A DNA stretch of 64,000 nt, taken from NCBI GenBank assembly GCA_934247115.1, contig CAKQIY010000011.1:449-64448 (forward strand), given 5' to 3'. Under the pieces are notes generated by a model. That model was given only the letters and a program-made list of their open reading frames with translations, searched no databases and was not told the origin of the DNA. The position numbers were made by a program, and so were the translations under genes. The DNA is from an uncultured Coprococcus sp. (GTDB lineage: Bacteria > Bacillota > Clostridia > Lachnospirales > Lachnospiraceae). This document shows positions 1 through 64,000 of this stretch, piece by piece. Within the stretch, counting starts at the first letter, position 1. Each line of letters starts with the position of its first letter.

Positions 1-3
1 AAT

Positions 4-61
4 AAATTGACTTTCTAAATTGACTTTCTAAATTGACTTTCTAAATTGACTTTCTAAATTG
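4..61. repeat. Tandem repeat, 13-bp unit aaattgactttct, four full copies plus a partial fifth, next to the window edge
   Basis: Identical units at 4-16, 17-29, 30-42 and 43-55, with a partial unit aaattg at 56-61. Each unit contains a ttgact hexamer. Confidence 0.9.
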
Positions 62-477
62 GCATCAAAAATTAGTCTGATAATCTTGAGGAGATTTCAG
101 AAAATGTCATCAAATACTTCTATTTGGGAATCCTCTGGAAGATTTTCGTATTGTTCTAAATTCATGAGATCTGAACTTTTCTGTAATGCAGGCATATGAA
201 CACATTCTTTCATTATAATATATAAGAGTATAACATACATGCAGCCAGATTATCCATAAAATAATAAGTTCTATCAGAAAAACAATCTAACAAATGGACA
301 TATATTTGCAACGCTATGCCATGTTCAAAATCTGTATATTGTTATAGAATTATATTCACAAAGCAAGAAGCGCAACGGTGTAGCGCAGAAAAAGCGCGCA
401 ATATGGACAACGAAAGAACGGACATTAAGGAAAAACAACGAAAATAATAAAAACGGAGAAAGGCGGAGTTACAGAAA

Positions 478-1767
478 ATGAAGAAGATTGAAGAATTAAA
501 AAAGATAATATCAGGTGGAGAGTTTGACGAGAAGCTTGCTCAGATCTATCTCGACAAGGATATGATCCCATACAACAGGGAGAGATACGTAAAGGCACTT
601 GACAAGTTTGTTGAGTTATTCGGAGATCAGGAGGTTGCCATCTACAGCGCTCCTGGAAGAAGTGAGGTATGTGGAAACCACACAGACCATCAGAACGGAC
701 ATGTACTTGCAACTTCTATCAACCTTGATGCCATAGCAGTTGTGGCACCTAGAGAGGACGGCGTGATCGAGCTCGTGTCAGACGATATGCCAAAGGAAGT
801 TATCAATGTAAATGATATCGAGCAGGACTCTGCACTTGAGGGAACAACAACAGCGCTTATCAAGGGTGTTGTTGCAGGAATCAGAGATTACGGATTCAAG
901 GTAGGCGGATTCACAGCATTTGTTACAAGCGACGTGCTCATGGGAGCAGGAATGTCATCATCAGCAGCATTTGAGAGTCTTATAGGAACTATCCTTTCAG
1001 GTCTCTACAACGAGATGAGAGTTTCATCTGTAGATGTTGCGAAGATCGGACAGTATGCAGAGAATGTTTACTTCGGCAAGCCATGCGGACTGATGGATCA
1101 GATGGCATGTGCAGTCGGCGGACTTATATATATCGACTTCTTCGACAAGGCCAATCCTGTTATCAAGCAGGTCCCTGTTGACTTTGAGGCTCATCAGTAC
1201 AGCCTGTGTATCGTTGATACAAAGGGTTCACATGCAGACCTCACAGACGACTACGCAGCAATCCCTGCAGAGATGAAGCAGGTTGCAAATTACTTCGGCG
1301 AGGAACTCCTCAGCAGAGTTTCAGAGGAGGATTTCATCAGCAAGGTTGGTGAGATGAGAGCCAGCGGCAAGGTGAATGACAGAGCAGTCCTTCGTGCGCT
1401 TCACTTCTACACAGAGCAGGACAGAGTTGCAGAGGGTGTTGCAGCACTTGAGAATCAGGAATTTGACCATTTCCTCGATGTTATAAAGAGAAGCGGAGAT
1501 TCATCATTCAAGCTTCTTCAGAATATATACAGCGCAAAGGATCCACTCACACAGAATGTATCAATAGCACTTGGCTTCTCAGAGAAGTTCATCGGCGACA
1601 ATGGCGTATGCAGAGTACATGGCGGTGGATTTGCCGGAACAATTCAGGCATTTGTCAAGAATGCGGCTGTTGCTGAGTACAAGAAGAACATCGAGTCGAT
1701 CTTTGGAGAGGGTGCGTGCCACGTTCTCAAGGTAAGACCTTACGGCGGAATAAAGGTAGTTGAATAG
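478..1767 (+). CDS. galK: Galactokinase (GHMP kinase)
   Basis: 429 aa. Galactokinase signature GRSEVCGNHTDHQNGHVLA and GHMP ATP motif GAGMSSSAA. Sits upstream of galT and galE. Confidence 0.95.
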   Translation: MKKIEELKKIISGGEFDEKLAQIYLDKDMIPYNRERYVKALDKFVELFGDQEVAIYSAPGRSEVCGNHTDHQNGHVLATSINLDAIAVVAPREDGVIELVSDDMPKEVINVNDIEQDSALEGTTTALIKGVVAGIRDYGFKVGGFTAFVTSDVLMGAGMSSSAAFESLIGTILSGLYNEMRVSSVDVAKIGQYAENVYFGKPCGLMDQMACAVGGLIYIDFFDKANPVIKQVPVDFEAHQYSLCIVDTKGSHADLTDDYAAIPAEMKQVANYFGEELLSRVSEEDFISKVGEMRASGKVNDRAVLRALHFYTEQDRVAEGVAALENQEFDHFLDVIKRSGDSSFKLLQNIYSAKDPLTQNVSIALGFSEKFIGDNGVCRVHGGGFAGTIQAFVKNAAVAEYKKNIESIFGEGACHVLKVRPYGGIKVVE

Positions 1768-1856
1768 ATATTTGCGAAACATAATACAGGTTTATGGGTT
1801 TCGCAAATATCTGTGCGAGAAAAATATAAGGATATGTAGAAAGAAGGGTTACAATC

Positions 1857-3365
1857 ATGATAGATACAAACATCAAGCAGCTCGTTGAGTACGGAATTGC
1901 AAATGAGCTGATAGAGGAAGAGGACAGAATATACACGACCAACACCATCCTCGAGATGCTGAAGAAGGACAGCTACGAGGAGCCGGGTGAGGTGCCGGCT
2001 ATAGATACACCTGAGAAGCTTGAGGAGTGTCTCAAGGGGATTCTGGATTACGCAGTTGAGAATGGACTTATCGCAGAGGATTCAGTTGTCCTCAGAGATC
2101 TGTTCGACACGAAGATCATGAATGCGTTGGTGCCAAAGCCAAGCCAGATCATAAAGACATTCAGAGAGAAGTATGCAAAGTCCCCAGAGGAGGCGACAGA
2201 CTTCTACTACAAGCTCAGCAGAGCTACAGATTACATCAGAACATACAGAGTTGCAAGGGATATCAAGTGGATAAAGCCTACAGAGTATGGCGATATCGAC
2301 ATCACGATCAACCTCTCAAAGCCTGAGAAGGATCCAAAGATGATCGCCCTTGCCAAGACCATGTCACAGTCGTCATATCCAAAGTGCCAGCTGTGTATGG
2401 AGAACGAGGGATATGCCGGAAGGATCAATCATCCTGCAAGAGAGAACCACAGGATCATCCCTATAGAGGTAAATGGCAGCAAGTGGGGATTCCAGTATTC
2501 TCCATATGTATATTACAATGAGCACTGTATCGTGTTCAACGGACAGCACATCCCTATGAAGATAGAGAAAGCCACATTCCAGAAGCTTTTCTCATTTGTG
2601 GGACAGTTCCCACATTACTTCCTGGGATCAAATGCAGACCTTCCTATAGTAGGAGGTTCGATCCTCACACACGACCACTTCCAGGGCGGCCGTTATACAT
2701 TTGCCATGACAAAGGCACCTGTTGAGACAAAGGTTACATTTGCAGGATATGAGGATGTCGAGGCGGGAATCGTGAAGTGGCCTATGTCAGTCATCAGACT
2801 TGACGGAGAGAATCCGGACAGGATCATAGATCTTGCTGACAAGATCCTCGGTGCATGGAGAGGTTACACAGATGAGGATGCGTACATATTCGCTGAGACA
2901 GACGGCGAGCCACACAACACCATCACTCCGATTGCAAGAATGAGAGATGGCAAGTATGAGATGGACTTAGTCCTTCGTAACAACATCACCACAGAGGAGC
3001 ATCCGCTTGGTCTCTATCATCCATGGGAGCAGTACCACAACATCAAGAAGGAGAATATCGGACTCATCGAGGTTATGGGACTTGCGGTCCTTCCTGCAAG
3101 ACTCAAGGGCGAGATGGAAGAGCTGGCAGAGGTTCTTGTGGCAGGAGGAGACATCAAGGCTCATGAGAATATCGCAAAGCATTACGACTGGGTACAGACT
3201 TTCATAGGAAAGTACGACATAAATGCAGACAACGTACACAAGATACTTCAGGATGAGATCGGCGATGTATTTGCCAAGATCCTTGAGTGCGCAGGCGTAT
3301 ATAAGAGAGATGAGGCTGGAAAGGCTGCATTCCTCAAGTTCGTAGATTATGTGAATGCACAGTAA
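1857..3365 (+). CDS. galT: Galactose-1-phosphate uridylyltransferase (long, about 500 aa, Firmicutes type)
   Basis: 502 aa. Its position between galK and galE and its length are typical of the type-2 GalT family. Contains the GGSILTHDHFQGG region. Confidence 0.9.
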   Translation: MIDTNIKQLVEYGIANELIEEEDRIYTTNTILEMLKKDSYEEPGEVPAIDTPEKLEECLKGILDYAVENGLIAEDSVVLRDLFDTKIMNALVPKPSQIIKTFREKYAKSPEEATDFYYKLSRATDYIRTYRVARDIKWIKPTEYGDIDITINLSKPEKDPKMIALAKTMSQSSYPKCQLCMENEGYAGRINHPARENHRIIPIEVNGSKWGFQYSPYVYYNEHCIVFNGQHIPMKIEKATFQKLFSFVGQFPHYFLGSNADLPIVGGSILTHDHFQGGRYTFAMTKAPVETKVTFAGYEDVEAGIVKWPMSVIRLDGENPDRIIDLADKILGAWRGYTDEDAYIFAETDGEPHNTITPIARMRDGKYEMDLVLRNNITTEEHPLGLYHPWEQYHNIKKENIGLIEVMGLAVLPARLKGEMEELAEVLVAGGDIKAHENIAKHYDWVQTFIGKYDINADNVHKILQDEIGDVFAKILECAGVYKRDEAGKAAFLKFVDYVNAQ

Positions 3366-3620
3366 TATAGTGTGCACTAAAAATGCAATAATATAGGTGT
3401 ATCTGTGACAGACGTATTCCATAACTAATATTTATTAATGCCACATTCCATTGTGCATAACAGGATGTAGTGGTATAGTGTTGGAGAAAACGTCATTGCA
3501 AAATAAAAATGTTTATAAACTGGTGATCGACATTTGCGCAAGACATGAACAGTGCTCCGAAAAGCACGGGTGTCCGGCAGATGGTTATGAGTCACAGTAT
3601 CATAAAGGAGGAAAAACATT

Positions 3621-4637
3621 ATGAAGATTTTAGTAACAGGCGGAGCAGGTTATATAGGAAGTCATACATGTGTTGAGCTGCTTAATGCAGGCTACGAGGT
3701 AGTCATTCTCGACAACCTTTACAATGCCAGCGAGAAGGCAGTCGACAGAATCAAGGAGATCACAGGAAAGAATCTCACATTCTACAAGGCAGATATCCTT
3801 GACAAGGAAGCTATGGACAAGATATTTGCGGATGAGAAGCCTGATTGTGTAATACATTTTGCAGGACTCAAGGCAGTTGGCGAGTCAGTAGCAAAGCCAC
3901 TTGAGTACTATCAGAACAACATCACAGGAACTCTTAATCTGTGCGAGGTTATGAGAAAGAACGGATGCAAGAACATCATCTTCTCATCATCAGCTACAGT
4001 ATACGGCAATCCTGCATTTATCCCTATCACAGAGGAGTGTCCAAAGGGAACACCTACAAATCCATATGGCTGGACAAAGTGGATGATCGAGCAGATCCTC
4101 ACAGACCTCCACACAGCAGATCCAGAGTGGAACGTGATACTTCTCCGTTACTTCAACCCAATCGGAGCTCATAAGAGCGGTCTTATCGGAGAGGATCCAA
4201 AGGGAATTCCTAACAACCTTCTTCCATATGTTGCACAGGTTGCAATCGGAAAGCTTCAGAGTGTTGGAGTATTTGGCAATGATTATGACACACCGGACGG
4301 AACAGGTGTGAGAGATTACATCCATGTAGTAGACCTTGCAGTTGGCCATGTAAAGGCTATCAACAAGATCAAGGAGAATCCTGGAGTTAAGGTATACAAC
4401 CTTGGAACAGGCAATGGCTACAGCGTCCTCGATGTTATCAAGGCATTCAGCAAGGCATGTGGACATGACGTTCCATATGTGATCAAGGACAGACGCCCTG
4501 GCGACATCGCAACATGCTACTCAGACGCTTCACTTGCCAAGAAGGAGCTTGGCTGGGAGGCTCAGTACGGAATCGAGGAGATGTGTGCTGACTCATGGAA
4601 GTGGCAGTCGATGAATCCAAATGGATATAATGACTAA
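3621..4637 (+). CDS. galE: UDP-glucose 4-epimerase
   Basis: 338 aa. Rossmann motif GGAGYIGSH, SDR catalytic YGWTK, SSSATVYG. RBS aaaggagg lies upstream. Confidence 0.95.
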   Translation: MKILVTGGAGYIGSHTCVELLNAGYEVVILDNLYNASEKAVDRIKEITGKNLTFYKADILDKEAMDKIFADEKPDCVIHFAGLKAVGESVAKPLEYYQNNITGTLNLCEVMRKNGCKNIIFSSSATVYGNPAFIPITEECPKGTPTNPYGWTKWMIEQILTDLHTADPEWNVILLRYFNPIGAHKSGLIGEDPKGIPNNLLPYVAQVAIGKLQSVGVFGNDYDTPDGTGVRDYIHVVDLAVGHVKAINKIKENPGVKVYNLGTGNGYSVLDVIKAFSKACGHDVPYVIKDRRPGDIATCYSDASLAKKELGWEAQYGIEEMCADSWKWQSMNPNGYND

Positions 4638-4665
4638 TTCCAAAATATAAATAACATAAAGTGAC

Positions 4666-4720
4666 AGAGCACCGACAAATACTATATATAATCAGATGTA
4701 GATTTGCCGGTGCTCTTTTC
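4666..4720 (+). terminator. Rho-independent terminator after galE
   Basis: Stem agagcaccgacaaat (4666-4680) pairs with atttgccggtgctct (4702-4716), one mismatch, followed by tttc. Confidence 0.6.
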
Positions 4721-4726
4721 TGCGTA

Positions 4727-4755
4727 TTGACTTTTTAAAAGAGACGTTGTATAAG
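4727..4755 (+). promoter_or_regulatory. Candidate sigma-A promoter for the glycan locus
   Basis: -35 ttgact (4727-4732), 17-nt spacer, -10 tataag (4750-4755). Lies directly after the galE terminator. Confidence 0.4.
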
Positions 4756-4849
4756 TAAGTAAACTACGCTTTCTGCGGTTATTGGTTGGATTTTGTATTG
4801 CAGCAGTGTAAAAAGGCTGCATTTTAGTATAGTTACAGGTGTTTGTTAT

Positions 4850-5629
4850 ATGAAATTAGAGATACTTCTTTCCTGTATGAATCTTCAGGACGAAGACATA
4901 ATAGAGAGATCCAGGATAGAGTCAGATACAATTATTGTTAATCAGTGTGATCATGATGATTACAGCGAGACTGAGAAGAATGGTCACAGGATCAGGACCT
5001 GGTCGGTGAATGACAGGGGGCTGACCAAGAGCAGGAATTATGCGATACAGAGATCTGAGGCGGACATCTGTCTGCTGTGTGACGATGACGAGGTGTTCGC
5101 AGACAACTATGAGACTGGAATACTGACTGCATATAAAGATATCCCGGATGCAGATGTCATTATATTTAATATAGGTAACAGACCTGCACATTGGGGAGAT
5201 ATTCCAAAGAGACTTGGATACCTTGACCTGATGCATGTGGCTTCATGGCAGATATCATTCCGCAGACAGAGCCTGATAGAGAATGATGTGTATTTTGACG
5301 AGCGCATGGGCGCGGGTTCCGGGAATGGCGCAGAGGAGGAATTCCGATTCCTCACAGACTGCAGGAAGAAAAAGCTGGCGATATATTATGTGCCGTTTGC
5401 CATAGCAGATGTGGCCCAGACGAAATCAACATGGTTCAAGGGTTACAACGAGGAGTTTTTCATTAACAGGGGCAATACTACAAGGTACATCATGGGATAT
5501 GTTCCGGCTGTATTGTACGCTGCATATTACAGCGTGAGAAAGAGACATCAGTTTGACAATGACATTTCATGGTTTAAGGCCTTCAGACTTATAATGAAGG
5601 GCGTACATGAGAATAGGTTAGGTAGATGA
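4850..5629 (+). CDS. GT-A fold glycosyltransferase (family 2-like)
   Basis: The track ORF starts at 4793; I prefer the ATG at 4850 (MKLEILLSCMN...). DxD-type motif LLCDDDEVF. Its stop overlaps the next gene's start (ATGA at 5626-5629). Confidence 0.65.
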   Translation: MKLEILLSCMNLQDEDIIERSRIESDTIIVNQCDHDDYSETEKNGHRIRTWSVNDRGLTKSRNYAIQRSEADICLLCDDDEVFADNYETGILTAYKDIPDADVIIFNIGNRPAHWGDIPKRLGYLDLMHVASWQISFRRQSLIENDVYFDERMGAGSGNGAEEEFRFLTDCRKKKLAIYYVPFAIADVAQTKSTWFKGYNEEFFINRGNTTRYIMGYVPAVLYAAYYSVRKRHQFDNDISWFKAFRLIMKGVHENRLGR

Positions 5630-6663
5630 TTATGAGTGAGAAAATATTAAGCGTGATAATTCCGTCCTACAACAGCAGACCATACCTGGACAAATGTCTG
5701 GGTTCACTGGTAGTTCCGGATATCATGGATAAGCTGGATGTGATAGTAGTGAACGATGGTTCAACAGATGGAAGTGAAAGTATCTGTGATGATTATATCG
5801 TAAAGTATCCTGACAGCTTTTCTCTTATTAATAAAGAGAATGGAGGACATGGATCAGCAATCAATGCCGGCGCGGAGAAGGCACGGGGCAGGTATATGAA
5901 GGTTCTTGACGCCGATGACTGGTTTCTCACTGAGAGCATTCCGGAGTTTGTAAGCAGGCTTGAGAGTGCACAGGCTGATGTGGTGCTCACTTGTCATCAC
6001 ACCATCAATATAACAACCGGTGAGGTGAAGAACTGGCGATGCTTTCCCGATGAATTTGACAGAGAGTACACTATGGAAGAGATCATGGCAGACTGGAAGA
6101 AGTTTGACAGAAGTCTTACATTCCATGGAATAACATATAGAACGCAGTTTTACAGAGAACATGGAGTAAAGCTGGCAGAGAAGGTGTTTTATGAGGATCA
6201 CGAGTACGCGACATATCCATGCTGCGTAGCAGGATCCGTGTTGCCACTGGATTTATTTGTGTATGAATACAGGATAGGGGATGTATCCCAGAGTGTGTCT
6301 GCGCAGAATCAGCTAAAGAGGATAGATCATACCAAGATGGTTATCGTGAAGATGCTGAAGAACAGAGAGGCTATAACCGATCAGTGGGCCATAGAATACT
6401 GTGATAAGAAGATACATCTGTTGCTGCTGAGCTTCATGGTAACCTCCATGCTGTGCGATTCCGACAGAAAGAGAGGTGTTGCACGGGTAGATCAGCTTAT
6501 GAGTTATATAGCAAAGAAGGATCGGCATGTTGTTGACATGACATTGAAGCACTATAAGATATTGAAGCTTCTGAATGCTGCACACGTGGGTCTGGAAGGC
6601 TACAACAGAATGCTTAATTCAAAGCTTTACAACAAGGTAAGGCATAATAAGAGTTTTGAATAG
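5626..6663 (+). CDS. Family 2 glycosyltransferase
   Basis: Classic GT2 N-terminus SVIIPSYNSRPYLDKCLGSL...VNDGSTDGS and the DADD motif (VLDADDWF). Confidence 0.85.
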   Translation: MIMSEKILSVIIPSYNSRPYLDKCLGSLVVPDIMDKLDVIVVNDGSTDGSESICDDYIVKYPDSFSLINKENGGHGSAINAGAEKARGRYMKVLDADDWFLTESIPEFVSRLESAQADVVLTCHHTINITTGEVKNWRCFPDEFDREYTMEEIMADWKKFDRSLTFHGITYRTQFYREHGVKLAEKVFYEDHEYATYPCCVAGSVLPLDLFVYEYRIGDVSQSVSAQNQLKRIDHTKMVIVKMLKNREAITDQWAIEYCDKKIHLLLLSFMVTSMLCDSDRKRGVARVDQLMSYIAKKDRHVVDMTLKHYKILKLLNAAHVGLEGYNRMLNSKLYNKVRHNKSFE

Positions 6664-6688
6664 ATTTACGATGGAGGATTAACGTCAA

Positions 6689-7477
6689 ATGAAAGTAAAA
6701 AGCGGAAGCTTTTTGGAAGTTTTTAATTATAAAGATCTTCTAAAGCAGCTTGTCTCAAGAGACATAAAGTTAAAATATAGAAGAAGTTTCTTAGGTTATG
6801 TATGGAGTATACTGAATCCACTGCTTATCATGATCGTCATGGTTATAGTATTCTCCAAGATGTTCAACAGATCTATACCACATTTCCCTGTATACCTTTT
6901 TGCAGGACGAATCCTGTATGAATTTGTAATAGGTGCATGTGGTAAGGCTCTGGGAAGCATAACAGATAACTCATCACTGCTCAAGAAGACGTATGTTTCA
7001 AAGTTTATGTTCCCATTAGCAAAGATCACAAGTTCACTTGTCGACTGTCTGTTTTCACTGGGAGCGTTTCTTATAGTTATCATATTTACACGTTCACCAT
7101 TTTACTGGACCATGCTGCTGTTCCCATTTATATTTCTTCAGGCATATATATTCGCCTGTGGAATGGGATTTTTTCTGGCACAGCTTCACGTGTTCTTCAG
7201 GGATACAAGATATATATGGAATGCGGTGACAACTGCATGGATGTACTGTTCTGCCATATTCTATCCGATAAGCATGCTGCCGGACTGGCTGAAGTTCTTA
7301 GTAAATTACTTCAATCCGCTGTATGTGTATATCAAGCAGTTCAGATGCATAGCACATCAGGGAGTTATGCCTGATCTTGTAACTATAGGGCTGGGATTCT
7401 TCTACGCATTTGTTTTCTTTGGACTGGGAGTGCTCTGCTTTAAGAAGAATCAGGACAAGTTCATTCTGTATATTTAG
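6689..7477 (+). CDS. ABC-2 type polysaccharide/teichoic-acid exporter permease (Wzm/TagG-like)
   Basis: 262 aa, about 6 hydrophobic helices. N-terminal motif KLKYRRSFLGYVWSILNPLL is typical of ABC-2 permeases. Followed by its ATPase. Confidence 0.85.
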   Translation: MKVKSGSFLEVFNYKDLLKQLVSRDIKLKYRRSFLGYVWSILNPLLIMIVMVIVFSKMFNRSIPHFPVYLFAGRILYEFVIGACGKALGSITDNSSLLKKTYVSKFMFPLAKITSSLVDCLFSLGAFLIVIIFTRSPFYWTMLLFPFIFLQAYIFACGMGFFLAQLHVFFRDTRYIWNAVTTAWMYCSAIFYPISMLPDWLKFLVNYFNPLYVYIKQFRCIAHQGVMPDLVTIGLGFFYAFVFFGLGVLCFKKNQDKFILYI

Positions 7478-7489
7478 GAGGTGCAGCAG

Positions 7490-8356
7490 TTGGCTAACGT
7501 AGAAGATAAGAAGAACGAGCTTGAAGAGAAAAAGATATTTACGTCGAATGCACAGCGTGCAACCACTGTTGCCAGAGGCGAGACTATCATAGAGCTTAAG
7601 GATGTCACCATAAGGTTCAATAAGAATAACCTGAAGGTGGACAATCTGAAGGAGTATTTTATCAGACTTGTGACAAAACAGCTGATGTTCCAGGAGTTTA
7701 TAGCACTCAAGGATATCAATCTTGATATAAAGAAGGGCGAGGCATGGGGCTTCGTCGGAACAAATGGCGCAGGAAAATCCACACTGCTCAAGGTTGTCAG
7801 CAGAATACTGAAGCCTGCAAGTGGAACTGTCAAGGTGTCGGGAACTGTGGCTGCGCTTATAGAGCTTGGAGCGGGAATCGATCCACAGCTTACAGCAAGA
7901 GAGAATATATATCTCAATGGAACTCTTCTGGGATATTCAAAGGCATTTATAGAGTCGAAGTTTGATGAGATAGTGGAATTCTCGGAACTTCAGGATTTTC
8001 TGGATTCACCGGTAAAGAATTTCTCATCCGGTATGAAAACTAGACTGGCGTTCTCAGTTGCCACAGCGGTAGAACCGGATATACTTATTGCCGATGAGAT
8101 ACTTGCGGTTGGAGATATGAGGTTCAAGAAGAAGTGTGCCGTCAAGATGAGTGCCATGCTGGAGAATGGAACAACACTGCTGTATGTATCCCACAATATA
8201 GCCTCTGTCAAGAAACAGTGCAATAAGGCTATGTGGCTGGATCACGGCAATGTGATCATGGCTGGAGATGTAGATACAGTATGTGATGCATTTAAAGCGG
8301 AGATGGATTCACCTACTCCGATATTGCTGCCTGCCAAGGGCAAGGATAAAAAATAA
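7490..8356 (+). CDS. Polysaccharide exporter ATP-binding protein (Wzt/TagH-like)
   Basis: Walker A GTNGAGKST, signature FSSGMKTRL, Walker B ILIADE. The track start is a GTG at 7481 that abuts the SD aggaggtg (7476-7483); the TTG at 7490 has better spacing. Confidence 0.88.
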   Translation: MANVEDKKNELEEKKIFTSNAQRATTVARGETIIELKDVTIRFNKNNLKVDNLKEYFIRLVTKQLMFQEFIALKDINLDIKKGEAWGFVGTNGAGKSTLLKVVSRILKPASGTVKVSGTVAALIELGAGIDPQLTARENIYLNGTLLGYSKAFIESKFDEIVEFSELQDFLDSPVKNFSSGMKTRLAFSVATAVEPDILIADEILAVGDMRFKKKCAVKMSAMLENGTTLLYVSHNIASVKKQCNKAMWLDHGNVIMAGDVDTVCDAFKAEMDSPTPILLPAKGKDKK

Positions 8357-8403
8357 CAAAGATGTTAAGTAAAAATGATATACAACATAGGAGGATTGGA
8401 GCA

Positions 8404-10236
8404 ATGTTACAAAGTGTGAAGTTGCAGAATGTTATGCTGCAGATGAACCTGGATATGAATATAGTGGATTATCCAGAGTTTAGTGCGATAGGAAAGGACT
8501 ACAGATCTCCTTTCGTATATGATTCAGATAAGAAGTGTCATATTGTTGAGAAGCTCGACAAGGTAAACTTTATGAGCTACTACAACTGTCTGCAGGTAAA
8601 GCGCTGGTCGGAATATACGGGAGTGAAGAATTTCAAGCTTCATCTCACAATGAAGGGAAAGGCCACAATAGCAGTATATGCAATTTATTCTGCATCTGTT
8701 GCAGTGACATATAACCCTCTTGTGTCACAGGTCATTGAATGTGACGAGGTGTCAGAGATAACTATAGATATACCTGATACAGATAAGGCTCTTGTGGGCT
8801 TTAGAATGGATACCCTCGAGGACACAGAGATATATAACGGTTATTATTCAGCAGAGATAGAGGAAGACAGGATCAGGGATGTAAGACTTTCGCTTGTGAC
8901 CACTACCTTCAAGAAGCAGGAGTATATCAAGCGTAATATGGAGCTTATCAAGAAGAATGTACTCTGTGAGGGAAGTGACCTCAAGGGACACCTGTTCGTA
9001 CATGTAATAGACAATGACAGGGAGCTGGATCCTTCTGAGTTTGACTGCGAGGATCTGAAGATATACATGAATAACAATGTGGGAGGAGCCGGTGGTTTCA
9101 CCCGTGGTATGATAGAGGCTCTTGAACTTCCTAAGAAGCCTACACATGTACTTCTTATGGACGATGATGTAATGGTTATGCCTGAGAGTCTGTTCAGAAC
9201 ATTTTATCTCCTCAGGCTTCTTAAGGATGAGTACAAGAAGTGCTTCCTCAGTGGAGCGATGTTCGATTATGACATTCGTGAGAGACAGTATGAGGATGTA
9301 GGATATGTCCATAAGGCTGATGGTTCATACGGACCGGTAAAGAAAGCTATGGATATGAGACAGATCAAGAATATAGTTGCCAATGAAGGCTACAGTTATA
9401 ATGTGGATGACGCATATGCAGGATGGTGGTACTGCTGTATACCGGTTGAGAATATCGAAGAGAGAGGTCTTCCGCTTCCTGTGTTTGTAAGAGGCGATGA
9501 CGTAGAGTTCTCACTTAGAAACAAGCCGGGATTTATAACACTCAATGGTATATGTATATGGCATGTTGGATTTGCAGGCAAGTTCAATGCTGCCATGGAG
9601 CTGTATCAGGTTCACAGAAACAGCTTTGTGATCCAGGCAGCAAGTGGAATATGTCAGGATGTGGATTTCCTTGCGAGAATAAAGACTATGTTCTGGAAGG
9701 ATATAACAAGATTTGCTTATAACAATGCAGAGCTGCTCGTTGATTCTATAGATGATTATCTGAAGGGGCCTGAATATATCAAGAATCTTGATGGCGAGAA
9801 GAGTCTTAAGGAACACAATGCCAAGAATGAGAAGCTTGTTCCACTCTCAGAGCTTGGTTACTCGGGAGATCTTCCTACAGACCCATATGAGTATGAGAGT
9901 CTGAATCTGTTCCAGAAGGCAGTGTATGTTCTCACTATCAATGGACATCTTCTTCCGAACTTTATGCTCAGAAGAACACCATATATTATCGCGTATGACT
10001 GGTTCTTTGTTCCAGGAAAGAATTACATGAGAAAGACACTCGTTGCAGTCAATGAGAATGGTGGTACAGGTGCCAGAAGAACAATCAACAGAAAGCGCTG
10101 TTTTGCACTCATCAAGAGATATAGGAGAGTACTTTCCAGATATAAGAAGACACATGTAGAAGTAGAGAAGGCGTACAGAGATTCATTTGCCGAGATGACA
10201 ACGACAGAATTTTGGAAGAAGTATCTGCACATTTAA
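8404..10236 (+). CDS. Large GT-A glycosyltransferase, GlfT2-like (putative galactofuranosyltransferase/polymerase)
   Basis: About 610 aa. DDD motif VLLMDDDVMV, plus AGWWYCCIP and RGDDVEFSLR. Size and layout resemble mycobacterial GlfT2, and glf is in the same locus. The ATG at 8404 follows SD aggagg; the track start is 8362. Confidence 0.6.
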   Translation: MLQSVKLQNVMLQMNLDMNIVDYPEFSAIGKDYRSPFVYDSDKKCHIVEKLDKVNFMSYYNCLQVKRWSEYTGVKNFKLHLTMKGKATIAVYAIYSASVAVTYNPLVSQVIECDEVSEITIDIPDTDKALVGFRMDTLEDTEIYNGYYSAEIEEDRIRDVRLSLVTTTFKKQEYIKRNMELIKKNVLCEGSDLKGHLFVHVIDNDRELDPSEFDCEDLKIYMNNNVGGAGGFTRGMIEALELPKKPTHVLLMDDDVMVMPESLFRTFYLLRLLKDEYKKCFLSGAMFDYDIRERQYEDVGYVHKADGSYGPVKKAMDMRQIKNIVANEGYSYNVDDAYAGWWYCCIPVENIEERGLPLPVFVRGDDVEFSLRNKPGFITLNGICIWHVGFAGKFNAAMELYQVHRNSFVIQAASGICQDVDFLARIKTMFWKDITRFAYNNAELLVDSIDDYLKGPEYIKNLDGEKSLKEHNAKNEKLVPLSELGYSGDLPTDPYEYESLNLFQKAVYVLTINGHLLPNFMLRRTPYIIAYDWFFVPGKNYMRKTLVAVNENGGTGARRTINRKRCFALIKRYRRVLSRYKKTHVEVEKAYRDSFAEMTTTEFWKKYLHI

Positions 10237-10264
10237 AGTGATATGGAAGGAGTATCTTTAGGGT

Positions 10265-12829
10265 ATGGCTACTATTAAAGGTATAAAGAATCGTCTTGGT
10301 GCGGCTGGAAGAGCGCTGAGTGGAGAATACACATTCGGCGATGGACAGAAGCAGGACGGAAAACTTGATTCATCCAACAGGATGAAGGCAGCCCGCAGGG
10401 CACTTGGGGGAGATTACGCCCTCAGTGAGGGAAAGCCCGTGGTGAAGGTTAATCCTGTTGAGATTAAGAGGAATGCAATTTATGACACTCCGGAGGAGAT
10501 TCAGCAGGCTGTTGACCAGGAAGCTGATCTGGAGAGAAAAGAAAGAAAGGAGAAGCTTATAAGCGACTGGAGAAACAGTGCGATCAGGGATGACAGTGAC
10601 AAGACGGTGGGCTGTCTGGATCCTGATTACTGTTGTGGCTGTGGAGCGTGTTCAAGCGTATGCCCTACAGGTGCCATAAGCATGGAGTATGATGCAGAGG
10701 GATTCCTTGCACCGGTTATTGATATGGATAAGTGTACACAGTGTGGTTTGTGTAAGAAGATATGTCCATCGATCAATATAAGATATGACAATTTCACGGA
10801 ACCATCATGCTATGCTGCATATGCAAGTGATGAGATAAGGGAGAAGAGCTCCTCAGGTGGTATATTCACACTGCTTGCAGAGTTTGCATTTGAGCAGGGT
10901 GGCGTTGTGTGTGGAGCCGGATATACAGATGATTTTAAGGTCGAGCACTTTATTATAGAGAGCCCGGATGATCTTGATAAGCTCAGAAAATCCAAATATG
11001 TCCAGGCAGACGCGTCCAAGATATATGCGGATGTGAAGAGAATATTAAAAGAGGGCAGAACTGTACTGTTCTGCGGATGTGGATGTCAGGTTGCAGGACT
11101 TTATGCAACATTGAAGAACGTTGACATATCAAACCTTTATACGATCGACCTGATGTGTCATGGAGGTCCGTCGCCAAAGCTGTTCGATGATTATCTTAAC
11201 AGGTATCATGGCAAGAATGAGGGCAAGGTGGCTGAGGTAGGCTTCAGAGACAAGGATTACTTTGGTTGGTCTACAGAGATGACTGTTAAGTACACAGATG
11301 GTACAGTATATCACAGAACAAGGACACTTGATCCGTTCTACAAGGCATTCCTGCCATGTATATCAACAAGAAAATTCTGCGGCCACTGTGCATTTGCAAA
11401 ACTTCCAAGACAGGGAGATATAACCCTGGCAGATTTCTGGGGAGTAGCAAAGTATAACAGTGCATATACAGATGGCAAGGGTACATCTATCGTGTCAGTG
11501 AACAGCGAGCAGGGCGTTAAGATATTCGAGGCAATTGCTTCCAGGCTGCTTCTCAATAAGCCGCTTCCGCTCAGGGATGTGCTGGGCACAGGACAGCCAT
11601 TTGACCACTGTTTCAAGAGCCATCCGGCAAGACAGCGTTACTTTGAGCAGATTGCCAATGGCGCTGCCATGGAGAAGGCATTTGACTATGCGGTCAGAGG
11701 CAAGTATGACGTAGGTATATATGGTGTATGGTTTGGAACGAACTATGGAAGCGTTGCAACATACTATGCGCTGCATCAGATAATACGTTCATTTGGCCTG
11801 TCGGTTCTCATGATCGATAAGCCGGGCTCAGGAAGAGATGTGGAGGTGGAGGACAATCATGCGAGAAGATTCTCCAATGCACATTATCATATAAGCAAGA
11901 GATATACCATAAGGGATCTCAGGCAGCTCAATTCAATAGTTGATACATTCATCATGGGATCTGATCAGGTATGGAACAGAGGAATAAGCAAGGGCTTCGG
12001 ATATTCATTCTACTTTGATTTTGTAGATCCGGATAAGAAGAAGATTGCGTTTTCAGCTTCATTTGGACATGGAAAAGACTTCTGTAACGTGCAGGACAGA
12101 GATACGATCTCAGAGTATATGCATAGATTTGATGGAATATCACTCAGGGAGACAAGTGGTGTCCGGATATGTAAGGATGTGTACAATGTTGATTCAGTCA
12201 GAGTTCTGGATCCTGTATTCGTAGCAGAGAGAAGTGAATTCGATGCACTGGCTGACCAGGCAAAGAAAAAGCACGAGGGCAAGTACATGCTTGCATATAT
12301 ACTTGATCCTACACCTGAGAAGAGAGCTGCTGTGGTTGAGGTATCAGAGAAGCTTGGACTTGAGGTAGTAGTTCTCCTTGATGGACGTCCAAAGGACCCT
12401 AAGAAGAACAGAGAGATCATGGATATGGACGATAAGATTGTTGACGATATAACAGTTGAGGACTGGCTGAATTTCTTCAGAAATGCTGAATTTGTTGTTA
12501 CAGATTCTTGTCATGGAATCAGCTTCTCACTTGTATTCGAGAGAAATTTTATTGGACTGGCAAACAGATCAAGAGGAATAACAAGGTTTGAGTCGCTTGT
12601 GGATGTATTCCAGGTAAGAGAGCATTATGTACATGAGGCTACAGAGATCATGGGCAACGATGATCTGTTAAAGCCTGTTGATTACAGCAAGGTAAACAGC
12701 ATACTTCTGTCTGAGAGGGAGAGATCACTGGCGTGGTTGAAGGAAGTGCTGTTCAGCCCTAAGGTAGTAGACGGATACAAAGCGTATCCGATGATAGACA
12801 AGAGTTTGACAGAGGATAAGGAGGATTAG
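10265..12829 (+). CDS. Fusion protein: 2x[4Fe-4S] ferredoxin, FrhB-like (F420 hydrogenase/dehydrogenase beta-like) and polysaccharide pyruvyl transferase
   Basis: 854 aa. Cys clusters CCGCGACSSVCP and CTQCGLCKKICP. FrhB-like SSGGIFT. C-terminal pyruvyl-transferase motifs GSDQVWN and VTDSCHGISF. Confidence 0.8.
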   Translation: MATIKGIKNRLGAAGRALSGEYTFGDGQKQDGKLDSSNRMKAARRALGGDYALSEGKPVVKVNPVEIKRNAIYDTPEEIQQAVDQEADLERKERKEKLISDWRNSAIRDDSDKTVGCLDPDYCCGCGACSSVCPTGAISMEYDAEGFLAPVIDMDKCTQCGLCKKICPSINIRYDNFTEPSCYAAYASDEIREKSSSGGIFTLLAEFAFEQGGVVCGAGYTDDFKVEHFIIESPDDLDKLRKSKYVQADASKIYADVKRILKEGRTVLFCGCGCQVAGLYATLKNVDISNLYTIDLMCHGGPSPKLFDDYLNRYHGKNEGKVAEVGFRDKDYFGWSTEMTVKYTDGTVYHRTRTLDPFYKAFLPCISTRKFCGHCAFAKLPRQGDITLADFWGVAKYNSAYTDGKGTSIVSVNSEQGVKIFEAIASRLLLNKPLPLRDVLGTGQPFDHCFKSHPARQRYFEQIANGAAMEKAFDYAVRGKYDVGIYGVWFGTNYGSVATYYALHQIIRSFGLSVLMIDKPGSGRDVEVEDNHARRFSNAHYHISKRYTIRDLRQLNSIVDTFIMGSDQVWNRGISKGFGYSFYFDFVDPDKKKIAFSASFGHGKDFCNVQDRDTISEYMHRFDGISLRETSGVRICKDVYNVDSVRVLDPVFVAERSEFDALADQAKKKHEGKYMLAYILDPTPEKRAAVVEVSEKLGLEVVVLLDGRPKDPKKNREIMDMDDKIVDDITVEDWLNFFRNAEFVVTDSCHGISFSLVFERNFIGLANRSRGITRFESLVDVFQVREHYVHEATEIMGNDDLLKPVDYSKVNSILLSERERSLAWLKEVLFSPKVVDGYKAYPMIDKSLTEDKED

Positions 12830-12834
12830 GGAAC

Positions 12835-13935
12835 ATGGCAAAGTATGATTATCTTATAGTCGGAGCCGGACTGTTTGGTGCGGTGTTCGCGTATGAGGCA
12901 CAGAAGAGAGGCAAGAGCTGTCTTGTGATCGACAAGCGTTCACACATTGCAGGCAATATCTACACAGAGCAGATTGAGGGAATCAATGTACACAAATATG
13001 GTGCCCACATATTCCACACTTCAGATAAGAAGATATGGGAGTATGTAAATCAGTTCGCTGAGTTTAACAACTATATCAATTCACCTGTGGCATCATATAA
13101 GGATGAGTTGTATAATCTGCCATTCAATATGAACACATTCAGCAAGATGTGGGGAATCAAGAAGCCTTCAGAGGCAAAGGCTATCATCGAGAAGCAGATT
13201 GCAGACCTTAACATCGGTGAGCCAAAGAATCTTGAGGAGCAGGCCCTCAAGCTTGCTGGTACAGATGTGTATGAGAAGCTTGTCAAGGGATATACAGAGA
13301 AACAGTGGGGAAGACCATGTACAGAGCTTCCTGCATTCATCATCAAGAGACTGCCTCTGAGATTCATATACGACAACAACTACTTCAATGACCGTTTCCA
13401 GGGAATACCAATGGGCGGATACACACAGATCATTGAAAAGATGCTTGAGGGTGCAGAGGTCAAGACTGACACGGATTACTTCGATTTCATCAAGGATAAT
13501 CCTGACATTGCAGACAAGACCGTATACACAGGTATGATCGACGAGTTCTTTGGATTCCAGTATGGCCCACTTGAGTATCGTTCAGTAAGATTCGAGACAG
13601 AGGTACTTGATGAGGAGAACTATCAGGGAAATGCTGTTGTGAACTACACACACAGAGATGTTCCATACACAAGAATCATCGAGCACAAGCACTTTGAGTT
13701 TGGCAAGCAGCCAAAGACAGTTATCAGCCGTGAGTACTCAGCTGAGTGGAAGCCTGGCGTAGAGCCATACTACCCTGTAAATAATGACAAGAACAATGCA
13801 CTTTATGAGAAGTACAGAGAACTTGCAGAGACTCGCAAGGATGTAATATTCGGTGGAAGACTTGGACAGTATAAGTACTATGATATGGATAAGGTAATCG
13901 CTGCCGCACTTGAGTGTGTGGAGGCTGAGTTCTGA
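12835..13935 (+). CDS. glf: UDP-galactopyranose mutase
   Basis: 366 aa. FAD motif YDYLIVGAGLFGAVFA. HKYGAHIFHT and the C-terminal GRLGQYKYYDMD are typical of Glf. Confidence 0.93.
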   Translation: MAKYDYLIVGAGLFGAVFAYEAQKRGKSCLVIDKRSHIAGNIYTEQIEGINVHKYGAHIFHTSDKKIWEYVNQFAEFNNYINSPVASYKDELYNLPFNMNTFSKMWGIKKPSEAKAIIEKQIADLNIGEPKNLEEQALKLAGTDVYEKLVKGYTEKQWGRPCTELPAFIIKRLPLRFIYDNNYFNDRFQGIPMGGYTQIIEKMLEGAEVKTDTDYFDFIKDNPDIADKTVYTGMIDEFFGFQYGPLEYRSVRFETEVLDEENYQGNAVVNYTHRDVPYTRIIEHKHFEFGKQPKTVISREYSAEWKPGVEPYYPVNNDKNNALYEKYRELAETRKDVIFGGRLGQYKYYDMDKVIAAALECVEAEF

Positions 13936-13964
13936 TAATATCAGCAGGTATATAAGAGATAAAG

Positions 13965-14007
13965 CAGGCACATATATGGTTATGGCAGAACCGTATATGT
14001 GCCTGTT
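13965..14007 (+). terminator. Hairpin after glf (weak terminator)
   Basis: caggcacatatatgg pairs with ccgtatatgtgcctg. The T-tract is poor (ttctgtc). Confidence 0.35.
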
Positions 14008-14113
14008 CTGTCATAAAATGTATGTACACATTATTCATAACGTGATAAAATTACAATAATTATGGGTATATACCCAGGGGGTAATGAAAAATTAAGGGTA
14101 AAGGGCGTATATT

Positions 14114-17100
14114 ATGATGAAAAGAAAGAGGATTGCTGTACTCACGGCGGAAGCTGATGAGTACACACAAGGTAGATTCCTCTCAGGTTTTTTTGGGAAA
14201 GCCTTTGAATTGGGGTATGATGTGTGTGTTTTCTCAATGTATCTGAAGTGCCAGGATACAAACAGCCGTGAGATAGGAGATTCCAATATATTTAACCTGG
14301 TGGAGTTTGACAGATATGATGCAGTGGTCATATTCACAGACAGGATCAGGACTCCGGGCACGGCGGAGGGACTTCTATGGAGAGTAAAGCAGGAGTTTCA
14401 TGGTCCTGTGCTCATCATGGAGGACAAGATAGAAGAATATAATTCTGTGAATATAGATCACAGGGACAATATATGCAGAGTGACAGACCATCTGATAGAG
14501 GTTCATGGGTGCAGGGATATAGTCATGCTTGATGGCAGGAAAGATAATGTGAATTCTGACCAGAAAAAGCAGGGATTTCTGGACAGCATGGGGATGCATG
14601 GTCTTGATTGCAATGAAGAAAATATATACTACGGCAATGACTGGTATGACTCTGGCCGCAGTGTGGCAGCGGAGCTGTGCGATAACAGGGAAAGTCTTCC
14701 GGACGCGGTGGTGTGTGCTTCTGACTATATGGCGATAGGCCTGGCATCTGAGCTGGAACACAGGGGGATACGTGTGCCTGAGGATATAGCAGTTACAGGA
14801 TATGATGCATCAGATATGAACGATGAGCGGGCGGTACCACTGACCTCTGTGGATATTCCGGCCAGAGAGGATGGTATATACGCGGCAGACTGGATCGATG
14901 CACAGCTCACAGGCAGAGAGATGAAAGTGCAGAGAAGCCGTTCAGCCATACATATAGGAAGAAGCTGTGGGTGCAGCAGATGTGTAGGCCGACAGCCTAT
15001 GGCGGATTATAAGATATGGGATATAGGCAGCCAGATGGGCGGCTGTGATTCATACTACAATCACATGATGGAGGACTTGTTGTCACAGAGGGACTACAGG
15101 GGATTCTACAATACCATATTCCAGTATGCGAATCCAGATGGTGGTTTTGGACGTTTCAGTCTGTGTATGAATGAGTACTGGAATTCACCTGATGTGATGA
15201 TAGGGACACATGCCCTCAGAGTGGGATATACCAAGAACATGTACAGGATCATCAGACGCGGTGAGAGCGACAGGGATAACGCTATAGATTTCGATGACTG
15301 CTTCGATGTGTCCAGACTTATACCGGAGCTGGACGAGGACAGAGAAGATCCGGAGGCGTATGTATTTACACCTATCAATTTCGATGACAGATGTTTTGGA
15401 TATGCGGTTGTGAGCCATGGGCGTGAATGTAAGGGCTATGACAGCCAGTACAGGAACTGCCTGAAGCAGATCATGCAGGGGCTGGAAGCCTTTTATAGAC
15501 AGGCAAGCCTGCAGAAGCTTCTCGATAAGATGAATGCATCGCAGATAAGAGATGATCTTACTGGTGTATATAATTACAATGGCTTTCTCAGCAGATGCCG
15601 GAGCATGTGTGACGAAGCGATCGTCCATGGAAGGAGTATTATGCTCCTTGCAATAGATATGAAGGGACTTGGACAGATCAATGCCAGATTTGGCAGAAAG
15701 ACCGGAGATGAGACGATACAGTCCCTGGCAGACATGATAATTTCCTCCATAGATAAGACGGATGTATGTATGAGAATGTGCAACGATGAGTTCATAGTGG
15801 CATTACAGGTGGATGATAGAGCCCAGGATCATGTTCACGACATAGTCAGACAGGTGGAGGAGAAGGCAGCACTGTTCAATGCTGTGAATAAAGAGGACTT
15901 TACCATGGATGTGTGCTCGGCGTTTGAGCAGGTGATGGTTACCGGAGCCGAGGAGCTTGATAAGCACATCAATAACCTCATAAGCCGAAAGAACAGCGAG
16001 AAGATGAAGGAGTACATAGAGAACAGCCGCAATTCAGCTCTCTCCCAGGAGGATATAGAGAATGACAGACTGGTGGCAGATATACTCGACAACAATCTCC
16101 TCACATACCACTTCCAGCCTATAGTCAATGCGAGAACAGGACAGATATATGCATATGAGGTGCTCATGAGATCCACTTCAGAGAAGTATATTTCACCGCT
16201 TGATATAATACAGAGTGCGGAGCGAATAGGAAGACTGAGTGATGTGGAGAGATCCACATTCATCAATGTGCTTCAGATCATAGACGAGAGGGAGGAAGAG
16301 GTTGCCGGAAGGAAGATATTCCTCAACAGTATTCCTGGTTGTAGACTCTCCAGGGAGGACACTGCGGTCATAGAGGATAAGCTCAGACGCAGAGGCGGAC
16401 AGGTTGTTGTGGAATTTACAGAAGAGGCCGAGATGAGTGATGACAGGCTTCAGGAGATCAAGGATAAATATGTAAGGATGAATATAGAGACTGCCATAGA
16501 TGATTATGGTGCAGGATACTCCAATGTCAACAATCTTCTCAGATACATGCCACGCTATGTGAAGATTGACCGCATGCTTATGACCAATATTCACGAGGAT
16601 CCACAGAAGCAGCATTTTGTTAAGGATATTATTGAATTTGCACATGACAATGATATAGTCACTCTGGCGGAGGGCGTTGAGCTGGATGTTGAGCTCAAGG
16701 AGGCCATACGTCTCGGTGCAGATCTGATACAGGGATATTATACAGCCAAACCATCGGCTGAGGCTGTGCAGGAGATAGACAAACGCGTCGTAACAGAGAT
16801 TGTCCAGTACAACCAGAACGAGATAACGAAGTATGGCAAGAAGACATACGTTATCACGGATGAGAATGAGATATCCATGGTACAGCTGGCATTTAATAAG
16901 TACACGGCGCTCGATTTTAAGAAGGTAGATGATCAGTACAAATATATCAACATGACAGGAACGCCTGGATTCAAATCCAACATGCTCATAACCATAGGAG
17001 ATGGCTTCCGGGGAGAACTCCGGATCGATGGTATCAGTCTGGGTGGAGAAAAAGGCATTCCGTGTATCAGTATTGGAGAGAACTGTGATGTGAGGATTGT

Positions 17101-17917
17101 ACTCTTTGGTGATAATGAATTCCGTACAGGAGGAATACAGGTAGCAGAGTCGTCCAGATTCGAGCTTGCGGGTGACGGCGATCTGAGGATAACCCTTGCA
17201 GGAGGCAGGTATTTTGGAATAGGTAATGATCTTGCATCCAGACACGGCGATCTGTATTTCAATCAGGATGGAACTTTGTCCATAACGGCTACGGGAATGC
17301 GAGGAGTAGGTATAGGCTCAGGACTCGGTGGCAATATACATATCGGCCATGGAAGGTACGAGATAGACCAGCGAGGTCAGGAGGGCGTGGTTATAGGTTG
17401 TGTTGACGATGACTGCCGGCTTCATATAGAGAACTGTGATATAGAGATATACAATGGAATCGCCAGAAGTGTTACTGTTGGTTCATACAATGGGGATGCA
17501 GATATAGAGATAGAGAATATATCGGGCAAGATATCCGGAGCTTCCATCTCAACTGCGGTCATAGGAACCATGTGTGGACAGCAATGTCATGTACGGATGC
17601 AGAATGTGAATGTGACCATGAATATAAGATCAAATGAATGCTATGGAATCGGATGCCGGCAGGGATATACTGATATATCCATACAATATGCTTATGTAAA
17701 GGTTGTGGCACAGGGAAAAGAAGCGTATGCCATGGGCAACGGAAGCCACAGTGCGAAGCTTCTGTTCTCCAATTCAGATATCAATACGCAGGTGGTCAAC
17801 AGCGTCGGTATGGATATCGGAGCTCAGGAGGATGATATAAAGATAGGCAACGGAAGAGTGAGCTTTATGGTCAATGGAATCACAAGGGAGAGAGAAGTGC
17901 ACATGGCAGATCTGTAG
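14114..17917 (+). CDS. Cytoplasmic multidomain c-di-GMP protein: LacI-type sugar-binding (PBP) domain, degenerate GGDEF, EAL phosphodiesterase, and a roughly 350-400 aa repetitive C-terminal domain
   Basis: 1267 aa with no TM segment or HTH. GGDEF position reads CNDEF (15779-15793). EAL motifs are EVL (16157-16165), DDYGAGYSN, KIDR, EGVE and QGYY. The C-terminus has a repeat of about 28 aa. Confidence 0.85.
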   Translation: MMKRKRIAVLTAEADEYTQGRFLSGFFGKAFELGYDVCVFSMYLKCQDTNSREIGDSNIFNLVEFDRYDAVVIFTDRIRTPGTAEGLLWRVKQEFHGPVLIMEDKIEEYNSVNIDHRDNICRVTDHLIEVHGCRDIVMLDGRKDNVNSDQKKQGFLDSMGMHGLDCNEENIYYGNDWYDSGRSVAAELCDNRESLPDAVVCASDYMAIGLASELEHRGIRVPEDIAVTGYDASDMNDERAVPLTSVDIPAREDGIYAADWIDAQLTGREMKVQRSRSAIHIGRSCGCSRCVGRQPMADYKIWDIGSQMGGCDSYYNHMMEDLLSQRDYRGFYNTIFQYANPDGGFGRFSLCMNEYWNSPDVMIGTHALRVGYTKNMYRIIRRGESDRDNAIDFDDCFDVSRLIPELDEDREDPEAYVFTPINFDDRCFGYAVVSHGRECKGYDSQYRNCLKQIMQGLEAFYRQASLQKLLDKMNASQIRDDLTGVYNYNGFLSRCRSMCDEAIVHGRSIMLLAIDMKGLGQINARFGRKTGDETIQSLADMIISSIDKTDVCMRMCNDEFIVALQVDDRAQDHVHDIVRQVEEKAALFNAVNKEDFTMDVCSAFEQVMVTGAEELDKHINNLISRKNSEKMKEYIENSRNSALSQEDIENDRLVADILDNNLLTYHFQPIVNARTGQIYAYEVLMRSTSEKYISPLDIIQSAERIGRLSDVERSTFINVLQIIDEREEEVAGRKIFLNSIPGCRLSREDTAVIEDKLRRRGGQVVVEFTEEAEMSDDRLQEIKDKYVRMNIETAIDDYGAGYSNVNNLLRYMPRYVKIDRMLMTNIHEDPQKQHFVKDIIEFAHDNDIVTLAEGVELDVELKEAIRLGADLIQGYYTAKPSAEAVQEIDKRVVTEIVQYNQNEITKYGKKTYVITDENEISMVQLAFNKYTALDFKKVDDQYKYINMTGTPGFKSNMLITIGDGFRGELRIDGISLGGEKGIPCISIGENCDVRIVLFGDNEFRTGGIQVAESSRFELAGDGDLRITLAGGRYFGIGNDLASRHGDLYFNQDGTLSITATGMRGVGIGSGLGGNIHIGHGRYEIDQRGQEGVVIGCVDDDCRLHIENCDIEIYNGIARSVTVGSYNGDADIEIENISGKISGASISTAVIGTMCGQQCHVRMQNVNVTMNIRSNECYGIGCRQGYTDISIQYAYVKVVAQGKEAYAMGNGSHSAKLLFSNSDINTQVVNSVGMDIGAQEDDIKIGNGRVSFMVNGITREREVHMADL

Positions 17918-18030
17918 ATCACGTATGTACAGGACAAGGTTAATGTTATTTAATATTGTGTTGTATCAGATTGTGAAGTATAATACTGCCGTTTGATAGA
18001 CAGTACAATAATAGATGAGAGAGATAAGAT

Positions 18031-19461
18031 ATGGTTTTTTCAAGTTTGATATTTTTATTTGTATTCCTTACTGCGAATCTGATTGTGTATTTTGCAGTGA
18101 GCCCAAAGAACCGCAATAAGACATTGCTTATATTTTCACTTGTTTTCTATGCATGGGGTGGACCTCGGTATCTGCTTTTGCTGGCAGGCGAGACGCTGGT
18201 GAGCTGGTTGTTCGCTATAAAGATAGACGAGTCACGCGCCGGATACACCAAGAGGTCAGAGAAGTTCTACCTTGTGTGTGACCTTGTGATCATGCTGGGA
18301 TGCCTTGCTATTTTCAAATATCTTGGTTTTTTCCTTGGAAACATCAAGGGGATATTCGGAGTGCCTAAGGTTGTTCCAGAGATAGTACTACCTATAGGAA
18401 TATCATTCTATACATTCCAGCTTATATCGTATGTCGTGGATGTGTACAGGAGCCAGGTGCGACCTCAGAAAGAATACTGGAAGCTGCTCCTGTATTCGAG
18501 TCTGTTCCATCAGTGTATAGCTGGTCCTATCGTGCGTTATGAGACCGTTGCTGATGAGATAGAGAACAGAGAGATAAAATCCAATGACATATACATGGGA
18601 GTTCGTAGATTCACAGTTGGCCTTGCCAAGAAGGCCGTTCTTGCCAATTCATGCGCAAGCATCGCTGATACGCTTCTTCCGGCAGGAGTGGAAAGTCTGA
18701 AGATGCAGACAACTTTTGGAATGTGGCTTGGTATGATTGCATATATGCTGCAGATATATCTTGATTTCTCTGCATATTCAGATATGGCGATAGGTATGGG
18801 TCGTATGGTTGGATTCCATTACGATGAGAATTTCAATTATCCATATATGGCTACATCAGTTAATAACTTCTGGAGAAGATGGCATATCTCGCTGAGCTCA
18901 TTTTTCAGGGATTATGTGTATATACCACTGGGCGGTAACCGCTGTGGTACCGGTAAGTATATAAGAAATATGGCGATAGTATGGTTCCTGACGGGAATGT
19001 GGCATGGTGCCAGCTGGAATTATATATTCTGGGGCCTTTATTATCTGGCGTTCCTGCTGCTGGAGAAGTTCTATCTCGGTGGCCGCCTGGGACCTGTGGC
19101 ATCACGTATCTATACACTGCTGGTTATCCTGTTTGGATGGGTTATATTCAAGTTTGAGAGTCTTTCTGAGCTGGGAACAGTTCTTATAGGCATGTTTGGA
19201 ATTGGCAATGCAGGTTTTGCCAATATGGCGGTGGGAACAGTATTCCTCAAGAATATGTTCTTCCTGATATTTGCATGTATTGCATGTACAGATCTTGGTA
19301 AGCGTATCAGAAAGACCTCAATAGAACTGGGCAAGGTACATCCAGTTATATTCAAGGTACACAATGTATGTGAGATGCTCACACCAGCAATACTTCTCAT
19401 AGTGTCAGTCCTGGCACTTGTCGGAGCAAGCTACAATCCATTCCTGTATTTCCAGTTCTAG
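18031..19461 (+). CDS. MBOAT family O-acyltransferase (AlgI/DltB-like)
   Basis: 476 aa, polytopic. Conserved MBOAT region FWRRWHISLSSFFRDYVYIPLGGNR...WHGASW. Confidence 0.9.
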   Translation: MVFSSLIFLFVFLTANLIVYFAVSPKNRNKTLLIFSLVFYAWGGPRYLLLLAGETLVSWLFAIKIDESRAGYTKRSEKFYLVCDLVIMLGCLAIFKYLGFFLGNIKGIFGVPKVVPEIVLPIGISFYTFQLISYVVDVYRSQVRPQKEYWKLLLYSSLFHQCIAGPIVRYETVADEIENREIKSNDIYMGVRRFTVGLAKKAVLANSCASIADTLLPAGVESLKMQTTFGMWLGMIAYMLQIYLDFSAYSDMAIGMGRMVGFHYDENFNYPYMATSVNNFWRRWHISLSSFFRDYVYIPLGGNRCGTGKYIRNMAIVWFLTGMWHGASWNYIFWGLYYLAFLLLEKFYLGGRLGPVASRIYTLLVILFGWVIFKFESLSELGTVLIGMFGIGNAGFANMAVGTVFLKNMFFLIFACIACTDLGKRIRKTSIELGKVHPVIFKVHNVCEMLTPAILLIVSVLALVGASYNPFLYFQF

Positions 19462-19503
19462 ACCGAAGAAAAGAACTGATACAGAACGTGTGATAGTGGA
19501 GAA

Positions 19504-20946
19504 ATGAAGGTAGATATGAAAAGAAGATATACAAGAAGTCAAAGACAACAGATAGTAAAGTTCAGAACCCTGGCGGTGTTGGGATTTGCTGCGGTTATGG
19601 CTATAGGAGCATTTATAGGCCTGATATTCTTTGCAAGACCAAAGACATCGAAGACAGAGAAGAGAGAGCTTGCAAAGTTTCCGTCGTTCACCATAACATC
19701 ATTCCTGGATGGATCGTATTTTGAGGATGTATCTCTGTGGTATTCAGATACATATCCTATGAGAGACAAGCTTGTGGCAGCTGATCAGAAGCTTAAGTCA
19801 CTTTATGGTATTAATGCCGGAACCCAGGTGGTTGGAAGCGGCTCGAAGGGTGATGACATTCCGGACATAGAAGAGAATGATGGAACAGCTACGCCGGAGG
19901 ATGCGGTCATGGCAACCACGGAGTCGACAACGGAGGACCCGGAGATCGGCTTCCCTGCCAGCAAGACGGCAGGCAACAGAAAGGATATCACACCTGAGAG
20001 CAGTACAGTTCAGACTGTGGATCCGCCAGATTCAAAGGCCATGGATGAGGCTTTCCAGAAACAGCTTCAGGATAATCTGTATGTGAAGGATGGTTCTGCA
20101 TACAGCCTGTATTATTTTGTACAGGATTCTGCAACAGAGTATATAGATGCCATCAACAATGCTGCTGCACAGCTGGCAGGCAGGACAAATGTATATGATA
20201 TACTCGTGCCAAACAATTCGGGAGTATTGCTCTCAGATGATGATCTGAAGAAGCTTGGAGGCTCAGATCAGAAGCAGGCTATAGAATATTATTACAGCAA
20301 GATGAAGGGCGTTAAGACAGTTGATATATTTGATACATTGAAGTCCCACAAGGATGAATATATATTCTTCAGGACAGATCATCACTGGACTGCAGATGGG
20401 GCCTTCTATGCATATGAGGATTTCTGCAAGGTCAAGGGTATAACAGAGATTCCTCTGGCGGACAGGAAGAAGGATACATTTGAGGGCTTCCTTGGAAGCT
20501 TCTACAATACTCTGCAGAACTCAGATATGAAGAAGAATCCTGACACGATATATGCGTATGAGCCTATAGGAACGAATGACATGACATACTGGAATGACGA
20601 TGGCTCTGAACAGAAGTGGAACGTTATCATGGATGTGAATGGATGGGATAAGGGTACCATGTATTCAACATTTGTGGGCGGTGACAATCCGATGGCAGTT
20701 ATAGAGAATCCACAGGTGACAGATGGATCATCATGTGTAGTCATGAAGGAATCGTATGGCAATGCGTTCATACCATTCCTTGTGGATCACTATTCTACAA
20801 TATATATCATAGATTACAGATATGCACAGGTTAATATTCTGGACTTTGTAAAGGACAAGAAGGTTGATGATATCATATGCATTAACAACATATCTCTCAT
20901 CGGAGACCAGGATGTGGTAGCAACCATAAACAGTCTGCTGCAGTAA
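19504..20946 (+). CDS. DHHW-motif protein (AlgJ/AlgX-like extracytoplasmic acyltransferase partner of MBOAT)
   Basis: 480 aa with an N-terminal TM anchor. Signature FFRTDHHWT. Lies immediately downstream of the MBOAT gene. Contains an acidic low-complexity linker (TESTTEDPE). Confidence 0.8.
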   Translation: MKVDMKRRYTRSQRQQIVKFRTLAVLGFAAVMAIGAFIGLIFFARPKTSKTEKRELAKFPSFTITSFLDGSYFEDVSLWYSDTYPMRDKLVAADQKLKSLYGINAGTQVVGSGSKGDDIPDIEENDGTATPEDAVMATTESTTEDPEIGFPASKTAGNRKDITPESSTVQTVDPPDSKAMDEAFQKQLQDNLYVKDGSAYSLYYFVQDSATEYIDAINNAAAQLAGRTNVYDILVPNNSGVLLSDDDLKKLGGSDQKQAIEYYYSKMKGVKTVDIFDTLKSHKDEYIFFRTDHHWTADGAFYAYEDFCKVKGITEIPLADRKKDTFEGFLGSFYNTLQNSDMKKNPDTIYAYEPIGTNDMTYWNDDGSEQKWNVIMDVNGWDKGTMYSTFVGGDNPMAVIENPQVTDGSSCVVMKESYGNAFIPFLVDHYSTIYIIDYRYAQVNILDFVKDKKVDDIICINNISLIGDQDVVATINSLLQ

Positions 20947-21015
20947 GGAACAAGGGTAAGTGTTGTGATGGGTACACAACAGCACACATTTTTTGAGCTT
21001 GGGGGAGCTTAGAAC

Positions 21016-23325
21016 ATGAATAAAAGATTGAATATCGGTTTGCTGGTGGACGATGTTGATGCGGTATTCACAAGTCCGGCAGTACAGGGGGCAGAGCTTG
21101 GAGCGAAGGCAATAGATGCCAATCTGTTTATCGTTCCCGGAAGATACCTGGATAATGCAGATGAATTTCAGAAGGACAAAAAGTATGGCTATCAGTACAA
21201 TACACTGTTTGAGTATGTCAAGAACAGCAACATTGATGTGCTCTATGTGATGATGGGAATGATAGGCGCAAGAGTTACGGAGAAGGTCAAGATCAGGTTC
21301 CTTGAAGGATTCGGGGATATCCCGATAGTTACCATGTACACGAGGACCAAGGGCTATCCATCTATTATATTTGACAACAAATGTGCATTTGTACAGGGTA
21401 TAACTCACATAATAAAGGATCATCACGCCAGAAAGCTGGGATATGTGAGTGGTCCGATGACCAATGTGGATGCGGTGGAGCGACTGGAGGCGTACAGGGA
21501 AGCTCTCGAACATGCTGGCATTCCATATAATGACGACTATGTTGTATATGGTAATTTCGAGGAGAGCAGTGAAGAACTGATAGGTGAGCTTGTAGACAGA
21601 TTCCCTGACCTTGATGCTGTCATATTTGCAAATGACAGAATGGCATTTGGAGGATACAGGGCATTTGAGAAGAGAGGAATACGTCCGGGAGAGGATATAG
21701 CAGTTCTGGGCTTTGATAACGCAGAGTTTGCGCCGGGACTCAACCCACCACTGTCCACAGTTGAGGCGAATGCGGCTGAGCTTGCATATAAGGCGATAGT
21801 ACAGGCTGAGAGATTCTACAACAGGGATGACGATATAGATCTGTATGTGGATGCCAGGCTTGTACTCAGAGAATCCTGTGGCTGTACTGGAATCAACATA
21901 GAATCCATAGTGTCACAGACTGGGATAGATGGAATCCTGGATGACAGCAGAAGAAGAGATGCACACGAAAAGGTGTGTGATTATCTGTTCAATGATTATA
22001 TAGACAGTGATGAGGCTGCTGCGGTGAGGCGCAGTGTGGTGGGCTTCCTTGATGATATGGCAGACTATACTCGCAGCGGATACATCAGATTTAACGGAGC
22101 CCAGATGGAGAAGAGCTTTGCAAGATTGATGAATCGGGCGACATTCAGGTATACGACGCTTGAACAGGTATCCAATGTCATGGCGGCACTTCAGATGGTT
22201 CTGTGTGACAGTCTTGGTACGGAGGATAAGCTGGAGCTTATGCAGATATTCATGGATATGACAAGAAAGCTGTCTCTGCAGAACTGGAAACTTATATACA
22301 ACAGCAACACAGGCATAGGCCGAATGTCCAGATTTATCAACAACATGACAACTGATATGTTCAGAATGGATTCGGGGGAACGTATACCATATGATAGTGC
22401 GCTTGAGAATCTGTCGTATGTGGACATAGCATCAGCATATCTGTTCCTGTATGAAGATCCAATACATCATGAGAGATTTACGGAATTTCATCTGCCTCAG
22501 AAGATAAGGTTTAAGGCGTATTACAGTGACAATCGTGCTTACAGTATAGAAAAGGAAGAACAGGATGTCGACACCAGTGATATATTTGGAATAGACAAGC
22601 TCCCATCGGACAGAAGAGTTACGATGGTACTGTCACCATTGTTTTCCGGGGAGGATATATTCGGTGTGCTTCTGTGTGAGGCTGGATTGGAGAACTTCCG
22701 CAACATAGATCCGGTGAGTGTGCATATATCAACAGCCATTAAATCCATGGTTCTCCTGAAGCAGCAGGATAAGGTCCAGGCACGTCTGGAGGAGACCATG
22801 GCCAAGCTAGTGGAGAACAATGATGCGCTGCAGGTGATGTCCAAGACGGACCAGCTCACCGGACTTCTCAACAGATGGGGCTTTCTGGATGCAGTACAGA
22901 GATTTATGGAGACTGCGGGGACAGATCAGAAAGGCGTATTCATGTACGCTGATATGGATGGCCTGAAAGCGATCAACGATACCTATGGCCATGACGATGG
23001 AGATTTCGCACTGAAGTCAATGGCTTCGATACTCAGGCAGTCGTGCGATGAGGATGTCATTGTATCCAGGTTCGGAGGAGACGAATTTGTCATGTTCAGT
23101 ACCATAGACAGCGATTCTGATGTGGACAGACTGAGGGCCCGTATATGGTCAGAGACGGTAGTGTTTAACAGTGGGATCAATAAGCCATATCGTATTGATA
23201 TGAGTACAGGTACATGCGTGGTTGAGTGCCGGCCGGACATAGATGTGTTCCAGGCGCTTGCAACTGCTGACCGACTTCTCTATCAGGAGAAGCGGGCAAA
23301 GAAGCTTCGCAGGATGGCTGAGTAA
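21016..23325 (+). CDS. Cytoplasmic LacI-type sugar-binding (PBP) domain fused to a GGDEF diguanylate cyclase
   Basis: 769 aa. Starts directly in the PBP core (NIGLLVDDVD) with no HTH and no TM segment. Intact active site RFGGDEFV (23074-23088) and LTGLLNRWGF. Confidence 0.88.
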   Translation: MNKRLNIGLLVDDVDAVFTSPAVQGAELGAKAIDANLFIVPGRYLDNADEFQKDKKYGYQYNTLFEYVKNSNIDVLYVMMGMIGARVTEKVKIRFLEGFGDIPIVTMYTRTKGYPSIIFDNKCAFVQGITHIIKDHHARKLGYVSGPMTNVDAVERLEAYREALEHAGIPYNDDYVVYGNFEESSEELIGELVDRFPDLDAVIFANDRMAFGGYRAFEKRGIRPGEDIAVLGFDNAEFAPGLNPPLSTVEANAAELAYKAIVQAERFYNRDDDIDLYVDARLVLRESCGCTGINIESIVSQTGIDGILDDSRRRDAHEKVCDYLFNDYIDSDEAAAVRRSVVGFLDDMADYTRSGYIRFNGAQMEKSFARLMNRATFRYTTLEQVSNVMAALQMVLCDSLGTEDKLELMQIFMDMTRKLSLQNWKLIYNSNTGIGRMSRFINNMTTDMFRMDSGERIPYDSALENLSYVDIASAYLFLYEDPIHHERFTEFHLPQKIRFKAYYSDNRAYSIEKEEQDVDTSDIFGIDKLPSDRRVTMVLSPLFSGEDIFGVLLCEAGLENFRNIDPVSVHISTAIKSMVLLKQQDKVQARLEETMAKLVENNDALQVMSKTDQLTGLLNRWGFLDAVQRFMETAGTDQKGVFMYADMDGLKAINDTYGHDDGDFALKSMASILRQSCDEDVIVSRFGGDEFVMFSTIDSDSDVDRLRARIWSETVVFNSGINKPYRIDMSTGTCVVECRPDIDVFQALATADRLLYQEKRAKKLRRMAE

Positions 23326-23378
23326 GACAGATATAAATAGACAAAATATATAAAGGCTTGAAAGAAGGAGGATGTATC

Positions 23379-24161
23379 ATGGAGAGATTAGGTTTCATAG
23401 GTATGGGTAATATGGCACAGGCACTCTGTGCAGGATTTGTGAATTCAGGGAAGATAGCGGCTGAGAGTGTATATGCATATGCACCACATTATGACAAGCT
23501 GGTGAAGAACTCAGAGAAGTATGGATTTACCCCGTGTAAGACACTTGCAGAGCTGGTGGATGCCGTGGATACGGTCATCATGGCATGCAAGCCTTATCAG
23601 ATCAATGACGTTCTCGTTGAGATAGGAGAGAGACTTCACGGCAAGGCTCTTGTGTCGGTGGCAGCTGGCTGGGATTTTAAAAAGTACAGTGAGTATTTTG
23701 ACAGTTCGGTGAGAGTACAGTTTGTAATGCCGAATACTCCTGCCATGGTATATGAGGGAGTTATGCTCTTTGAGGCACAGAATTCCCTTGAGGAGGAAGA
23801 AAGGACACAGATCAAAGAGCTGTTCGCGGCTGTGGGAATTGTGGAGGAGCTTCCATCGAATCTCATGGGTATAGGTGGAGCAGTTACAGGATGTGGTCCT
23901 GCATTTGTTGACCTGTTCATAGAGGGCTATGCGGACGCTGCCGTGAAGTACGGCGTGCCTAGACAGACTGCGTACAGACTCATATCACAGATGATCCTGG
24001 GATCTGCCAAGCTTCAGCTTGAGACCGGTGAGCATCCGGGTGTGCTGAAGGACAACGTGTGCTCCCCTGCGGGAACAACCATCTGCGGTGTGGCATCTCT
24101 TGAGGAGTCAGGCCTCAGAAGTGCCTGCATTAAGTCTATCGATTCGATCATGAATAAGTAA
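23379..24161 (+). CDS. proC: Pyrroline-5-carboxylate reductase
   Basis: N-terminus LGFIGMGNMAQAL, C-terminus VCSPAGTTI. The ATG at 23379 follows SD gaaggagga; the track start is 23358. Confidence 0.9.
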   Translation: MERLGFIGMGNMAQALCAGFVNSGKIAAESVYAYAPHYDKLVKNSEKYGFTPCKTLAELVDAVDTVIMACKPYQINDVLVEIGERLHGKALVSVAAGWDFKKYSEYFDSSVRVQFVMPNTPAMVYEGVMLFEAQNSLEEEERTQIKELFAAVGIVEELPSNLMGIGGAVTGCGPAFVDLFIEGYADAAVKYGVPRQTAYRLISQMILGSAKLQLETGEHPGVLKDNVCSPAGTTICGVASLEESGLRSACIKSIDSIMNK

Positions 24162-24173
24162 TAACGGCAAAGC

Positions 24174-24210
24174 CCCTGTATGATTGAAATATCATACAGG
24201 GACTTTTTTA
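24174..24210 (+). terminator. Terminator between convergent proC and the histidine kinase gene
   Basis: Stem ccctgtatgat (24174-24184) pairs with atcatacaggg (24191-24201), followed by actttttta. Confidence 0.7.
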
Positions 24211-24222
24211 TTCCTTGACTTT

Positions 24223-26802
24223 TTATTTCTTGAATTTTGAGAGGATGCTTATAAGCTGTCTTATGTTCAGTGGCTTTGACAGGTGCTCGTTCATGCCCGC
24301 CAGACGGCATCTTTCTAGATCTTTAGCAAATGTGTTGGCAGTGATGGCGATGATAGGGATGTTCTGTGCATCCGGATGCTCGAGCTTTCTTATGGCGTAG
24401 GACGCTGAGATTCCATCCATCACAGGCATCTGAAGATCCATAAGGATGCCGTCGTAGGTTCCGGCAGCAGATGTGGAGAACATGTCAACGCACACGGAGC
24501 CGTCCTCAGCGCGCTCACAGGAGATACCATTCATACCCAGAAGCTCAGACACGACCTCATAGTTGAGTTCGTTATCTTCTGCCACCAGAAGGTGCATTCC
24601 TGCACACAGGGATTCTGCGTCGCTGCTATCACCGGATTGTCCAGACCACAGATCATCCTTTATGATATAAGGGACGTCGATGCTTACCTCGATGATAGTT
24701 CCACCACCCGGATTGCTCTGTACTGTGATGGTACCCTGCATTAGATCCACAAGCTCCTTTACTATGGCGAGCCCCAGACCGCTTCCGCGCACTTTGCTGA
24801 TCCTGGTGTCTGTCTCGCGGGAGAATTTGTTGAACATGCTCGCCTGATATTCAGGCTTTATTCCAATTCCCGTGTCGCTTATTCTGGCGACGAGACGTAT
24901 CTTATCGGAGCCAGGTATATTCTCCTCATATAATTCAAACCCAACGTCGCCATGACCAGGTGTGAACTTGATGGAGTTAGACAGCAGGTTAGAGTAGATC
25001 TGTTTCAGCTTGAGTCCATCGGCCAGGATGTAGTCGTGATATATATCGTGACAGTTGAAGGTTATATTGAGTCCGTCGTTCATGAGAGCCTGATCGAAAA
25101 CCATGTTCAGAGTATGACACAGCTCGGATACAGATGTTTCACAAGGCTTAAGCTGCTGTCTGCCGTTTTCCAGATTCGTTATGTCAAGGATGTTGCTGAC
25201 GAGCTGTTCTATATAAGCCCCGGACGTCCTGAGCTTGCCCAGACAGTCGTCCATCTTGCTTGAATCGCCTAGTGATTGCTTTGCTATGTCGGCAAATCCC
25301 ATTACGGCATTCAGAGGTGTTCTTATGTCGTGAGCCATCTTGGACAGAAACTCGGACTTTGCCTCGTTTGCCTTGTTGGCCTCCTCTGCCAGGAGCATCC
25401 AGCTCTGTTCACGTCTCTTTTGTTCGCTGATAAGCCTTGTTACATACAGTATGTTGGTCACGTTGCCAAGAGCATCTCGCTTCTTCACAATAAATCTTGC
25501 CGAGTGCCAGTTGCCGTCGTTGGCGAGATAATCCATGGCTATGGTCTCGTCTGTGTGGAGACGCTCTGCGATGGTCGACAGATCAAAGAAATCAAGTATC
25601 TTGTCCTGATATTCGGGAACGACGAAGCGGTGACACAGCTCCTTCATCTTGGAGGAAGCTCTTCCCATGCGGCCTGTAAGTCTGTGTACCTTGTTATCGC
25701 TGGACACCTCCTCGTACATGTCCTGTGTAAGATCTATCCTGTATATTGAGAAGTAGATCTTGCTTATGGCGGATATGATCTCATTGTTCAGGTTAGCCTC
25801 GTCAAGTGCCTCCTGGAGCTGCCTCCTCGAATTTTGTTCAAAGCTCACAAGCTCGTCTATCTGCTTGAAGCCAATCAGCACCCTTGAAGATGAAGCCGCT
25901 GAAAAAGGGAATATCTCAGCCTCAAAGTTTTCCTGGCCCACTGCGTTCGGAGTCACCCGGTATCTGTAAGAAAGCTTAGGGTGAGCGGCAAGATGATTCT
26001 GTATATGCTCTGCGCTGAGGATTTCTGTGAAGTCCGGGGCAGATTCTTTGATGACATATTTTTCGTAATACTGTCCGATCAGCTCTGAGTAGCAGAATGT
26101 TTTCTCAGCTTTGATGTCGTGTATGTGGGCAGCATTTGCCGCTGGGTCAAGCTTTAAAGGCTCGAGAGAATCATTCTGAAGATCCACGCAGTAGACGGAT
26201 ATGTAGTCCGTGCACAGAACAGACATGAACGTCCTTTCACGGTTCAGATCCGACAGGCTCTTTTCGAGAGAATTATTGCGCTGCTCAAGAAGCTCGGTCA
26301 TTCTGAGAGTCTCCCTTACATTTCCGAGATGACCGCCCACAACCCCAAGCAGACTTATAAAGGATTCCGAACTCTCTATGTGGGGATTGTCCACACCGAT
26401 AAAGCCTTTGAGCTGGTCCTTATAGAAGATAGGAAATGCTATTTCAGAGTGAATATCCTGCATGACCAGAAGCTGATACTCGGAAGGCATTAGATCCTTC
26501 ACATCCTCCACGTTATCTATGATCATACTGTCGCCGCGCTCAAATGCTTCCAGCCAGTAAGGCATGTCGGCGGAATCCACGGACTGAAGATTGTCAATCC
26601 ATGGCTGCACATTGTCACCGCACCACTCATATGAGTTGCGGAATATGTTGTCAGTCTCATCCCAGTCAAAAATATAAACTCGTTCTGACGAAGTGCAACT
26701 TCCGATGATACGGAGCAGAGTCTGTATGGATGCTCGGAGTTCAAAACGGTTTTGGGCTCTGTCAATGGCAACCATCTGCTGTAGTATAACAAAATTATCC
26801 AT
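24223..26802 (-). CDS. Cytoplasmic hybrid sensor histidine kinase (GAF-like N-terminus, HisKA, HATPase, REC)
   Basis: 859 aa with no TM segment. H-box AHDIRTPLNAV. ATPase boxes LLSNSIKFT, DTGIGI, GSGLGLAIV. C-terminal receiver LMDLQMPVMDG. Confidence 0.9.
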   Translation of the reverse strand: MDNFVILQQMVAIDRAQNRFELRASIQTLLRIIGSCTSSERVYIFDWDETDNIFRNSYEWCGDNVQPWIDNLQSVDSADMPYWLEAFERGDSMIIDNVEDVKDLMPSEYQLLVMQDIHSEIAFPIFYKDQLKGFIGVDNPHIESSESFISLLGVVGGHLGNVRETLRMTELLEQRNNSLEKSLSDLNRERTFMSVLCTDYISVYCVDLQNDSLEPLKLDPAANAAHIHDIKAEKTFCYSELIGQYYEKYVIKESAPDFTEILSAEHIQNHLAAHPKLSYRYRVTPNAVGQENFEAEIFPFSAASSSRVLIGFKQIDELVSFEQNSRRQLQEALDEANLNNEIISAISKIYFSIYRIDLTQDMYEEVSSDNKVHRLTGRMGRASSKMKELCHRFVVPEYQDKILDFFDLSTIAERLHTDETIAMDYLANDGNWHSARFIVKKRDALGNVTNILYVTRLISEQKRREQSWMLLAEEANKANEAKSEFLSKMAHDIRTPLNAVMGFADIAKQSLGDSSKMDDCLGKLRTSGAYIEQLVSNILDITNLENGRQQLKPCETSVSELCHTLNMVFDQALMNDGLNITFNCHDIYHDYILADGLKLKQIYSNLLSNSIKFTPGHGDVGFELYEENIPGSDKIRLVARISDTGIGIKPEYQASMFNKFSRETDTRISKVRGSGLGLAIVKELVDLMQGTITVQSNPGGGTIIEVSIDVPYIIKDDLWSGQSGDSSDAESLCAGMHLLVAEDNELNYEVVSELLGMNGISCERAEDGSVCVDMFSTSAAGTYDGILMDLQMPVMDGISASYAIRKLEHPDAQNIPIIAITANTFAKDLERCRLAGMNEHLSKPLNIRQLISILSKFKK

Positions 26803-27052
26803 AAAATACCCCCTTTATGTGTGTAGGTTTTTGAAATATTAATACATAAGGCTCTGTTTTTAAGACAATTTTACCTATTTTGAGAGAAAAAATCCATATT
26901 AATGGCAATTAATTCCATAGACAATATTTGTTAAAGACAATAGAATTAATGTGGGTATTTACAAAGAGCTTGCGTAATTATACAAAAGATCCAATATATG
27001 AAAAATACAAAAGCAGTTGCAAGTGAAAATACTACATTGAGGAGTGGATCAA

Positions 27053-28162
27053 ATGAGAGAAAAAGTATTGATAGTCGATGACATTGAGCTGAATAGAGGG
27101 ATACTTGCAGTTGCACTTGGTGATAAGTATGAAGTGATCCAGGCTGCTGATGGTGTGCAGACCATAGACATACTGAAGTCTGAGAGTGAAGGGATAACAG
27201 CGATGCTCCTTGATCTGATCATGCCGAATGTCGATGGATACGCGGTGCTTGATTACATGAGAGAACACGGACTGCTTGACAGGATACCGGTAATAGTCAT
27301 AAGTGCGGAATCTGCTAGGGATGTTGAGGTAAAGTGTCTTGAAATGGGGGTTACGGATTTTGTCAGAAAGCCATTTGACATTGTGACAGTCAGACGCAGG
27401 GTCAAGAATACCGTGGATCTGTTCATGTATAAGAATCATCTGGAGGATAAAGTCAGACTGCAGACAAGAGAGCTGGAGGAGAAGAACAAACTGTTTCAGG
27501 CTCAGGCAGAGCAGATACGTGAGACCAATGAGAAGATAGTGGACGTTTTAGGCACGGTTGTTGAATACAGAAATCTTGAGAGCGGTGAGCACATCAAGAG
27601 GGTAAAGAAATTTACCAATATACTTGCAGAGAAGGCTGCGGAGAAATATCCGGAGTACGGCCTTACACCGGAGAAGATAGCTGTAATAGTTGCAGCCAGT
27701 CCACTTCATGACATAGGCAAGATAGCCATCAAGGACAGTGTGCTCCTGAAGCCGGGCAGGCTTACAGATGAAGAGTTTGAATATATGAAGACCCACACGA
27801 CAAAGGGCTGTGAGATACTTACACAGATTGCAGGCACGTGGAGTGAGGAATACGAGAAGATCAGCTATGAGATATGCCGCCACCATCATGAGAGATATGA
27901 TGGAAAGGGCTATCCTGACGGACTGGCCGGTGAGGATATACCGATATCGGCACAGCTTGTGTCCATAGCGGATGTGTATGACGCTCTTGTGAGTGACAGG
28001 GTATACAAGAAGGCTATAGAGAAGGGCAAGGCATATCAGATGATACTTGATGGAGAGTGTGGAACATTTTCACCGAGACTTATAGAGTGCTTCAAAGAAT
28101 CCAGACAGGAATTTGAAGAGCTTGCGTGCAGATATGAGATGAAGAAGGAGAACCAGATATGA
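27053..28162 (+). CDS. Response regulator with HD-GYP output domain (c-di-GMP phosphodiesterase type)
   Basis: REC motifs VLIVDDIE and LDLIMPNVDG. HD-GYP motifs PLHDIGK and HHERYDGKGYP. The ATG at 27053 follows SD gaggag; the track GTG start is 27044. Confidence 0.9.
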   Translation: MREKVLIVDDIELNRGILAVALGDKYEVIQAADGVQTIDILKSESEGITAMLLDLIMPNVDGYAVLDYMREHGLLDRIPVIVISAESARDVEVKCLEMGVTDFVRKPFDIVTVRRRVKNTVDLFMYKNHLEDKVRLQTRELEEKNKLFQAQAEQIRETNEKIVDVLGTVVEYRNLESGEHIKRVKKFTNILAEKAAEKYPEYGLTPEKIAVIVAASPLHDIGKIAIKDSVLLKPGRLTDEEFEYMKTHTTKGCEILTQIAGTWSEEYEKISYEICRHHHERYDGKGYPDGLAGEDIPISAQLVSIADVYDALVSDRVYKKAIEKGKAYQMILDGECGTFSPRLIECFKESRQEFEELACRYEMKKENQI

Positions 28163-28506
28163 ACATAAGAGAGTGTTATGATACAATAGGAGCAGATTTT
28201 GAGGATGTACTTGGCAGACTTGGCAGTGAGAGCCTTATACAGAGATTTGCACTTAAGTTTATAGATGATGGAAGCTACAATGAACTGACAGAGGCTATTG
28301 CGGAGAAGAATGCTGAGAAGGCATTCAGGGCAGCACATACACTGAAGGGGATATGCCTGAACCTTGGACTTAAGAATCTGTATACAGTGAGCTCGGATCT
28401 GACAGAGAAGCTCAGGGGGAGAGAGCTTGATGGATATGAGGCTTTGTATGAGAAGGTCAGTGAACAGTATAAGATAACTGTAAATGCTCTTAAGAGTGTT
28501 GAATAG
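28159..28506 (+). CDS. Histidine phosphotransfer (Hpt) domain protein
   Basis: 115 aa with Hpt signature AAHTLKGICLNLG. Start overlaps the stop of the HD-GYP gene (ATGA at 28159-28162), suggesting translational coupling. Confidence 0.8.
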   Translation: MNIRECYDTIGADFEDVLGRLGSESLIQRFALKFIDDGSYNELTEAIAEKNAEKAFRAAHTLKGICLNLGLKNLYTVSSDLTEKLRGRELDGYEALYEKVSEQYKITVNALKSVE

Positions 28507-28543
28507 ATCATTGTAGTGTGAGAAAAGAGAGGAGATTTATGAG

Positions 28544-28798
28544 ATGAAGAAGAGGGCTGTTGCCAGAATGATGGCGGCTGTTATGGCCGTGAGTATGCTT
28601 GCTGGTTGTGGTGGTTCAGACGGCGATACAGCGAAGAAGGTGAATCTTGATCCAGATCATCCGGTATCACTGAAGATATGGCATTACTACAATGGAACCC
28701 AGCAGGCAATATTTGACAATCTGGTTGATGAGTTCAATGCTACCAAGGGCAAGGATGAATGGACATCTGTCCAAGCCGGTGAACATAGGAAAGTTTGA
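28544..28798 (+). pseudogene. Relic of an ABC-type extracellular solute-binding lipoprotein gene (about the first 70 codons only)
   Basis: Lipobox LAGCGGS and a typical SBP N-terminus KIWHYYNGTQQAIFDNLVDEFNATKGKDE, then loss of similarity and a stop at codon 85. Full-length SBPs are about 400-450 aa. Confidence 0.6.
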
Positions 28799-28867
28799 GG
28801 AAATGCTCTCCAAGGTATGGAGCAGTCATAACAGGAAATTCAGCGTATCGCGCTAGGGGGGATAAAT

Positions 28868-30742
28868 ATGACACAGCACTTGCAAACGATGGTGTGTGAA
28901 TACACTATACTGATAATCATGCTCTATATAGGTGTGAGGTGCCTTAATCAAAGAAATAATAAGATCATAAGATTGTTTTCTCATTTTGTATTCGGAGTAA
29001 TTGCTTTCCAGATAATAAATATACCCGTAAGAATGGTTGACGCAGGGCTGGTGCGTATGCCGTCCGCGGTGGTTTTTGTGTTGAATTGCGGATTCATGAT
29101 CGCAGAGATATTTGTGACATATGAATGGTTTTATTTTTTCGAGGGCATACAGAATTCATTCTTTGTGGAAAAAAAGATAATACGGGCATTGCGCAGTATT
29201 CCGCTTGTTCTGATGATTGTGCTGTGTGTGGTCTCGTGGTGGACAGGCTGGCTTTTCTACGTGGATGATACGGGCATGTATCGCAGAGGAGCATTGTTCG
29301 CACTTCAGGTGGTACTTCCATATACCTATGTATTTGTGACACTCGTCAGTGCGATAGTATATTCCATTACCAGAAGAGAGAAAAGATCTGCCGTTATCAT
29401 AACTATAGCACTCATACCTGCGCTTATATGTTCAGTGTTGCAGATTGTTGCGGGTGGTTCTTATGTTTTGGTTGGACTGACGCTTTCGGCGATGTTCGTG
29501 TATATAGAGCTCTGCATGGAGGATATCAGAAAGGTTGAGAAGCTTGAGGTTATCGAGAAGGCCAACCACGAGCTGGAGAATGCCCTGGATATGGCGAATA
29601 AGGCTAACAACGCCAAGACGGTGTTCCTCAACTCCATGTCTCATGATATAAGAACCCCAATGAATGCGATAATAGGCTTCACAGACCTTCTGAATGACAA
29701 CCTGTCCGACCAGGACAAGGCGCGCGATTATATAGCCAAGATCAGATCATCAAGTGATTATCTGCTGTCCCTTATCAACAATGTATTGGAGATGGCAAGG
29801 ATAGAGAGCGGCAAGACAGAACTGGACGAGAGCAGTATATCACTCAAAAGTCTTGATTCGGTGTACTGGCTGTTTGAAAGTCAGATGAAGGAGAAGAACA
29901 TAGACTTTACATGGAATGTGAATGTGAAGCATAACAATATTCTATGTGATGTAGTGAAGATAAAAGAGATACTCATGAACATCATCAACAACGCATATAA
30001 GTATTCTCTTCCGGGAGACAGCGTTGCGGTGAAGATCGATGAGCTTCCGTGCGACAGGGATGGTTATGTGATGATACGCACGGTGGTCAGCGACACAGGA
30101 ATCGGAATGTCGGAGGATTTCCTGGAGCATTTATTTGAGGATTTCAGCAGGGAACAGACATCCACGGAGAGTGGACAGTTTGGAACAGGACTTGGTATGG
30201 CTATAGTTAAGAAGATAGTTGACCTTATGGGGGGAGATATAGACGTGCAGAGTGAACCGGGAAAGGGTACGACATTTACTGTTACACTTGAGCACCGTAT
30301 ATCCCAGAATGTTGAGGATGCTGGTTCGGTAGAGAAGCGCAACGAGGATTATTCGTTTGAGGGCAGAAGGATAATCCTGGCGGAGGATAACGATCTGAAC
30401 GCAGAGATAGCAATGACGATACTTGCCGGTGCGGGCATGGAGGTCGACCGAGCCGCAGACGGAATCCAGTGTATAGACATGCTGGAGAAAGCGGAACCGG
30501 GATACTACGATCTCATCCTCATGGATATACAGATGCCGAACATGGATGGTTACAAGGCGACCATGCTCATACGAAAGCTGGACGACAGGCGCCTGGCGGA
30601 TATACCTATAATCGCCATGACTGCAAATGCGTTCAACGAAGACCGTAAGAAAGCCTTTGAGGTGGGCATGAACGGATATATAGCCAAGCCGATAAGCGCA
30701 GAGGATCTAAAGATGACGCTGGCTGGGATAGTGGAAGAATAA
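28868..30742 (+). CDS. Membrane-bound hybrid sensor histidine kinase (polytopic N-terminus, HisKA, HATPase, REC)
   Basis: 624 aa, about 6-7 N-terminal hydrophobic helices. H-box SHDIRTPMNAI. NNAYKYS, DTGIGM, GTGLGMAIV. Receiver LMDIQMPNMDG. Confidence 0.9.
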   Translation: MTQHLQTMVCEYTILIIMLYIGVRCLNQRNNKIIRLFSHFVFGVIAFQIINIPVRMVDAGLVRMPSAVVFVLNCGFMIAEIFVTYEWFYFFEGIQNSFFVEKKIIRALRSIPLVLMIVLCVVSWWTGWLFYVDDTGMYRRGALFALQVVLPYTYVFVTLVSAIVYSITRREKRSAVIITIALIPALICSVLQIVAGGSYVLVGLTLSAMFVYIELCMEDIRKVEKLEVIEKANHELENALDMANKANNAKTVFLNSMSHDIRTPMNAIIGFTDLLNDNLSDQDKARDYIAKIRSSSDYLLSLINNVLEMARIESGKTELDESSISLKSLDSVYWLFESQMKEKNIDFTWNVNVKHNNILCDVVKIKEILMNIINNAYKYSLPGDSVAVKIDELPCDRDGYVMIRTVVSDTGIGMSEDFLEHLFEDFSREQTSTESGQFGTGLGMAIVKKIVDLMGGDIDVQSEPGKGTTFTVTLEHRISQNVEDAGSVEKRNEDYSFEGRRIILAEDNDLNAEIAMTILAGAGMEVDRAADGIQCIDMLEKAEPGYYDLILMDIQMPNMDGYKATMLIRKLDDRRLADIPIIAMTANAFNEDRKKAFEVGMNGYIAKPISAEDLKMTLAGIVEE

Positions 30743-30811
30743 TTTTGATGATTTTCCACATAATAACTCCAAAGCAATTATTTAACATGCAATGGAGGGT
30801 TGATACTGTTT

Positions 30812-31357
30812 ATGAAGGCGACAGGAATAGTAAGAAGGATAGACGATCTTGGAAGAATAGTTGTTCCTAAGGAGATAAGGAAGGTTCTCAGAATAAGAGA
30901 GGGCGACCCGTTGGAGATATTTACCAGCAAGGAGGGCGAGATAGTTCTCAAGAAGTATTCGCCCATGGCTGATCTGACTGCGTTTGCACAGCAGTATGTG
31001 GAGGCCATATCCCAGAGCCTTGGACTGCCGGTTGCCATCACGGACCGGGATTCAGTCATAGCGGTGGCGGGAATGCCGAAGAAGGAGCTGATGGGCAAGG
31101 AGCTTCACAGTGAGCTGGAGAATGTGATAAATGACAGGAAGACGATAGTTGCCCGCAAGGGAGACGCGAAGTTTATACACATCACCACGGACGATATGGA
31201 TTATGATGGACAGGTCGTACAGACTATAATCTCGGAGGGGGATGCGGTGGGTGCAGTCATAGTTATTGTCAGGGACAGCACACACAGGATAAGCGAGATA
31301 GAGCAAAAAGCGGCGGTGATAGCTGCTGCTTTTCTTGGTAAACAGATGGAGGGATAG
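30812..31357 (+). CDS. spoVT: Stage V sporulation protein T (AbrB-family regulator)
   Basis: N-terminus MKATGIVRRIDDLGRIVVPKEIRKVLRIREGDPLEIF closely resembles B. subtilis SpoVT. About 181 aa including a GAF-like C-terminus. Confidence 0.92.
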   Translation: MKATGIVRRIDDLGRIVVPKEIRKVLRIREGDPLEIFTSKEGEIVLKKYSPMADLTAFAQQYVEAISQSLGLPVAITDRDSVIAVAGMPKKELMGKELHSELENVINDRKTIVARKGDAKFIHITTDDMDYDGQVVQTIISEGDAVGAVIVIVRDSTHRISEIEQKAAVIAAAFLGKQMEG

Positions 31358-31428
31358 TCCTCAATGAAAGAAATTGGCAAAAAGTAAGTAAAATCAAGGG
31401 GTTTCAGCCTCGAAATCCCTGATTTTCC

Positions 31429-31457
31429 TTGACAAATATAGCCATTTTAGGTATAAC
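31429..31457 (+). promoter_or_regulatory. Sigma-A type promoter upstream of the HU gene
   Basis: -35 ttgaca (31429-31434), exact 17-nt spacer, -10 tataac (31452-31457). Confidence 0.55.
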
Positions 31458-31546
31458 TATACATGTTGAGCTCGGAGTTTTTTGTTTGCGTGGTTCGTAA
31501 GCTGATTACGGAGGGCATTTATTTTTTTAAAGGAGGAAATTATCTA

Positions 31547-31819
31547 ATGAATAAGACAGAATTAGTTGCAGCAATCGCTGAGAAGACAGAATTATCAAAG
31601 AAGGACGCTGAGGCAGCATTAAAGGCTTTCACAGACGTTGTAGCAGACGAGTTAAAGAAAGGTGAGAAGATTCAGTTAGTTGGATTTGGTACATTCGAGG
31701 TATCAGAGAGACCAGCTAGAGAGGGTAGAAACCCAAGAACTGGCGAGACAATGACAATCGCTGCTTCAAAGGCACCTAAGTTCAAGGCTGGAAAGGCATT
31801 AAAGGATTCAATCAACTAA
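31547..31819 (+). CDS. hup: HU family DNA-binding protein
   Basis: MNKTELVAAIAEKT...VGFGTFEVSERPAREGRNPRTGE. The ATG at 31547 follows RBS aaaggagg. The track ORF's N-terminal extension from 31463 is not supported. Confidence 0.95.
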   Translation: MNKTELVAAIAEKTELSKKDAEAALKAFTDVVADELKKGEKIQLVGFGTFEVSERPAREGRNPRTGETMTIAASKAPKFKAGKALKDSIN

Positions 31820-31835
31820 TCTTTAAGGGTTTGAT

Positions 31836-32075
31836 ATGAGACTTGATAAGTACCTTAAGGTATCCAGAATCATCAAGAGAAGAACCGTGGCGAACGAGGC
31901 TTGTGATGCCGGAAGAGTCATGGTCAATGATAAGGTGGCAAAGGCTGGAACAGAAGTCAAGGTTGGCGATGTTATCGAGATAGCATTTGGCAACAAGACG
32001 GTGAAGGTTAGGGTTACCATGATTGCAGATTCCACGAAAAAGGAAGATGCAAAGGAAATGTTTGAATATGTGTAA
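31836..32075 (+). CDS. yabO: S4-domain RNA-binding protein (YabO-like)
   Basis: 79 aa. [36 protein letters not shown] is an S4 fold signature. It sits before yabP-yabQ-divIC, as in Bacillus. Confidence 0.85.
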
Positions 32076-32076
32076 G

Positions 32077-32119
32077 AATATGCCGGAATATACGTAAGGT
32101 ATTCCGGCATATTTTTTTT
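32077..32119 (+). terminator. Rho-independent terminator
   Basis: Stem aatatgccggaata pairs with tattccggcatatt, followed by a T8 run. Confidence 0.85.
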
Positions 32120-32164
32120 GCCTGTTCATATAGTTTATTAAATAGCTTGAGAAGGTTTCTGAGA

Positions 32165-32437
32165 ATGGGGGAAGCAAATAAGACTAAGGCACATAAAGTG
32201 GTCATGGACAACAGGAACAATCTGTCCATGACAGGCATCACAAAGGTGACATCCATAGATCCGGATATGGTTCTGCTGGTTACTGAACAGGGGAAACTGA
32301 AGATAATAGGCAAGAATATGCAGGCCAATACATTGGACCTTGACAAGGGAATACTGGAACTCACAGGCAATATAAGTTCTATGATATATTCGGGGGATAA
32401 GGATGGAACATTCTCACTCAAGGGGCTGTTCAAATGA
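32165..32437 (+). CDS. yabP: Sporulation protein YabP
   Basis: HKVVMDNRNNLSMTGITKVTSIDPDMVLLVTEQGKLKIIGKNM matches the YabP family pattern. ATG at 32165; the track TTG start is 32147. Confidence 0.85.
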   Translation: MGEANKTKAHKVVMDNRNNLSMTGITKVTSIDPDMVLLVTEQGKLKIIGKNMQANTLDLDKGILELTGNISSMIYSGDKDGTFSLKGLFK

Positions 32438-32778
32438 TAAGCGATATGGTCAGACACCAGTTTGACAATTACTGGATATGTATTGCTGCCGGACTGGGAG
32501 CCGGAGTGTTTGGCGGCCTGCTCAATATGGCTGCAAGGCTGCTGGGGAACAGTCAGGTTGTGGTATGGATATGTGATATTGTGCTTTGGTTGGTATTAAG
32601 TGTGACAGTGGTAGCCGTCAATTACATATGTTGTGATGGGACTCTCCGGTTATATATTTTTTTAGGATTTTTTTCAGGATTTTTACTCAGCTATTGCACA
32701 ATAAATTGGGGAACATCCAAAATCGCAATCCACATATTGTATCACAAACAAAAAGATTCAGAAAATGTGAAAATGTGA
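32434..32778 (+). CDS. yabQ: Spore cortex biosynthesis protein YabQ-like membrane protein
   Basis: 114 aa, 3-4 hydrophobic helices. Start overlaps the yabP stop (ATGA). The call rests mainly on its conserved position. Confidence 0.6.
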   Translation: MISDMVRHQFDNYWICIAAGLGAGVFGGLLNMAARLLGNSQVVVWICDIVLWLVLSVTVVAVNYICCDGTLRLYIFLGFFSGFLLSYCTINWGTSKIAIHILYHKQKDSENVKM

Positions 32779-32792
32779 GAGCAAAAAGTGCG

Positions 32793-32821
32793 TTGACATA
32801 AAGCGCGTTAAATAGTAAAAT
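32793..32821 (+). promoter_or_regulatory. Candidate sigma-A promoter upstream of divIC, overlapped by an 8-bp inverted repeat
   Basis: -35 ttgaca (32793-32798), 17-nt spacer, -10 taaaat (32816-32821). Inverted repeat ttgacata / tatgtcaa at 32793-32800 and 32823-32830. Confidence 0.5.
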
Positions 32822-32917
32822 TATGTCAATATGTTCGTCAGAACGTGCGTTTTTTGTATATTATTACAAAAAAATACGCAGATAAGTTAGAATAAGTAAT
32901 GAATGGGGAGTTTCTGA

Positions 32918-33244
32918 ATGAGTAAGACTGTTGGCAGAACAGATAATAAGAAAAAGAAGAATACATTGAATTCCAGATTTGGAATGATAGTCGTTGTGAG
33001 CTGTCTGGTTCTGCTTGCTATAGTTGTAATGTACAAGGCACAGGATCTCAAGGCTCAGAAGGAGAGTCTGCAGGTACAGGCTGCCGAGCTTCAGGATCAG
33101 CTTGATGATGCCAAGAGGGAGTATAACAAGCTTGAAGAGAGAGAAAAGTATATGAAGACAGATGACTATGTAGAGGATGTGGCCAGGTCACAGCTGGGTC
33201 TGGTATATCCGGATGAGATAGTTATCAAACCGGAAGAAAAGTAG
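32918..33244 (+). CDS. divIC: Septum formation initiator (DivIC/FtsB family)
   Basis: 108 aa. Basic N-terminus, single TM segment, coiled coil (QAAELQDQLDDAKREYNKLEEREKY), conserved C-terminal ARSQLGLVYPDEIV. Confidence 0.75.
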   Translation: MSKTVGRTDNKKKKNTLNSRFGMIVVVSCLVLLAIVVMYKAQDLKAQKESLQVQAAELQDQLDDAKREYNKLEEREKYMKTDDYVEDVARSQLGLVYPDEIVIKPEEK

Positions 33245-33271
33245 ATAATACACAGAATAAGATCATAATAA

Positions 33272-33307
33272 AGCGGATGCTGGTCACAGCATTCGCTATT
33301 TTTTTTG
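33272..33307 (+). terminator. Rho-independent terminator after divIC
   Basis: Stem agcggatgctg pairs with cagcattcgct (one G-U pair), followed by atttttttt. Confidence 0.75.
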
Positions 33308-33361
33308 CCGTGTATGTATATATACTTCTTGTCACATAAAACAGAAGGTGGGAGGCCGGCT

Positions 33362-35491
33362 ATGAGTGATAAAGTTAGAAAGTATATGTGTATGTGTGTG
33401 ATGGCACTATTGTGCCTGATTGGCGGAGCATGTGTGATATGGGGGCTTGCTCCCGTTGCTGTGGCCATGTATATAGTGTGTAGTGCTGTGTCCGGAGGAT
33501 ATGTGGTGATGTGTGCGGCAACCATGCTGGGTGTGGCTGCCGGGACGATGTGGGGTGTGGACGGGATGAGTACATATCTGTATCCCGGAGTGGATTATTC
33601 CGGGTATATGGTGCTCAGAAAATATATGATCCTGCTGGGGCTGGTCATGTGTCTGTTGAAGCTGACAGCAGTGCTTGGACGAGACCGGGATGATAGGGCA
33701 GACCGGAAAAATGGACGTATAGGAGGTGGACTTCTGACCGTGTGTGCCATTGCTTCTGCAGTGGCAGATATGGTGATGTACTATCAGAAGCCACAGATGG
33801 GGTGTATATACGGAGCGGTATCAGCAGTGGCATTTGTATGCATATATAATATAGTAAGGCCGGGAATAGTCATGCTGAGGGATAGGCTGTGCGATGAAGA
33901 GAAAGTATCCGCAGGTGATTCTGATGGCGATCTGAATCAGGGCATAGTAAGTCTGATGGCGGTATCAGCCGTATTCCTGTGGGTTATGCCGATGGATATA
34001 ACGTTTCATATCAATATATCACTGGTGATGGGGTTATGGATGCTTATATATGTAATATACAGGACCGGCGCTGTATATGGATGTGGAATGGCTGTTGTCG
34101 TAGGTGCGGTGACGGCAGTGAAACTGCATAGAAGTGAATGGTTTATGTGCATCATGCTGGCAGCACTTGTCATGCTGATAGGCAGGGCACTTCCAGGAAG
34201 AAGAAAGTGGACAGCCTGTGCATTCTATATAGTCGGGGGTATTCTGGCTGCGGTGGCAGGAGGCTATGAGCTTGTTCAGACAGGTGGGCTGGATGTGATG
34301 GGCATTCTTATAAGTGTATCTGCACCGGTGGTATTGTTCCTGAGTATCCCACGATCCCTTCTTGGAAGTGTGGTCAGGGAGACGAGCCTGGCATGCATCC
34401 AGGCGGCGGCTACGGATATGAACAGGATGACGGTATCCAAGATGGAGGATATGGCAAATACATTCAGGCGTCTTGATTATACATTTGCTGGAGGCGATGA
34501 ACCGGGGATAAGCCTGAGTCAGGTGGGAGATCTGGTGGACGGCTTCCGAAAGCAGATAGACCGTATCGGGGAAGCCCGGGAGATCGTGGATGACAGGCTC
34601 ATTAGTCAGATCAGAGCCATGGGGATGGATGATCTGAGGATCACTGCCACGTTGGACAAGGGTGGGAGAAGCAAATTCTACGTGTCAGGGAAGACTGCGG
34701 GACAGGGATTGGTGCTTTCCAGACAGGTGGCAGATGTGCTTAGTGAGTATTTTGACAGGAACATAAGGGTGGGAATGAATTCACCGAGCCTGTTCTTCGA
34801 CGAGTACAGATCCGCAGTGTACGAGGAAAATGCCAGGTATAAGGGAAGATACCACGTCAGAAGAATAAAGAAGTGCGGATCTCCGGTGTCAGGGGATAAT
34901 TTCTCTGTGAAGGAATATGATGATGGCAGACTGGTTATGATGCTTTCAGATGGCATGGGAAGTGGCAGCCTGGCATCATGTGAGAGCTGCATGATGCTGG
35001 ATACCATGGAGGAACTGCTTGAGGCCGGATTTGATCCGGAATACAGCATTGCATTTGCCAACAAATGCATGACCAGAAGAAACCAGGGACGATCATTTAC
35101 TACATTTGACATGCTTGTGATAGATATGTATGATGGTGCTATGACGAGCTATAAGCAGGGCGCAGCCGCCACTTATATACTGCATCCCGGCAAGGATGGT
35201 AACTCGGTAAAAGCCATACTCAGCACAACTCTTCCCATAGGAGTGCTGGATGAGACAGACTGTGATGTGGAGACCGGACGGCTTGAAAAAGGAGATGCGG
35301 TAATCATGATAAGTGATGGCATATGTGATATGGATGAGGATGGCAGCCTGCAGAGAGTTCTGAGAGAGATAAGGATAGGAGACAGCCGGAGAATGGTGGA
35401 TGAGATACTGGGCAGGATGCTTGGTCAGGATAGTCTCACGCCGAGAGATGATGTGACAGTTATGGCTGCGGTCATAGACCGGTCGGAATAG
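33362..35491 (+). CDS. spoIIE: Stage II sporulation protein E (polytopic membrane domain plus PP2C phosphatase)
   Basis: About 10 hydrophobic helices, then PP2C motifs MLSDGMGSGSLAS and ISDGICD. It sits before tilS-hpt-ftsH, as in Bacillus. The ATG at 33362 follows SD ggtgggagg. Confidence 0.85.
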   Translation: MSDKVRKYMCMCVMALLCLIGGACVIWGLAPVAVAMYIVCSAVSGGYVVMCAATMLGVAAGTMWGVDGMSTYLYPGVDYSGYMVLRKYMILLGLVMCLLKLTAVLGRDRDDRADRKNGRIGGGLLTVCAIASAVADMVMYYQKPQMGCIYGAVSAVAFVCIYNIVRPGIVMLRDRLCDEEKVSAGDSDGDLNQGIVSLMAVSAVFLWVMPMDITFHINISLVMGLWMLIYVIYRTGAVYGCGMAVVVGAVTAVKLHRSEWFMCIMLAALVMLIGRALPGRRKWTACAFYIVGGILAAVAGGYELVQTGGLDVMGILISVSAPVVLFLSIPRSLLGSVVRETSLACIQAAATDMNRMTVSKMEDMANTFRRLDYTFAGGDEPGISLSQVGDLVDGFRKQIDRIGEAREIVDDRLISQIRAMGMDDLRITATLDKGGRSKFYVSGKTAGQGLVLSRQVADVLSEYFDRNIRVGMNSPSLFFDEYRSAVYEENARYKGRYHVRRIKKCGSPVSGDNFSVKEYDDGRLVMMLSDGMGSGSLASCESCMMLDTMEELLEAGFDPEYSIAFANKCMTRRNQGRSFTTFDMLVIDMYDGAMTSYKQGAAATYILHPGKDGNSVKAILSTTLPIGVLDETDCDVETGRLEKGDAVIMISDGICDMDEDGSLQRVLREIRIGDSRRMVDEILGRMLGQDSLTPRDDVTVMAAVIDRSE

Positions 35492-35502
35492 AGGATAAAG
35501 AT

Positions 35503-36966
35503 ATGGACATATTTGAGAGAAAGGTTCTTGACAGTATTGAGAGATACCACATGCTGGATGGCGTGAAGCACTGCGTATGTGGAGTATCAGGCGGGGCGGA
35601 TTCCGTAAGCCTCCTGACTGTGCTTGCAAGATACAGGGAGAAGTTAGGGATACAGCTTCATGTGGTGCATATCAACCACATGATCAGAGGTGCAGCTGCT
35701 GACGGGGATCAGCGGTATGTGGAGAACCTGTGCAGAGATTATGGTGTGGACTGTACCGCATACAATATAGATGTACAGGCGATGGCTGCAGAGCGTGGAC
35801 TCACGGTCGAGGAGGCCGGAAGGATAGCAAGGTATGACATGTTTGGCAGGGTGAGAGCAGAATATGCTCCTGAGGGCTGTGTGACTGCGGTGGCCCACAA
35901 TTGCAACGATGTGGCCGAGACGGTGATATTCAATATAGCCAGAGGTACGGGTATAGGTGGTGTCAAAGGCATAACTCCAGTTAGAGGGAGTATCATCAGA
36001 CCTCTTCTGGAGTGTGGACGCCCTGAGATAGAGGCGTATCTTGACCGGCAGGGAATAGCATACTGTACAGATGCTACCAACAATGAAGATGACTACACCC
36101 GTAACAGGATAAGGCACATGATACTTCCGGTTATGGAGGAGATCAATTCTCAGGCTGTGGAGCACATATGCGCCATGGCACGAAATGCAGGAGAGTATGA
36201 GCGCCTTGCAAATGATATGGCGGACAATTTCCTGCGCAGACAGGGTATAGATGTGCTTATTGCGGACTGCGGATGGAGCGGACAGACAGCTGTAAAGGAC
36301 AGCTTTGCGGTCAGTCTGCCGGAGTTGTCGGCACAGGACCGGCTCGTACAGGAACTGGTCATAAGGCATCTCATAGGACTTGTGTGTGGTGGACTGAAGG
36401 ATATAGGAAGAAGTCATGTGGCCGAGGTCAGAAAGCTGTACATAGCAGATACTGGGGCAGGGATAGATCTTCCGGGCCGCGGGAGAGTGTATGTACAGTA
36501 TGGACAGCTGGTATTTGCTGCGGACCCTGATGAGAAAAAGTATCATCAACAGGACGATGAGACTACAGATGTGTGTGTGGATATAGACTGTGAGGCTTCC
36601 GGGAAATATGAAACCCGGCTTGGAACACTTACGGTGAGCATATACGACAGGCCGGATAACCTTAATCTGGCAAAAAAAGAGTATACGAAGTTTCTTGATT
36701 ATGATAAAATAGGAAAGTGTTTGCAGTTGCGGACATTTGTGCAAGGTGATCATATAGTGGTCAATTCTTCGGGCTCGAACAAGAAGCTCAATCGTCTGTT
36801 CACGGATTGCAAGATTCCGGCAGATGTGAGACAGAGTATTCCACTGGTGGCATCAGGATCAGAGATCGTGTGGGCCATTGGGGTAAGAATTGGTGAGAAC
36901 TACAAGGTGACAGATAATACACAGAAGATAATAGAGATGAGATTTGACAGGAGGAAACAGAGTTGA
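35503..36966 (+). CDS. tilS: tRNA(Ile)-lysidine synthase
   Basis: PP-loop CGVSGGADSVSLL. 487 aa. Confidence 0.92.
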   Translation: MDIFERKVLDSIERYHMLDGVKHCVCGVSGGADSVSLLTVLARYREKLGIQLHVVHINHMIRGAAADGDQRYVENLCRDYGVDCTAYNIDVQAMAAERGLTVEEAGRIARYDMFGRVRAEYAPEGCVTAVAHNCNDVAETVIFNIARGTGIGGVKGITPVRGSIIRPLLECGRPEIEAYLDRQGIAYCTDATNNEDDYTRNRIRHMILPVMEEINSQAVEHICAMARNAGEYERLANDMADNFLRRQGIDVLIADCGWSGQTAVKDSFAVSLPELSAQDRLVQELVIRHLIGLVCGGLKDIGRSHVAEVRKLYIADTGAGIDLPGRGRVYVQYGQLVFAADPDEKKYHQQDDETTDVCVDIDCEASGKYETRLGTLTVSIYDRPDNLNLAKKEYTKFLDYDKIGKCLQLRTFVQGDHIVVNSSGSNKKLNRLFTDCKIPADVRQSIPLVASGSEIVWAIGVRIGENYKVTDNTQKIIEMRFDRRKQS

Positions 36967-37484
36967 AAGAACAGATTGGTGTTATGATCAGCAGCAGCGA
37001 GGTTGAGTCAAGAATAGCTGAGATGGCTGAGGCCATAGACAGGGCGTATGAGGGCAAGACGGTTCATCTGATAGGAATACTTAAGGGAAGCGTATTCTTT
37101 ATGTGTGAACTGGCCAAAAGAATGAAGAGCCCGGTTACCATGGATTTCATGTCGGTCAGCAGCTATGGAGATGGCACCCAGTCATCAGGAATAGTGAAGC
37201 TTAACAAGGATCTTGATGAGTCCATAGAGGGCAGGGATGTTATTGTAGTGGAGGACATACTTGATTCAGGAAGAACACTTTCTTATCTTATCAAGCTTCT
37301 GGGCGAGAGAAAGCCTGCAAGTCTCAATGTTATCACATTGCTTGACAAGCCGGACAGACGTGTTATACCAGTTGAGCTGTACATGACAGGCTTCGAGATT
37401 CCAGACAGATTCGTTGTCGGATATGGCCTTGACTGTGCACAGAAGTACAGAAACCTACCATATGTAGGTGTGATAGAACAGTAA
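36963..37484 (+). CDS. hpt: Hypoxanthine phosphoribosyltransferase
   Basis: PRPP motif VIVVEDILDSGRTLS. TTG start at 36963, 7 nt after SD aggagga (36949-36955), overlapping the tilS stop. An alternative ATG is at 36984. Confidence 0.92.
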   Translation: MKEQIGVMISSSEVESRIAEMAEAIDRAYEGKTVHLIGILKGSVFFMCELAKRMKSPVTMDFMSVSSYGDGTQSSGIVKLNKDLDESIEGRDVIVVEDILDSGRTLSYLIKLLGERKPASLNVITLLDKPDRRVIPVELYMTGFEIPDRFVVGYGLDCAQKYRNLPYVGVIEQ

Positions 37485-37501
37485 ATTTATAAGGAGCATA
37501 T

Positions 37502-39469
37502 ATGAACAAGAGAAAAGTCAGAAATGGAATGCTGATCTATCTGCTTATCCTTATTGTTGCTTTTATATTGATAAACAGGTGGATGCAGAGTGATACAAAT
37601 GTCACAACTACCTATAGTTATACAGATCTGACCGAGGATCTGGATGATGGCAAGATATCGGCACTGAGCATAAATCAGAATGCGGAGATACCTACAGCAG
37701 TTGTAGAGGTCCAGTTTACAAATGGCAAGAGCCTTGCATTCTATGCGTCGGATGTGAACGATGTGCTGGATATATATAACACATATCAGAAAAAAATCGA
37801 TTCTTACAATTCAACTGTAAGCGATGACAGCGACAAGAAGCCTGTCGTAAAGTACAGTCTGAATGATGTGGAAAAGACAAGTATATGGAGCGTGATCATA
37901 CCTTATGTGCTGGTCATGGTCGTACTTATGCTTATCATGATGCTTTTCATGAGATCAGCCCAGGGTGGCGGTGGCAGCCAGATGATGACATTTGGCAAAA
38001 GCAGGGCGCGCAAGGCTGATGAGAAGGACAAGAAGGTAACCTTCAAGGATGTTGCAGGACTTCAGGAGGAGAAGGAAGATCTGGAAGAGATAGTAAGCTT
38101 CCTCAAGGATCCAAAGAAGTTTATTGCAGTCGGAGCGCGTATACCTAAGGGAGTTCTTCTTGAGGGCCCTCCGGGAACAGGTAAGACTCTCATGGCAAAG
38201 GCCATAGCAGGAGAGGCTGGGGTTCCATTCTTCAGCATATCAGGATCTGATTTTGTGGAGATGTTTGTAGGTGTAGGTGCTTCCAGAGTGAGAGACCTCT
38301 TTGCTGAGGCTGAGAAGAATGCACCATGTATTATATTTATTGATGAGATTGATGCGGTAGCAAGACAGAGAGGTTCAGGTCTTGGCGGTGGCCATGACGA
38401 GCGTGAGCAGACTCTTAACCAGCTGCTTGTAGAGATGGATGGTTTCGGTGTGAATGAGGGAATCATCGTTCTTGCAGCGACCAACCGAGTAGATATACTG
38501 GATAAGGCTATTCTTCGTCCGGGTCGTTTTGACAGAAAGATACCTGTCAATACTCCTGATGTAAAGGGCAGGGAGGATATCCTCAAGATCCATGTGAAAA
38601 ACAAGCCCCTTGCGCAGGATGTGGATCTCCACGAGATCGCAAGGACCACACCTGGATTTGCCGGCGCAGATCTTGAGAATCTGATGAATGAGTCAGCCAT
38701 TGCAGCCGCAAAGGCGGGCAGGGCATATATTACCAAGGAGGATGTGGACAGATCCTTCATCAAGGTTGGAATCGGCGGAGAGAAGAGAAGCCGTCTTGTT
38801 CCTGAGAGTGAGAGAAGGATCACTGCATATCATGAATCAGGACATGCGCTGCTGTTCCATCTTCTCCCTCATGTTGGACCTGTACATCTTGTGTCCATCA
38901 TACCAACAGGAATGGGTGCCGGTGGATATACCATGCCTCTCCCTGAGAATGACAATATATTCATGACCAAGGGGAAGATGCTGGATGAGATCAGGGTAAG
39001 CCTTGGTGGAAGAATCGCTGAGGAGATGATATTCGACGATATCACCACGGGCGCATCACAGGATATAAAGGAGGCCAGCAAGTACGCAAGAGCCATGGTC
39101 ACCAAGTACGGTATGTCTGATAAGCTGGGGCTGATCAACTATGAGAGCAACGACCAGGAGGAGGTATTCCTCGGAAGAGATCTGGGACATTCGAGAGAGT
39201 ACAGTGAAGAGGTTGCAGCTGCCATAGATGCAGAGGTAAAGCGTATTGTTGACGAGTGCTACAAGGAGGCCCGTGCAATTCTGGAGGCGAATATAGATAT
39301 TCTTCACAAGTGTGCCAATCTGCTGCTTGAAAAGGAGAGGATCTCAAGACCTGAATTCGAGGCACTGTTCGTAGATGAACAGGCTGACAGCGTGGCCGAG
39401 AATGCGCAGAGCGCAGAGGCAGTACAGGGAGCTGCCGGTCAGACATCAGAGAACCAGACAGATAGATAG
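37502..39469 (+). CDS. ftsH: ATP-dependent zinc metalloprotease FtsH
   Basis: Walker A GPPGTGKT, Walker [12 protein letters not shown] region, zinc site HESGHAL. 655 aa. Confidence 0.97.
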
Positions 39470-39488
39470 TTGCATAGTTATAGCATAG

Positions 39489-39522
39489 ATGCCCGCAAGT
39501 ATGTATTGCGGGCATTTGTCTT
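39489..39522 (+). terminator. Terminator after ftsH
   Basis: Stem atgcccgcaa pairs with ttgcgggcat, followed by ttgtctta. Confidence 0.6.
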
Positions 39523-39557
39523 ATATCTGACAGATATGACAGAAGGGAGAACAAGGG

Positions 39558-40907
39558 ATGAAGATCATAAAGAGAGGATTAAATGCGGTCGTGCCGTTCC
39601 TGCTGGCAAATGTGTATCTGCTGGCAAGGTGTCCGAAGTGGAATGTACCGCTCGTGCCGCTGATAGTGGTGGTGCTCATAGCCGGATATCTGGTGCTGAC
39701 TGCCATGCCACTTCTCGGTCTGAAGAATATACAGTCGAAGGGGATCAGAAGGTGCCAGAGGGGATGCGAGAATCTGTACTCTTTCCTGGCAGCAACGGTC
39801 ATGTCGGTGGTCCTGCTGATACTCATGCTGGTTCATGTGATAGATGCCAGGGCATGGACGTGGAAGAACTGGGTTCTGTACATACTCACGGCGGTGGCTG
39901 TGCTGGCGGTCACATTCTGGGTTGGGATAATTAGAATATATGTGTCATCAAGGCAGCTAGGTATTAAGTGGAGAGTGATCGGCATATTGTGCGGATGGAT
40001 CCCCGTGGTACATCTGATAGTTCTTGGCAAACTGATAAGCCTGGCCTCCGGTGAGGCGGTACTGGAGAACGATAAGCTTATAAAGGACAAGGCAAGACAG
40101 GCTGACCGGGTATGCGCCACTAGATATCCTATACTTATGGTGCACGGAGTGTTCTTCAGGGATTTCAGATATCTGAACTATTGGGGAAGGATCCCTGCGG
40201 CACTTGAGGCGAATGGTGCGACCATATTCTACGGAAACCATCAGTCTGCCGCATCTGTGGCTGACTCCGGACGGGAGATAGCTGACAGGATACAGCAGAT
40301 AGTGAAGGAGACAGGATGTGGTAAGGTGAATATCATAGCACATTCCAAGGGAGGCCTTGACAGCAGATATGCCATATCGAAGCTCGGCATGGCACCTTAT
40401 GTGGCATCACTCACAACGATAAACACTCCGCACAGGGGATGTGAATTTGCGGATTATCTGTTGGGTAAGATACCGGAGAAACAGCAGCAGACCGTGGCAA
40501 ATGCCTACAATTCTGCACTTAAGAAGCTGGGTGACACCAATCCGGACTTCATAGCTGCGGTGACGGATCTCACGGCATCAGCGTGTGAAAACCTGAACAG
40601 AGAGCTCCCTGATCCACAGGGTGTATACATACAGAGTACAGGTTCATGCATGAAGAAGCCTTCCGGTGGACGCTTCCCGCTCAACACCACCAACGCATTT
40701 GTAAAGCATTTTGATGGTGAGAACGATGGGCTTGTCGGATATGAATCCTTCAAATGGGGCTCCAACTTCATATATCTGAAGCCTCAGGGCAAGCGCGGAA
40801 TCTCCCACGGAGACGTAATAGATCTGAATAGGGAAAATATAGATACATTTGATGTGAGGGAATTCTATGTGGAGCTTGTGAGTGACCTGAAGAGATGTGG
40901 ATTTTAG
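39558..40907 (+). CDS. Membrane-anchored alpha/beta-hydrolase (lipase/esterase) with a polytopic N-terminal domain
   Basis: 449 aa. About 5-6 hydrophobic helices in the first 185 aa or so. Lipase-like core follows: ILMVHGVFF (oxyanion region) and nucleophile elbow AHSKGG. Confidence 0.72.
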   Translation: MKIIKRGLNAVVPFLLANVYLLARCPKWNVPLVPLIVVVLIAGYLVLTAMPLLGLKNIQSKGIRRCQRGCENLYSFLAATVMSVVLLILMLVHVIDARAWTWKNWVLYILTAVAVLAVTFWVGIIRIYVSSRQLGIKWRVIGILCGWIPVVHLIVLGKLISLASGEAVLENDKLIKDKARQADRVCATRYPILMVHGVFFRDFRYLNYWGRIPAALEANGATIFYGNHQSAASVADSGREIADRIQQIVKETGCGKVNIIAHSKGGLDSRYAISKLGMAPYVASLTTINTPHRGCEFADYLLGKIPEKQQQTVANAYNSALKKLGDTNPDFIAAVTDLTASACENLNRELPDPQGVYIQSTGSCMKKPSGGRFPLNTTNAFVKHFDGENDGLVGYESFKWGSNFIYLKPQGKRGISHGDVIDLNRENIDTFDVREFYVELVSDLKRCGF

Positions 40908-41118
40908 AAAATGTCCGGTGTTTTGTCTAATGTGAACAATAAAAAGTAAAAATAAGGTAATATTCAGGAAATGTATTGTGATATTGCACAATGACATTTG
41001 CCAAATAGAAAAATGTTTGGGCAGACTTTTGACGGGATTTGTATATAATAATACTTGTAACCCCCAATACATTATATAGTTTTGGCTACACCCCATAAAG
41101 TAACAAAATACCTTCTCC

Positions 41119-41157
41119 AAAAGAGACAGTCGTTCGGTGACTGTCTCTTTTATTTTT
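41119..41157 (+). terminator. Strong + strand terminator about 210 nt downstream of the lipase stop
   Basis: Stem agagacagtc (41122-41131) pairs with gactgtctct (41139-41148), followed by tttatttttgg. Confidence 0.8.
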
Positions 41158-41300
41158 GGTGAAAACAGAAATTGGGCAGGATGGTCTGATATGAGGCGAT
41201 TTCTGCTGTATATTTGCAGCTAATATATGTTTTATCTTGTTGCCTAATCTCCCGAAAAGTATTAATATAAAAAGAGTATGTGCAAGGGAGATTTTATTGT

Positions 41301-43394
41301 ATGGTGGAAAAGAAGACCAATGGGCAGAAGATACATGAGTATGTATATAATGTTAAGCCCGTACTAAATAAAGGTGGACTGTTTGCGGACGGAAGTAAAT
41401 ATTATGTCAGCCCACAGGAGCCGGATGTGGATCAGGATGTGAAGGTCAGATTCAGGACTACAGCCGATAATGTGGATGAAGTGTTCCTTATATATAATGA
41501 AGAAAAGATACAGATGACAAAGGAGAGTTCCAACAGAATATTTGACTTTTATACGGCAACGATACCTGGAGGTCTGCCATTCATAAGATATCATTTTGAG
41601 ATACATTCGGGAAGGGTCACATGCTTCTATGACAAGCTGGGACCTACGAAGCAGAACGACAGAGAGTATGACTTTGAGATATGTCCGGGATTCAAGGTAC
41701 CGGAATGGGCAAAGGGTGCGGTATTCTATCAGATATTTGTGGACAGGTTCTGCAACGGGGATACTTCCAACGATGTGCTGGATAATGAGTACGCATATAT
41801 AGGTACCGGTTCAGTTCAGGTAAATGACTGGAATCAGAGGCCGAGCACCATGGACGTGGGACGTTTCTATGGCGGAGATCTCCAGGGGGTCAAGGATAAG
41901 CTTGATTATCTGCAGGATCTGGGAGTGGATGTAATATATCTGAACCCTATATTCGTATCACCATCCAACCATAAGTATGACATACAGGATTACGACTACG
42001 TTGATCCTCACTATGGAAGAATAGTTGACGATGAGGGTGACTGCCTTCCGGGCGGATGCCTTGAGAACAAGCAGTCGTCGAGATATATCAACAGAGTTAC
42101 AAATAAAAAGAATCTTGAGGCCAGCAATCAGCTCTTCGCCGAGCTGGTTGAGGAGATACACAAGCGTGGCATGAAGGTCATCCTGGATGGCGTGTTCAAC
42201 CACTGTGGTTCATTCAACAAATGGATGGACAGGGAGTGTATATACGAGAATCAGGAGGGCTACGAGAAGGGGGCATTTGTATCGAAGGACAGCCCTTACA
42301 ACACCTTCTTCAAGTTCTACAACGACAATGCATGGCCATATAATACGACATATGATGGATGGTGGGGACATGACACCCTGCCAAAGCTCAACTACGAGGA
42401 TTCGCCGAAGCTGGTTGAGTACATCATGAAGATAGCAAGGAAATGGGTGTCACCTCCATACAATGCGGATGGATGGAGACTTGACGTGGCTGCGGATCTG
42501 GGACATTCCCCTGAGTACAATCACCAGTTCTGGCGGGAGTTCAGGAGAAATGTAAAAGAGGCTAATCCGAATGCCATTATTCTGGCGGAGCACTACGGTG
42601 ATCCTAAGAGCTGGCTGAAGGGAGATCAGTGGGATACTGTCATGAACTACGATGCGTTTATGGAGCCTATCACATGGTTCCTCTGCGGTGTTGAGAAGCA
42701 CAGTGACGAGTTCCGCGGTGACCTTCTGGGTAATTATGACGCGTTCAAGGGCGCGATGAACTATCACATGTCCAGATTCCTTAGACCATCGATAGATGTG
42801 TCCATGAATGAGCTGTCCAACCACGACCATTCCAGATTCCTTACGAGAACCAACAGAAAGGTCGGACGACTTCATACCATGGGAGCGGATGCTGCTGATC
42901 AGGGCGTGGACAAGGGTATCTTCAGACAGGCTGTCGTATTCCAGATGACGTGGCCGGGGGCTCCTACCATATACTATGGAGATGAGGCTGGTGTGTGCGG
43001 ATGGACGGATCCTGATAATAGAAGGACTTATCCGTGGGGCCACGAGGACAAGGAATTGATACAATTCCACAAGGACATGATAAGAATCCACAAGTCCTAC
43101 GAGGCGCTTAAGTCAGGTTCTGTATTATATCTCCATGGTGGACACAAGATACTCTGCTATGGAAGATTCACAGACAACAAGCAGGTGGTCGTCATCATGA
43201 ACACCAACTATGAGGACGTGGATCTGAAGCTTCATATCCGTCAGATTGGAGTGTACAACCACTCGATCCTCAGAAGAGTCATGCTGACAAATGAAGAGGG
43301 GTACACGCTGGATCCACAGGATTTCATGGTAGAGCACAACGTACTCACGATCAAAGCTCCGAAGATGAGTGCGATGATACTTGTCAGGGCATAA
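41301..43394 (+). CDS. GH13 alpha-amylase family enzyme, intracellular (neopullulanase/cyclomaltodextrinase-like)
   Basis: GH13 regions VILDGVFNHCG, GWRLDVAAD, ILAEHYG, SNHDHSRF. No signal peptide. The ATG at 41301 is preferred over the track GTG at 41280. Confidence 0.88.
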   Translation: MVEKKTNGQKIHEYVYNVKPVLNKGGLFADGSKYYVSPQEPDVDQDVKVRFRTTADNVDEVFLIYNEEKIQMTKESSNRIFDFYTATIPGGLPFIRYHFEIHSGRVTCFYDKLGPTKQNDREYDFEICPGFKVPEWAKGAVFYQIFVDRFCNGDTSNDVLDNEYAYIGTGSVQVNDWNQRPSTMDVGRFYGGDLQGVKDKLDYLQDLGVDVIYLNPIFVSPSNHKYDIQDYDYVDPHYGRIVDDEGDCLPGGCLENKQSSRYINRVTNKKNLEASNQLFAELVEEIHKRGMKVILDGVFNHCGSFNKWMDRECIYENQEGYEKGAFVSKDSPYNTFFKFYNDNAWPYNTTYDGWWGHDTLPKLNYEDSPKLVEYIMKIARKWVSPPYNADGWRLDVAADLGHSPEYNHQFWREFRRNVKEANPNAIILAEHYGDPKSWLKGDQWDTVMNYDAFMEPITWFLCGVEKHSDEFRGDLLGNYDAFKGAMNYHMSRFLRPSIDVSMNELSNHDHSRFLTRTNRKVGRLHTMGADAADQGVDKGIFRQAVVFQMTWPGAPTIYYGDEAGVCGWTDPDNRRTYPWGHEDKELIQFHKDMIRIHKSYEALKSGSVLYLHGGHKILCYGRFTDNKQVVVIMNTNYEDVDLKLHIRQIGVYNHSILRRVMLTNEEGYTLDPQDFMVEHNVLTIKAPKMSAMILVRA

Positions 43395-43446
43395 CAGAAA
43401 ATAGTGAGATAAATAGCAATTTAATAAGATAAATGAGTGATATATG

Positions 43447-43494
43447 AAAAACCTCCGGGAAGAGACAGACATTTTCCCGGAGGTTTTTTATTTG
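43447..43494 (+). terminator. Rho-independent terminator after the GH13 gene
   Basis: Stem aaaaacctccggga pairs with tcccggaggttttt, followed by a T-run. Confidence 0.85.
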
Positions 43495-43611
43495 TGCGAA
43501 GCGAGTCCCTCATAGATTTTACACCACAGGTTAAATGCATAACATGCAGGGATAATGTATATTGAATTAAAATAGATCAGCACAGTTAATGAAAAAGGAG
43601 GCAGATAGAAT

Positions 43612-45816
43612 ATGAGAGTATTGCTTTTGCTTAGGGGATCTGCCGGCTGTGGCAAGTCCACATGGATCGAGCAGAATGGATTGAAGCCATACACACTTTC
43701 AGCGGACGACATCAGACTTCTGTGTCAGAGTCCTGTGCTGCAGGTGGATGGCACGAGAGGTATCAGCCAGAGCAACGATGGCACGGTTTGGAAGACATTG
43801 TTCAGTCTTCTTGAGATACGTATGCAGAAGGGTGAATTCACGGTGATCGACGCCACAAATTCCAAGACTTCGGAGATGAACAGATACAAGAATATGTGTG
43901 AGACATACAGATACAGGATGTACTGTGTCGATTTTACAGATATACCGATAGATGAAGTAAAGAGGAGAAATGCAGGAAGGGAGGAATTCAAGAGGGTACC
44001 GGATGACGTTATTGACAAGATGTACTCCCGTTTCGCAACACAGAAGATCCCTTCTGGGATCACGGTCATAAAGCCGGATGAGCTCGACAGCATCTGGATG
44101 AAGATGAGAGATTTCTCCAAGTACAAGAGGATCCATCACATCGGAGATATCCACGGATGTTATACGGCTCTGATGAAGTATCTGGATGACAACGGCGGTA
44201 TAAAGGATGACGAATTCTATATATTTACAGGTGATTATATCGACAGAGGAGTGGAGAACGCGGATGTGGTCAATTTTCTGATATCCATCAGGGGCAGGAA
44301 GAATGTTCTCATGCTTGAGGGCAATCACGAGAGATGGCTGTGGCTCTGGGCAAATGACTGCACAGGCAGGTCGAAGGAGTTTGAGCTTGTGACAAGACCG
44401 ATCCTCGACGCTTCCGGAATAGACAAGAAGGAGGTAAGGAAGCTCTACAGAAAGTTTGGACAGTGCGCTTACTACAGCTACGGCGAAAATATCTATCTGG
44501 TGACACATGCCGGGCTCAGTGTAGTTCCGGACAATCTCACATTTGTGGCGACGGATCAGATGATCCACGGTGTAGGTAACTACAATGACTTCGAGAAGAT
44601 AGCCGAGACCTTCTATGAGAGAATGCCGGCGAATTACTATCAGATCCACGGACACAGGAACACCAAGCTGCTCCCGATCAGGGTGAATGACAGAGTGTTC
44701 AACCTTGAGGGCAGAGATGAGCACGGCGGAGACCTCAGATGTGTTCAGGTGGACGCTGGTGGAATCCACGAGGTAGAGATCCACAATGATGTGTTCAAGG
44801 CACCTGAGATTCAGAAGGAGCAGACCGTGACCACAAGCTCTGTGGCGGATCTCATCATATCACTCAGGGCGAGCAGATACATACAGGAGAAGAAGTTTGG
44901 AAATATCTCGTCATTCAACTTTACCAGCAAGGCATTCAATGACAGGGTATGGGATGAGCAGACCACAAAGGCAAGGGGGTTGTACATAGACACTTTCAAG
45001 GGAAGAGTCGCAGCCAGGGCGTATGACAAGTTCTTTAATATCAATGAGCGCCCTGAGACAAAGTTTGATATGCTGCAGCACAAGCTGCAGTTTCCGGTAA
45101 CCGCTTATGTAAAGGAGAACGGCTTCCTGGGAATCGTGAGCTATGATGAGTACAACGATGACCTGTTCATAGCGAGCAAGTCCACCATAGAGGGGCCATT
45201 TGCCGGCTGGCTGAAGGACATGATATATGAGAAGGTGACGCCGGAGAACATAGATAAGATGAAGCAGCTTGCGAGGGACAGCAACGTATCATTTGTATTT
45301 GAGTGTGTTGATATTAAGCATGATCCGCACATTATAGAGTACCCGGAGAGCAACCTGTATCTTCTGGACATTGTGTACAACCAGATGAATTTTGCAAAGT
45401 ACGATTACGATGTCATGTGCGATACAGCCCACCAGCTTGGCCTTACACCGAAGGAGAAGGCACGTGAGCTTGCAACCTGGCAGGAGTTCTACGACTGGTA
45501 CTACGAGATCATGGAGGATGGTTATGAGTATAACGGCAGAGTGATAGAGGGCTTCGTCATCGAGGACAGTGTCGGATATATGACAAAGCTCAAGCTTGCA
45601 TACTACAATTTCTGGAAATTCATGAGGACTATATCCCATGAGGCGATCAGAAACGGATATATCAAGAAGACATCGGCACTTACCACACCTCTTGCAAATG
45701 AGTACTACGCGTGGGTGAGAAAGCTTCACGATACTGAGGACCCTGCAAATGTTCCAAGGGATATATGCACGCTGAGAAGATGGTTCTACAATGATGGGGC
45801 AAACAGCTTTATTTAG
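43612..45816 (+). CDS. Trifunctional polynucleotide kinase, metallophosphoesterase and RNA ligase-like nucleotidyltransferase (Pnkp-like RNA repair enzyme)
   Basis: P-loop GSAGCGKST. Calcineurin-type motifs HHIGDIHGC, GDYIDRG, GNHE. Ligase motifs: I VKENG (Lys codon 45112-45114), III SFVFECV, IV EGFVIED, V TKLKL. Confidence 0.8.
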   Translation: MRVLLLLRGSAGCGKSTWIEQNGLKPYTLSADDIRLLCQSPVLQVDGTRGISQSNDGTVWKTLFSLLEIRMQKGEFTVIDATNSKTSEMNRYKNMCETYRYRMYCVDFTDIPIDEVKRRNAGREEFKRVPDDVIDKMYSRFATQKIPSGITVIKPDELDSIWMKMRDFSKYKRIHHIGDIHGCYTALMKYLDDNGGIKDDEFYIFTGDYIDRGVENADVVNFLISIRGRKNVLMLEGNHERWLWLWANDCTGRSKEFELVTRPILDASGIDKKEVRKLYRKFGQCAYYSYGENIYLVTHAGLSVVPDNLTFVATDQMIHGVGNYNDFEKIAETFYERMPANYYQIHGHRNTKLLPIRVNDRVFNLEGRDEHGGDLRCVQVDAGGIHEVEIHNDVFKAPEIQKEQTVTTSSVADLIISLRASRYIQEKKFGNISSFNFTSKAFNDRVWDEQTTKARGLYIDTFKGRVAARAYDKFFNINERPETKFDMLQHKLQFPVTAYVKENGFLGIVSYDEYNDDLFIASKSTIEGPFAGWLKDMIYEKVTPENIDKMKQLARDSNVSFVFECVDIKHDPHIIEYPESNLYLLDIVYNQMNFAKYDYDVMCDTAHQLGLTPKEKARELATWQEFYDWYYEIMEDGYEYNGRVIEGFVIEDSVGYMTKLKLAYYNFWKFMRTISHEAIRNGYIKKTSALTTPLANEYYAWVRKLHDTEDPANVPRDICTLRRWFYNDGANSFI

Positions 45817-45836
45817 AAAAAAGAGGTGAAATTAAT

Positions 45837-46394
45837 ATGATATTTTACACATCCGATCTTCATTTTGGACATGCAAATGCAATAAAATTCGATGACAGAC
45901 CATTTGCTGATGTAGACGAGATGACGGCGGGACTGATACACAACTGGAACGGCAGAGTAGGAAAAAACGACACAGTATATATTCTTGGGGACTTCAGCTT
46001 CAGACTGAAGGATCCGGAACCGATCCTTGCAAGGCTCAAGGGCCACAAGCGCCTCATCCTTGGCAACCACGATCAGGTCATAATGGGAAGTGAGAAGCTG
46101 CAGTCCTACTTCGACGATATACAGAAGATGGACTATGTGAGCGACAGAGATAAGCTGATAGTCATGTGCCACTTTCCGATAGCTGAGTGGAACAAGAAGA
46201 ACAGGGGCGCATATCACTTCTATGGACATATCCACAAGAGCAGCCCGGAAGTGTACAGATTCATGACCGGCCAGGGTCGAGCCTACAACGCCGGCTGCAT
46301 GCTCAACAACTACATGCCATGCACCGCCGACGAGGTCATCCTGAATAATGAAATATATCAAGCCAGATTAGAGTCCGAAAAAACCAGCCCATAG
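45837..46394 (+). CDS. Small calcineurin-like metallophosphoesterase
   Basis: 185 aa. Motifs SDLHFGH, ILGDFSF, LGNHD, CHFP, YGHIH. Starts 20 nt after the Pnkp-like gene, with SD agaggtga. Confidence 0.75.
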   Translation: MIFYTSDLHFGHANAIKFDDRPFADVDEMTAGLIHNWNGRVGKNDTVYILGDFSFRLKDPEPILARLKGHKRLILGNHDQVIMGSEKLQSYFDDIQKMDYVSDRDKLIVMCHFPIAEWNKKNRGAYHFYGHIHKSSPEVYRFMTGQGRAYNAGCMLNNYMPCTADEVILNNEIYQARLESEKTSP

Positions 46395-46651
46395 GTGCTG
46401 ACGAAAACGTAGATTACCTCCGGGAGAGCATAATAAAAAGCCTGCACGATGGTGTTGAAAATCGGTAGCGCAGACCTTCCTGCCTTGGTATTTTCTTGCT
46501 AAGTCGCAGGCCTCAACGTCCTTATCGAGGCCGGAGACGCATGCAGATAGAAAATGCCAAGGCAGGAAGAAGTCAAGCGTGATTTTCAACACCATCGTGC
46601 AGGCTTTTTGCGCTTTCCCGGATGGACACAATCCCCCGTCAGCACCTATGG
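46389..46651. repeat. 263-nt extended imperfect palindrome (long hairpin element) filling the convergent intergenic region
   Basis: Nested perfect arms of 15 bp (46389-46403 / 46637-46651) and 29 bp (46435-46463 / 46581-46609). A 19-bp arm with one G-U pair (46476-46494 / 46551-46569). Apical stem ggcctc / gaggcc. Confidence 0.9.
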
Positions 46652-46685
46652 ACGTCCGTCCCCACCTATGGGCGTCCGGCCGCCA

Positions 46686-47318
46686 TCAATTCCTCGGTGG
46701 CAGCGGAATGTAATTCCTGTCAGCCAGCTGGAACAGCTTTGGCCTGAAGTCCTCCTTGGTGAGTTCGAATATTGAGTGGGACACCAGGAAGTAGTAAGCT
46801 TCCACAGCCTGATCCACGTTAATGTTAGTGATCTCCGGGCTGTTAAGGTAACCCTTGATGGCTACGGTGAGTCCCATGACAAGATACTTACATATAATGA
46901 GAGGAGACAGCATAGGGTTGGATGGAATCTGATCGGTGTCGAATATTTTCAGGTGTTCACTGAAGAAGTTGGTGAACTGCTCGATCATGACCTGCTCAAA
47001 GCTGTTCTGTCCAGTTGTCTCGAAAAGCTTTCTGTAAAGCTTTGCTTCATTGATAATGTGAGTGAAAAGATACTTGATAGCCTCAAGGATCATGTTGTGT
47101 TCCAGCAGAACCTCAAGCTCCTTTGTCACCTCATTGTAAAGCATATAGTCCATCAGTTCGTATTTGTCTTTGAAATATCTATAGAAGATAGGTCTTGATA
47201 TACCCACATCCTCAGCGATCATAGTAACTGTAATTTTCTCGAATGAATGCTCATTTACAAGCTTTTTAAAGCTTCTGATAATTTTATCCTCTGTCTTTTC
47301 TTCACTTGGATTTGGCAC
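46686..47318 (-). CDS. TetR/AcrR family transcriptional regulator
   Basis: 210 aa. N-terminal HTH FEKITVTMIAEDVGISRPIFYRYFKDKYEL. Divergent from the MMPL transporter gene. Confidence 0.85.
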   Translation of the reverse strand: MPNPSEEKTEDKIIRSFKKLVNEHSFEKITVTMIAEDVGISRPIFYRYFKDKYELMDYMLYNEVTKELEVLLEHNMILEAIKYLFTHIINEAKLYRKLFETTGQNSFEQVMIEQFTNFFSEHLKIFDTDQIPSNPMLSPLIICKYLVMGLTVAIKGYLNSPEITNINVDQAVEAYYFLVSHSIFELTKEDFRPKLFQLADRNYIPLPPRN

Positions 47319-47418
47319 TTTCCAAACCTCCTTTTTGGTCTATATATGGACAGTTTCAAGTAAATCTGTTTATCAGACGTATAGCCGGATGTTCCAATTT
47401 TGAATATGTGTTCATACG

Positions 47419-47448
47419 TTTGTTACAGATTACCATATTTGTAACAAA
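47419..47448. promoter_or_regulatory. Candidate TetR operator (inverted repeat) in the divergent promoter region
   Basis: tttgttaca (47419-47427) and tgtaacaaa (47440-47448) form a perfect 9-bp inverted repeat with a 12-nt spacer, between the tetR and MMPL genes. Confidence 0.45.
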
Positions 47449-47532
47449 ATGTAAACGTTTTCGTATTTTGGGTAGTTTATTAAAAAAAATTCAGGCTGTA
47501 TAATCCACCACAGAATAGAAAAAGGAGATGTT

Positions 47533-49656
47533 ATGGCTATGGTAAAACTAGGAGAAAAGATAGTAAGTGCGAGAGTCGTGATACTGATCCTCAGCTTCGT
47601 TCTTCTCATACCAGCTGCATACGGTTATATCAAGACCAGGGTAAACTACGATATTCTGTCATATCTTCCTAAGGATATCGAGACAATGGTAGGTCAGGAT
47701 ATACTGGTTGACCAGTTTGGTACAGGAGCCTTTTCACTGTACGTTGTAGAGGGTATGGAGGACAAAGAAGTATCCGCACTGAAATCAAAGATTGAAAATG
47801 TAGACCATGTGTCAAAGGTTATCTGGTACGACAGCTTTGCTGATCTGTCTGTTCCTAAGGATATGCTTCCTGAAAAACTGTATGACGCATTTAACAATGA
47901 TGACAAGGATGCCACCATGATGGCGATCATATTTGATGATACAACTTCTGCTGATAGCACGATGGATGCTATCGAGGAGATACGAAAGATATCAGATAAG
48001 CAGTGCTTTCTCTCCGGTATGTCAGCGGTCGTTGTAGATACAAAGAAGCTGTCTGAGAAGGAAACTCCAATATATGTTCTGATAGCGGTGATCCTCAGCA
48101 GTATAATCCTTGCGATCACTATGGATTCGATCATGATACCGGTACTGTTTCTGGCAAGTATAGGTATGGCGATCGCATACAACCTGGGTTCAAATATATT
48201 TTTGGGCCAGGTATCCTACATAACAAAGGCGCTGGCTGCGGTACTTCAGCTCGGTGTGACAATGGATTACTCGATCTTCCTGTGGCATAGCTACAAGGCA
48301 CAGCAGAAAGAGTATACGGATAAGAAAGAAGCTATGGCGCATGCGATCGCTGAGACTATATCATCCGTTGTGGGAAGTTCCATAACAACTGTTGCCGGAT
48401 TTGTGGCACTTTGCTTCATGAGTTTTACACTCGGACTTGACCTTGGTATCGTGATGGCAAAGGGTGTTGTTTTCGGAGTTATTGCCTGCGTAACGATACT
48501 TCCATCACTCATCCTTGTGTTTGACAAGGCAATAGAAAAGACGACACACAAGGTAATACTTCCTGAGTTTAAGGGAGTAGGAAAATTCATAGCTAAGCAT
48601 TACAGGATATTCCTGGTATTGTTCGTGATCATCCTGATTCCGGCAATATATGGATACAATCATACAAAGGTTTATTACAAGCTGGATTCATCACTCCCGG
48701 ACAGTCTGGAGAGCGTGCAGGCCAACAAAGAGCTGGCTGAGGCGTTCAATATGAATTCAACACATATGATACTTGTCACAAATGATCAGAGTGACAAGGA
48801 CACAAGGAACATGATGTCAGATATAGAGAACATAGACGGAGTTAGGTTCTGTCTTGGACTTGACAGCATCATCGGAGCAGGTATTCCGACCAACTTTATC
48901 CCTTCTGATGTCACAGAGGCTCTCAAGAGCGATGAGTGGCAGCTGATACTCGTCGGATCAGAGTATGAGGTCGCATCGGATGAGGTCAACAACCAGTGTA
49001 CCGAGATCGAGAATACTATAGATTCATATAACGAGAAAAACATGCTCGTTGGTGAGGCACCTTGTACAAAGGACCTTATCAAAATAACAGATAAGGATTT
49101 CGCCTCAGTAAGTACAGTTTCGATCGGCGCTATATTCATCATCATCCTCTGTGTATTCGGATCAATATCGCTTCCAATAGTGCTTGTTGCCGTCATAGAG
49201 TTTGCGATATTTATCAACATGGGTATTCCTTGTTTTACAGGAACTGAACTGCCTTTCATAGCATCAATAGTTATCGGTACTATCCAGCTCGGTGCGACGG
49301 TTGATTACGCCATACTGATGACCACCAAGTACAAGAGAAACAGACTGAACGGATATAGAAAGTTTGACGCCGTGGCAACAGCATGTCAGGAATCAGTACA
49401 GTCTATAGTTGTCAGTGCACTTTCATTCTTCGCTGCAACATTTGGCGTAGGTCTTTACTCAGATATAGATATGATCAGTGCACTGTGTACACTTATGGCA
49501 CGTGGAGCACTCATAAGCATGTGTGCTGTTATCCTGATGCTTCCATCAGCACTGATGCTCTTCGATAAGATCATCATGTTCAGATACAGGAAGAACCTGA
49601 TGGATGGTCCATCAGCGCAGGACAGCAACGAGGGTACTGCAGCCACTCAGGCATAG
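47533..49656 (+). CDS. MMPL/RND-superfamily membrane transporter
   Basis: 707 aa with two repeats of a large extracytoplasmic loop plus a 5-6 TM bundle, typical of the MMPL layout. Confidence 0.8.
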   Translation: MAMVKLGEKIVSARVVILILSFVLLIPAAYGYIKTRVNYDILSYLPKDIETMVGQDILVDQFGTGAFSLYVVEGMEDKEVSALKSKIENVDHVSKVIWYDSFADLSVPKDMLPEKLYDAFNNDDKDATMMAIIFDDTTSADSTMDAIEEIRKISDKQCFLSGMSAVVVDTKKLSEKETPIYVLIAVILSSIILAITMDSIMIPVLFLASIGMAIAYNLGSNIFLGQVSYITKALAAVLQLGVTMDYSIFLWHSYKAQQKEYTDKKEAMAHAIAETISSVVGSSITTVAGFVALCFMSFTLGLDLGIVMAKGVVFGVIACVTILPSLILVFDKAIEKTTHKVILPEFKGVGKFIAKHYRIFLVLFVIILIPAIYGYNHTKVYYKLDSSLPDSLESVQANKELAEAFNMNSTHMILVTNDQSDKDTRNMMSDIENIDGVRFCLGLDSIIGAGIPTNFIPSDVTEALKSDEWQLILVGSEYEVASDEVNNQCTEIENTIDSYNEKNMLVGEAPCTKDLIKITDKDFASVSTVSIGAIFIIILCVFGSISLPIVLVAVIEFAIFINMGIPCFTGTELPFIASIVIGTIQLGATVDYAILMTTKYKRNRLNGYRKFDAVATACQESVQSIVVSALSFFAATFGVGLYSDIDMISALCTLMARGALISMCAVILMLPSALMLFDKIIMFRYRKNLMDGPSAQDSNEGTAATQA

Positions 49657-49739
49657 CAGTTATAAATAGATGTAACTACGGGACCAATGGAATCCAGGGC
49701 GGATTTCTCATTTATCTTATTATGGAAAGAGGTAATAAC

Positions 49740-52067
49740 ATGATTAAGTGGAAGAAATATATATGCGTGGCATTATCGGCAGCCATGATGGCAAGCCTTG
49801 TTACAGGCTGTGGTGATGTATCCAGTGATGATTCAGTACAGGCTGAGACAGAGGCAACTACAGAGAGCGAGTCAGATACACTTCAGGATGCACTTACATC
49901 CCAGATATCCAAGGATGATGCATCAGATGCAGACAAGGAAGAGACAGTATATGTCCTTGCCGATGCCAATGGAAATACAAACGATGTGACTGTCAGCACA
50001 TGGCTCAAGAATGCTGATGGGGCAGAAGGACTTAACGACAAGACTAATCTCACAGACATACAGAATGTGAAGGGCTATGAGGAATACAAGGACAATGGTG
50101 ATGGAACTATAACATGGGCGGCAAATGGTTCTGATATCTACTATCAGGGCAAGTCAAATGAGGATCTACCGGTTGATGTGAAGATCACATACAAGCTGGA
50201 TGGTGAGGAGATAGAGCCTTCAGAGCTGGCAGGCAAGAGCGGTAAGGTCACCATCAGATTTGACTACACCAACAAGACCAAGCAGACAGTCACAGTGGAT
50301 GGCAAGAACAGTGAGGTTATATCACCATTTGTAATGCTCTCAGGAATGATTCTCCCTGTTGATAAGTTCTCAAATGTACAGGTTGAGAATGGTAAGGTCA
50401 TCTCAGAGGGAAGCAATCAGATAGTTGTGGGATATGCAGTTCCAGGCTTCAAGCAGTGCCTGCAGGACGGAATAAATGACAGCAAGATAGAGACAGCTCT
50501 TGACAATATAGATGTACCTGATTATGTAGAGGTTACAGCTGATGTGACAGACTTTGAGCTGGCCATGACCATGACAGTTGCGGCAAGCGATCTTCTGGGA
50601 ACAAGCGCAGAGGATGCAATAGATGAGGTAAAGGATAAGGCTGATGTGAGCTCACTTACAGACAGCGTAGATAAACTTGCGGATTCAGCAGATCAGCTGG
50701 AGGAGGGCTCAGGTAAGATCACAAATGGTCTGGAGACTCTGAAGGATGGAACATATTCGCTTTCGGATGGAGCAGCCACACTTGCTGATGGAGCAGCATC
50801 GCTTGAGACATACACAAGCCAGCTTGCAGACGGAACATCCAAGATATCGACAGCCATGGGCAGCCTGGATGAAGGAATCAAGTCGATCAAGAGCGGTTCA
50901 TCAGCACTGAATGATGGAGCCAAGACACTTGCTGCGGGAGCCAAGACACTGGACACAAGCGTGGGAACACTCAAGAAGGGTGCTGAGGATCTGAACAGCG
51001 GTGCAAATACTCTTCTGGCTGGCTTCGAGGGCAGCGATTCGGCAGCTGGAGTAAAGAAAGGTGCAAGCAGTCTTGCAACAGGTGTAAAGACGCTTTATGA
51101 CAGCTCCAAATCACTTGCATCAGGCGCATCATCACTGAACACAGGAATAGGAACTCTGGTCAATAAACTTTCCAATCTATCTGCACAGGCAGAACAGGAT
51201 GTATATGCACAGGCAGGCGTTGAGAATGCATCACAGATACAGGCTCTTATGGATCAGATATCACCTGCTCTTGCAATGGGTAAGGCAACACTTGATGCGG
51301 CACAGGGTGAGGGAACATATGACACAATGCTGGCAAATTACACATCACTTGCACAGGCTCAGGGTGCTCTCAATGCTATAGAGAAGATAAAGGCAACATT
51401 GGACTCAGATGAGCAAAAGGCAAGTATCGCGCAGCTTACAACTGGTGCATCACAGCTTGAAGATGGTGCATCAGCTATGTCTGATGGTCTTAAGAGTGCA
51501 TCGGCAGGAGCTGCATCACTCTCAGGTGGAATAGACCAGATGTATGCAGGAACGAAGACTCTTGCAAGTGGAACAAAGTCACTTGCAGAAGGTGCAGGAG
51601 AGCTCAAGAAGGGCTCAAAGAGTCTCAGCGATGGAGCGGCAACAATATCAACAAATATGAATACACTGTATCAGGGAAGTTTAACACTGGCAAACGGAAG
51701 CAGCCAGTTAAAGACAGCAGCAGGAACACTAGATTCAAGTGCCGGACAGATCGCAGCTGGTGCCAAGACACTTAGCAATGGAGCAGCAAAGCTCAACAGT
51801 GGAAGCAAGACTCTTGACAGTGGCGCGGAGGAGCTCGTGACAGGATCCAAGACCCTCAGTGATGGAATGAAGCAGTTCAATGAAGAGGGTATCAAGAAAA
51901 TCACCAAACTGTTCGCGGGCAACTACCAGGCAGATATTGATTACATCGAGGCTCTGTTCTCTGAGGATACAACATACACAAGCTTCGGTGGAGCACTGGA
52001 TGGCACAAAGAGCACAGTCAAGTTCATATATGAAACAGGCGCAATCAAATCTGATACAGAAAAATAA
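49740..52067 (+). CDS. Lipoprotein with long Leu-x-x-Gly heptad-repeat region (YhgE/Pip N-terminal-like, without the C-terminal TM domain)
   Basis: Lipobox LVTGCGD. Many repeats such as LADGAASL, LNDGAKTLAAGAKTL, LSDGAATI. The ATG at 49740 follows SD aagaggt; the track start is 49722. Confidence 0.7.
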   Translation: MIKWKKYICVALSAAMMASLVTGCGDVSSDDSVQAETEATTESESDTLQDALTSQISKDDASDADKEETVYVLADANGNTNDVTVSTWLKNADGAEGLNDKTNLTDIQNVKGYEEYKDNGDGTITWAANGSDIYYQGKSNEDLPVDVKITYKLDGEEIEPSELAGKSGKVTIRFDYTNKTKQTVTVDGKNSEVISPFVMLSGMILPVDKFSNVQVENGKVISEGSNQIVVGYAVPGFKQCLQDGINDSKIETALDNIDVPDYVEVTADVTDFELAMTMTVAASDLLGTSAEDAIDEVKDKADVSSLTDSVDKLADSADQLEEGSGKITNGLETLKDGTYSLSDGAATLADGAASLETYTSQLADGTSKISTAMGSLDEGIKSIKSGSSALNDGAKTLAAGAKTLDTSVGTLKKGAEDLNSGANTLLAGFEGSDSAAGVKKGASSLATGVKTLYDSSKSLASGASSLNTGIGTLVNKLSNLSAQAEQDVYAQAGVENASQIQALMDQISPALAMGKATLDAAQGEGTYDTMLANYTSLAQAQGALNAIEKIKATLDSDEQKASIAQLTTGASQLEDGASAMSDGLKSASAGAASLSGGIDQMYAGTKTLASGTKSLAEGAGELKKGSKSLSDGAATISTNMNTLYQGSLTLANGSSQLKTAAGTLDSSAGQIAAGAKTLSNGAAKLNSGSKTLDSGAEELVTGSKTLSDGMKQFNEEGIKKITKLFAGNYQADIDYIEALFSEDTTYTSFGGALDGTKSTVKFIYETGAIKSDTEK

Positions 52068-52085
52068 ATGAAAAAATAAACCAAA

Positions 52086-52124
52086 ATGCCTGTTTTAAAG
52101 GCGTAAAACAGGCATATATTTATT
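52086..52124 (+). terminator. Rho-independent terminator
   Basis: Stem atgcctgtttta pairs with taaaacaggcat, followed by a T-rich tail. Confidence 0.7.
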
Positions 52125-52221
52125 GTAAATCTTCGTGTTGACTTTACTGTAGCCTTAGGTTATAGTATAAGCGTCCGTGAGGATAATGGTAACATTTACT
52201 ATAGTTTAGGAGGATTAGAAC

Positions 52222-52455
52222 ATGTTTGATAAGGTTAAGGCAATATTCGAGGAGCAGTTAGGCGTTTCACAGGATGAGATGAAGCTTGACACAAACTTCA
52301 AGGATGATCTTGGTGTTGATTCACTTGATCTTTATGAGATCGTTATGAAGCTTGAGGATGAGTTCGATGTTGAGATCCCTGCTGAGGAGCTTGATGATGT
52401 AGCTACATTTGAGGATGTACTTAACTACCTTAAGAGCAAGGGTGTTGAGGAGTAA
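52222..52455 (+). CDS. acpP: Acyl carrier protein
   Basis: 77 aa with phosphopantetheine attachment motif DLGVDSLDLYE. RBS taggagga. Confidence 0.95.
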   Translation: MFDKVKAIFEEQLGVSQDEMKLDTNFKDDLGVDSLDLYEIVMKLEDEFDVEIPAEELDDVATFEDVLNYLKSKGVEE

Positions 52456-52603
52456 TATTGCTAACTGAACAGATTGGACTGTTTTGAATACATTTGTTAT
52501 TCAAAGTTGTCATGTATCGGACATGACATAACTTTGGTAGCCAGCCAGGACATGAGTCCTGACTGACCATCCAAGGTTATATATATTATATGAGAGTTGA
52601 TTT

Positions 52604-52650
52604 GCAGCAGATGCTTTGAGCCACGTGGCTTGATGGCATGTGCTTTTTTT
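52604..52650 (+). terminator. Terminator about 150 nt downstream of the acpP stop
   Basis: Hairpin gcagatgc...agccacgtggct (12-bp perfect palindrome at 52619-52630)...gcatgtgc, followed by T7 (52644-52650). Confidence 0.7.
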
Positions 52651-52870
52651 GTGCGTTAATACACCGCCAAGCGCGCCCACCTGTCGCACACTTGAATTAA
52701 CGCACAGATATCTCCGCTTGCGATTTGCTGAGCCCTGTTCTATAATAGGGGATGGCTGACCTGTATTCTGAATATGTCATGACAAAAAGGCTGGTGCAAT
52801 TCAGGACAGGCAGATCGCGATGATGTACGAATGTAAATCAATTACAAATATAATAAAGGCGGTAAAAGAA

Positions 52871-53794
52871 ATGGGTAAGACAGCAGTTATATTCCCAGGT
52901 CAGGGCGCACAGTATGTGGGTATGGCCAAGGACTTCTATGACAGTTTTGATGACAGTAAGAAGGTATTCGACGAGGCAGATGACGTTCTGGATATAGAGC
53001 TCAAGAAGATCTGTTTCGAGGAGAATGACGACATCAACAAGACAGAGTACACACAGCCAGCCATGGTTGCTGCAGAGGTTGCCATATATGAGCACCTGAA
53101 GAACACGGGCCTCAAGGCTGATATATTTGCAGGCCTCTCACTTGGAGAGTACAGCGCGCTTGTTGCAGCAGGAGCCATGACTCTCACTGACGGCATCAAG
53201 ACAGTTAGAAGAAGAGGCATCCTCATGCAGAACGAAGTACCTCTCGGAATGGGCGGAATGGCAGCAGTTATAGCTATGGACGCTGATAAAATTGCAGAGA
53301 TATGTGAGAACACACCTGGCAAAGTTCAGATAGCCAACTACAACTGTCCTGGACAGATCGTTATATCAGGTGAGGCAGAGGCTGTTAAGGCAGCATCAGC
53401 AGCACTTGCAGAGGCTGGAGCCAAGAGAGTTATCCCACTCAACGTAAGTGGTCCTTTCCATTCACAGATGCTCGTGCCTGCAGGAGAGAAGCTTTACGAC
53501 TTCCTTCAGGACATTGATGTTGCAGAAGGATTTGCACCATATTATTGCAATGCAGATGCAGAGGAGATCACAGACGCAGCCAAGGTTAAGGAGCTTCTGA
53601 AGAGACAGGTGTACTCATCAGTAAGATGGCAGCAGACAATAGAGAACATGATAGCTGACGGCGTTGACACATTTATCGAGGTTGGCCCGGGCAAGACTCT
53701 CACAGGCTTCATGAAGAAGATCAACAGAGAGGTAAAGAGCATAAATATTGCAACTATAGACGATTTAGCGAAATTGGAGGAACTGAATGCTTAA
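52871..53794 (+). CDS. fabD: Malonyl-CoA:ACP transacylase
   Basis: [14 protein letters not shown] and active site [10 protein letters not shown]. The ATG at 52871 is preferred; the track start is 52820. Confidence 0.95.
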
Positions 53795-54527
53795 GGACAA
53801 GGTAGCAGTGGTAACAGGTGCCGGAAGAGGTATCGGACGTGAGATAGCAAAGACATTTGCCGGATACGGCGCAAAGGTAGTAGTAAACTTCAACGGCTCA
53901 GAGGAGCGCGCGAACAGCTTGGTCGAGGAGATCAAGGCAGCAGGCGGAGAGGCAGTGGCATTCAAGGCAAATGTTGCAGATTTTACTGAGGCAGAGGCTC
54001 TCATGAAGTTTGCGGCTGCTACATACGGAAGAATAGATATCCTCGTGAACAATGCGGGGATCACAAGAGATAATCTTGTACTCGGCATGAAGGAGGCTGA
54101 CTTTGATGATGTTATCAATATCAACCTCAAGGGCACATTCAACTGTATCAAGCATGTGTACAGAACCATGATGAAGCAGAAGTATGGACGTATCATCAAT
54201 ATGTCATCAGTAGTCGGAGTAGAGGGAAATGCAGGCCAGGTAAACTATGCAGCATCCAAGGCTGGCGTGATCGGCATCACCAAGTCTATTGCGAAAGAAC
54301 TTGGAAGCCGTGGAATCACAGCAAATGCAATTGCTCCGGGATTTATCAAGACAGATATGACAGACGCGCTCTCAGACAAGGCAAAGGAGGCTATGCTTGA
54401 CCATATCACAGTCAAGAGACTTGGTGAAGTATCAGACATCGCTGAGACAGCAGCATTCCTTGCTTCAGACAAGGCATCATACATAACAGGTCAGGTCATC
54501 AAGGTAGATGGTGGAATGAGTCTGTAA
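53787..54527 (+). CDS. fabG: 3-oxoacyl-ACP reductase
   Basis: SDR motifs [20 protein letters not shown]. Overlaps the fabD stop by 8 nt. Confidence 0.95.
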
Positions 54528-54547
54528 GTGGCAGTCAGATATATGAA

Positions 54548-54593
54548 TACAAAACAGGGTATTGCGATGATCGTCGCAATACCCTGTTTTGTA
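54548..54593. terminator. Bidirectional terminator between fabG (+) and the xre gene (-)
   Basis: 20-bp perfect stem tacaaaacagggtattgcga / tcgcaataccctgttttgta with A/T-rich flanks on both sides. Confidence 0.85.
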
Positions 54594-54637
54594 TATTGTG
54601 CAACATAAAACTATGTGCTGATTCAAACTATGCCTGA

Positions 54638-54931
54638 TCACTTTTGGTTCAGTCTGGAAAATTCCTTGGCAATTCCAAGAAGCTGGGCGTGCTGGTGTTC
54701 AGTTAGTTGAGTTGTGTCGATGTACTTGGCACCCGATCCGTCGCCCTTCAGCAGATAATCTGTAGAGCAGTTGAAATATTCTGCTATGCGCAGAATCATG
54801 TTCACAGATGGATCGATGGAGTTGTTCTCCCAGTTGCTGATGGTCTGGAATGCGACTGACAGCTCTCCTGCAAGCTCTTTCTGTGTCATCTTGTTGGCGG
54901 TGCGCAGTGTTCTTAATTGTTCGCCTATCAT
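54638..54931 (-). CDS. XRE-family helix-turn-helix transcriptional regulator
   Basis: 97 aa. HTH_3 pattern IGEQLRTLRTANKMTQKELAGELSVAFQTISNWENN. Confidence 0.85.
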   Translation of the reverse strand: MIGEQLRTLRTANKMTQKELAGELSVAFQTISNWENNSIDPSVNMILRIAEYFNCSTDYLLKGDGSGAKYIDTTQLTEHQHAQLLGIAKEFSRLNQK

Positions 54932-55188
54932 AAAATCAGAGCTCCTTAAAAAGAAAACGTAATAACCCTCATTATTAATACTAGCTGAATAGTATTTTAT
55001 TTACAAAAGATAAAACTATGTTTATGATAGAACGTTAATATATACATAGTAAATAGAATTATTGACAATATGTACAGGCAAAAAAGGAAAATATACATAG
55101 GACGAAATAAGGTCTGATGATGATGTATATAAAACAGATCAGGATGAATATATCACGGGAGTCATGTAGTATTCAAAACTATTTAACC

Positions 55189-55217
55189 TTGTTATATATA
55201 TCACATTGTGGTAAAAT
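55189..55217 (+). promoter_or_regulatory. Candidate extended -10 promoter for fabF
   Basis: -35 ttgtta (55189-55194), 17-nt spacer ending in tgg, -10 taaaat (55212-55217). Confidence 0.4.
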
Positions 55218-55286
55218 TTAAATATCTGAGCTGAGACATAGAATTGGGACATGCAACAGATATAAATAAAAAATAAGAGGTATAAC

Positions 55287-56522
55287 ATGAAGAGAGTTGT
55301 TGTAACAGGAATGGGTGCAGTCACACCTATAGGAAACAGTGTAGAAGAGTTCTGGGAGAATATAAAGAAGAATACAGTTGGAATCGGGGAGATCACCAAG
55401 TTCGATGTCAGTGATTACAAGTGCAAGCTTGCCGCTGAAGTTAAGGACTTTGATGCAAAGCAGTATATGGATCCAAAGGCTGCAAGACGTATGGAGCCAT
55501 TCTGCCAGTATGCCATAGCCGCTACAGGTGAGGCTATTAAGGATGCAGGTCTTGACCTTGAGAAGGAAGACAGAACAAGGATCGGAACATGCATAGGAAA
55601 CGGACTTGGCGGTGTGGCAACGATAGAGAAGGAGCACAAGAAAGTCGTAGAGGGCAAGGCAAACAGAGTCAGCGTAATGATGGTTCCTATGATGATATCC
55701 AACATGGCTGCGGGCAATGTTGCAATACAGTTTGGACTTGAGGGCAAATGTACAGATATAGTTACAGCCTGTGCTACAGGAACAAACTCTATTGGAGAGG
55801 CTTACAGATATATACAGGCAGGAGAGGCTGATGTCATGGTTGCAGGTGGTGCAGAGTCACCTATCTGTGAGACCAACGTATCTGGATTTATCTCGATGAC
55901 AGCACTTTCAAGCGCAGAAGACCCTATGAGGGCATCCATACCATTTGACAAGGACAGATGTGGATTCGTAATAGCTGAGGGCGCAGGAGTTGTCGTACTT
56001 GAGTCACTTGAGCATGCTCAGGCGAGAGGTGCCCAGATCCTGGCTGAGGTAGTCGGATATGGTTCAACCTGTGATGCATATCACATCACATCCCCTAAGG
56101 AGGACGGAAGTGGCGCAGGACGTGCCATGAAGCTTGCCATGGAGGAGGCCGGAATCACACCTGCTGACGTTGACTACATCAACGCACACGGAACAAGTAC
56201 CCATCACAATGACCTCTTTGAGACAAGAGCCATCAAGTATGCCATGGGCGATGACGCATACAATGTGAACATCAATTCCACAAAGTCTATGATAGGACAT
56301 CTGTTTGGAGCTGCCGGTGCAGTTGAGTTCATCACGTGCGTGAAGTCTATAGAGGATTCATACATCCATCCAACAGTTGGTCTCCGTGAGACCGAGGGCG
56401 AGATGGATCTCAACTATACAATGGGTGAGGGTGTACATAAGGATATTACATACGCGCTCAGCAATTCACTGGGATTTGGCGGACACAACGCAAGTATCCT
56501 TGTGAAGAAGTTCGAGGAATAG
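55287..56522 (+). CDS. fabF: 3-oxoacyl-ACP synthase II
   Basis: 411 aa. Active-site region VTACATGTNSIG. His motifs INAHGTST and GHLFGAAG. C-terminal SNSLGFGGHNA. Confidence 0.95.
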   Translation: MKRVVVTGMGAVTPIGNSVEEFWENIKKNTVGIGEITKFDVSDYKCKLAAEVKDFDAKQYMDPKAARRMEPFCQYAIAATGEAIKDAGLDLEKEDRTRIGTCIGNGLGGVATIEKEHKKVVEGKANRVSVMMVPMMISNMAAGNVAIQFGLEGKCTDIVTACATGTNSIGEAYRYIQAGEADVMVAGGAESPICETNVSGFISMTALSSAEDPMRASIPFDKDRCGFVIAEGAGVVVLESLEHAQARGAQILAEVVGYGSTCDAYHITSPKEDGSGAGRAMKLAMEEAGITPADVDYINAHGTSTHHNDLFETRAIKYAMGDDAYNVNINSTKSMIGHLFGAAGAVEFITCVKSIEDSYIHPTVGLRETEGEMDLNYTMGEGVHKDITYALSNSLGFGGHNASILVKKFEE

Positions 56523-56547
56523 AGCAGCATAAAGGAGGGTTACAATT

Positions 56548-57441
56548 ATGTACGAGAACAAGGATATGCTCAGCTGGCTTGGATATTTTGCAGATATGAT
56601 GAAGGTCAGCCCTGAGAAGATAAAGATGCTGAATATATGTGGAAAGCAGAAGAATGTTGTTCCAACTATAGACACGCACAAGAGGGTGCTGATATTTGCA
56701 GATCAGAGTCATGAGGATCTGTTGTACACGCTGTGGGAGAAGGGCTTTGGCGAGTATGACATGTGGTATGCCGAGGGAACTGAACCTGGCGGCGAGGTAC
56801 AGCACGACAAGATAGAGAAGGTGCTCAATAAAAAGATAACAGGACCAACAGTTATATTTATCATGAACGAAAAGACAAGGGAATCTGTCAGATACGGAAT
56901 TGCAAATGATTTCTTCTCTGCTGGAACAGTACACTATGTCGGTAAGGAGATAAGAGCGGTCATCATGAGCCTGCTGGATGTGGATACACATGATACTATC
57001 CTGGCACTTCAGGCTGAGAGTATAGTAATCGAGGCTGCTATCGTGGCAAGCGAGGGCAATATCATAGCTGTTGAACCGGACGAGGGTTCTAGAAGATCCA
57101 TGGAAGAGAATGTTGATAAGTTCGGAGTACATAATGTCCAGATCATCCCGGATATGAGCGAGGAGACTCTGGCAGCGATACCTGTCCCAAGGCTTGCGTT
57201 TATAGTTGCAAACCATTATCTTGAGTCTGATATGGAGAGACTTTTGAAAATCAATCCGGAGATGCAGTTTGTCATATATACTCTTGATCTTGGTATACTT
57301 GCCCAGGCAAAGCTCATATTTGACAAGCTTGGAATCAAGAATATGGAGGCTATCCAGATATCTGTATCCAAGACCAACAAGGATAACATGTTTGTGACCC
57401 AGCCATCACCATGGCTTATCACAGGTGCGGCTGAGAAATAA
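56548..57441 (+). CDS. CobL/CbiT-like protein with a degenerate SAM-binding motif; function unknown
   Basis: 297 aa. GIANDFFSAGTVHYVGKEIRAVIMSLLDV resembles the CbiT N-terminal motif (G-I-P-D..F....MTK.EVRA..L.KL). The expected Gly-rich DIGAGTGS position reads ALQAESIV. Confidence 0.4.
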   Translation: MYENKDMLSWLGYFADMMKVSPEKIKMLNICGKQKNVVPTIDTHKRVLIFADQSHEDLLYTLWEKGFGEYDMWYAEGTEPGGEVQHDKIEKVLNKKITGPTVIFIMNEKTRESVRYGIANDFFSAGTVHYVGKEIRAVIMSLLDVDTHDTILALQAESIVIEAAIVASEGNIIAVEPDEGSRRSMEENVDKFGVHNVQIIPDMSEETLAAIPVPRLAFIVANHYLESDMERLLKINPEMQFVIYTLDLGILAQAKLIFDKLGIKNMEAIQISVSKTNKDNMFVTQPSPWLITGAAEK

Positions 57442-57506
57442 ACGGATTGTTAGAATCTGTAATGAAATATAGATAGTAACGAACTATAATAATAAGAAGT
57501 TAAAAT

Positions 57507-57572
57507 GCCAGAAGAGACTGATACATATGTAAGATGTTTATGAGATCAGTTCCTTCTGGCGTTTGTGTTTTT
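57507..57572 (+). terminator. Terminator after the fabF-downstream gene
   Basis: Stem gccagaagagactgat pairs with atcagttccttctggc (2 internal mismatches), followed by gtttgtgttttt. Confidence 0.6.
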
Positions 57573-57621
57573 ATATATGGTCAGCCAGTATCAGCAATGT
57601 GCTGGCACTGCATTGGATACT

Positions 57622-58365
57622 TTAAGAAATAGGCGGCATCCGGGTATCTTGAAGCCTGATTATGCCGAGAATAGTTCCAAGGCATATTATATCGCTCGTG
57701 AGATATATGGATTTGTCACATCTGCTGATGGCCTCAAGGTACGGTGAACCATCGCGCTCAGTGTATTTGCGGATCATCTCAACACCATCCTCGTTCAGAA
57801 ATACGGCAATATCACCAAATCTCGGAAAGTCCTTCTCGACAGCCAGAATATCCCCTTTCATATAGATGGGATGCAGCATGTTTGTTGTAAGGCGAAGGCA
57901 GTAGTCTGCCGATGAAAAATAATCCTGAGGTATATCTATAAATTCGGTCGCATGAGTTGAATAGTCTGTGTTGGATGCGAGAGTGTGTGTGGATGATATA
58001 CATGGTATCTTACGTGTCCCAAGTTCTGTGGAATCAGCAGGAAGTCTGCGTTGCATGTGATCCTCAGAGTCTGCCATGAGCATGACCATGTTCTTGCCAT
58101 GAATATTGAGAGTCCTGAATTTGCTGAGAAGATATAGTTCTTCCGGAGTGAGACTTTGGCGATGGAGAAATCCGTCCATAGTGCATCCCAGCGCATCGGC
58201 AATGGAGATCATGAGCTGGATCCCGGGACTTTTGGTCTTGCCGCTTCTTATAGCTTTTATCGTGTCCTCTGATATTCCGGTCATATCTGCCAGCTGGCTG
58301 ATAGTCACACCCTTTTCAGCCATTACATCCTTTAGTCTATATCCAATATTGTAATGCTCACCCAT
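57622..58365 (-). CDS. CI/LexA-like repressor: XRE HTH plus peptidase S24-like C-terminal domain
   Basis: 247 aa. HTH GVTISQLADMTGISEDTIKAIRSGK. The S24-like C-terminus is LRLTTNMLHPIYMKGDILAV...VEMIRKY, with TTNM where GDSM is expected. Confidence 0.7.
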   Translation of the reverse strand: MGEHYNIGYRLKDVMAEKGVTISQLADMTGISEDTIKAIRSGKTKSPGIQLMISIADALGCTMDGFLHRQSLTPEELYLLSKFRTLNIHGKNMVMLMADSEDHMQRRLPADSTELGTRKIPCISSTHTLASNTDYSTHATEFIDIPQDYFSSADYCLRLTTNMLHPIYMKGDILAVEKDFPRFGDIAVFLNEDGVEMIRKYTERDGSPYLEAISRCDKSIYLTSDIICLGTILGIIRLQDTRMPPIS

Positions 58366-58668
58366 ATAAATTTACCCCACATTAAAAAACAAATAAAAAC
58401 AGTCTGCCATTTTACATATAAATATGCATAATATACAAACAGACATATTCATTATATATAGAAGAAAGTCAAATGTCCATAATAAAGTGTAACAATATAC
58501 ACTATTGTGTGAAACCGTGGTGCGCAGTGGTGTATAAACATCGCTTCCATTTGTTTTTCAAATAGGTATAATAGAAGTATCTGTTACATCGAGAGATGAC
58601 AAGGGGGTCATTTTCTACAAACAATAATCTGTCACAATGGGGGTGGCGGATTTCGGCAGAGGGAACAG

Positions 58669-58717
58669 GGCTATCACATATCGAGAGTTGGGCGTCGATG
58701 TGAAGATAGCCTTTTTT
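58669..58717 (+). terminator. Orphan + strand terminator-like hairpin in a gene-free region
   Basis: ggctatc (58669-58675) pairs with gatagcc (58705-58711), with inner atcga / tcgat pairing, followed by T6 (58712-58717). Confidence 0.5.
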
Positions 58718-58721
58718 CGTG

Positions 58722-58897
58722 GGTGGGGACGGACGGCTGTCACTTGTGCCCCGGCAATAATTCTGTGCGTGTTATCACCGCTCTACGTCCTTCGTTTTGC
58801 AGTCTCTATTTGCATGCGGCGCCGCCCGCGATAAGGGCGTTTGCGGTCTCTGCCTTAGCAAGAGAGACAGCGAAACTCAGTTGTATTCGCTACCGAT
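58722..58897. repeat. Diverged, partial second copy (inverted orientation) of the 46389-46651 hairpin element
   Basis: Collinear identical blocks against the reverse complement of the first element: ggtggggacggacg, tgcatgcg, cgataagg, cttagcaaga, gctaccgat. Spacings between the last four blocks are 18, 25 and 35 nt here, against 18, 24 and 34 nt in the first element. Confidence 0.75.
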
Positions 58898-59096
58898 ACC
58901 CACATATTATGATTTTATCTATAATCAGTCTGTTTTTGCGTAAAAGGGATAAAATTATATATTTTTATGTGATATTGGGGGGCTGGGATACAAAAATCAG
59001 GATATTATCCCAGTGAGTGCTTTTGATTTGAAATAGGGATAATATTGTAGTAAATAAAGTTGAATTTCGAGCAAAATATAAAAACAGCGTGTTACG

Positions 59097-59158
59097 TAAC
59101 GCTGTTGCTTAGAGATTTAACATTGTTGGCTAGAGTGACATAACGCCGTTGCTTAGAG
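59097..59158. repeat. 18-nt direct repeat, two copies 44 bp apart
   Basis: taacgctgttgcttagag (59097-59114) and taacgccgttgcttagag (59141-59158) differ at one position. A related ttggctagag lies between them at 59126-59135. Confidence 0.8.
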
Positions 59159-59435
59159 TGGATTGAATTGAGTTGATAGAAGTCCCACTGATTATAAACT
59201 AAATGTTAAAATTATTAAAAAAGTATAAACTGGCGATACACTAGGTTTTATGCGGGTTTCTTGCGAAAACTGCGACAAAAACGTGTTTTTGTTATGAAAA
59301 ACAATACAAATATAAAAAATGATTAAAATATGCCTATAAGGGCAAATAAATGACTTTAAATTTTTTTTGAATGGTGATAAAATACGCAAGCAAGGAGCGA
59401 GAGAGCTTGTAAAAAAAATAGGGGAGTATGACCGT

Positions 59436-59909
59436 ATGAATGTAGTATTTTTTGATGTAGACGGTGTACTGAATTCAGAAAAATTCCTGTGTGATAAACA
59501 AGGGGAGTTTATCAATCCAAAGAATGTGGCGAATCTTAAAATGATAGTTGATGCCACACATGCTAAGCTGGTTATGACCAGTGACTGGAGAAAACAGGTG
59601 ATTGATAAGGATGTCAGTAAAGCTCATGTAAGAGAACTGATAGGCAGACTTGCCGATGCTGGAATGGAAGTATATGGGGCAACTTCTTCAGGGGATGAGC
59701 TCAGAAGCAAGTATGGAGATTATACCAGAGCCTGTGCAGTCAAGGATTATGTGACTGCGAATTCCGTAGAGGGATATGTCATACTGGATGATATGGATAT
59801 GGACTGGGAGGCTCATGAACTCGATTCTCACTGGATCAACACAGAGAACGTACTTGTGGGGCTGTCTGAGGCAGATGCCAGGAATGCTATTTCAATAATA
59901 AACCAATAA
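59436..59909 (+). CDS. Small HAD-superfamily phosphatase-like protein
   Basis: Motif I FFDVDGVLN, motif II MTSDWR, motif IV VILDDMD. The ATG at 59436 follows SD aggggag; the track start is 59367. Confidence 0.65.
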   Translation: MNVVFFDVDGVLNSEKFLCDKQGEFINPKNVANLKMIVDATHAKLVMTSDWRKQVIDKDVSKAHVRELIGRLADAGMEVYGATSSGDELRSKYGDYTRACAVKDYVTANSVEGYVILDDMDMDWEAHELDSHWINTENVLVGLSEADARNAISIINQ

Positions 59910-60057
59910 TAAACCTGGGATAGCATTTTGACATATAACAAAACAGTGCGAAAGGAAGTGATGTCTTACGGATCTGGCAGAAGAGTTATCCAATGAACTC
60001 CAATGCAAAACAGTATTTACAATACCAATATTTGGTGGAATACCGGTAACAGAATCT

Positions 60058-60651
60058 GTGGTGGTAACATGGATCATTATGGCAGTGCTGGTGCTGTTGT
60101 CTATCATACTTGTAAGGAATCTCAGGGTCGAGAATCCCGGTAAGAAGCAGCTTGTGCTGGAGACCATAATAACTACCTTTAACAACCTGTTCAAAGGTGT
60201 TATCGGAGAGGCGGGCATGAAGTATGTTCCTTACCTGATAACGGTTATTCTGTACATTGGTATGGCAAACATCATGGGTGTGTTTGGCTTTAAACCACCG
60301 ACAAAGGATCTGAATGTGACAGCCTCTCTAGCCATCATGAGTATAATACTCGTACAGGTGGCAGGAATAAGAGGAAAGGGAACGAAAGGATGGGTCAAGA
60401 GCTTTGCAGAGCCGGTAGCAATAGTTGCACCGCTTAATGTACTTGAGCTTGTCATCAAGCCACTGTCGCTGTGTATGCGACTTTTTGGTAATGTTCTCGG
60501 AGCATTCGTCATCATGAAGCTGATAGAGGCAGTAGTTCCACTCATTGTCCCTATCCCACTCAGCCTGTATTTTGATTTCTTTGATGGATTCTTACAGGCA
60601 TTTGTATTTACTTTCCTGACTACGCTTTATATGCAGGAAGCGATGGAGTAA
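60058..60651 (+). CDS. atpB: F0F1 ATP synthase subunit a (5' boundary uncertain)
   Basis: Polytopic, with conserved LSLCMRLFGNVLGAFV (essential Arg) and first position in the atp operon. The in-frame, conserved-looking sequence extends upstream to 59962 without an ATG, GTG or TTG. Confidence 0.88.
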   Translation: MVVTWIIMAVLVLLSIILVRNLRVENPGKKQLVLETIITTFNNLFKGVIGEAGMKYVPYLITVILYIGMANIMGVFGFKPPTKDLNVTASLAIMSIILVQVAGIRGKGTKGWVKSFAEPVAIVAPLNVLELVIKPLSLCMRLFGNVLGAFVIMKLIEAVVPLIVPIPLSLYFDFFDGFLQAFVFTFLTTLYMQEAME

Positions 60652-60695
60652 AGGTTATTTGAAATTTAAAATGAAAATAAGAAGGAGAAAATGAT

Positions 60696-60920
60696 ATGAA
60701 CGGATTATTAGCAATTGGAGCAGGTATAGCAGCATTAGTAGGACTTGGAGCAGGACTTGGAATCGGTCTTGCAACATCAAAGGCAGTTGAGGCTGTAGCC
60801 AGACAGCCGGAGGCAGACGGAAAGATCACAAAGCTTCTTATCATCGGTTGTGCCCTTGCAGAGGCAACAGCTATCTACGGTTTCGTTATCGGACTTCTTG
60901 CAATCATTCTTCTTAAGTAA
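60696..60920 (+). CDS. atpE: F0F1 ATP synthase subunit c
   Basis: 74 aa hairpin proteolipid. [14 protein letters not shown] loop, ion-binding Glu in [11 protein letters not shown]. Confidence 0.95.
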
Positions 60921-61023
60921 TCAGATTTTTGGTCAGATGGATATTTTAATAGAAATATCTAATAGAAATCTGGAATTGCAGAATAGATGCGGATAATAGA
61001 AACAGAAAGATAGGAGTGGCTAT

Positions 61024-61530
61024 ATGATTGATATAGAATTTTCTACAATAGCATTCACCATTATCAACTTAATAGTTCTGTTTCTTCTTTTGAAGAAGTT
61101 CTTGATAGGACCGATCAACGATGTCATCAAGAAGAGAGAAGATATGATCGCTGGTACCATATCGGATGCCAACAGTCAGAAGGCTGAAGCAATGAAACTC
61201 AAGGCTCAGTATGAGGATACCCTTGCAGGGGTTGACGCTGAGTGCAGGGATCTCCGTGAGAAATCCCGTGTGGAGGCCCGGAATGAGTACAGCCGTATCA
61301 TAGATCAGGCTGATGCAAAGTCAGTCAAGATGATAAAGGATGCGGAGAAGACCATAGAGATCAAGCAGAACAAGGCACTTTCTGATATGCAGTCACAGAT
61401 CGCAGAGCTTGCAATGGCAGCAGCCGGCAAGATCGTGGGTGGTGAAGGTGATGCGGAATCAGCAGGAGCTGCCATGTATGACGAGTTTTTGAATGAAGTA
61501 GGTGATTCAGGTGACACAGAAGGCAATTAA
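61024..61530 (+). CDS. atpF: F0F1 ATP synthase subunit b
   Basis: 168 aa. Single N-terminal TM segment, then a long charged helix. Position in the operon supports the call. Confidence 0.85.
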   Translation: MIDIEFSTIAFTIINLIVLFLLLKKFLIGPINDVIKKREDMIAGTISDANSQKAEAMKLKAQYEDTLAGVDAECRDLREKSRVEARNEYSRIIDQADAKSVKMIKDAEKTIEIKQNKALSDMQSQIAELAMAAAGKIVGGEGDAESAGAAMYDEFLNEVGDSGDTEGN

Positions 61531-62026
61531 TTACGGAATTGTCCTCTATCAGCTTGGAATCAGTCAGGACATGGTGGAGGAGATAAAGGCGCTGGTGGAT
61601 GGTAGTCCGGAGCTGGTATTTGCACTGGCAAATCCAGTGGTCAGCCATGCAGACAAGCGCAAGGTCGTTGACAGGGTATTTGACAGATTTGGCAATAAGG
61701 ATCTGGTAAATTTCATGAAGACCCTGTGTGACAACGATGGATTTGACATGATACATGACATATTTGACGAGTATGAGAAGTATGCCAGAGAGCAGCAGGA
61801 TATCCTTTCGGCAACTCTCTATTATGTCACACCGCCAACTGATAAGCAGAAAGCGGGTATCGAGAACTTCCTTATGAAAGAGTATGGAAGCAAGGCGGTA
61901 CAGCTTTCCATGGTGGAGAAAAAAGAATTGATAGGTGGATTTGTCATAAGAACGGGAGACCGCGAGTACGACAGAAGCATTCTGGGCAGGTACAAATCCC
62001 TTAGACAGAAACTGGTTATGAGGTGA
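61502..62026 (+). CDS. atpH: F0F1 ATP synthase subunit delta
   Basis: 174 aa, OSCP-like, with C-terminal [23 protein letters not shown] start (61502 or 61511) overlaps the end of atpF. Confidence 0.8.
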
Positions 62027-62030
62027 TAAA

Positions 62031-63533
62031 TTGAGTTCAATTAGTTCAGAGGATATTATTTCTATACTCAAAGAAGAGATAGAGAATTATGATTTTGACT
62101 CCAGGGACAAAGAAGTCGGCAAGGTCATCTATGTAGGTGATGGAATCGTAACCGTATATGGTATAGACAATGCAATGTACGGAGAGATCGTCGTCTTTGA
62201 GAATGGCGTCAAAGGTATGGTTCAGGATATCAGAAGAACAGAGATAGGATGTATTCTGTTCGGTCGTGATACAGGAATCAAGGAAGGAACAAAGGTCAGC
62301 AGAACAGGCAAGCGTGCAGGTATCCCTGTAGGCGATGCATTTGTCGGACGTATAGTTGATGCCCTTGGAGCACCTATAGATGGAAAGGGCAGCATAGAGT
62401 CGACTGATTATCGTCCTATTGAGAATCCGGCTCCAAGCATAGTTGATCGTAAGTCGGTCAACCAGCCGCTTCAGACTGGAATCCTCTCGATAGATGCCAT
62501 GTTCCCAATAGGTAGAGGACAGAGAGAGCTGATCATAGGAGACAGACAGACAGGTAAGACATCCATAGCGATAGATACCATTCTGAATCAGAAGGGTAAG
62601 GATGTCATCTGTGTATATGTGGCTATAGGCCAGAAGGCTTCAACCATAGCAAAGGTTGTAAACAACCTGAATAAATACGATGCGATGGACTACACGATAG
62701 TCGTTGCATCTACAGCAAGTGATTCAGCACCACTTCAGTATATCGCGCCTTATTCAGGTACAGCGATCGCGGAGTATTTCATGCATAAGGGCAAGGATGT
62801 GCTGATCGTGTACGATGATCTGTCAAAGCACGCAGTTGCTTACAGAACATTGTCACTGCTTCTCGGACGTTCACCAGGACGTGAAGCATATCCTGGAGAT
62901 GTATTCTATCTCCATTCAAGACTTCTTGAGAGATCAAGTAAGCTTAAGGATGAGCTGGGCGGAGGTTCCATCACAGCACTTCCTATTATTGAGACACAGG
63001 CAGGTGATGTATCTGCTTATATACCTACAAATGTCATATCTATCACAGATGGACAGATATTCCTCGAGAGCGATCTGTTCTTCTCAGGTATGAGACCTGC
63101 TGTCAACGTCGGTCTGTCGGTATCACGAGTTGGTGGTGCAGCGCAGACAAAGGCGATGAAGAAGGCCGCAGGAAGTATCCGTATCGATCTGGCACAGTAC
63201 AGAGAGATGGAGGTGTTCACACAGTTCAGTTCTGATCTGGATGAGAACACCAAGGAGCAGCTGCAGTACGGCAAGGGACTTATGGAGCTTTTAAAGCAGC
63301 CACTGTGCAATCCGCTGTCAATGGCAGAGGAGGTTATCATCCTGGTAGCAGCTACCAATAAGGTATTCCTTCCGGTAGAGATTTCAGAGGTCAAGAAGAA
63401 GAAACTTGAGATGCTTGAGTTCTTCCACAGTGCCCACAAGGATATCGTGGATGAAATCGAGGAGAAGCAGGTGCTTACCGATGAGCTGAAGGACAAGATA
63501 GTCGCAGCTGCTAAGGAGTTTATCGAGAGATAG
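62031..63533 (+). CDS. atpA: F0F1 ATP synthase subunit alpha
   Basis: Walker A GDRQTGKT, Walker B LIVYDDLS. 500 aa. TTG start after SD gaggtga. Confidence 0.97.
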
Positions 63534-63574
63534 ATTTCAGGAGAAATCAGAAGATTCGTTGAGAGGTGATTTGA

Positions 63575-64000
63575 TTGGCAAATACCAAAGAAATCCAGAA
63601 TAGAATAAAGAGTATCAAGGATACTCAGAAGATCACCAATGCAATGTATATGATCTCATCGTCCAAGCTGAAAAAGGCTAGGACAGATCTTGAGAATACG
63701 GAGCCGTACTTTTATACACTTCAGGTTGCCCTTGCCAGAATGCTCAGACATGTTCCTGAGATGGAGCATCTGTATTTCGACAGCAGAGAGGAAATCAAGG
63801 AGGCAGACAGAAGACGTGGCTATCTCGTGATCACCGCCGACAAAGGTATGGCAGGAGCTTACAACCACAATGTAATCAAGATCGCCGAGCAGGAGCTTGC
63901 GGCCCACCCGAACAGTGAGCTGTATGTAGTTGGACAGGTGGGAAGACACTACTTCGCCAAGAAGGGAGTGCCTATAGATATACATTTCCAGTATACAGCG
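63575..64000 (+). CDS. atpG: F0F1 ATP synthase subunit gamma (3' partial, runs off the window)
   Basis: My own translation from the TTG at 63575, after SD gagaggtga, gives (M)ANTKEIQNRIKSIKDTQKITNAMYMISSSKLKKA, a typical gamma N-terminus. The frame stays open to the window end and is not in the ORF track. Confidence 0.9.
   Translation, partial: MANTKEIQNRIKSIKDTQKITNAMYMISSSKLKKARTDLENTEPYFYTLQVALARMLRHVPEMEHLYFDSREEIKEADRRRGYLVITADKGMAGAYNHNVIKIAEQELAAHPNSELYVVGQVGRHYFAKKGVPIDIHFQYTA

Follow-up and report, generated by a model that had tools for sequence, protein, structure and literature searches.

Predicted LacI-core c-di-GMP enzymes bordering a PatA1/PatB1-like O-acetyltransferase gene pair in an uncultured Coprococcus

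Do a glycan O-acyltransferase pair and the two c-di-GMP enzymes that bracket it belong to one regulatory system? In a 64,000-nucleotide contig stretch of an uncultured Coprococcus (here, the window), four open reading frames, all on the + strand, encode a sensor-GGDEF-EAL protein (P1, 14114-17917), an MBOAT protein (18031-19461), a DHHW protein (19504-20946), and a sensor-GGDEF protein (P4, 21016-23325). The initial annotation viewed them as a metabolite-gated c-di-GMP switch controlling polysaccharide acylation. ORF calling and Pfam searches confirmed the four co-directional genes and their domains, and full-length homologues of P1, P4, and DHHW (35 to 98% identity) indicate that the genes are real; 21 metagenome contigs encode an identical DHHW protein amid genes in the same order. 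Our preferred reading, with a probability of roughly 55%, is that, in this lineage, an acetyltransferase pair and two metabolite-sensing c-di-GMP enzymes lie side by side without forming a conserved four-gene system. The features, with supporting evidence in parentheses, are as follows.

478..4637, + strand, galK, galT, and galE (Leloir genes), the conserved backbone anchor upstream of the locus (Pfam)
4793..13935, + strand, ABC-transporter-type glycan locus (Pfam)
13963..14009, + strand, strong 19-bp hairpin directly 3' of glf (folding)
14114..14983, + strand, P1 residues 1-290, LacI/GalR-type effector-binding core without HTH (Pfam, NCBIfam)
14984..15523, + strand, P1 residues 291-470, conserved middle module beginning at an SCGC motif
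15524..16033, + strand, P1 residues 471-640, degenerate GGDEF (CNDEF) (Pfam)
16061..16783, + strand, P1 residues 650-890, EAL phosphodiesterase domain with complete catalytic motifs (Pfam, PDB match)
16826..17917, + strand, P1 residues 905-1267, EAL-associated C-terminal beta-solenoid (AF2)
18031..19461, + strand, MBOAT (PatA1/AlgI/DltB-like), multi-pass membrane protein (Pfam, TM segments)
19504..20946, + strand, DHHW-family SGNH-like O-acetyltransferase (PatB1-like) with N-terminal TM anchor (Pfam, PDB matches)
20960..20994, + strand, weak hairpin then U6, between DHHW and P4 (folding)
21016..21885, + strand, P4 residues 1-290, LacI/GalR-type effector-binding core without HTH (Pfam, PDB matches, AF2)
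21886..22845, + strand, P4 residues 291-610, helical bundle, small antiparallel beta-sheet module, and long linker helix (AF2)
22846..23325, + strand, P4 residues 611-769, intact GGDEF (RFGGDEF) with the I-site lost (Pfam)
23379..24161, + strand, proC, pyrroline-5-carboxylate reductase (Pfam; gene calls on an identical contig)
24174..24201, + strand, canonical intrinsic terminator after proC (-20 kcal/mol, z = -5.5, U-tract)
27044..28162, + strand, response regulator with HD-GYP domain (HDIGK, HHERYDGKGYP)

The two middle genes were correctly recognized as a glycan O-acyltransferase pair. The MBOAT protein matches its Pfam family at 7.3e-29 and DltB weakly, has TM segments, and carries the histidine motifs RWHIS and WHG. 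The DHHW protein matches the Pfam DHHW profile along its full length (7.1e-112), with a weak AlgX match too, and keeps invariant DHHW (residues 292-295) and DXRY (DYRY, 437-440) blocks as defined in PMC9487903. Its PDB match to Bacillus cereus PatB1 (5v8d, 1.9e-16) is distant, the uncharacterised Eubacterium siraeum 4nzk being closer (5e-38). On the strength of these matches and motifs, the pair is assigned to the PatA1/PatB1-like type, which O-acetylates secondary cell-wall polysaccharide. The order, MBOAT then DHHW-family SGNH-like transferase, is that of Bacillus cereus/anthracis PatA1-PatB1, and both there and here a wall-glycan locus that includes a pyruvyltransferase gene is close by; in each of the 46 distant loci of at least 8 kb, too, MBOAT was immediately 5' of DHHW. 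In such a pair, acetyl would cross the membrane by way of the MBOAT, and the DHHW enzyme, extracytoplasmic and membrane-anchored, would then use it to acetylate a cell-wall glycopolymer, here perhaps the pyruvylated, galactofuranose-containing glycan encoded upstream. Pfam verified this upstream Leloir/galactofuranose glycan locus, which encodes two GT2 proteins, an ABC-2 permease and ATPase, a GlfT2-like protein, an Fer4/FrhB-pyruvyltransferase fusion, and, at its end, the UDP-galactopyranose mutase Glf. The suggested tie to it is not general: in Coprococcus-type loci no glycan locus is present between galE and P1, and five distant MBOAT-DHHW pairs that were sampled have housekeeping genes all round.

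Clostridial CcsH-CcsI, of the ccs acetyl-cellulose operon, is likewise an MBOAT/DHHW pair adjoining polysaccharide genes, and that pathway is thought to respond to c-di-GMP. Unlike the ccs operon, the window has no cellulose synthase (CcsA), CcsB, or GH5 CcsZ. In cellulose systems c-di-GMP acts through the PilZ domain of the synthase, whereas none of the window ORFs scanned has a PilZ domain, as the initial annotation had also reported.

Both P1 and P4 start, as proposed, in periplasmic-binding-protein (LacI-type) cores free of HTH, signal peptide, and TM segment, a description that held up in profile searches of both and in the structural model of P4. The P1 core matches Peripla_BP_3 (2.6e-27) and Peripla_BP_1 (7.9e-12) in Pfam and the RbsR, CcpA, CytR, and PurR cores in NCBIfam. 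The P4 core, 28% identical to it, matches the same Pfam families (1.2e-20 and 2.6e-11) and LacI, CcpA, RbsR, and PurR cores in the PDB (sequence matches from 5e-22), and its AF2 model fits LacI cores with a target-normalised TM of 0.80-0.83 (E 1e-16). The N-terminal ~290 residues of each protein thus share the fold of LacI/GalR repressors (CcpA, RbsR, PurR, LacI), with alignments starting just past the DNA-binding headpiece (at about residue 59 of CcpA in the P4 PDB alignments); unlike the repressors, P1 and P4 lack an HTH, and their output is an enzyme domain and not DNA binding. No TM segment was found, the maximum 19-residue Kyte-Doolittle mean being 1.08 for P1 and 1.48 for P4, whereas MBOAT and DHHW reach 2.4-2.6 by the same measure. 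A Venus-flytrap-type module likewise controls GGDEF/EAL output in RmcA and CdgH (periplasmic PBP-type sensors) and in NspS-MbaA (a partner binding protein), but these sensors are extracytoplasmic and of other PBP families (SBP_bac_3, SBP_bac_8), whereas the module here is a cytoplasmic LacI-type core. By sequence, P1 and P4 each belong to a large family of soluble c-di-GMP enzymes, the two families being paralogous and present in Clostridia and beyond; in a published census, the LacI-like Peripla_BP of c-di-GMP proteins figures as a putative sensor without assigned function.

Between sensor and output, the P1 middle module is conserved throughout the P1 family and has no significant Pfam match at E<=10 (sole row RimP_N, E 0.16); residues 291-610 of P4 have no Pfam match either, and an hhalign comparison of the P1 and P4 middle modules gives a borderline E of 0.019. 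The HTH-less cores would act as cytoplasmic small-molecule sensors, in which ligand in the cleft of the dimeric core may alter the geometry of the two protomers, the change being relayed through the middle module and along a long linker helix. Its target in P4 would be the GGDEF pair, with control of c-di-GMP synthesis; in P1 it would reach a degenerate, possibly GTP-binding GGDEF and a putatively active EAL and control c-di-GMP hydrolysis.

Motif reading, family alignment, and a PDB match all agree with the degenerate GGDEF and catalytically complete EAL originally ascribed to P1. The former (Pfam 1.9e-17, partial, residues 479-596) reads MRMCNDEF; in 36 of 37 family members another residue, most often N, stands in place of the second G (variants GNGEF, CNDEF, and GNDEF), and in P1 the N and GD substrate-contact positions, as read from the translation, are retained. 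The EAL (Pfam 2.6e-48) displays EVL..R, NSIP, EFTE, DDYGAGYS, KID, EGVE, and QGYY. A degenerate GGDEF upstream of an intact EAL is also found in Caulobacter PdeA (CC3396), where the GGDEF binds GTP and activates the EAL; unlike PdeA, P1 has a LacI-core sensor, a middle module, and a C-terminal beta-solenoid. The family-wide degeneracy of the GGDEF motif, a weak NCBIfam similarity to LapD among many GGDEF-EAL proteins, and the presence of FimX EAL domains among the PDB matches could also fit P1 as a non-enzymatic c-di-GMP or GTP receptor or scaffold (LapD/FimX-like), with P4 the sole active enzyme at the locus. We consider this very improbable, given that the EAL catalytic motifs (EVL..R, N, ExxE, DD, K, EGVE, Q) are complete and nearly invariant in the family and that the best PDB match, 6ifq, an active EAL cyclic-dinucleotide phosphodiesterase, aligns over the motifs at 1.5e-26, the FimX and LapD-like matches being ~15 orders of magnitude weaker.

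The P4 GGDEF (Pfam 2.2e-26) is intact with complete catalytic motifs, again as annotated, its metal- and substrate-binding columns being invariant in the family. Neither enzyme has an RxxD I-site, the position reading DKTD in P1 and DEDV in P4. RxxD is kept in ~36 of 50 P4 family members and is replaced by C-D-E-D-V in the locus-linked P4 clade; this clade-specific loss of the feedback site could reflect a specialised role. The repeat domain at the C terminus of P1 proved to be a confidently modelled, all-beta solenoid (AF2 pLDDT 91.7) with G-rich turns every ~28 residues and weak Foldseek matches to right-handed beta-helices (E>=0.017); residues ~895-1267 have no Pfam family or PDB sequence match. 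The solenoid is C-terminal in each of the 273 cluster representatives in which it is present, directly preceded by an EAL in 10 of 10 scanned.

The initial annotation made its switch depend on the four genes being conserved together in relatives, and this they are not. P4 is missing in four close relatives (L093, L094, L096, and L097; DHHW 80-85% identical), and was deleted in L093 and L094, as a remnant of its 3' end remains there. P4-type proteins occur in Clostridia, Spirochaetes, Cellvibrio, and Niveibacterium; the approximately 35 homologues (<=49% identity) lie in unrelated neighbourhoods, none with an MBOAT or DHHW gene within 10 kb. Some linkage does persist on a smaller scale: P1, MBOAT, and DHHW remain neighbours in the window clade and in genomes of the Coprococcus type, wherever DHHW is at least 56% identical (the L092 type excepted), although both flanks differ, the upstream neighbour being glf in the former and galE in the latter and the downstream neighbour either P4/proC or a lysyl-PG-synthase-like gene. 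Adjacency despite changing flanks is the pattern that would be expected of a functional unit. The lineages compared are all close (galE 87-88% identical in L091, L092, L102, and L105, where galKTE directly precedes P1 or MBOAT), so that retained synteny and selection for adjacency are not separable.

Retention of this trio is also what a dedicated local switch would predict, with P1 (plus P4 where present) setting local c-di-GMP according to a sugar metabolite and thereby controlling MBOAT-DHHW activity or expression, or with P1 itself as a trigger enzyme acting via its beta-solenoid, an otherwise unexplained extra domain seen only after EAL. We regard such a switch as unlikely. In L092, the P1 position is held by another phosphodiesterase type, a hydrogenase-like HD-GYP protein (predicted c-di-GMP phosphodiesterase) on the opposite strand, but P1 homologues of six independent lineages (37-49% identity) lie away from MBOAT-DHHW, in unrelated neighbourhoods (GdpP-L9-DnaB, PFK, GH94, alpha-amylase plus fab genes, CinA), and a GGDEF, EAL, or HD-GYP gene was nearby in only 1 of 66 distant MBOAT-DHHW loci (870 kb). 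The I-site loss would suit a P4 specialised to this locus, yet P4 is deleted in close relatives and neighbour joining does not place the MBOAT-adjacent P1 genes in one group. The genes all run in one direction, and no strong terminator interrupts them ahead of proC, but the P1-to-MBOAT spacers (72-250 nt across loci) allow separate promoters, and neither PilZ, nor a riboswitch, nor any other receptor was found. Local c-di-GMP control of one polysaccharide's modification has a precedent in BcsE/F/G pEtN-cellulose. Escherichia coli DgcJ-NfrB is a precedent for a dedicated cyclase/receptor controlling one polysaccharide (PMC8669472). In both, the receptors are identified (MshEN, GIL, PilZ), unlike in the window, and here it is an MBOAT-SGNH acyltransferase that would be controlled. 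Our literature search found no precedent for that: no paper linking c-di-GMP to PatA/PatB-type acetylation and no report of PatA1/PatB1 adjoining c-di-GMP enzymes.

As to transcription, the hairpin 3' of glf (stretch 13940-14020, -33.3 kcal/mol, z = -6.4) probably separates the transcript of the glycan locus from that of P1, and promoter-like sites follow at 14023-14051 and 14084-14113. The weak hairpin between DHHW and P4 (stretch 20944-21000, -13.4 kcal/mol, z = -2.55) is possibly a partial terminator; the first strong terminator on the + strand past P1 is that after proC, a gene whose true start is probably the ATG at 23379 (RBS and ATG conserved; gene calls on an identical contig). A promoter past the glf hairpin would probably serve P1, MBOAT, and DHHW together, and also P4 and proC in genomes that have them.

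P1 might alternatively belong with the upstream galKTE/glf genes, reporting galactose, Gal-1-P, or UDP-Gal to the c-di-GMP network, its adjacency to MBOAT being incidental. In both lineages keeping P1 at the site, it lies directly 3' of a galactose gene (glf or galE), but the strong hairpin stands between glf and P1. Carbohydrate genes adjoin some other P1 paralogues (alpha-amylase in L173, GH94 in L090, PFK in L089), whereas none is near paralogues L088, L172, and L174; and the core is nearest to sugar- and nucleoside-binding LacI-family repressors, but the matches (RbsR, CcpA, PurR, CytR) are generic. We find this galactose link doubtful. Under the preferred reading of a lineage-specific juxtaposition, P1 and P4 would most likely respond to a carbohydrate-derived metabolite by adjusting a c-di-GMP pool, either general or local, and their neighbour would be a housekeeping wall-acetylation pair, direct coupling to it being possible.

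The HD-GYP response regulator at 27044..28162 is a third c-di-GMP-type enzyme nearby, in a cluster that also includes two hybrid kinases and an Hpt gene; this cluster is missing in L086.

Four ORFs, all reading in the same direction, occupy positions 14114 to 23325 and carry the domains proposed for them in the initial annotation, as judged by ORF calls and Pfam. The Leloir/galactofuranose glycan genes upstream were also found, as were the quoted motifs, i.e., CNDEF with DKTD at the I-site position in the first product (P1) and RFGGDEF with DEDV in the fourth (P4).

Features of the locus (domain residues according to Pfam, except for the solenoid)
Upstream (5′) of P1: galK, galT, galE, two GT2 genes, ABC-2 exporter, GlfT2-like transferase, ferredoxin/FrhB-pyruvyltransferase fusion, Glf
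14114-17917, + strand: P1, 1267 aa; Peripla_BP_3 and Peripla_BP_1 at residues 59-284, partial GGDEF at 479-596, EAL at 658-880
16826-17914, + strand: C-terminal beta-solenoid of P1, residues 905-1267; related proteins P0361-P0509
18031-19461, + strand: MBOAT protein, 476 aa
19504-20946, + strand: DHHW-family protein, 480 aa; full-length Pfam match, 7e-112
21016-23325, + strand: P4, 769 aa; Peripla_BP_3 and Peripla_BP_1 at residues 91-288, complete GGDEF at 610-763

The four genes had been expected to be conserved together, and the survey of relatives did not bear this out: P4 has been deleted in close relatives, and the more distant P1 and P4 homologues are found at other sites. The order Glf-P1-MBOAT-DHHW-P4-proC was kept only in relatives in which P4 is 58 to 83% identical (loci L001, L085, L086, and L100). 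P4 is absent from L093, L094, L096, and L097 (DHHW protein 80 to 85% identical), in which the DHHW gene leads straight to proC. The window is 78% identical to L094 upstream through the DHHW stop codon and 94% identical from proC onward, with P4 cleanly missing between the two. Remnants of the P4 3′ end persist in L094 (~100 nt) and L093 (~40 nt), indicating that the gene was ancestral to this small clade and was then lost, the deletion ending at two distinct points. The P4 cyclase is dispensable.

Among the matches listed from species-representative genomes, at least about 35 of 80 loci encode full-length P4 relatives, the closest being 42% identical. These are distributed across Clostridia, Spirochaetes, Chitinispirillales, Cellvibrio, and Niveibacterium, and none of the ~35 full-length proteins (≤42% identity) has an MBOAT or DHHW gene within 10 kb; the neighbors of a 49%-identical P4 relative are also unrelated. 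P1 relatives with 37 to 49% identity adjoin GdpP-L9-DnaB (in two lineages), PFK, an aminotransferase plus CinA, a second tandem copy plus GH94, or an alpha-amylase plus fab genes, with no MBOAT-DHHW pair beside them in the lineages examined. Conversely, a GGDEF, EAL, or HD-GYP ORF was found near only 1 of 66 distant DHHW loci (870 kb). In that single locus (L167, 3157-7452), 4 nt separate the DHHW gene from the start of a large GGDEF ORF that is truncated where the contig ends.

The neighborhood data and the P4 deletion remnants rule out a conserved four-gene module, and the four genes should not be catalogued as one. The bracketing of the acyltransferase pair by P1 and P4 is an accident of one small clade. 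We consider the locus to be a lineage-specific juxtaposition of a housekeeping PatA1/PatB1-type pair for wall-polymer O-acetylation and members of two paralogous families of c-di-GMP enzymes that are soluble and sense metabolites (probability of about 0.55). It is not a new conserved system; its components are of known kinds, plus one undescribed domain, the solenoid.

MBOAT and DHHW form a two-gene unit complete in itself and represent a known kind of system, of the PatA1/PatB1 type. The DHHW protein matches PF14286 at 374.9 bits across the full profile, with D292-H293-H294-W295 and D437-Y438-R439-Y440 invariant, corresponding to the Block V DHHW and Block II DXRY motifs as defined previously (PMC9487903). 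Its PDB matches include an Eubacterium siraeum protein (4nzk, 5e-38) and Bacillus cereus PatB1 (1.9e-16), which together with its MBOAT partner PatA1 O-acetylates the secondary cell wall polysaccharide (PMC9487903); CcsH/CcsI of clostridial cellulose operons are a pair of the same kind (PMC7710045). Hydropathy indicates several membrane passes for the MBOAT protein and a single N-terminal anchor for the DHHW protein. The two genes are separated by 42 nt in the window, and MBOAT lies immediately upstream of the DHHW gene in all 46 distant loci of at least 8 kb, flanked in five sampled loci by housekeeping genes (DivIVA, rpoB, DAP dehydrogenase, MscS, and HflX). The pyruvylated Galf glycan encoded nearby is a candidate substrate of the pair, in a neighborhood that is itself not conserved. 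The glycan locus includes an 854-aa fusion (10265-12829) of 4Fe-4S ferredoxin, F420-hydrogenase-beta-like (FrhB), and polysaccharide pyruvyltransferase domains, which is kept in the relatives L001, L093, L094, L096, and L100.

The periplasmic-binding-protein-like N termini of P1 and P4 are LacI/GalR repressor cores minus the DNA-binding headpiece. The proposed fold was recovered by sequence matches for both proteins and by structural superposition for the P4 model. The P1 core scores 96.4 bits against Peripla_BP_3 (cutoff, 26.5) and 45.7 bits against Peripla_BP_1 (cutoff, 22.2), and the P4 core scores 74.7 and 44.0 bits, respectively; the two cores are 28% identical. PDB sequence matches of the P4 core, from 5e-22, comprise a LacI ancestor, CelR, CcpA, RbsR, and PurR, and the AlphaFold model of P4 (50 input homologues; pLDDT 84.5) superposes on LacI-ancestor/CcpA cores at E ~1e-16 with a target-normalized TM of 0.80 to 0.83. 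Pfam detected no HTH headpiece in P1 or P4, both of which begin in the core, and the alignment of CcpA to the P4 core begins at CcpA chain residue 59. Hydropathy revealed no hydrophobic segment in either protein (19-residue maxima of 1.08 for P1 and 1.48 for P4), in agreement with the proposed absence of HTH and TM segments. These cores are putative small-molecule sensors. GGDEF/EAL proteins with LacI-like Peripla_BP domains appear in a 2022 census as carrying putative sensory domains of unknown function (PMC8846402), and our literature search found no characterized member with such a core and no ligand or phenotype for any of them.

Downstream of the core, a conserved S-C-G-C motif opens a middle module in both proteins. 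In the P4 model this module consists of a helical bundle and a small antiparallel sheet, followed by a linker helix of ~50 residues leading into the GGDEF domain. Neither middle module has a significant Pfam match to GAF/PAS or any other family, and in a profile comparison between P1 and P4 only the sheet regions align, weakly (E 0.019, probability 2.5%). A ligand would bind the dimeric LacI-type core of P1 or P4, and its signal would then pass along the middle module and linker helix, reaching the GGDEF pair in P4 and the EAL domain in P1.

P4 has the intact GG(D/E)EF active site (RFGGDEF) of a GGDEF diguanylate cyclase, and its metal- and GTP-binding columns (D646, D648, K651, N654, D663, R685, G687, G688, and E690) show no variation across the family. 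The RxxD inhibitory site, located five residues upstream of the GGDEF motif, is common but not obligatory in such cyclases. It occurs as R-x-[ST]-D in ~36 of 50 P4 family members and has been lost in the clade at this locus, the window P4 having DEDV at this position; the absence of an RxxD site from P4 and from P1 (DKTD) is as had been noted. P1 has CNDEF in place of the cyclase active site, and only one of the 37 members of its family retains the second glycine, the usual substitute being asparagine (GNGEF, CNDEF). In Caulobacter PdeA a degenerate GGDEF serves as a GTP-binding regulatory domain, and by analogy that of P1 may do the same.

The EAL domain of P1 has all the catalytic motifs (EVL..R, NSIP, EFTE, DDYGAGYS, KID, EGVE, and QGYY), with catalytic columns nearly invariant in 37 homologues, and its closest solved relative, with all motifs aligned, is an active stand-alone EAL phosphodiesterase (6ifq, 1.5e-26). 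That P1 is instead a noncatalytic receptor is contradicted by these intact motifs, and we regard it as highly improbable.

The last ~370 residues of P1 correspond to what had been described as a repeat domain and match no Pfam family. The high-confidence model of this region (pLDDT 91.7) is an all-beta solenoid in which glycine-rich turns recur every ~28 residues. Assignment to a known family was dropped: Pfam and PDB sequence searches were blank at E ≤10, no NCBIfam model was found, and the Foldseek resemblance to right-handed beta-helices was weak (E ≥0.017, with query- and target-normalized TM both ~0.2 to 0.3). A complete HMMER search of 1.84 billion representatives located the domain in 273 clusters at the 50% identity level, always C-terminal. 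An EAL domain lies immediately N-terminal of it in 10 of 10 scanned proteins, which range from 447 to 1595 residues and have varied N termini. Given this association and the lack of a known family, the solenoid is an undescribed module appended to EAL domains, and it may be an output or localization device for phosphodiesterases.

The adjacency of P1 to the acyltransferase pair extends further than that of P4. It was found in every locus with a DHHW protein of at least 56% identity, except for the L092 type. Coprococcus-type contigs have the order galK-galT-galE-P1-MBOAT-DHHW followed by a lysyl-PG-synthase-like gene, with no Galf locus and no P4; their identities to the window are 48% for P1, 70% for MBOAT, 56% for DHHW, and 87% for GalE. 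That the adjacency is retained although both flanks vary hints at a functional unit. Against this stand the closeness of all these lineages (galE 87 to 88%), the failure of the MBOAT-adjacent P1 genes to form one group in a neighbor-joining tree (taken as a caution only, its topology being unreliable at ~48% identity), and the P1-to-MBOAT spacers, which at 72 to 250 nt could hold promoters of their own. A local switch dedicated to acetylation, a narrower form of the one originally envisaged, is in our view unlikely. In L092, the P1 position between galE and MBOAT is taken (6355-8349, − strand) by a 664-aa protein with ferredoxin/[FeFe]-hydrogenase-like and HD/HD-GYP domains, another predicted c-di-GMP phosphodiesterase judging from its domains and possibly a redox- or H2-sensing one.

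P1 paralogues are often found beside carbohydrate genes, as in a tandem pair before a GH94 phosphorylase (L090, 7510-15118), directly 3′ of an alpha-amylase (L173, 363-6383), or beside PFK (L089), and these neighborhoods would fit carbohydrate-related ligands. P1 might accordingly be a galactose-metabolite sensor allied with galKTE and glf and not with the acetyltransferase, a reading that overlaps with the juxtaposition we favor and that we rate as unlikely. Less probable still is that P1 is a trigger-type phosphodiesterase, the LacI-like core of which would read a galactose- or nucleotide-sugar-derived metabolite while the EAL-specific solenoid would contact the PatA-like MBOAT or its lipid-linked substrate, so that wall-polymer O-acetylation would be set by c-di-GMP and sugar status. 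If true, an MBOAT-SGNH acylation system would for the first time be seen under second-messenger control, and the new EAL-appended domain would gain its first function.

As regards transcription, a strong hairpin (−33.3 kcal/mol, z = −6.4) lies 3′ of glf and promoter-like sites precede P1; the DHHW-P4 spacer contains a weak hairpin with a U6 run, and the only canonical + strand terminator follows proC. Loci of the Bcs, Pel, Alg44, and Nfr type include a c-di-GMP receptor (PilZ, GIL, MshEN, an I-site protein, or a riboswitch); in contrast, none was detected here. The window ORFs scanned included no PilZ domain, as had been observed initially, and no other c-di-GMP receptor family. No c-di-GMP riboswitch or other RNA reached the Rfam gathering score over the whole 64 kb, and the search at E ≤1 over 13700-24400 returned nothing but one chance-level sRNA match.

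Our literature search turned up no paper in which c-di-GMP enzymes are connected with acetylation of the PatA/PatB type. Gut and rumen Lachnospiraceae depend on carbohydrates, and how sugar supply is linked to their surface behavior is poorly understood. Families of soluble c-di-GMP enzymes in which a LacI core has been repurposed to sense metabolites in the cytoplasm would provide such a link directly, and both the LacI-core sensor families and the solenoid merit experiments. Wall-polymer O-acetylation affects phage, lysozyme, and immune recognition; if the P1-MBOAT-DHHW link is functional, this modification would join the processes under c-di-GMP control.

Comparison of 9506-33129 with L094 and L093 showed mosaic divergence, the glycan/P1/MBOAT/DHHW block having ~78% DNA identity to a human-gut relative and the region from proC onward 94 to 97% (proC protein, 99%). 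The pattern points to recombinational exchange, or else fast evolution, of the surface-glycan and acetylation block on a conserved backbone. For proC, the mechanical ORF begins with TTG at 23358; an RBS and ATG that are conserved, together with gene calls from identical contigs, put the start at 23379. Downstream is a signaling cluster (24223-30742) with two hybrid kinases, one of them a GAF hybrid histidine kinase on the − strand, as well as an Hpt protein and a response regulator whose HD-GYP domain is intact (HDIGK, HHERYDGKGYP); the cluster was found in several relatives, is absent from L086, and is partly replaced in L085. Further along are a 734-aa Pnkp-like RNA-repair protein that combines kinase, phosphoesterase, and RNA ligase domains and, after it, a small metallophosphoesterase (43612-46394); a 781-aa ORF (49722-52067) that lies between an MMPL transporter gene and fab genes and matches no Pfam family above noise; and a HAD_SAK_2 protein (59367-59909), named for the type of HAD domain present in "Swiss Army Knife" RNA repair proteins.
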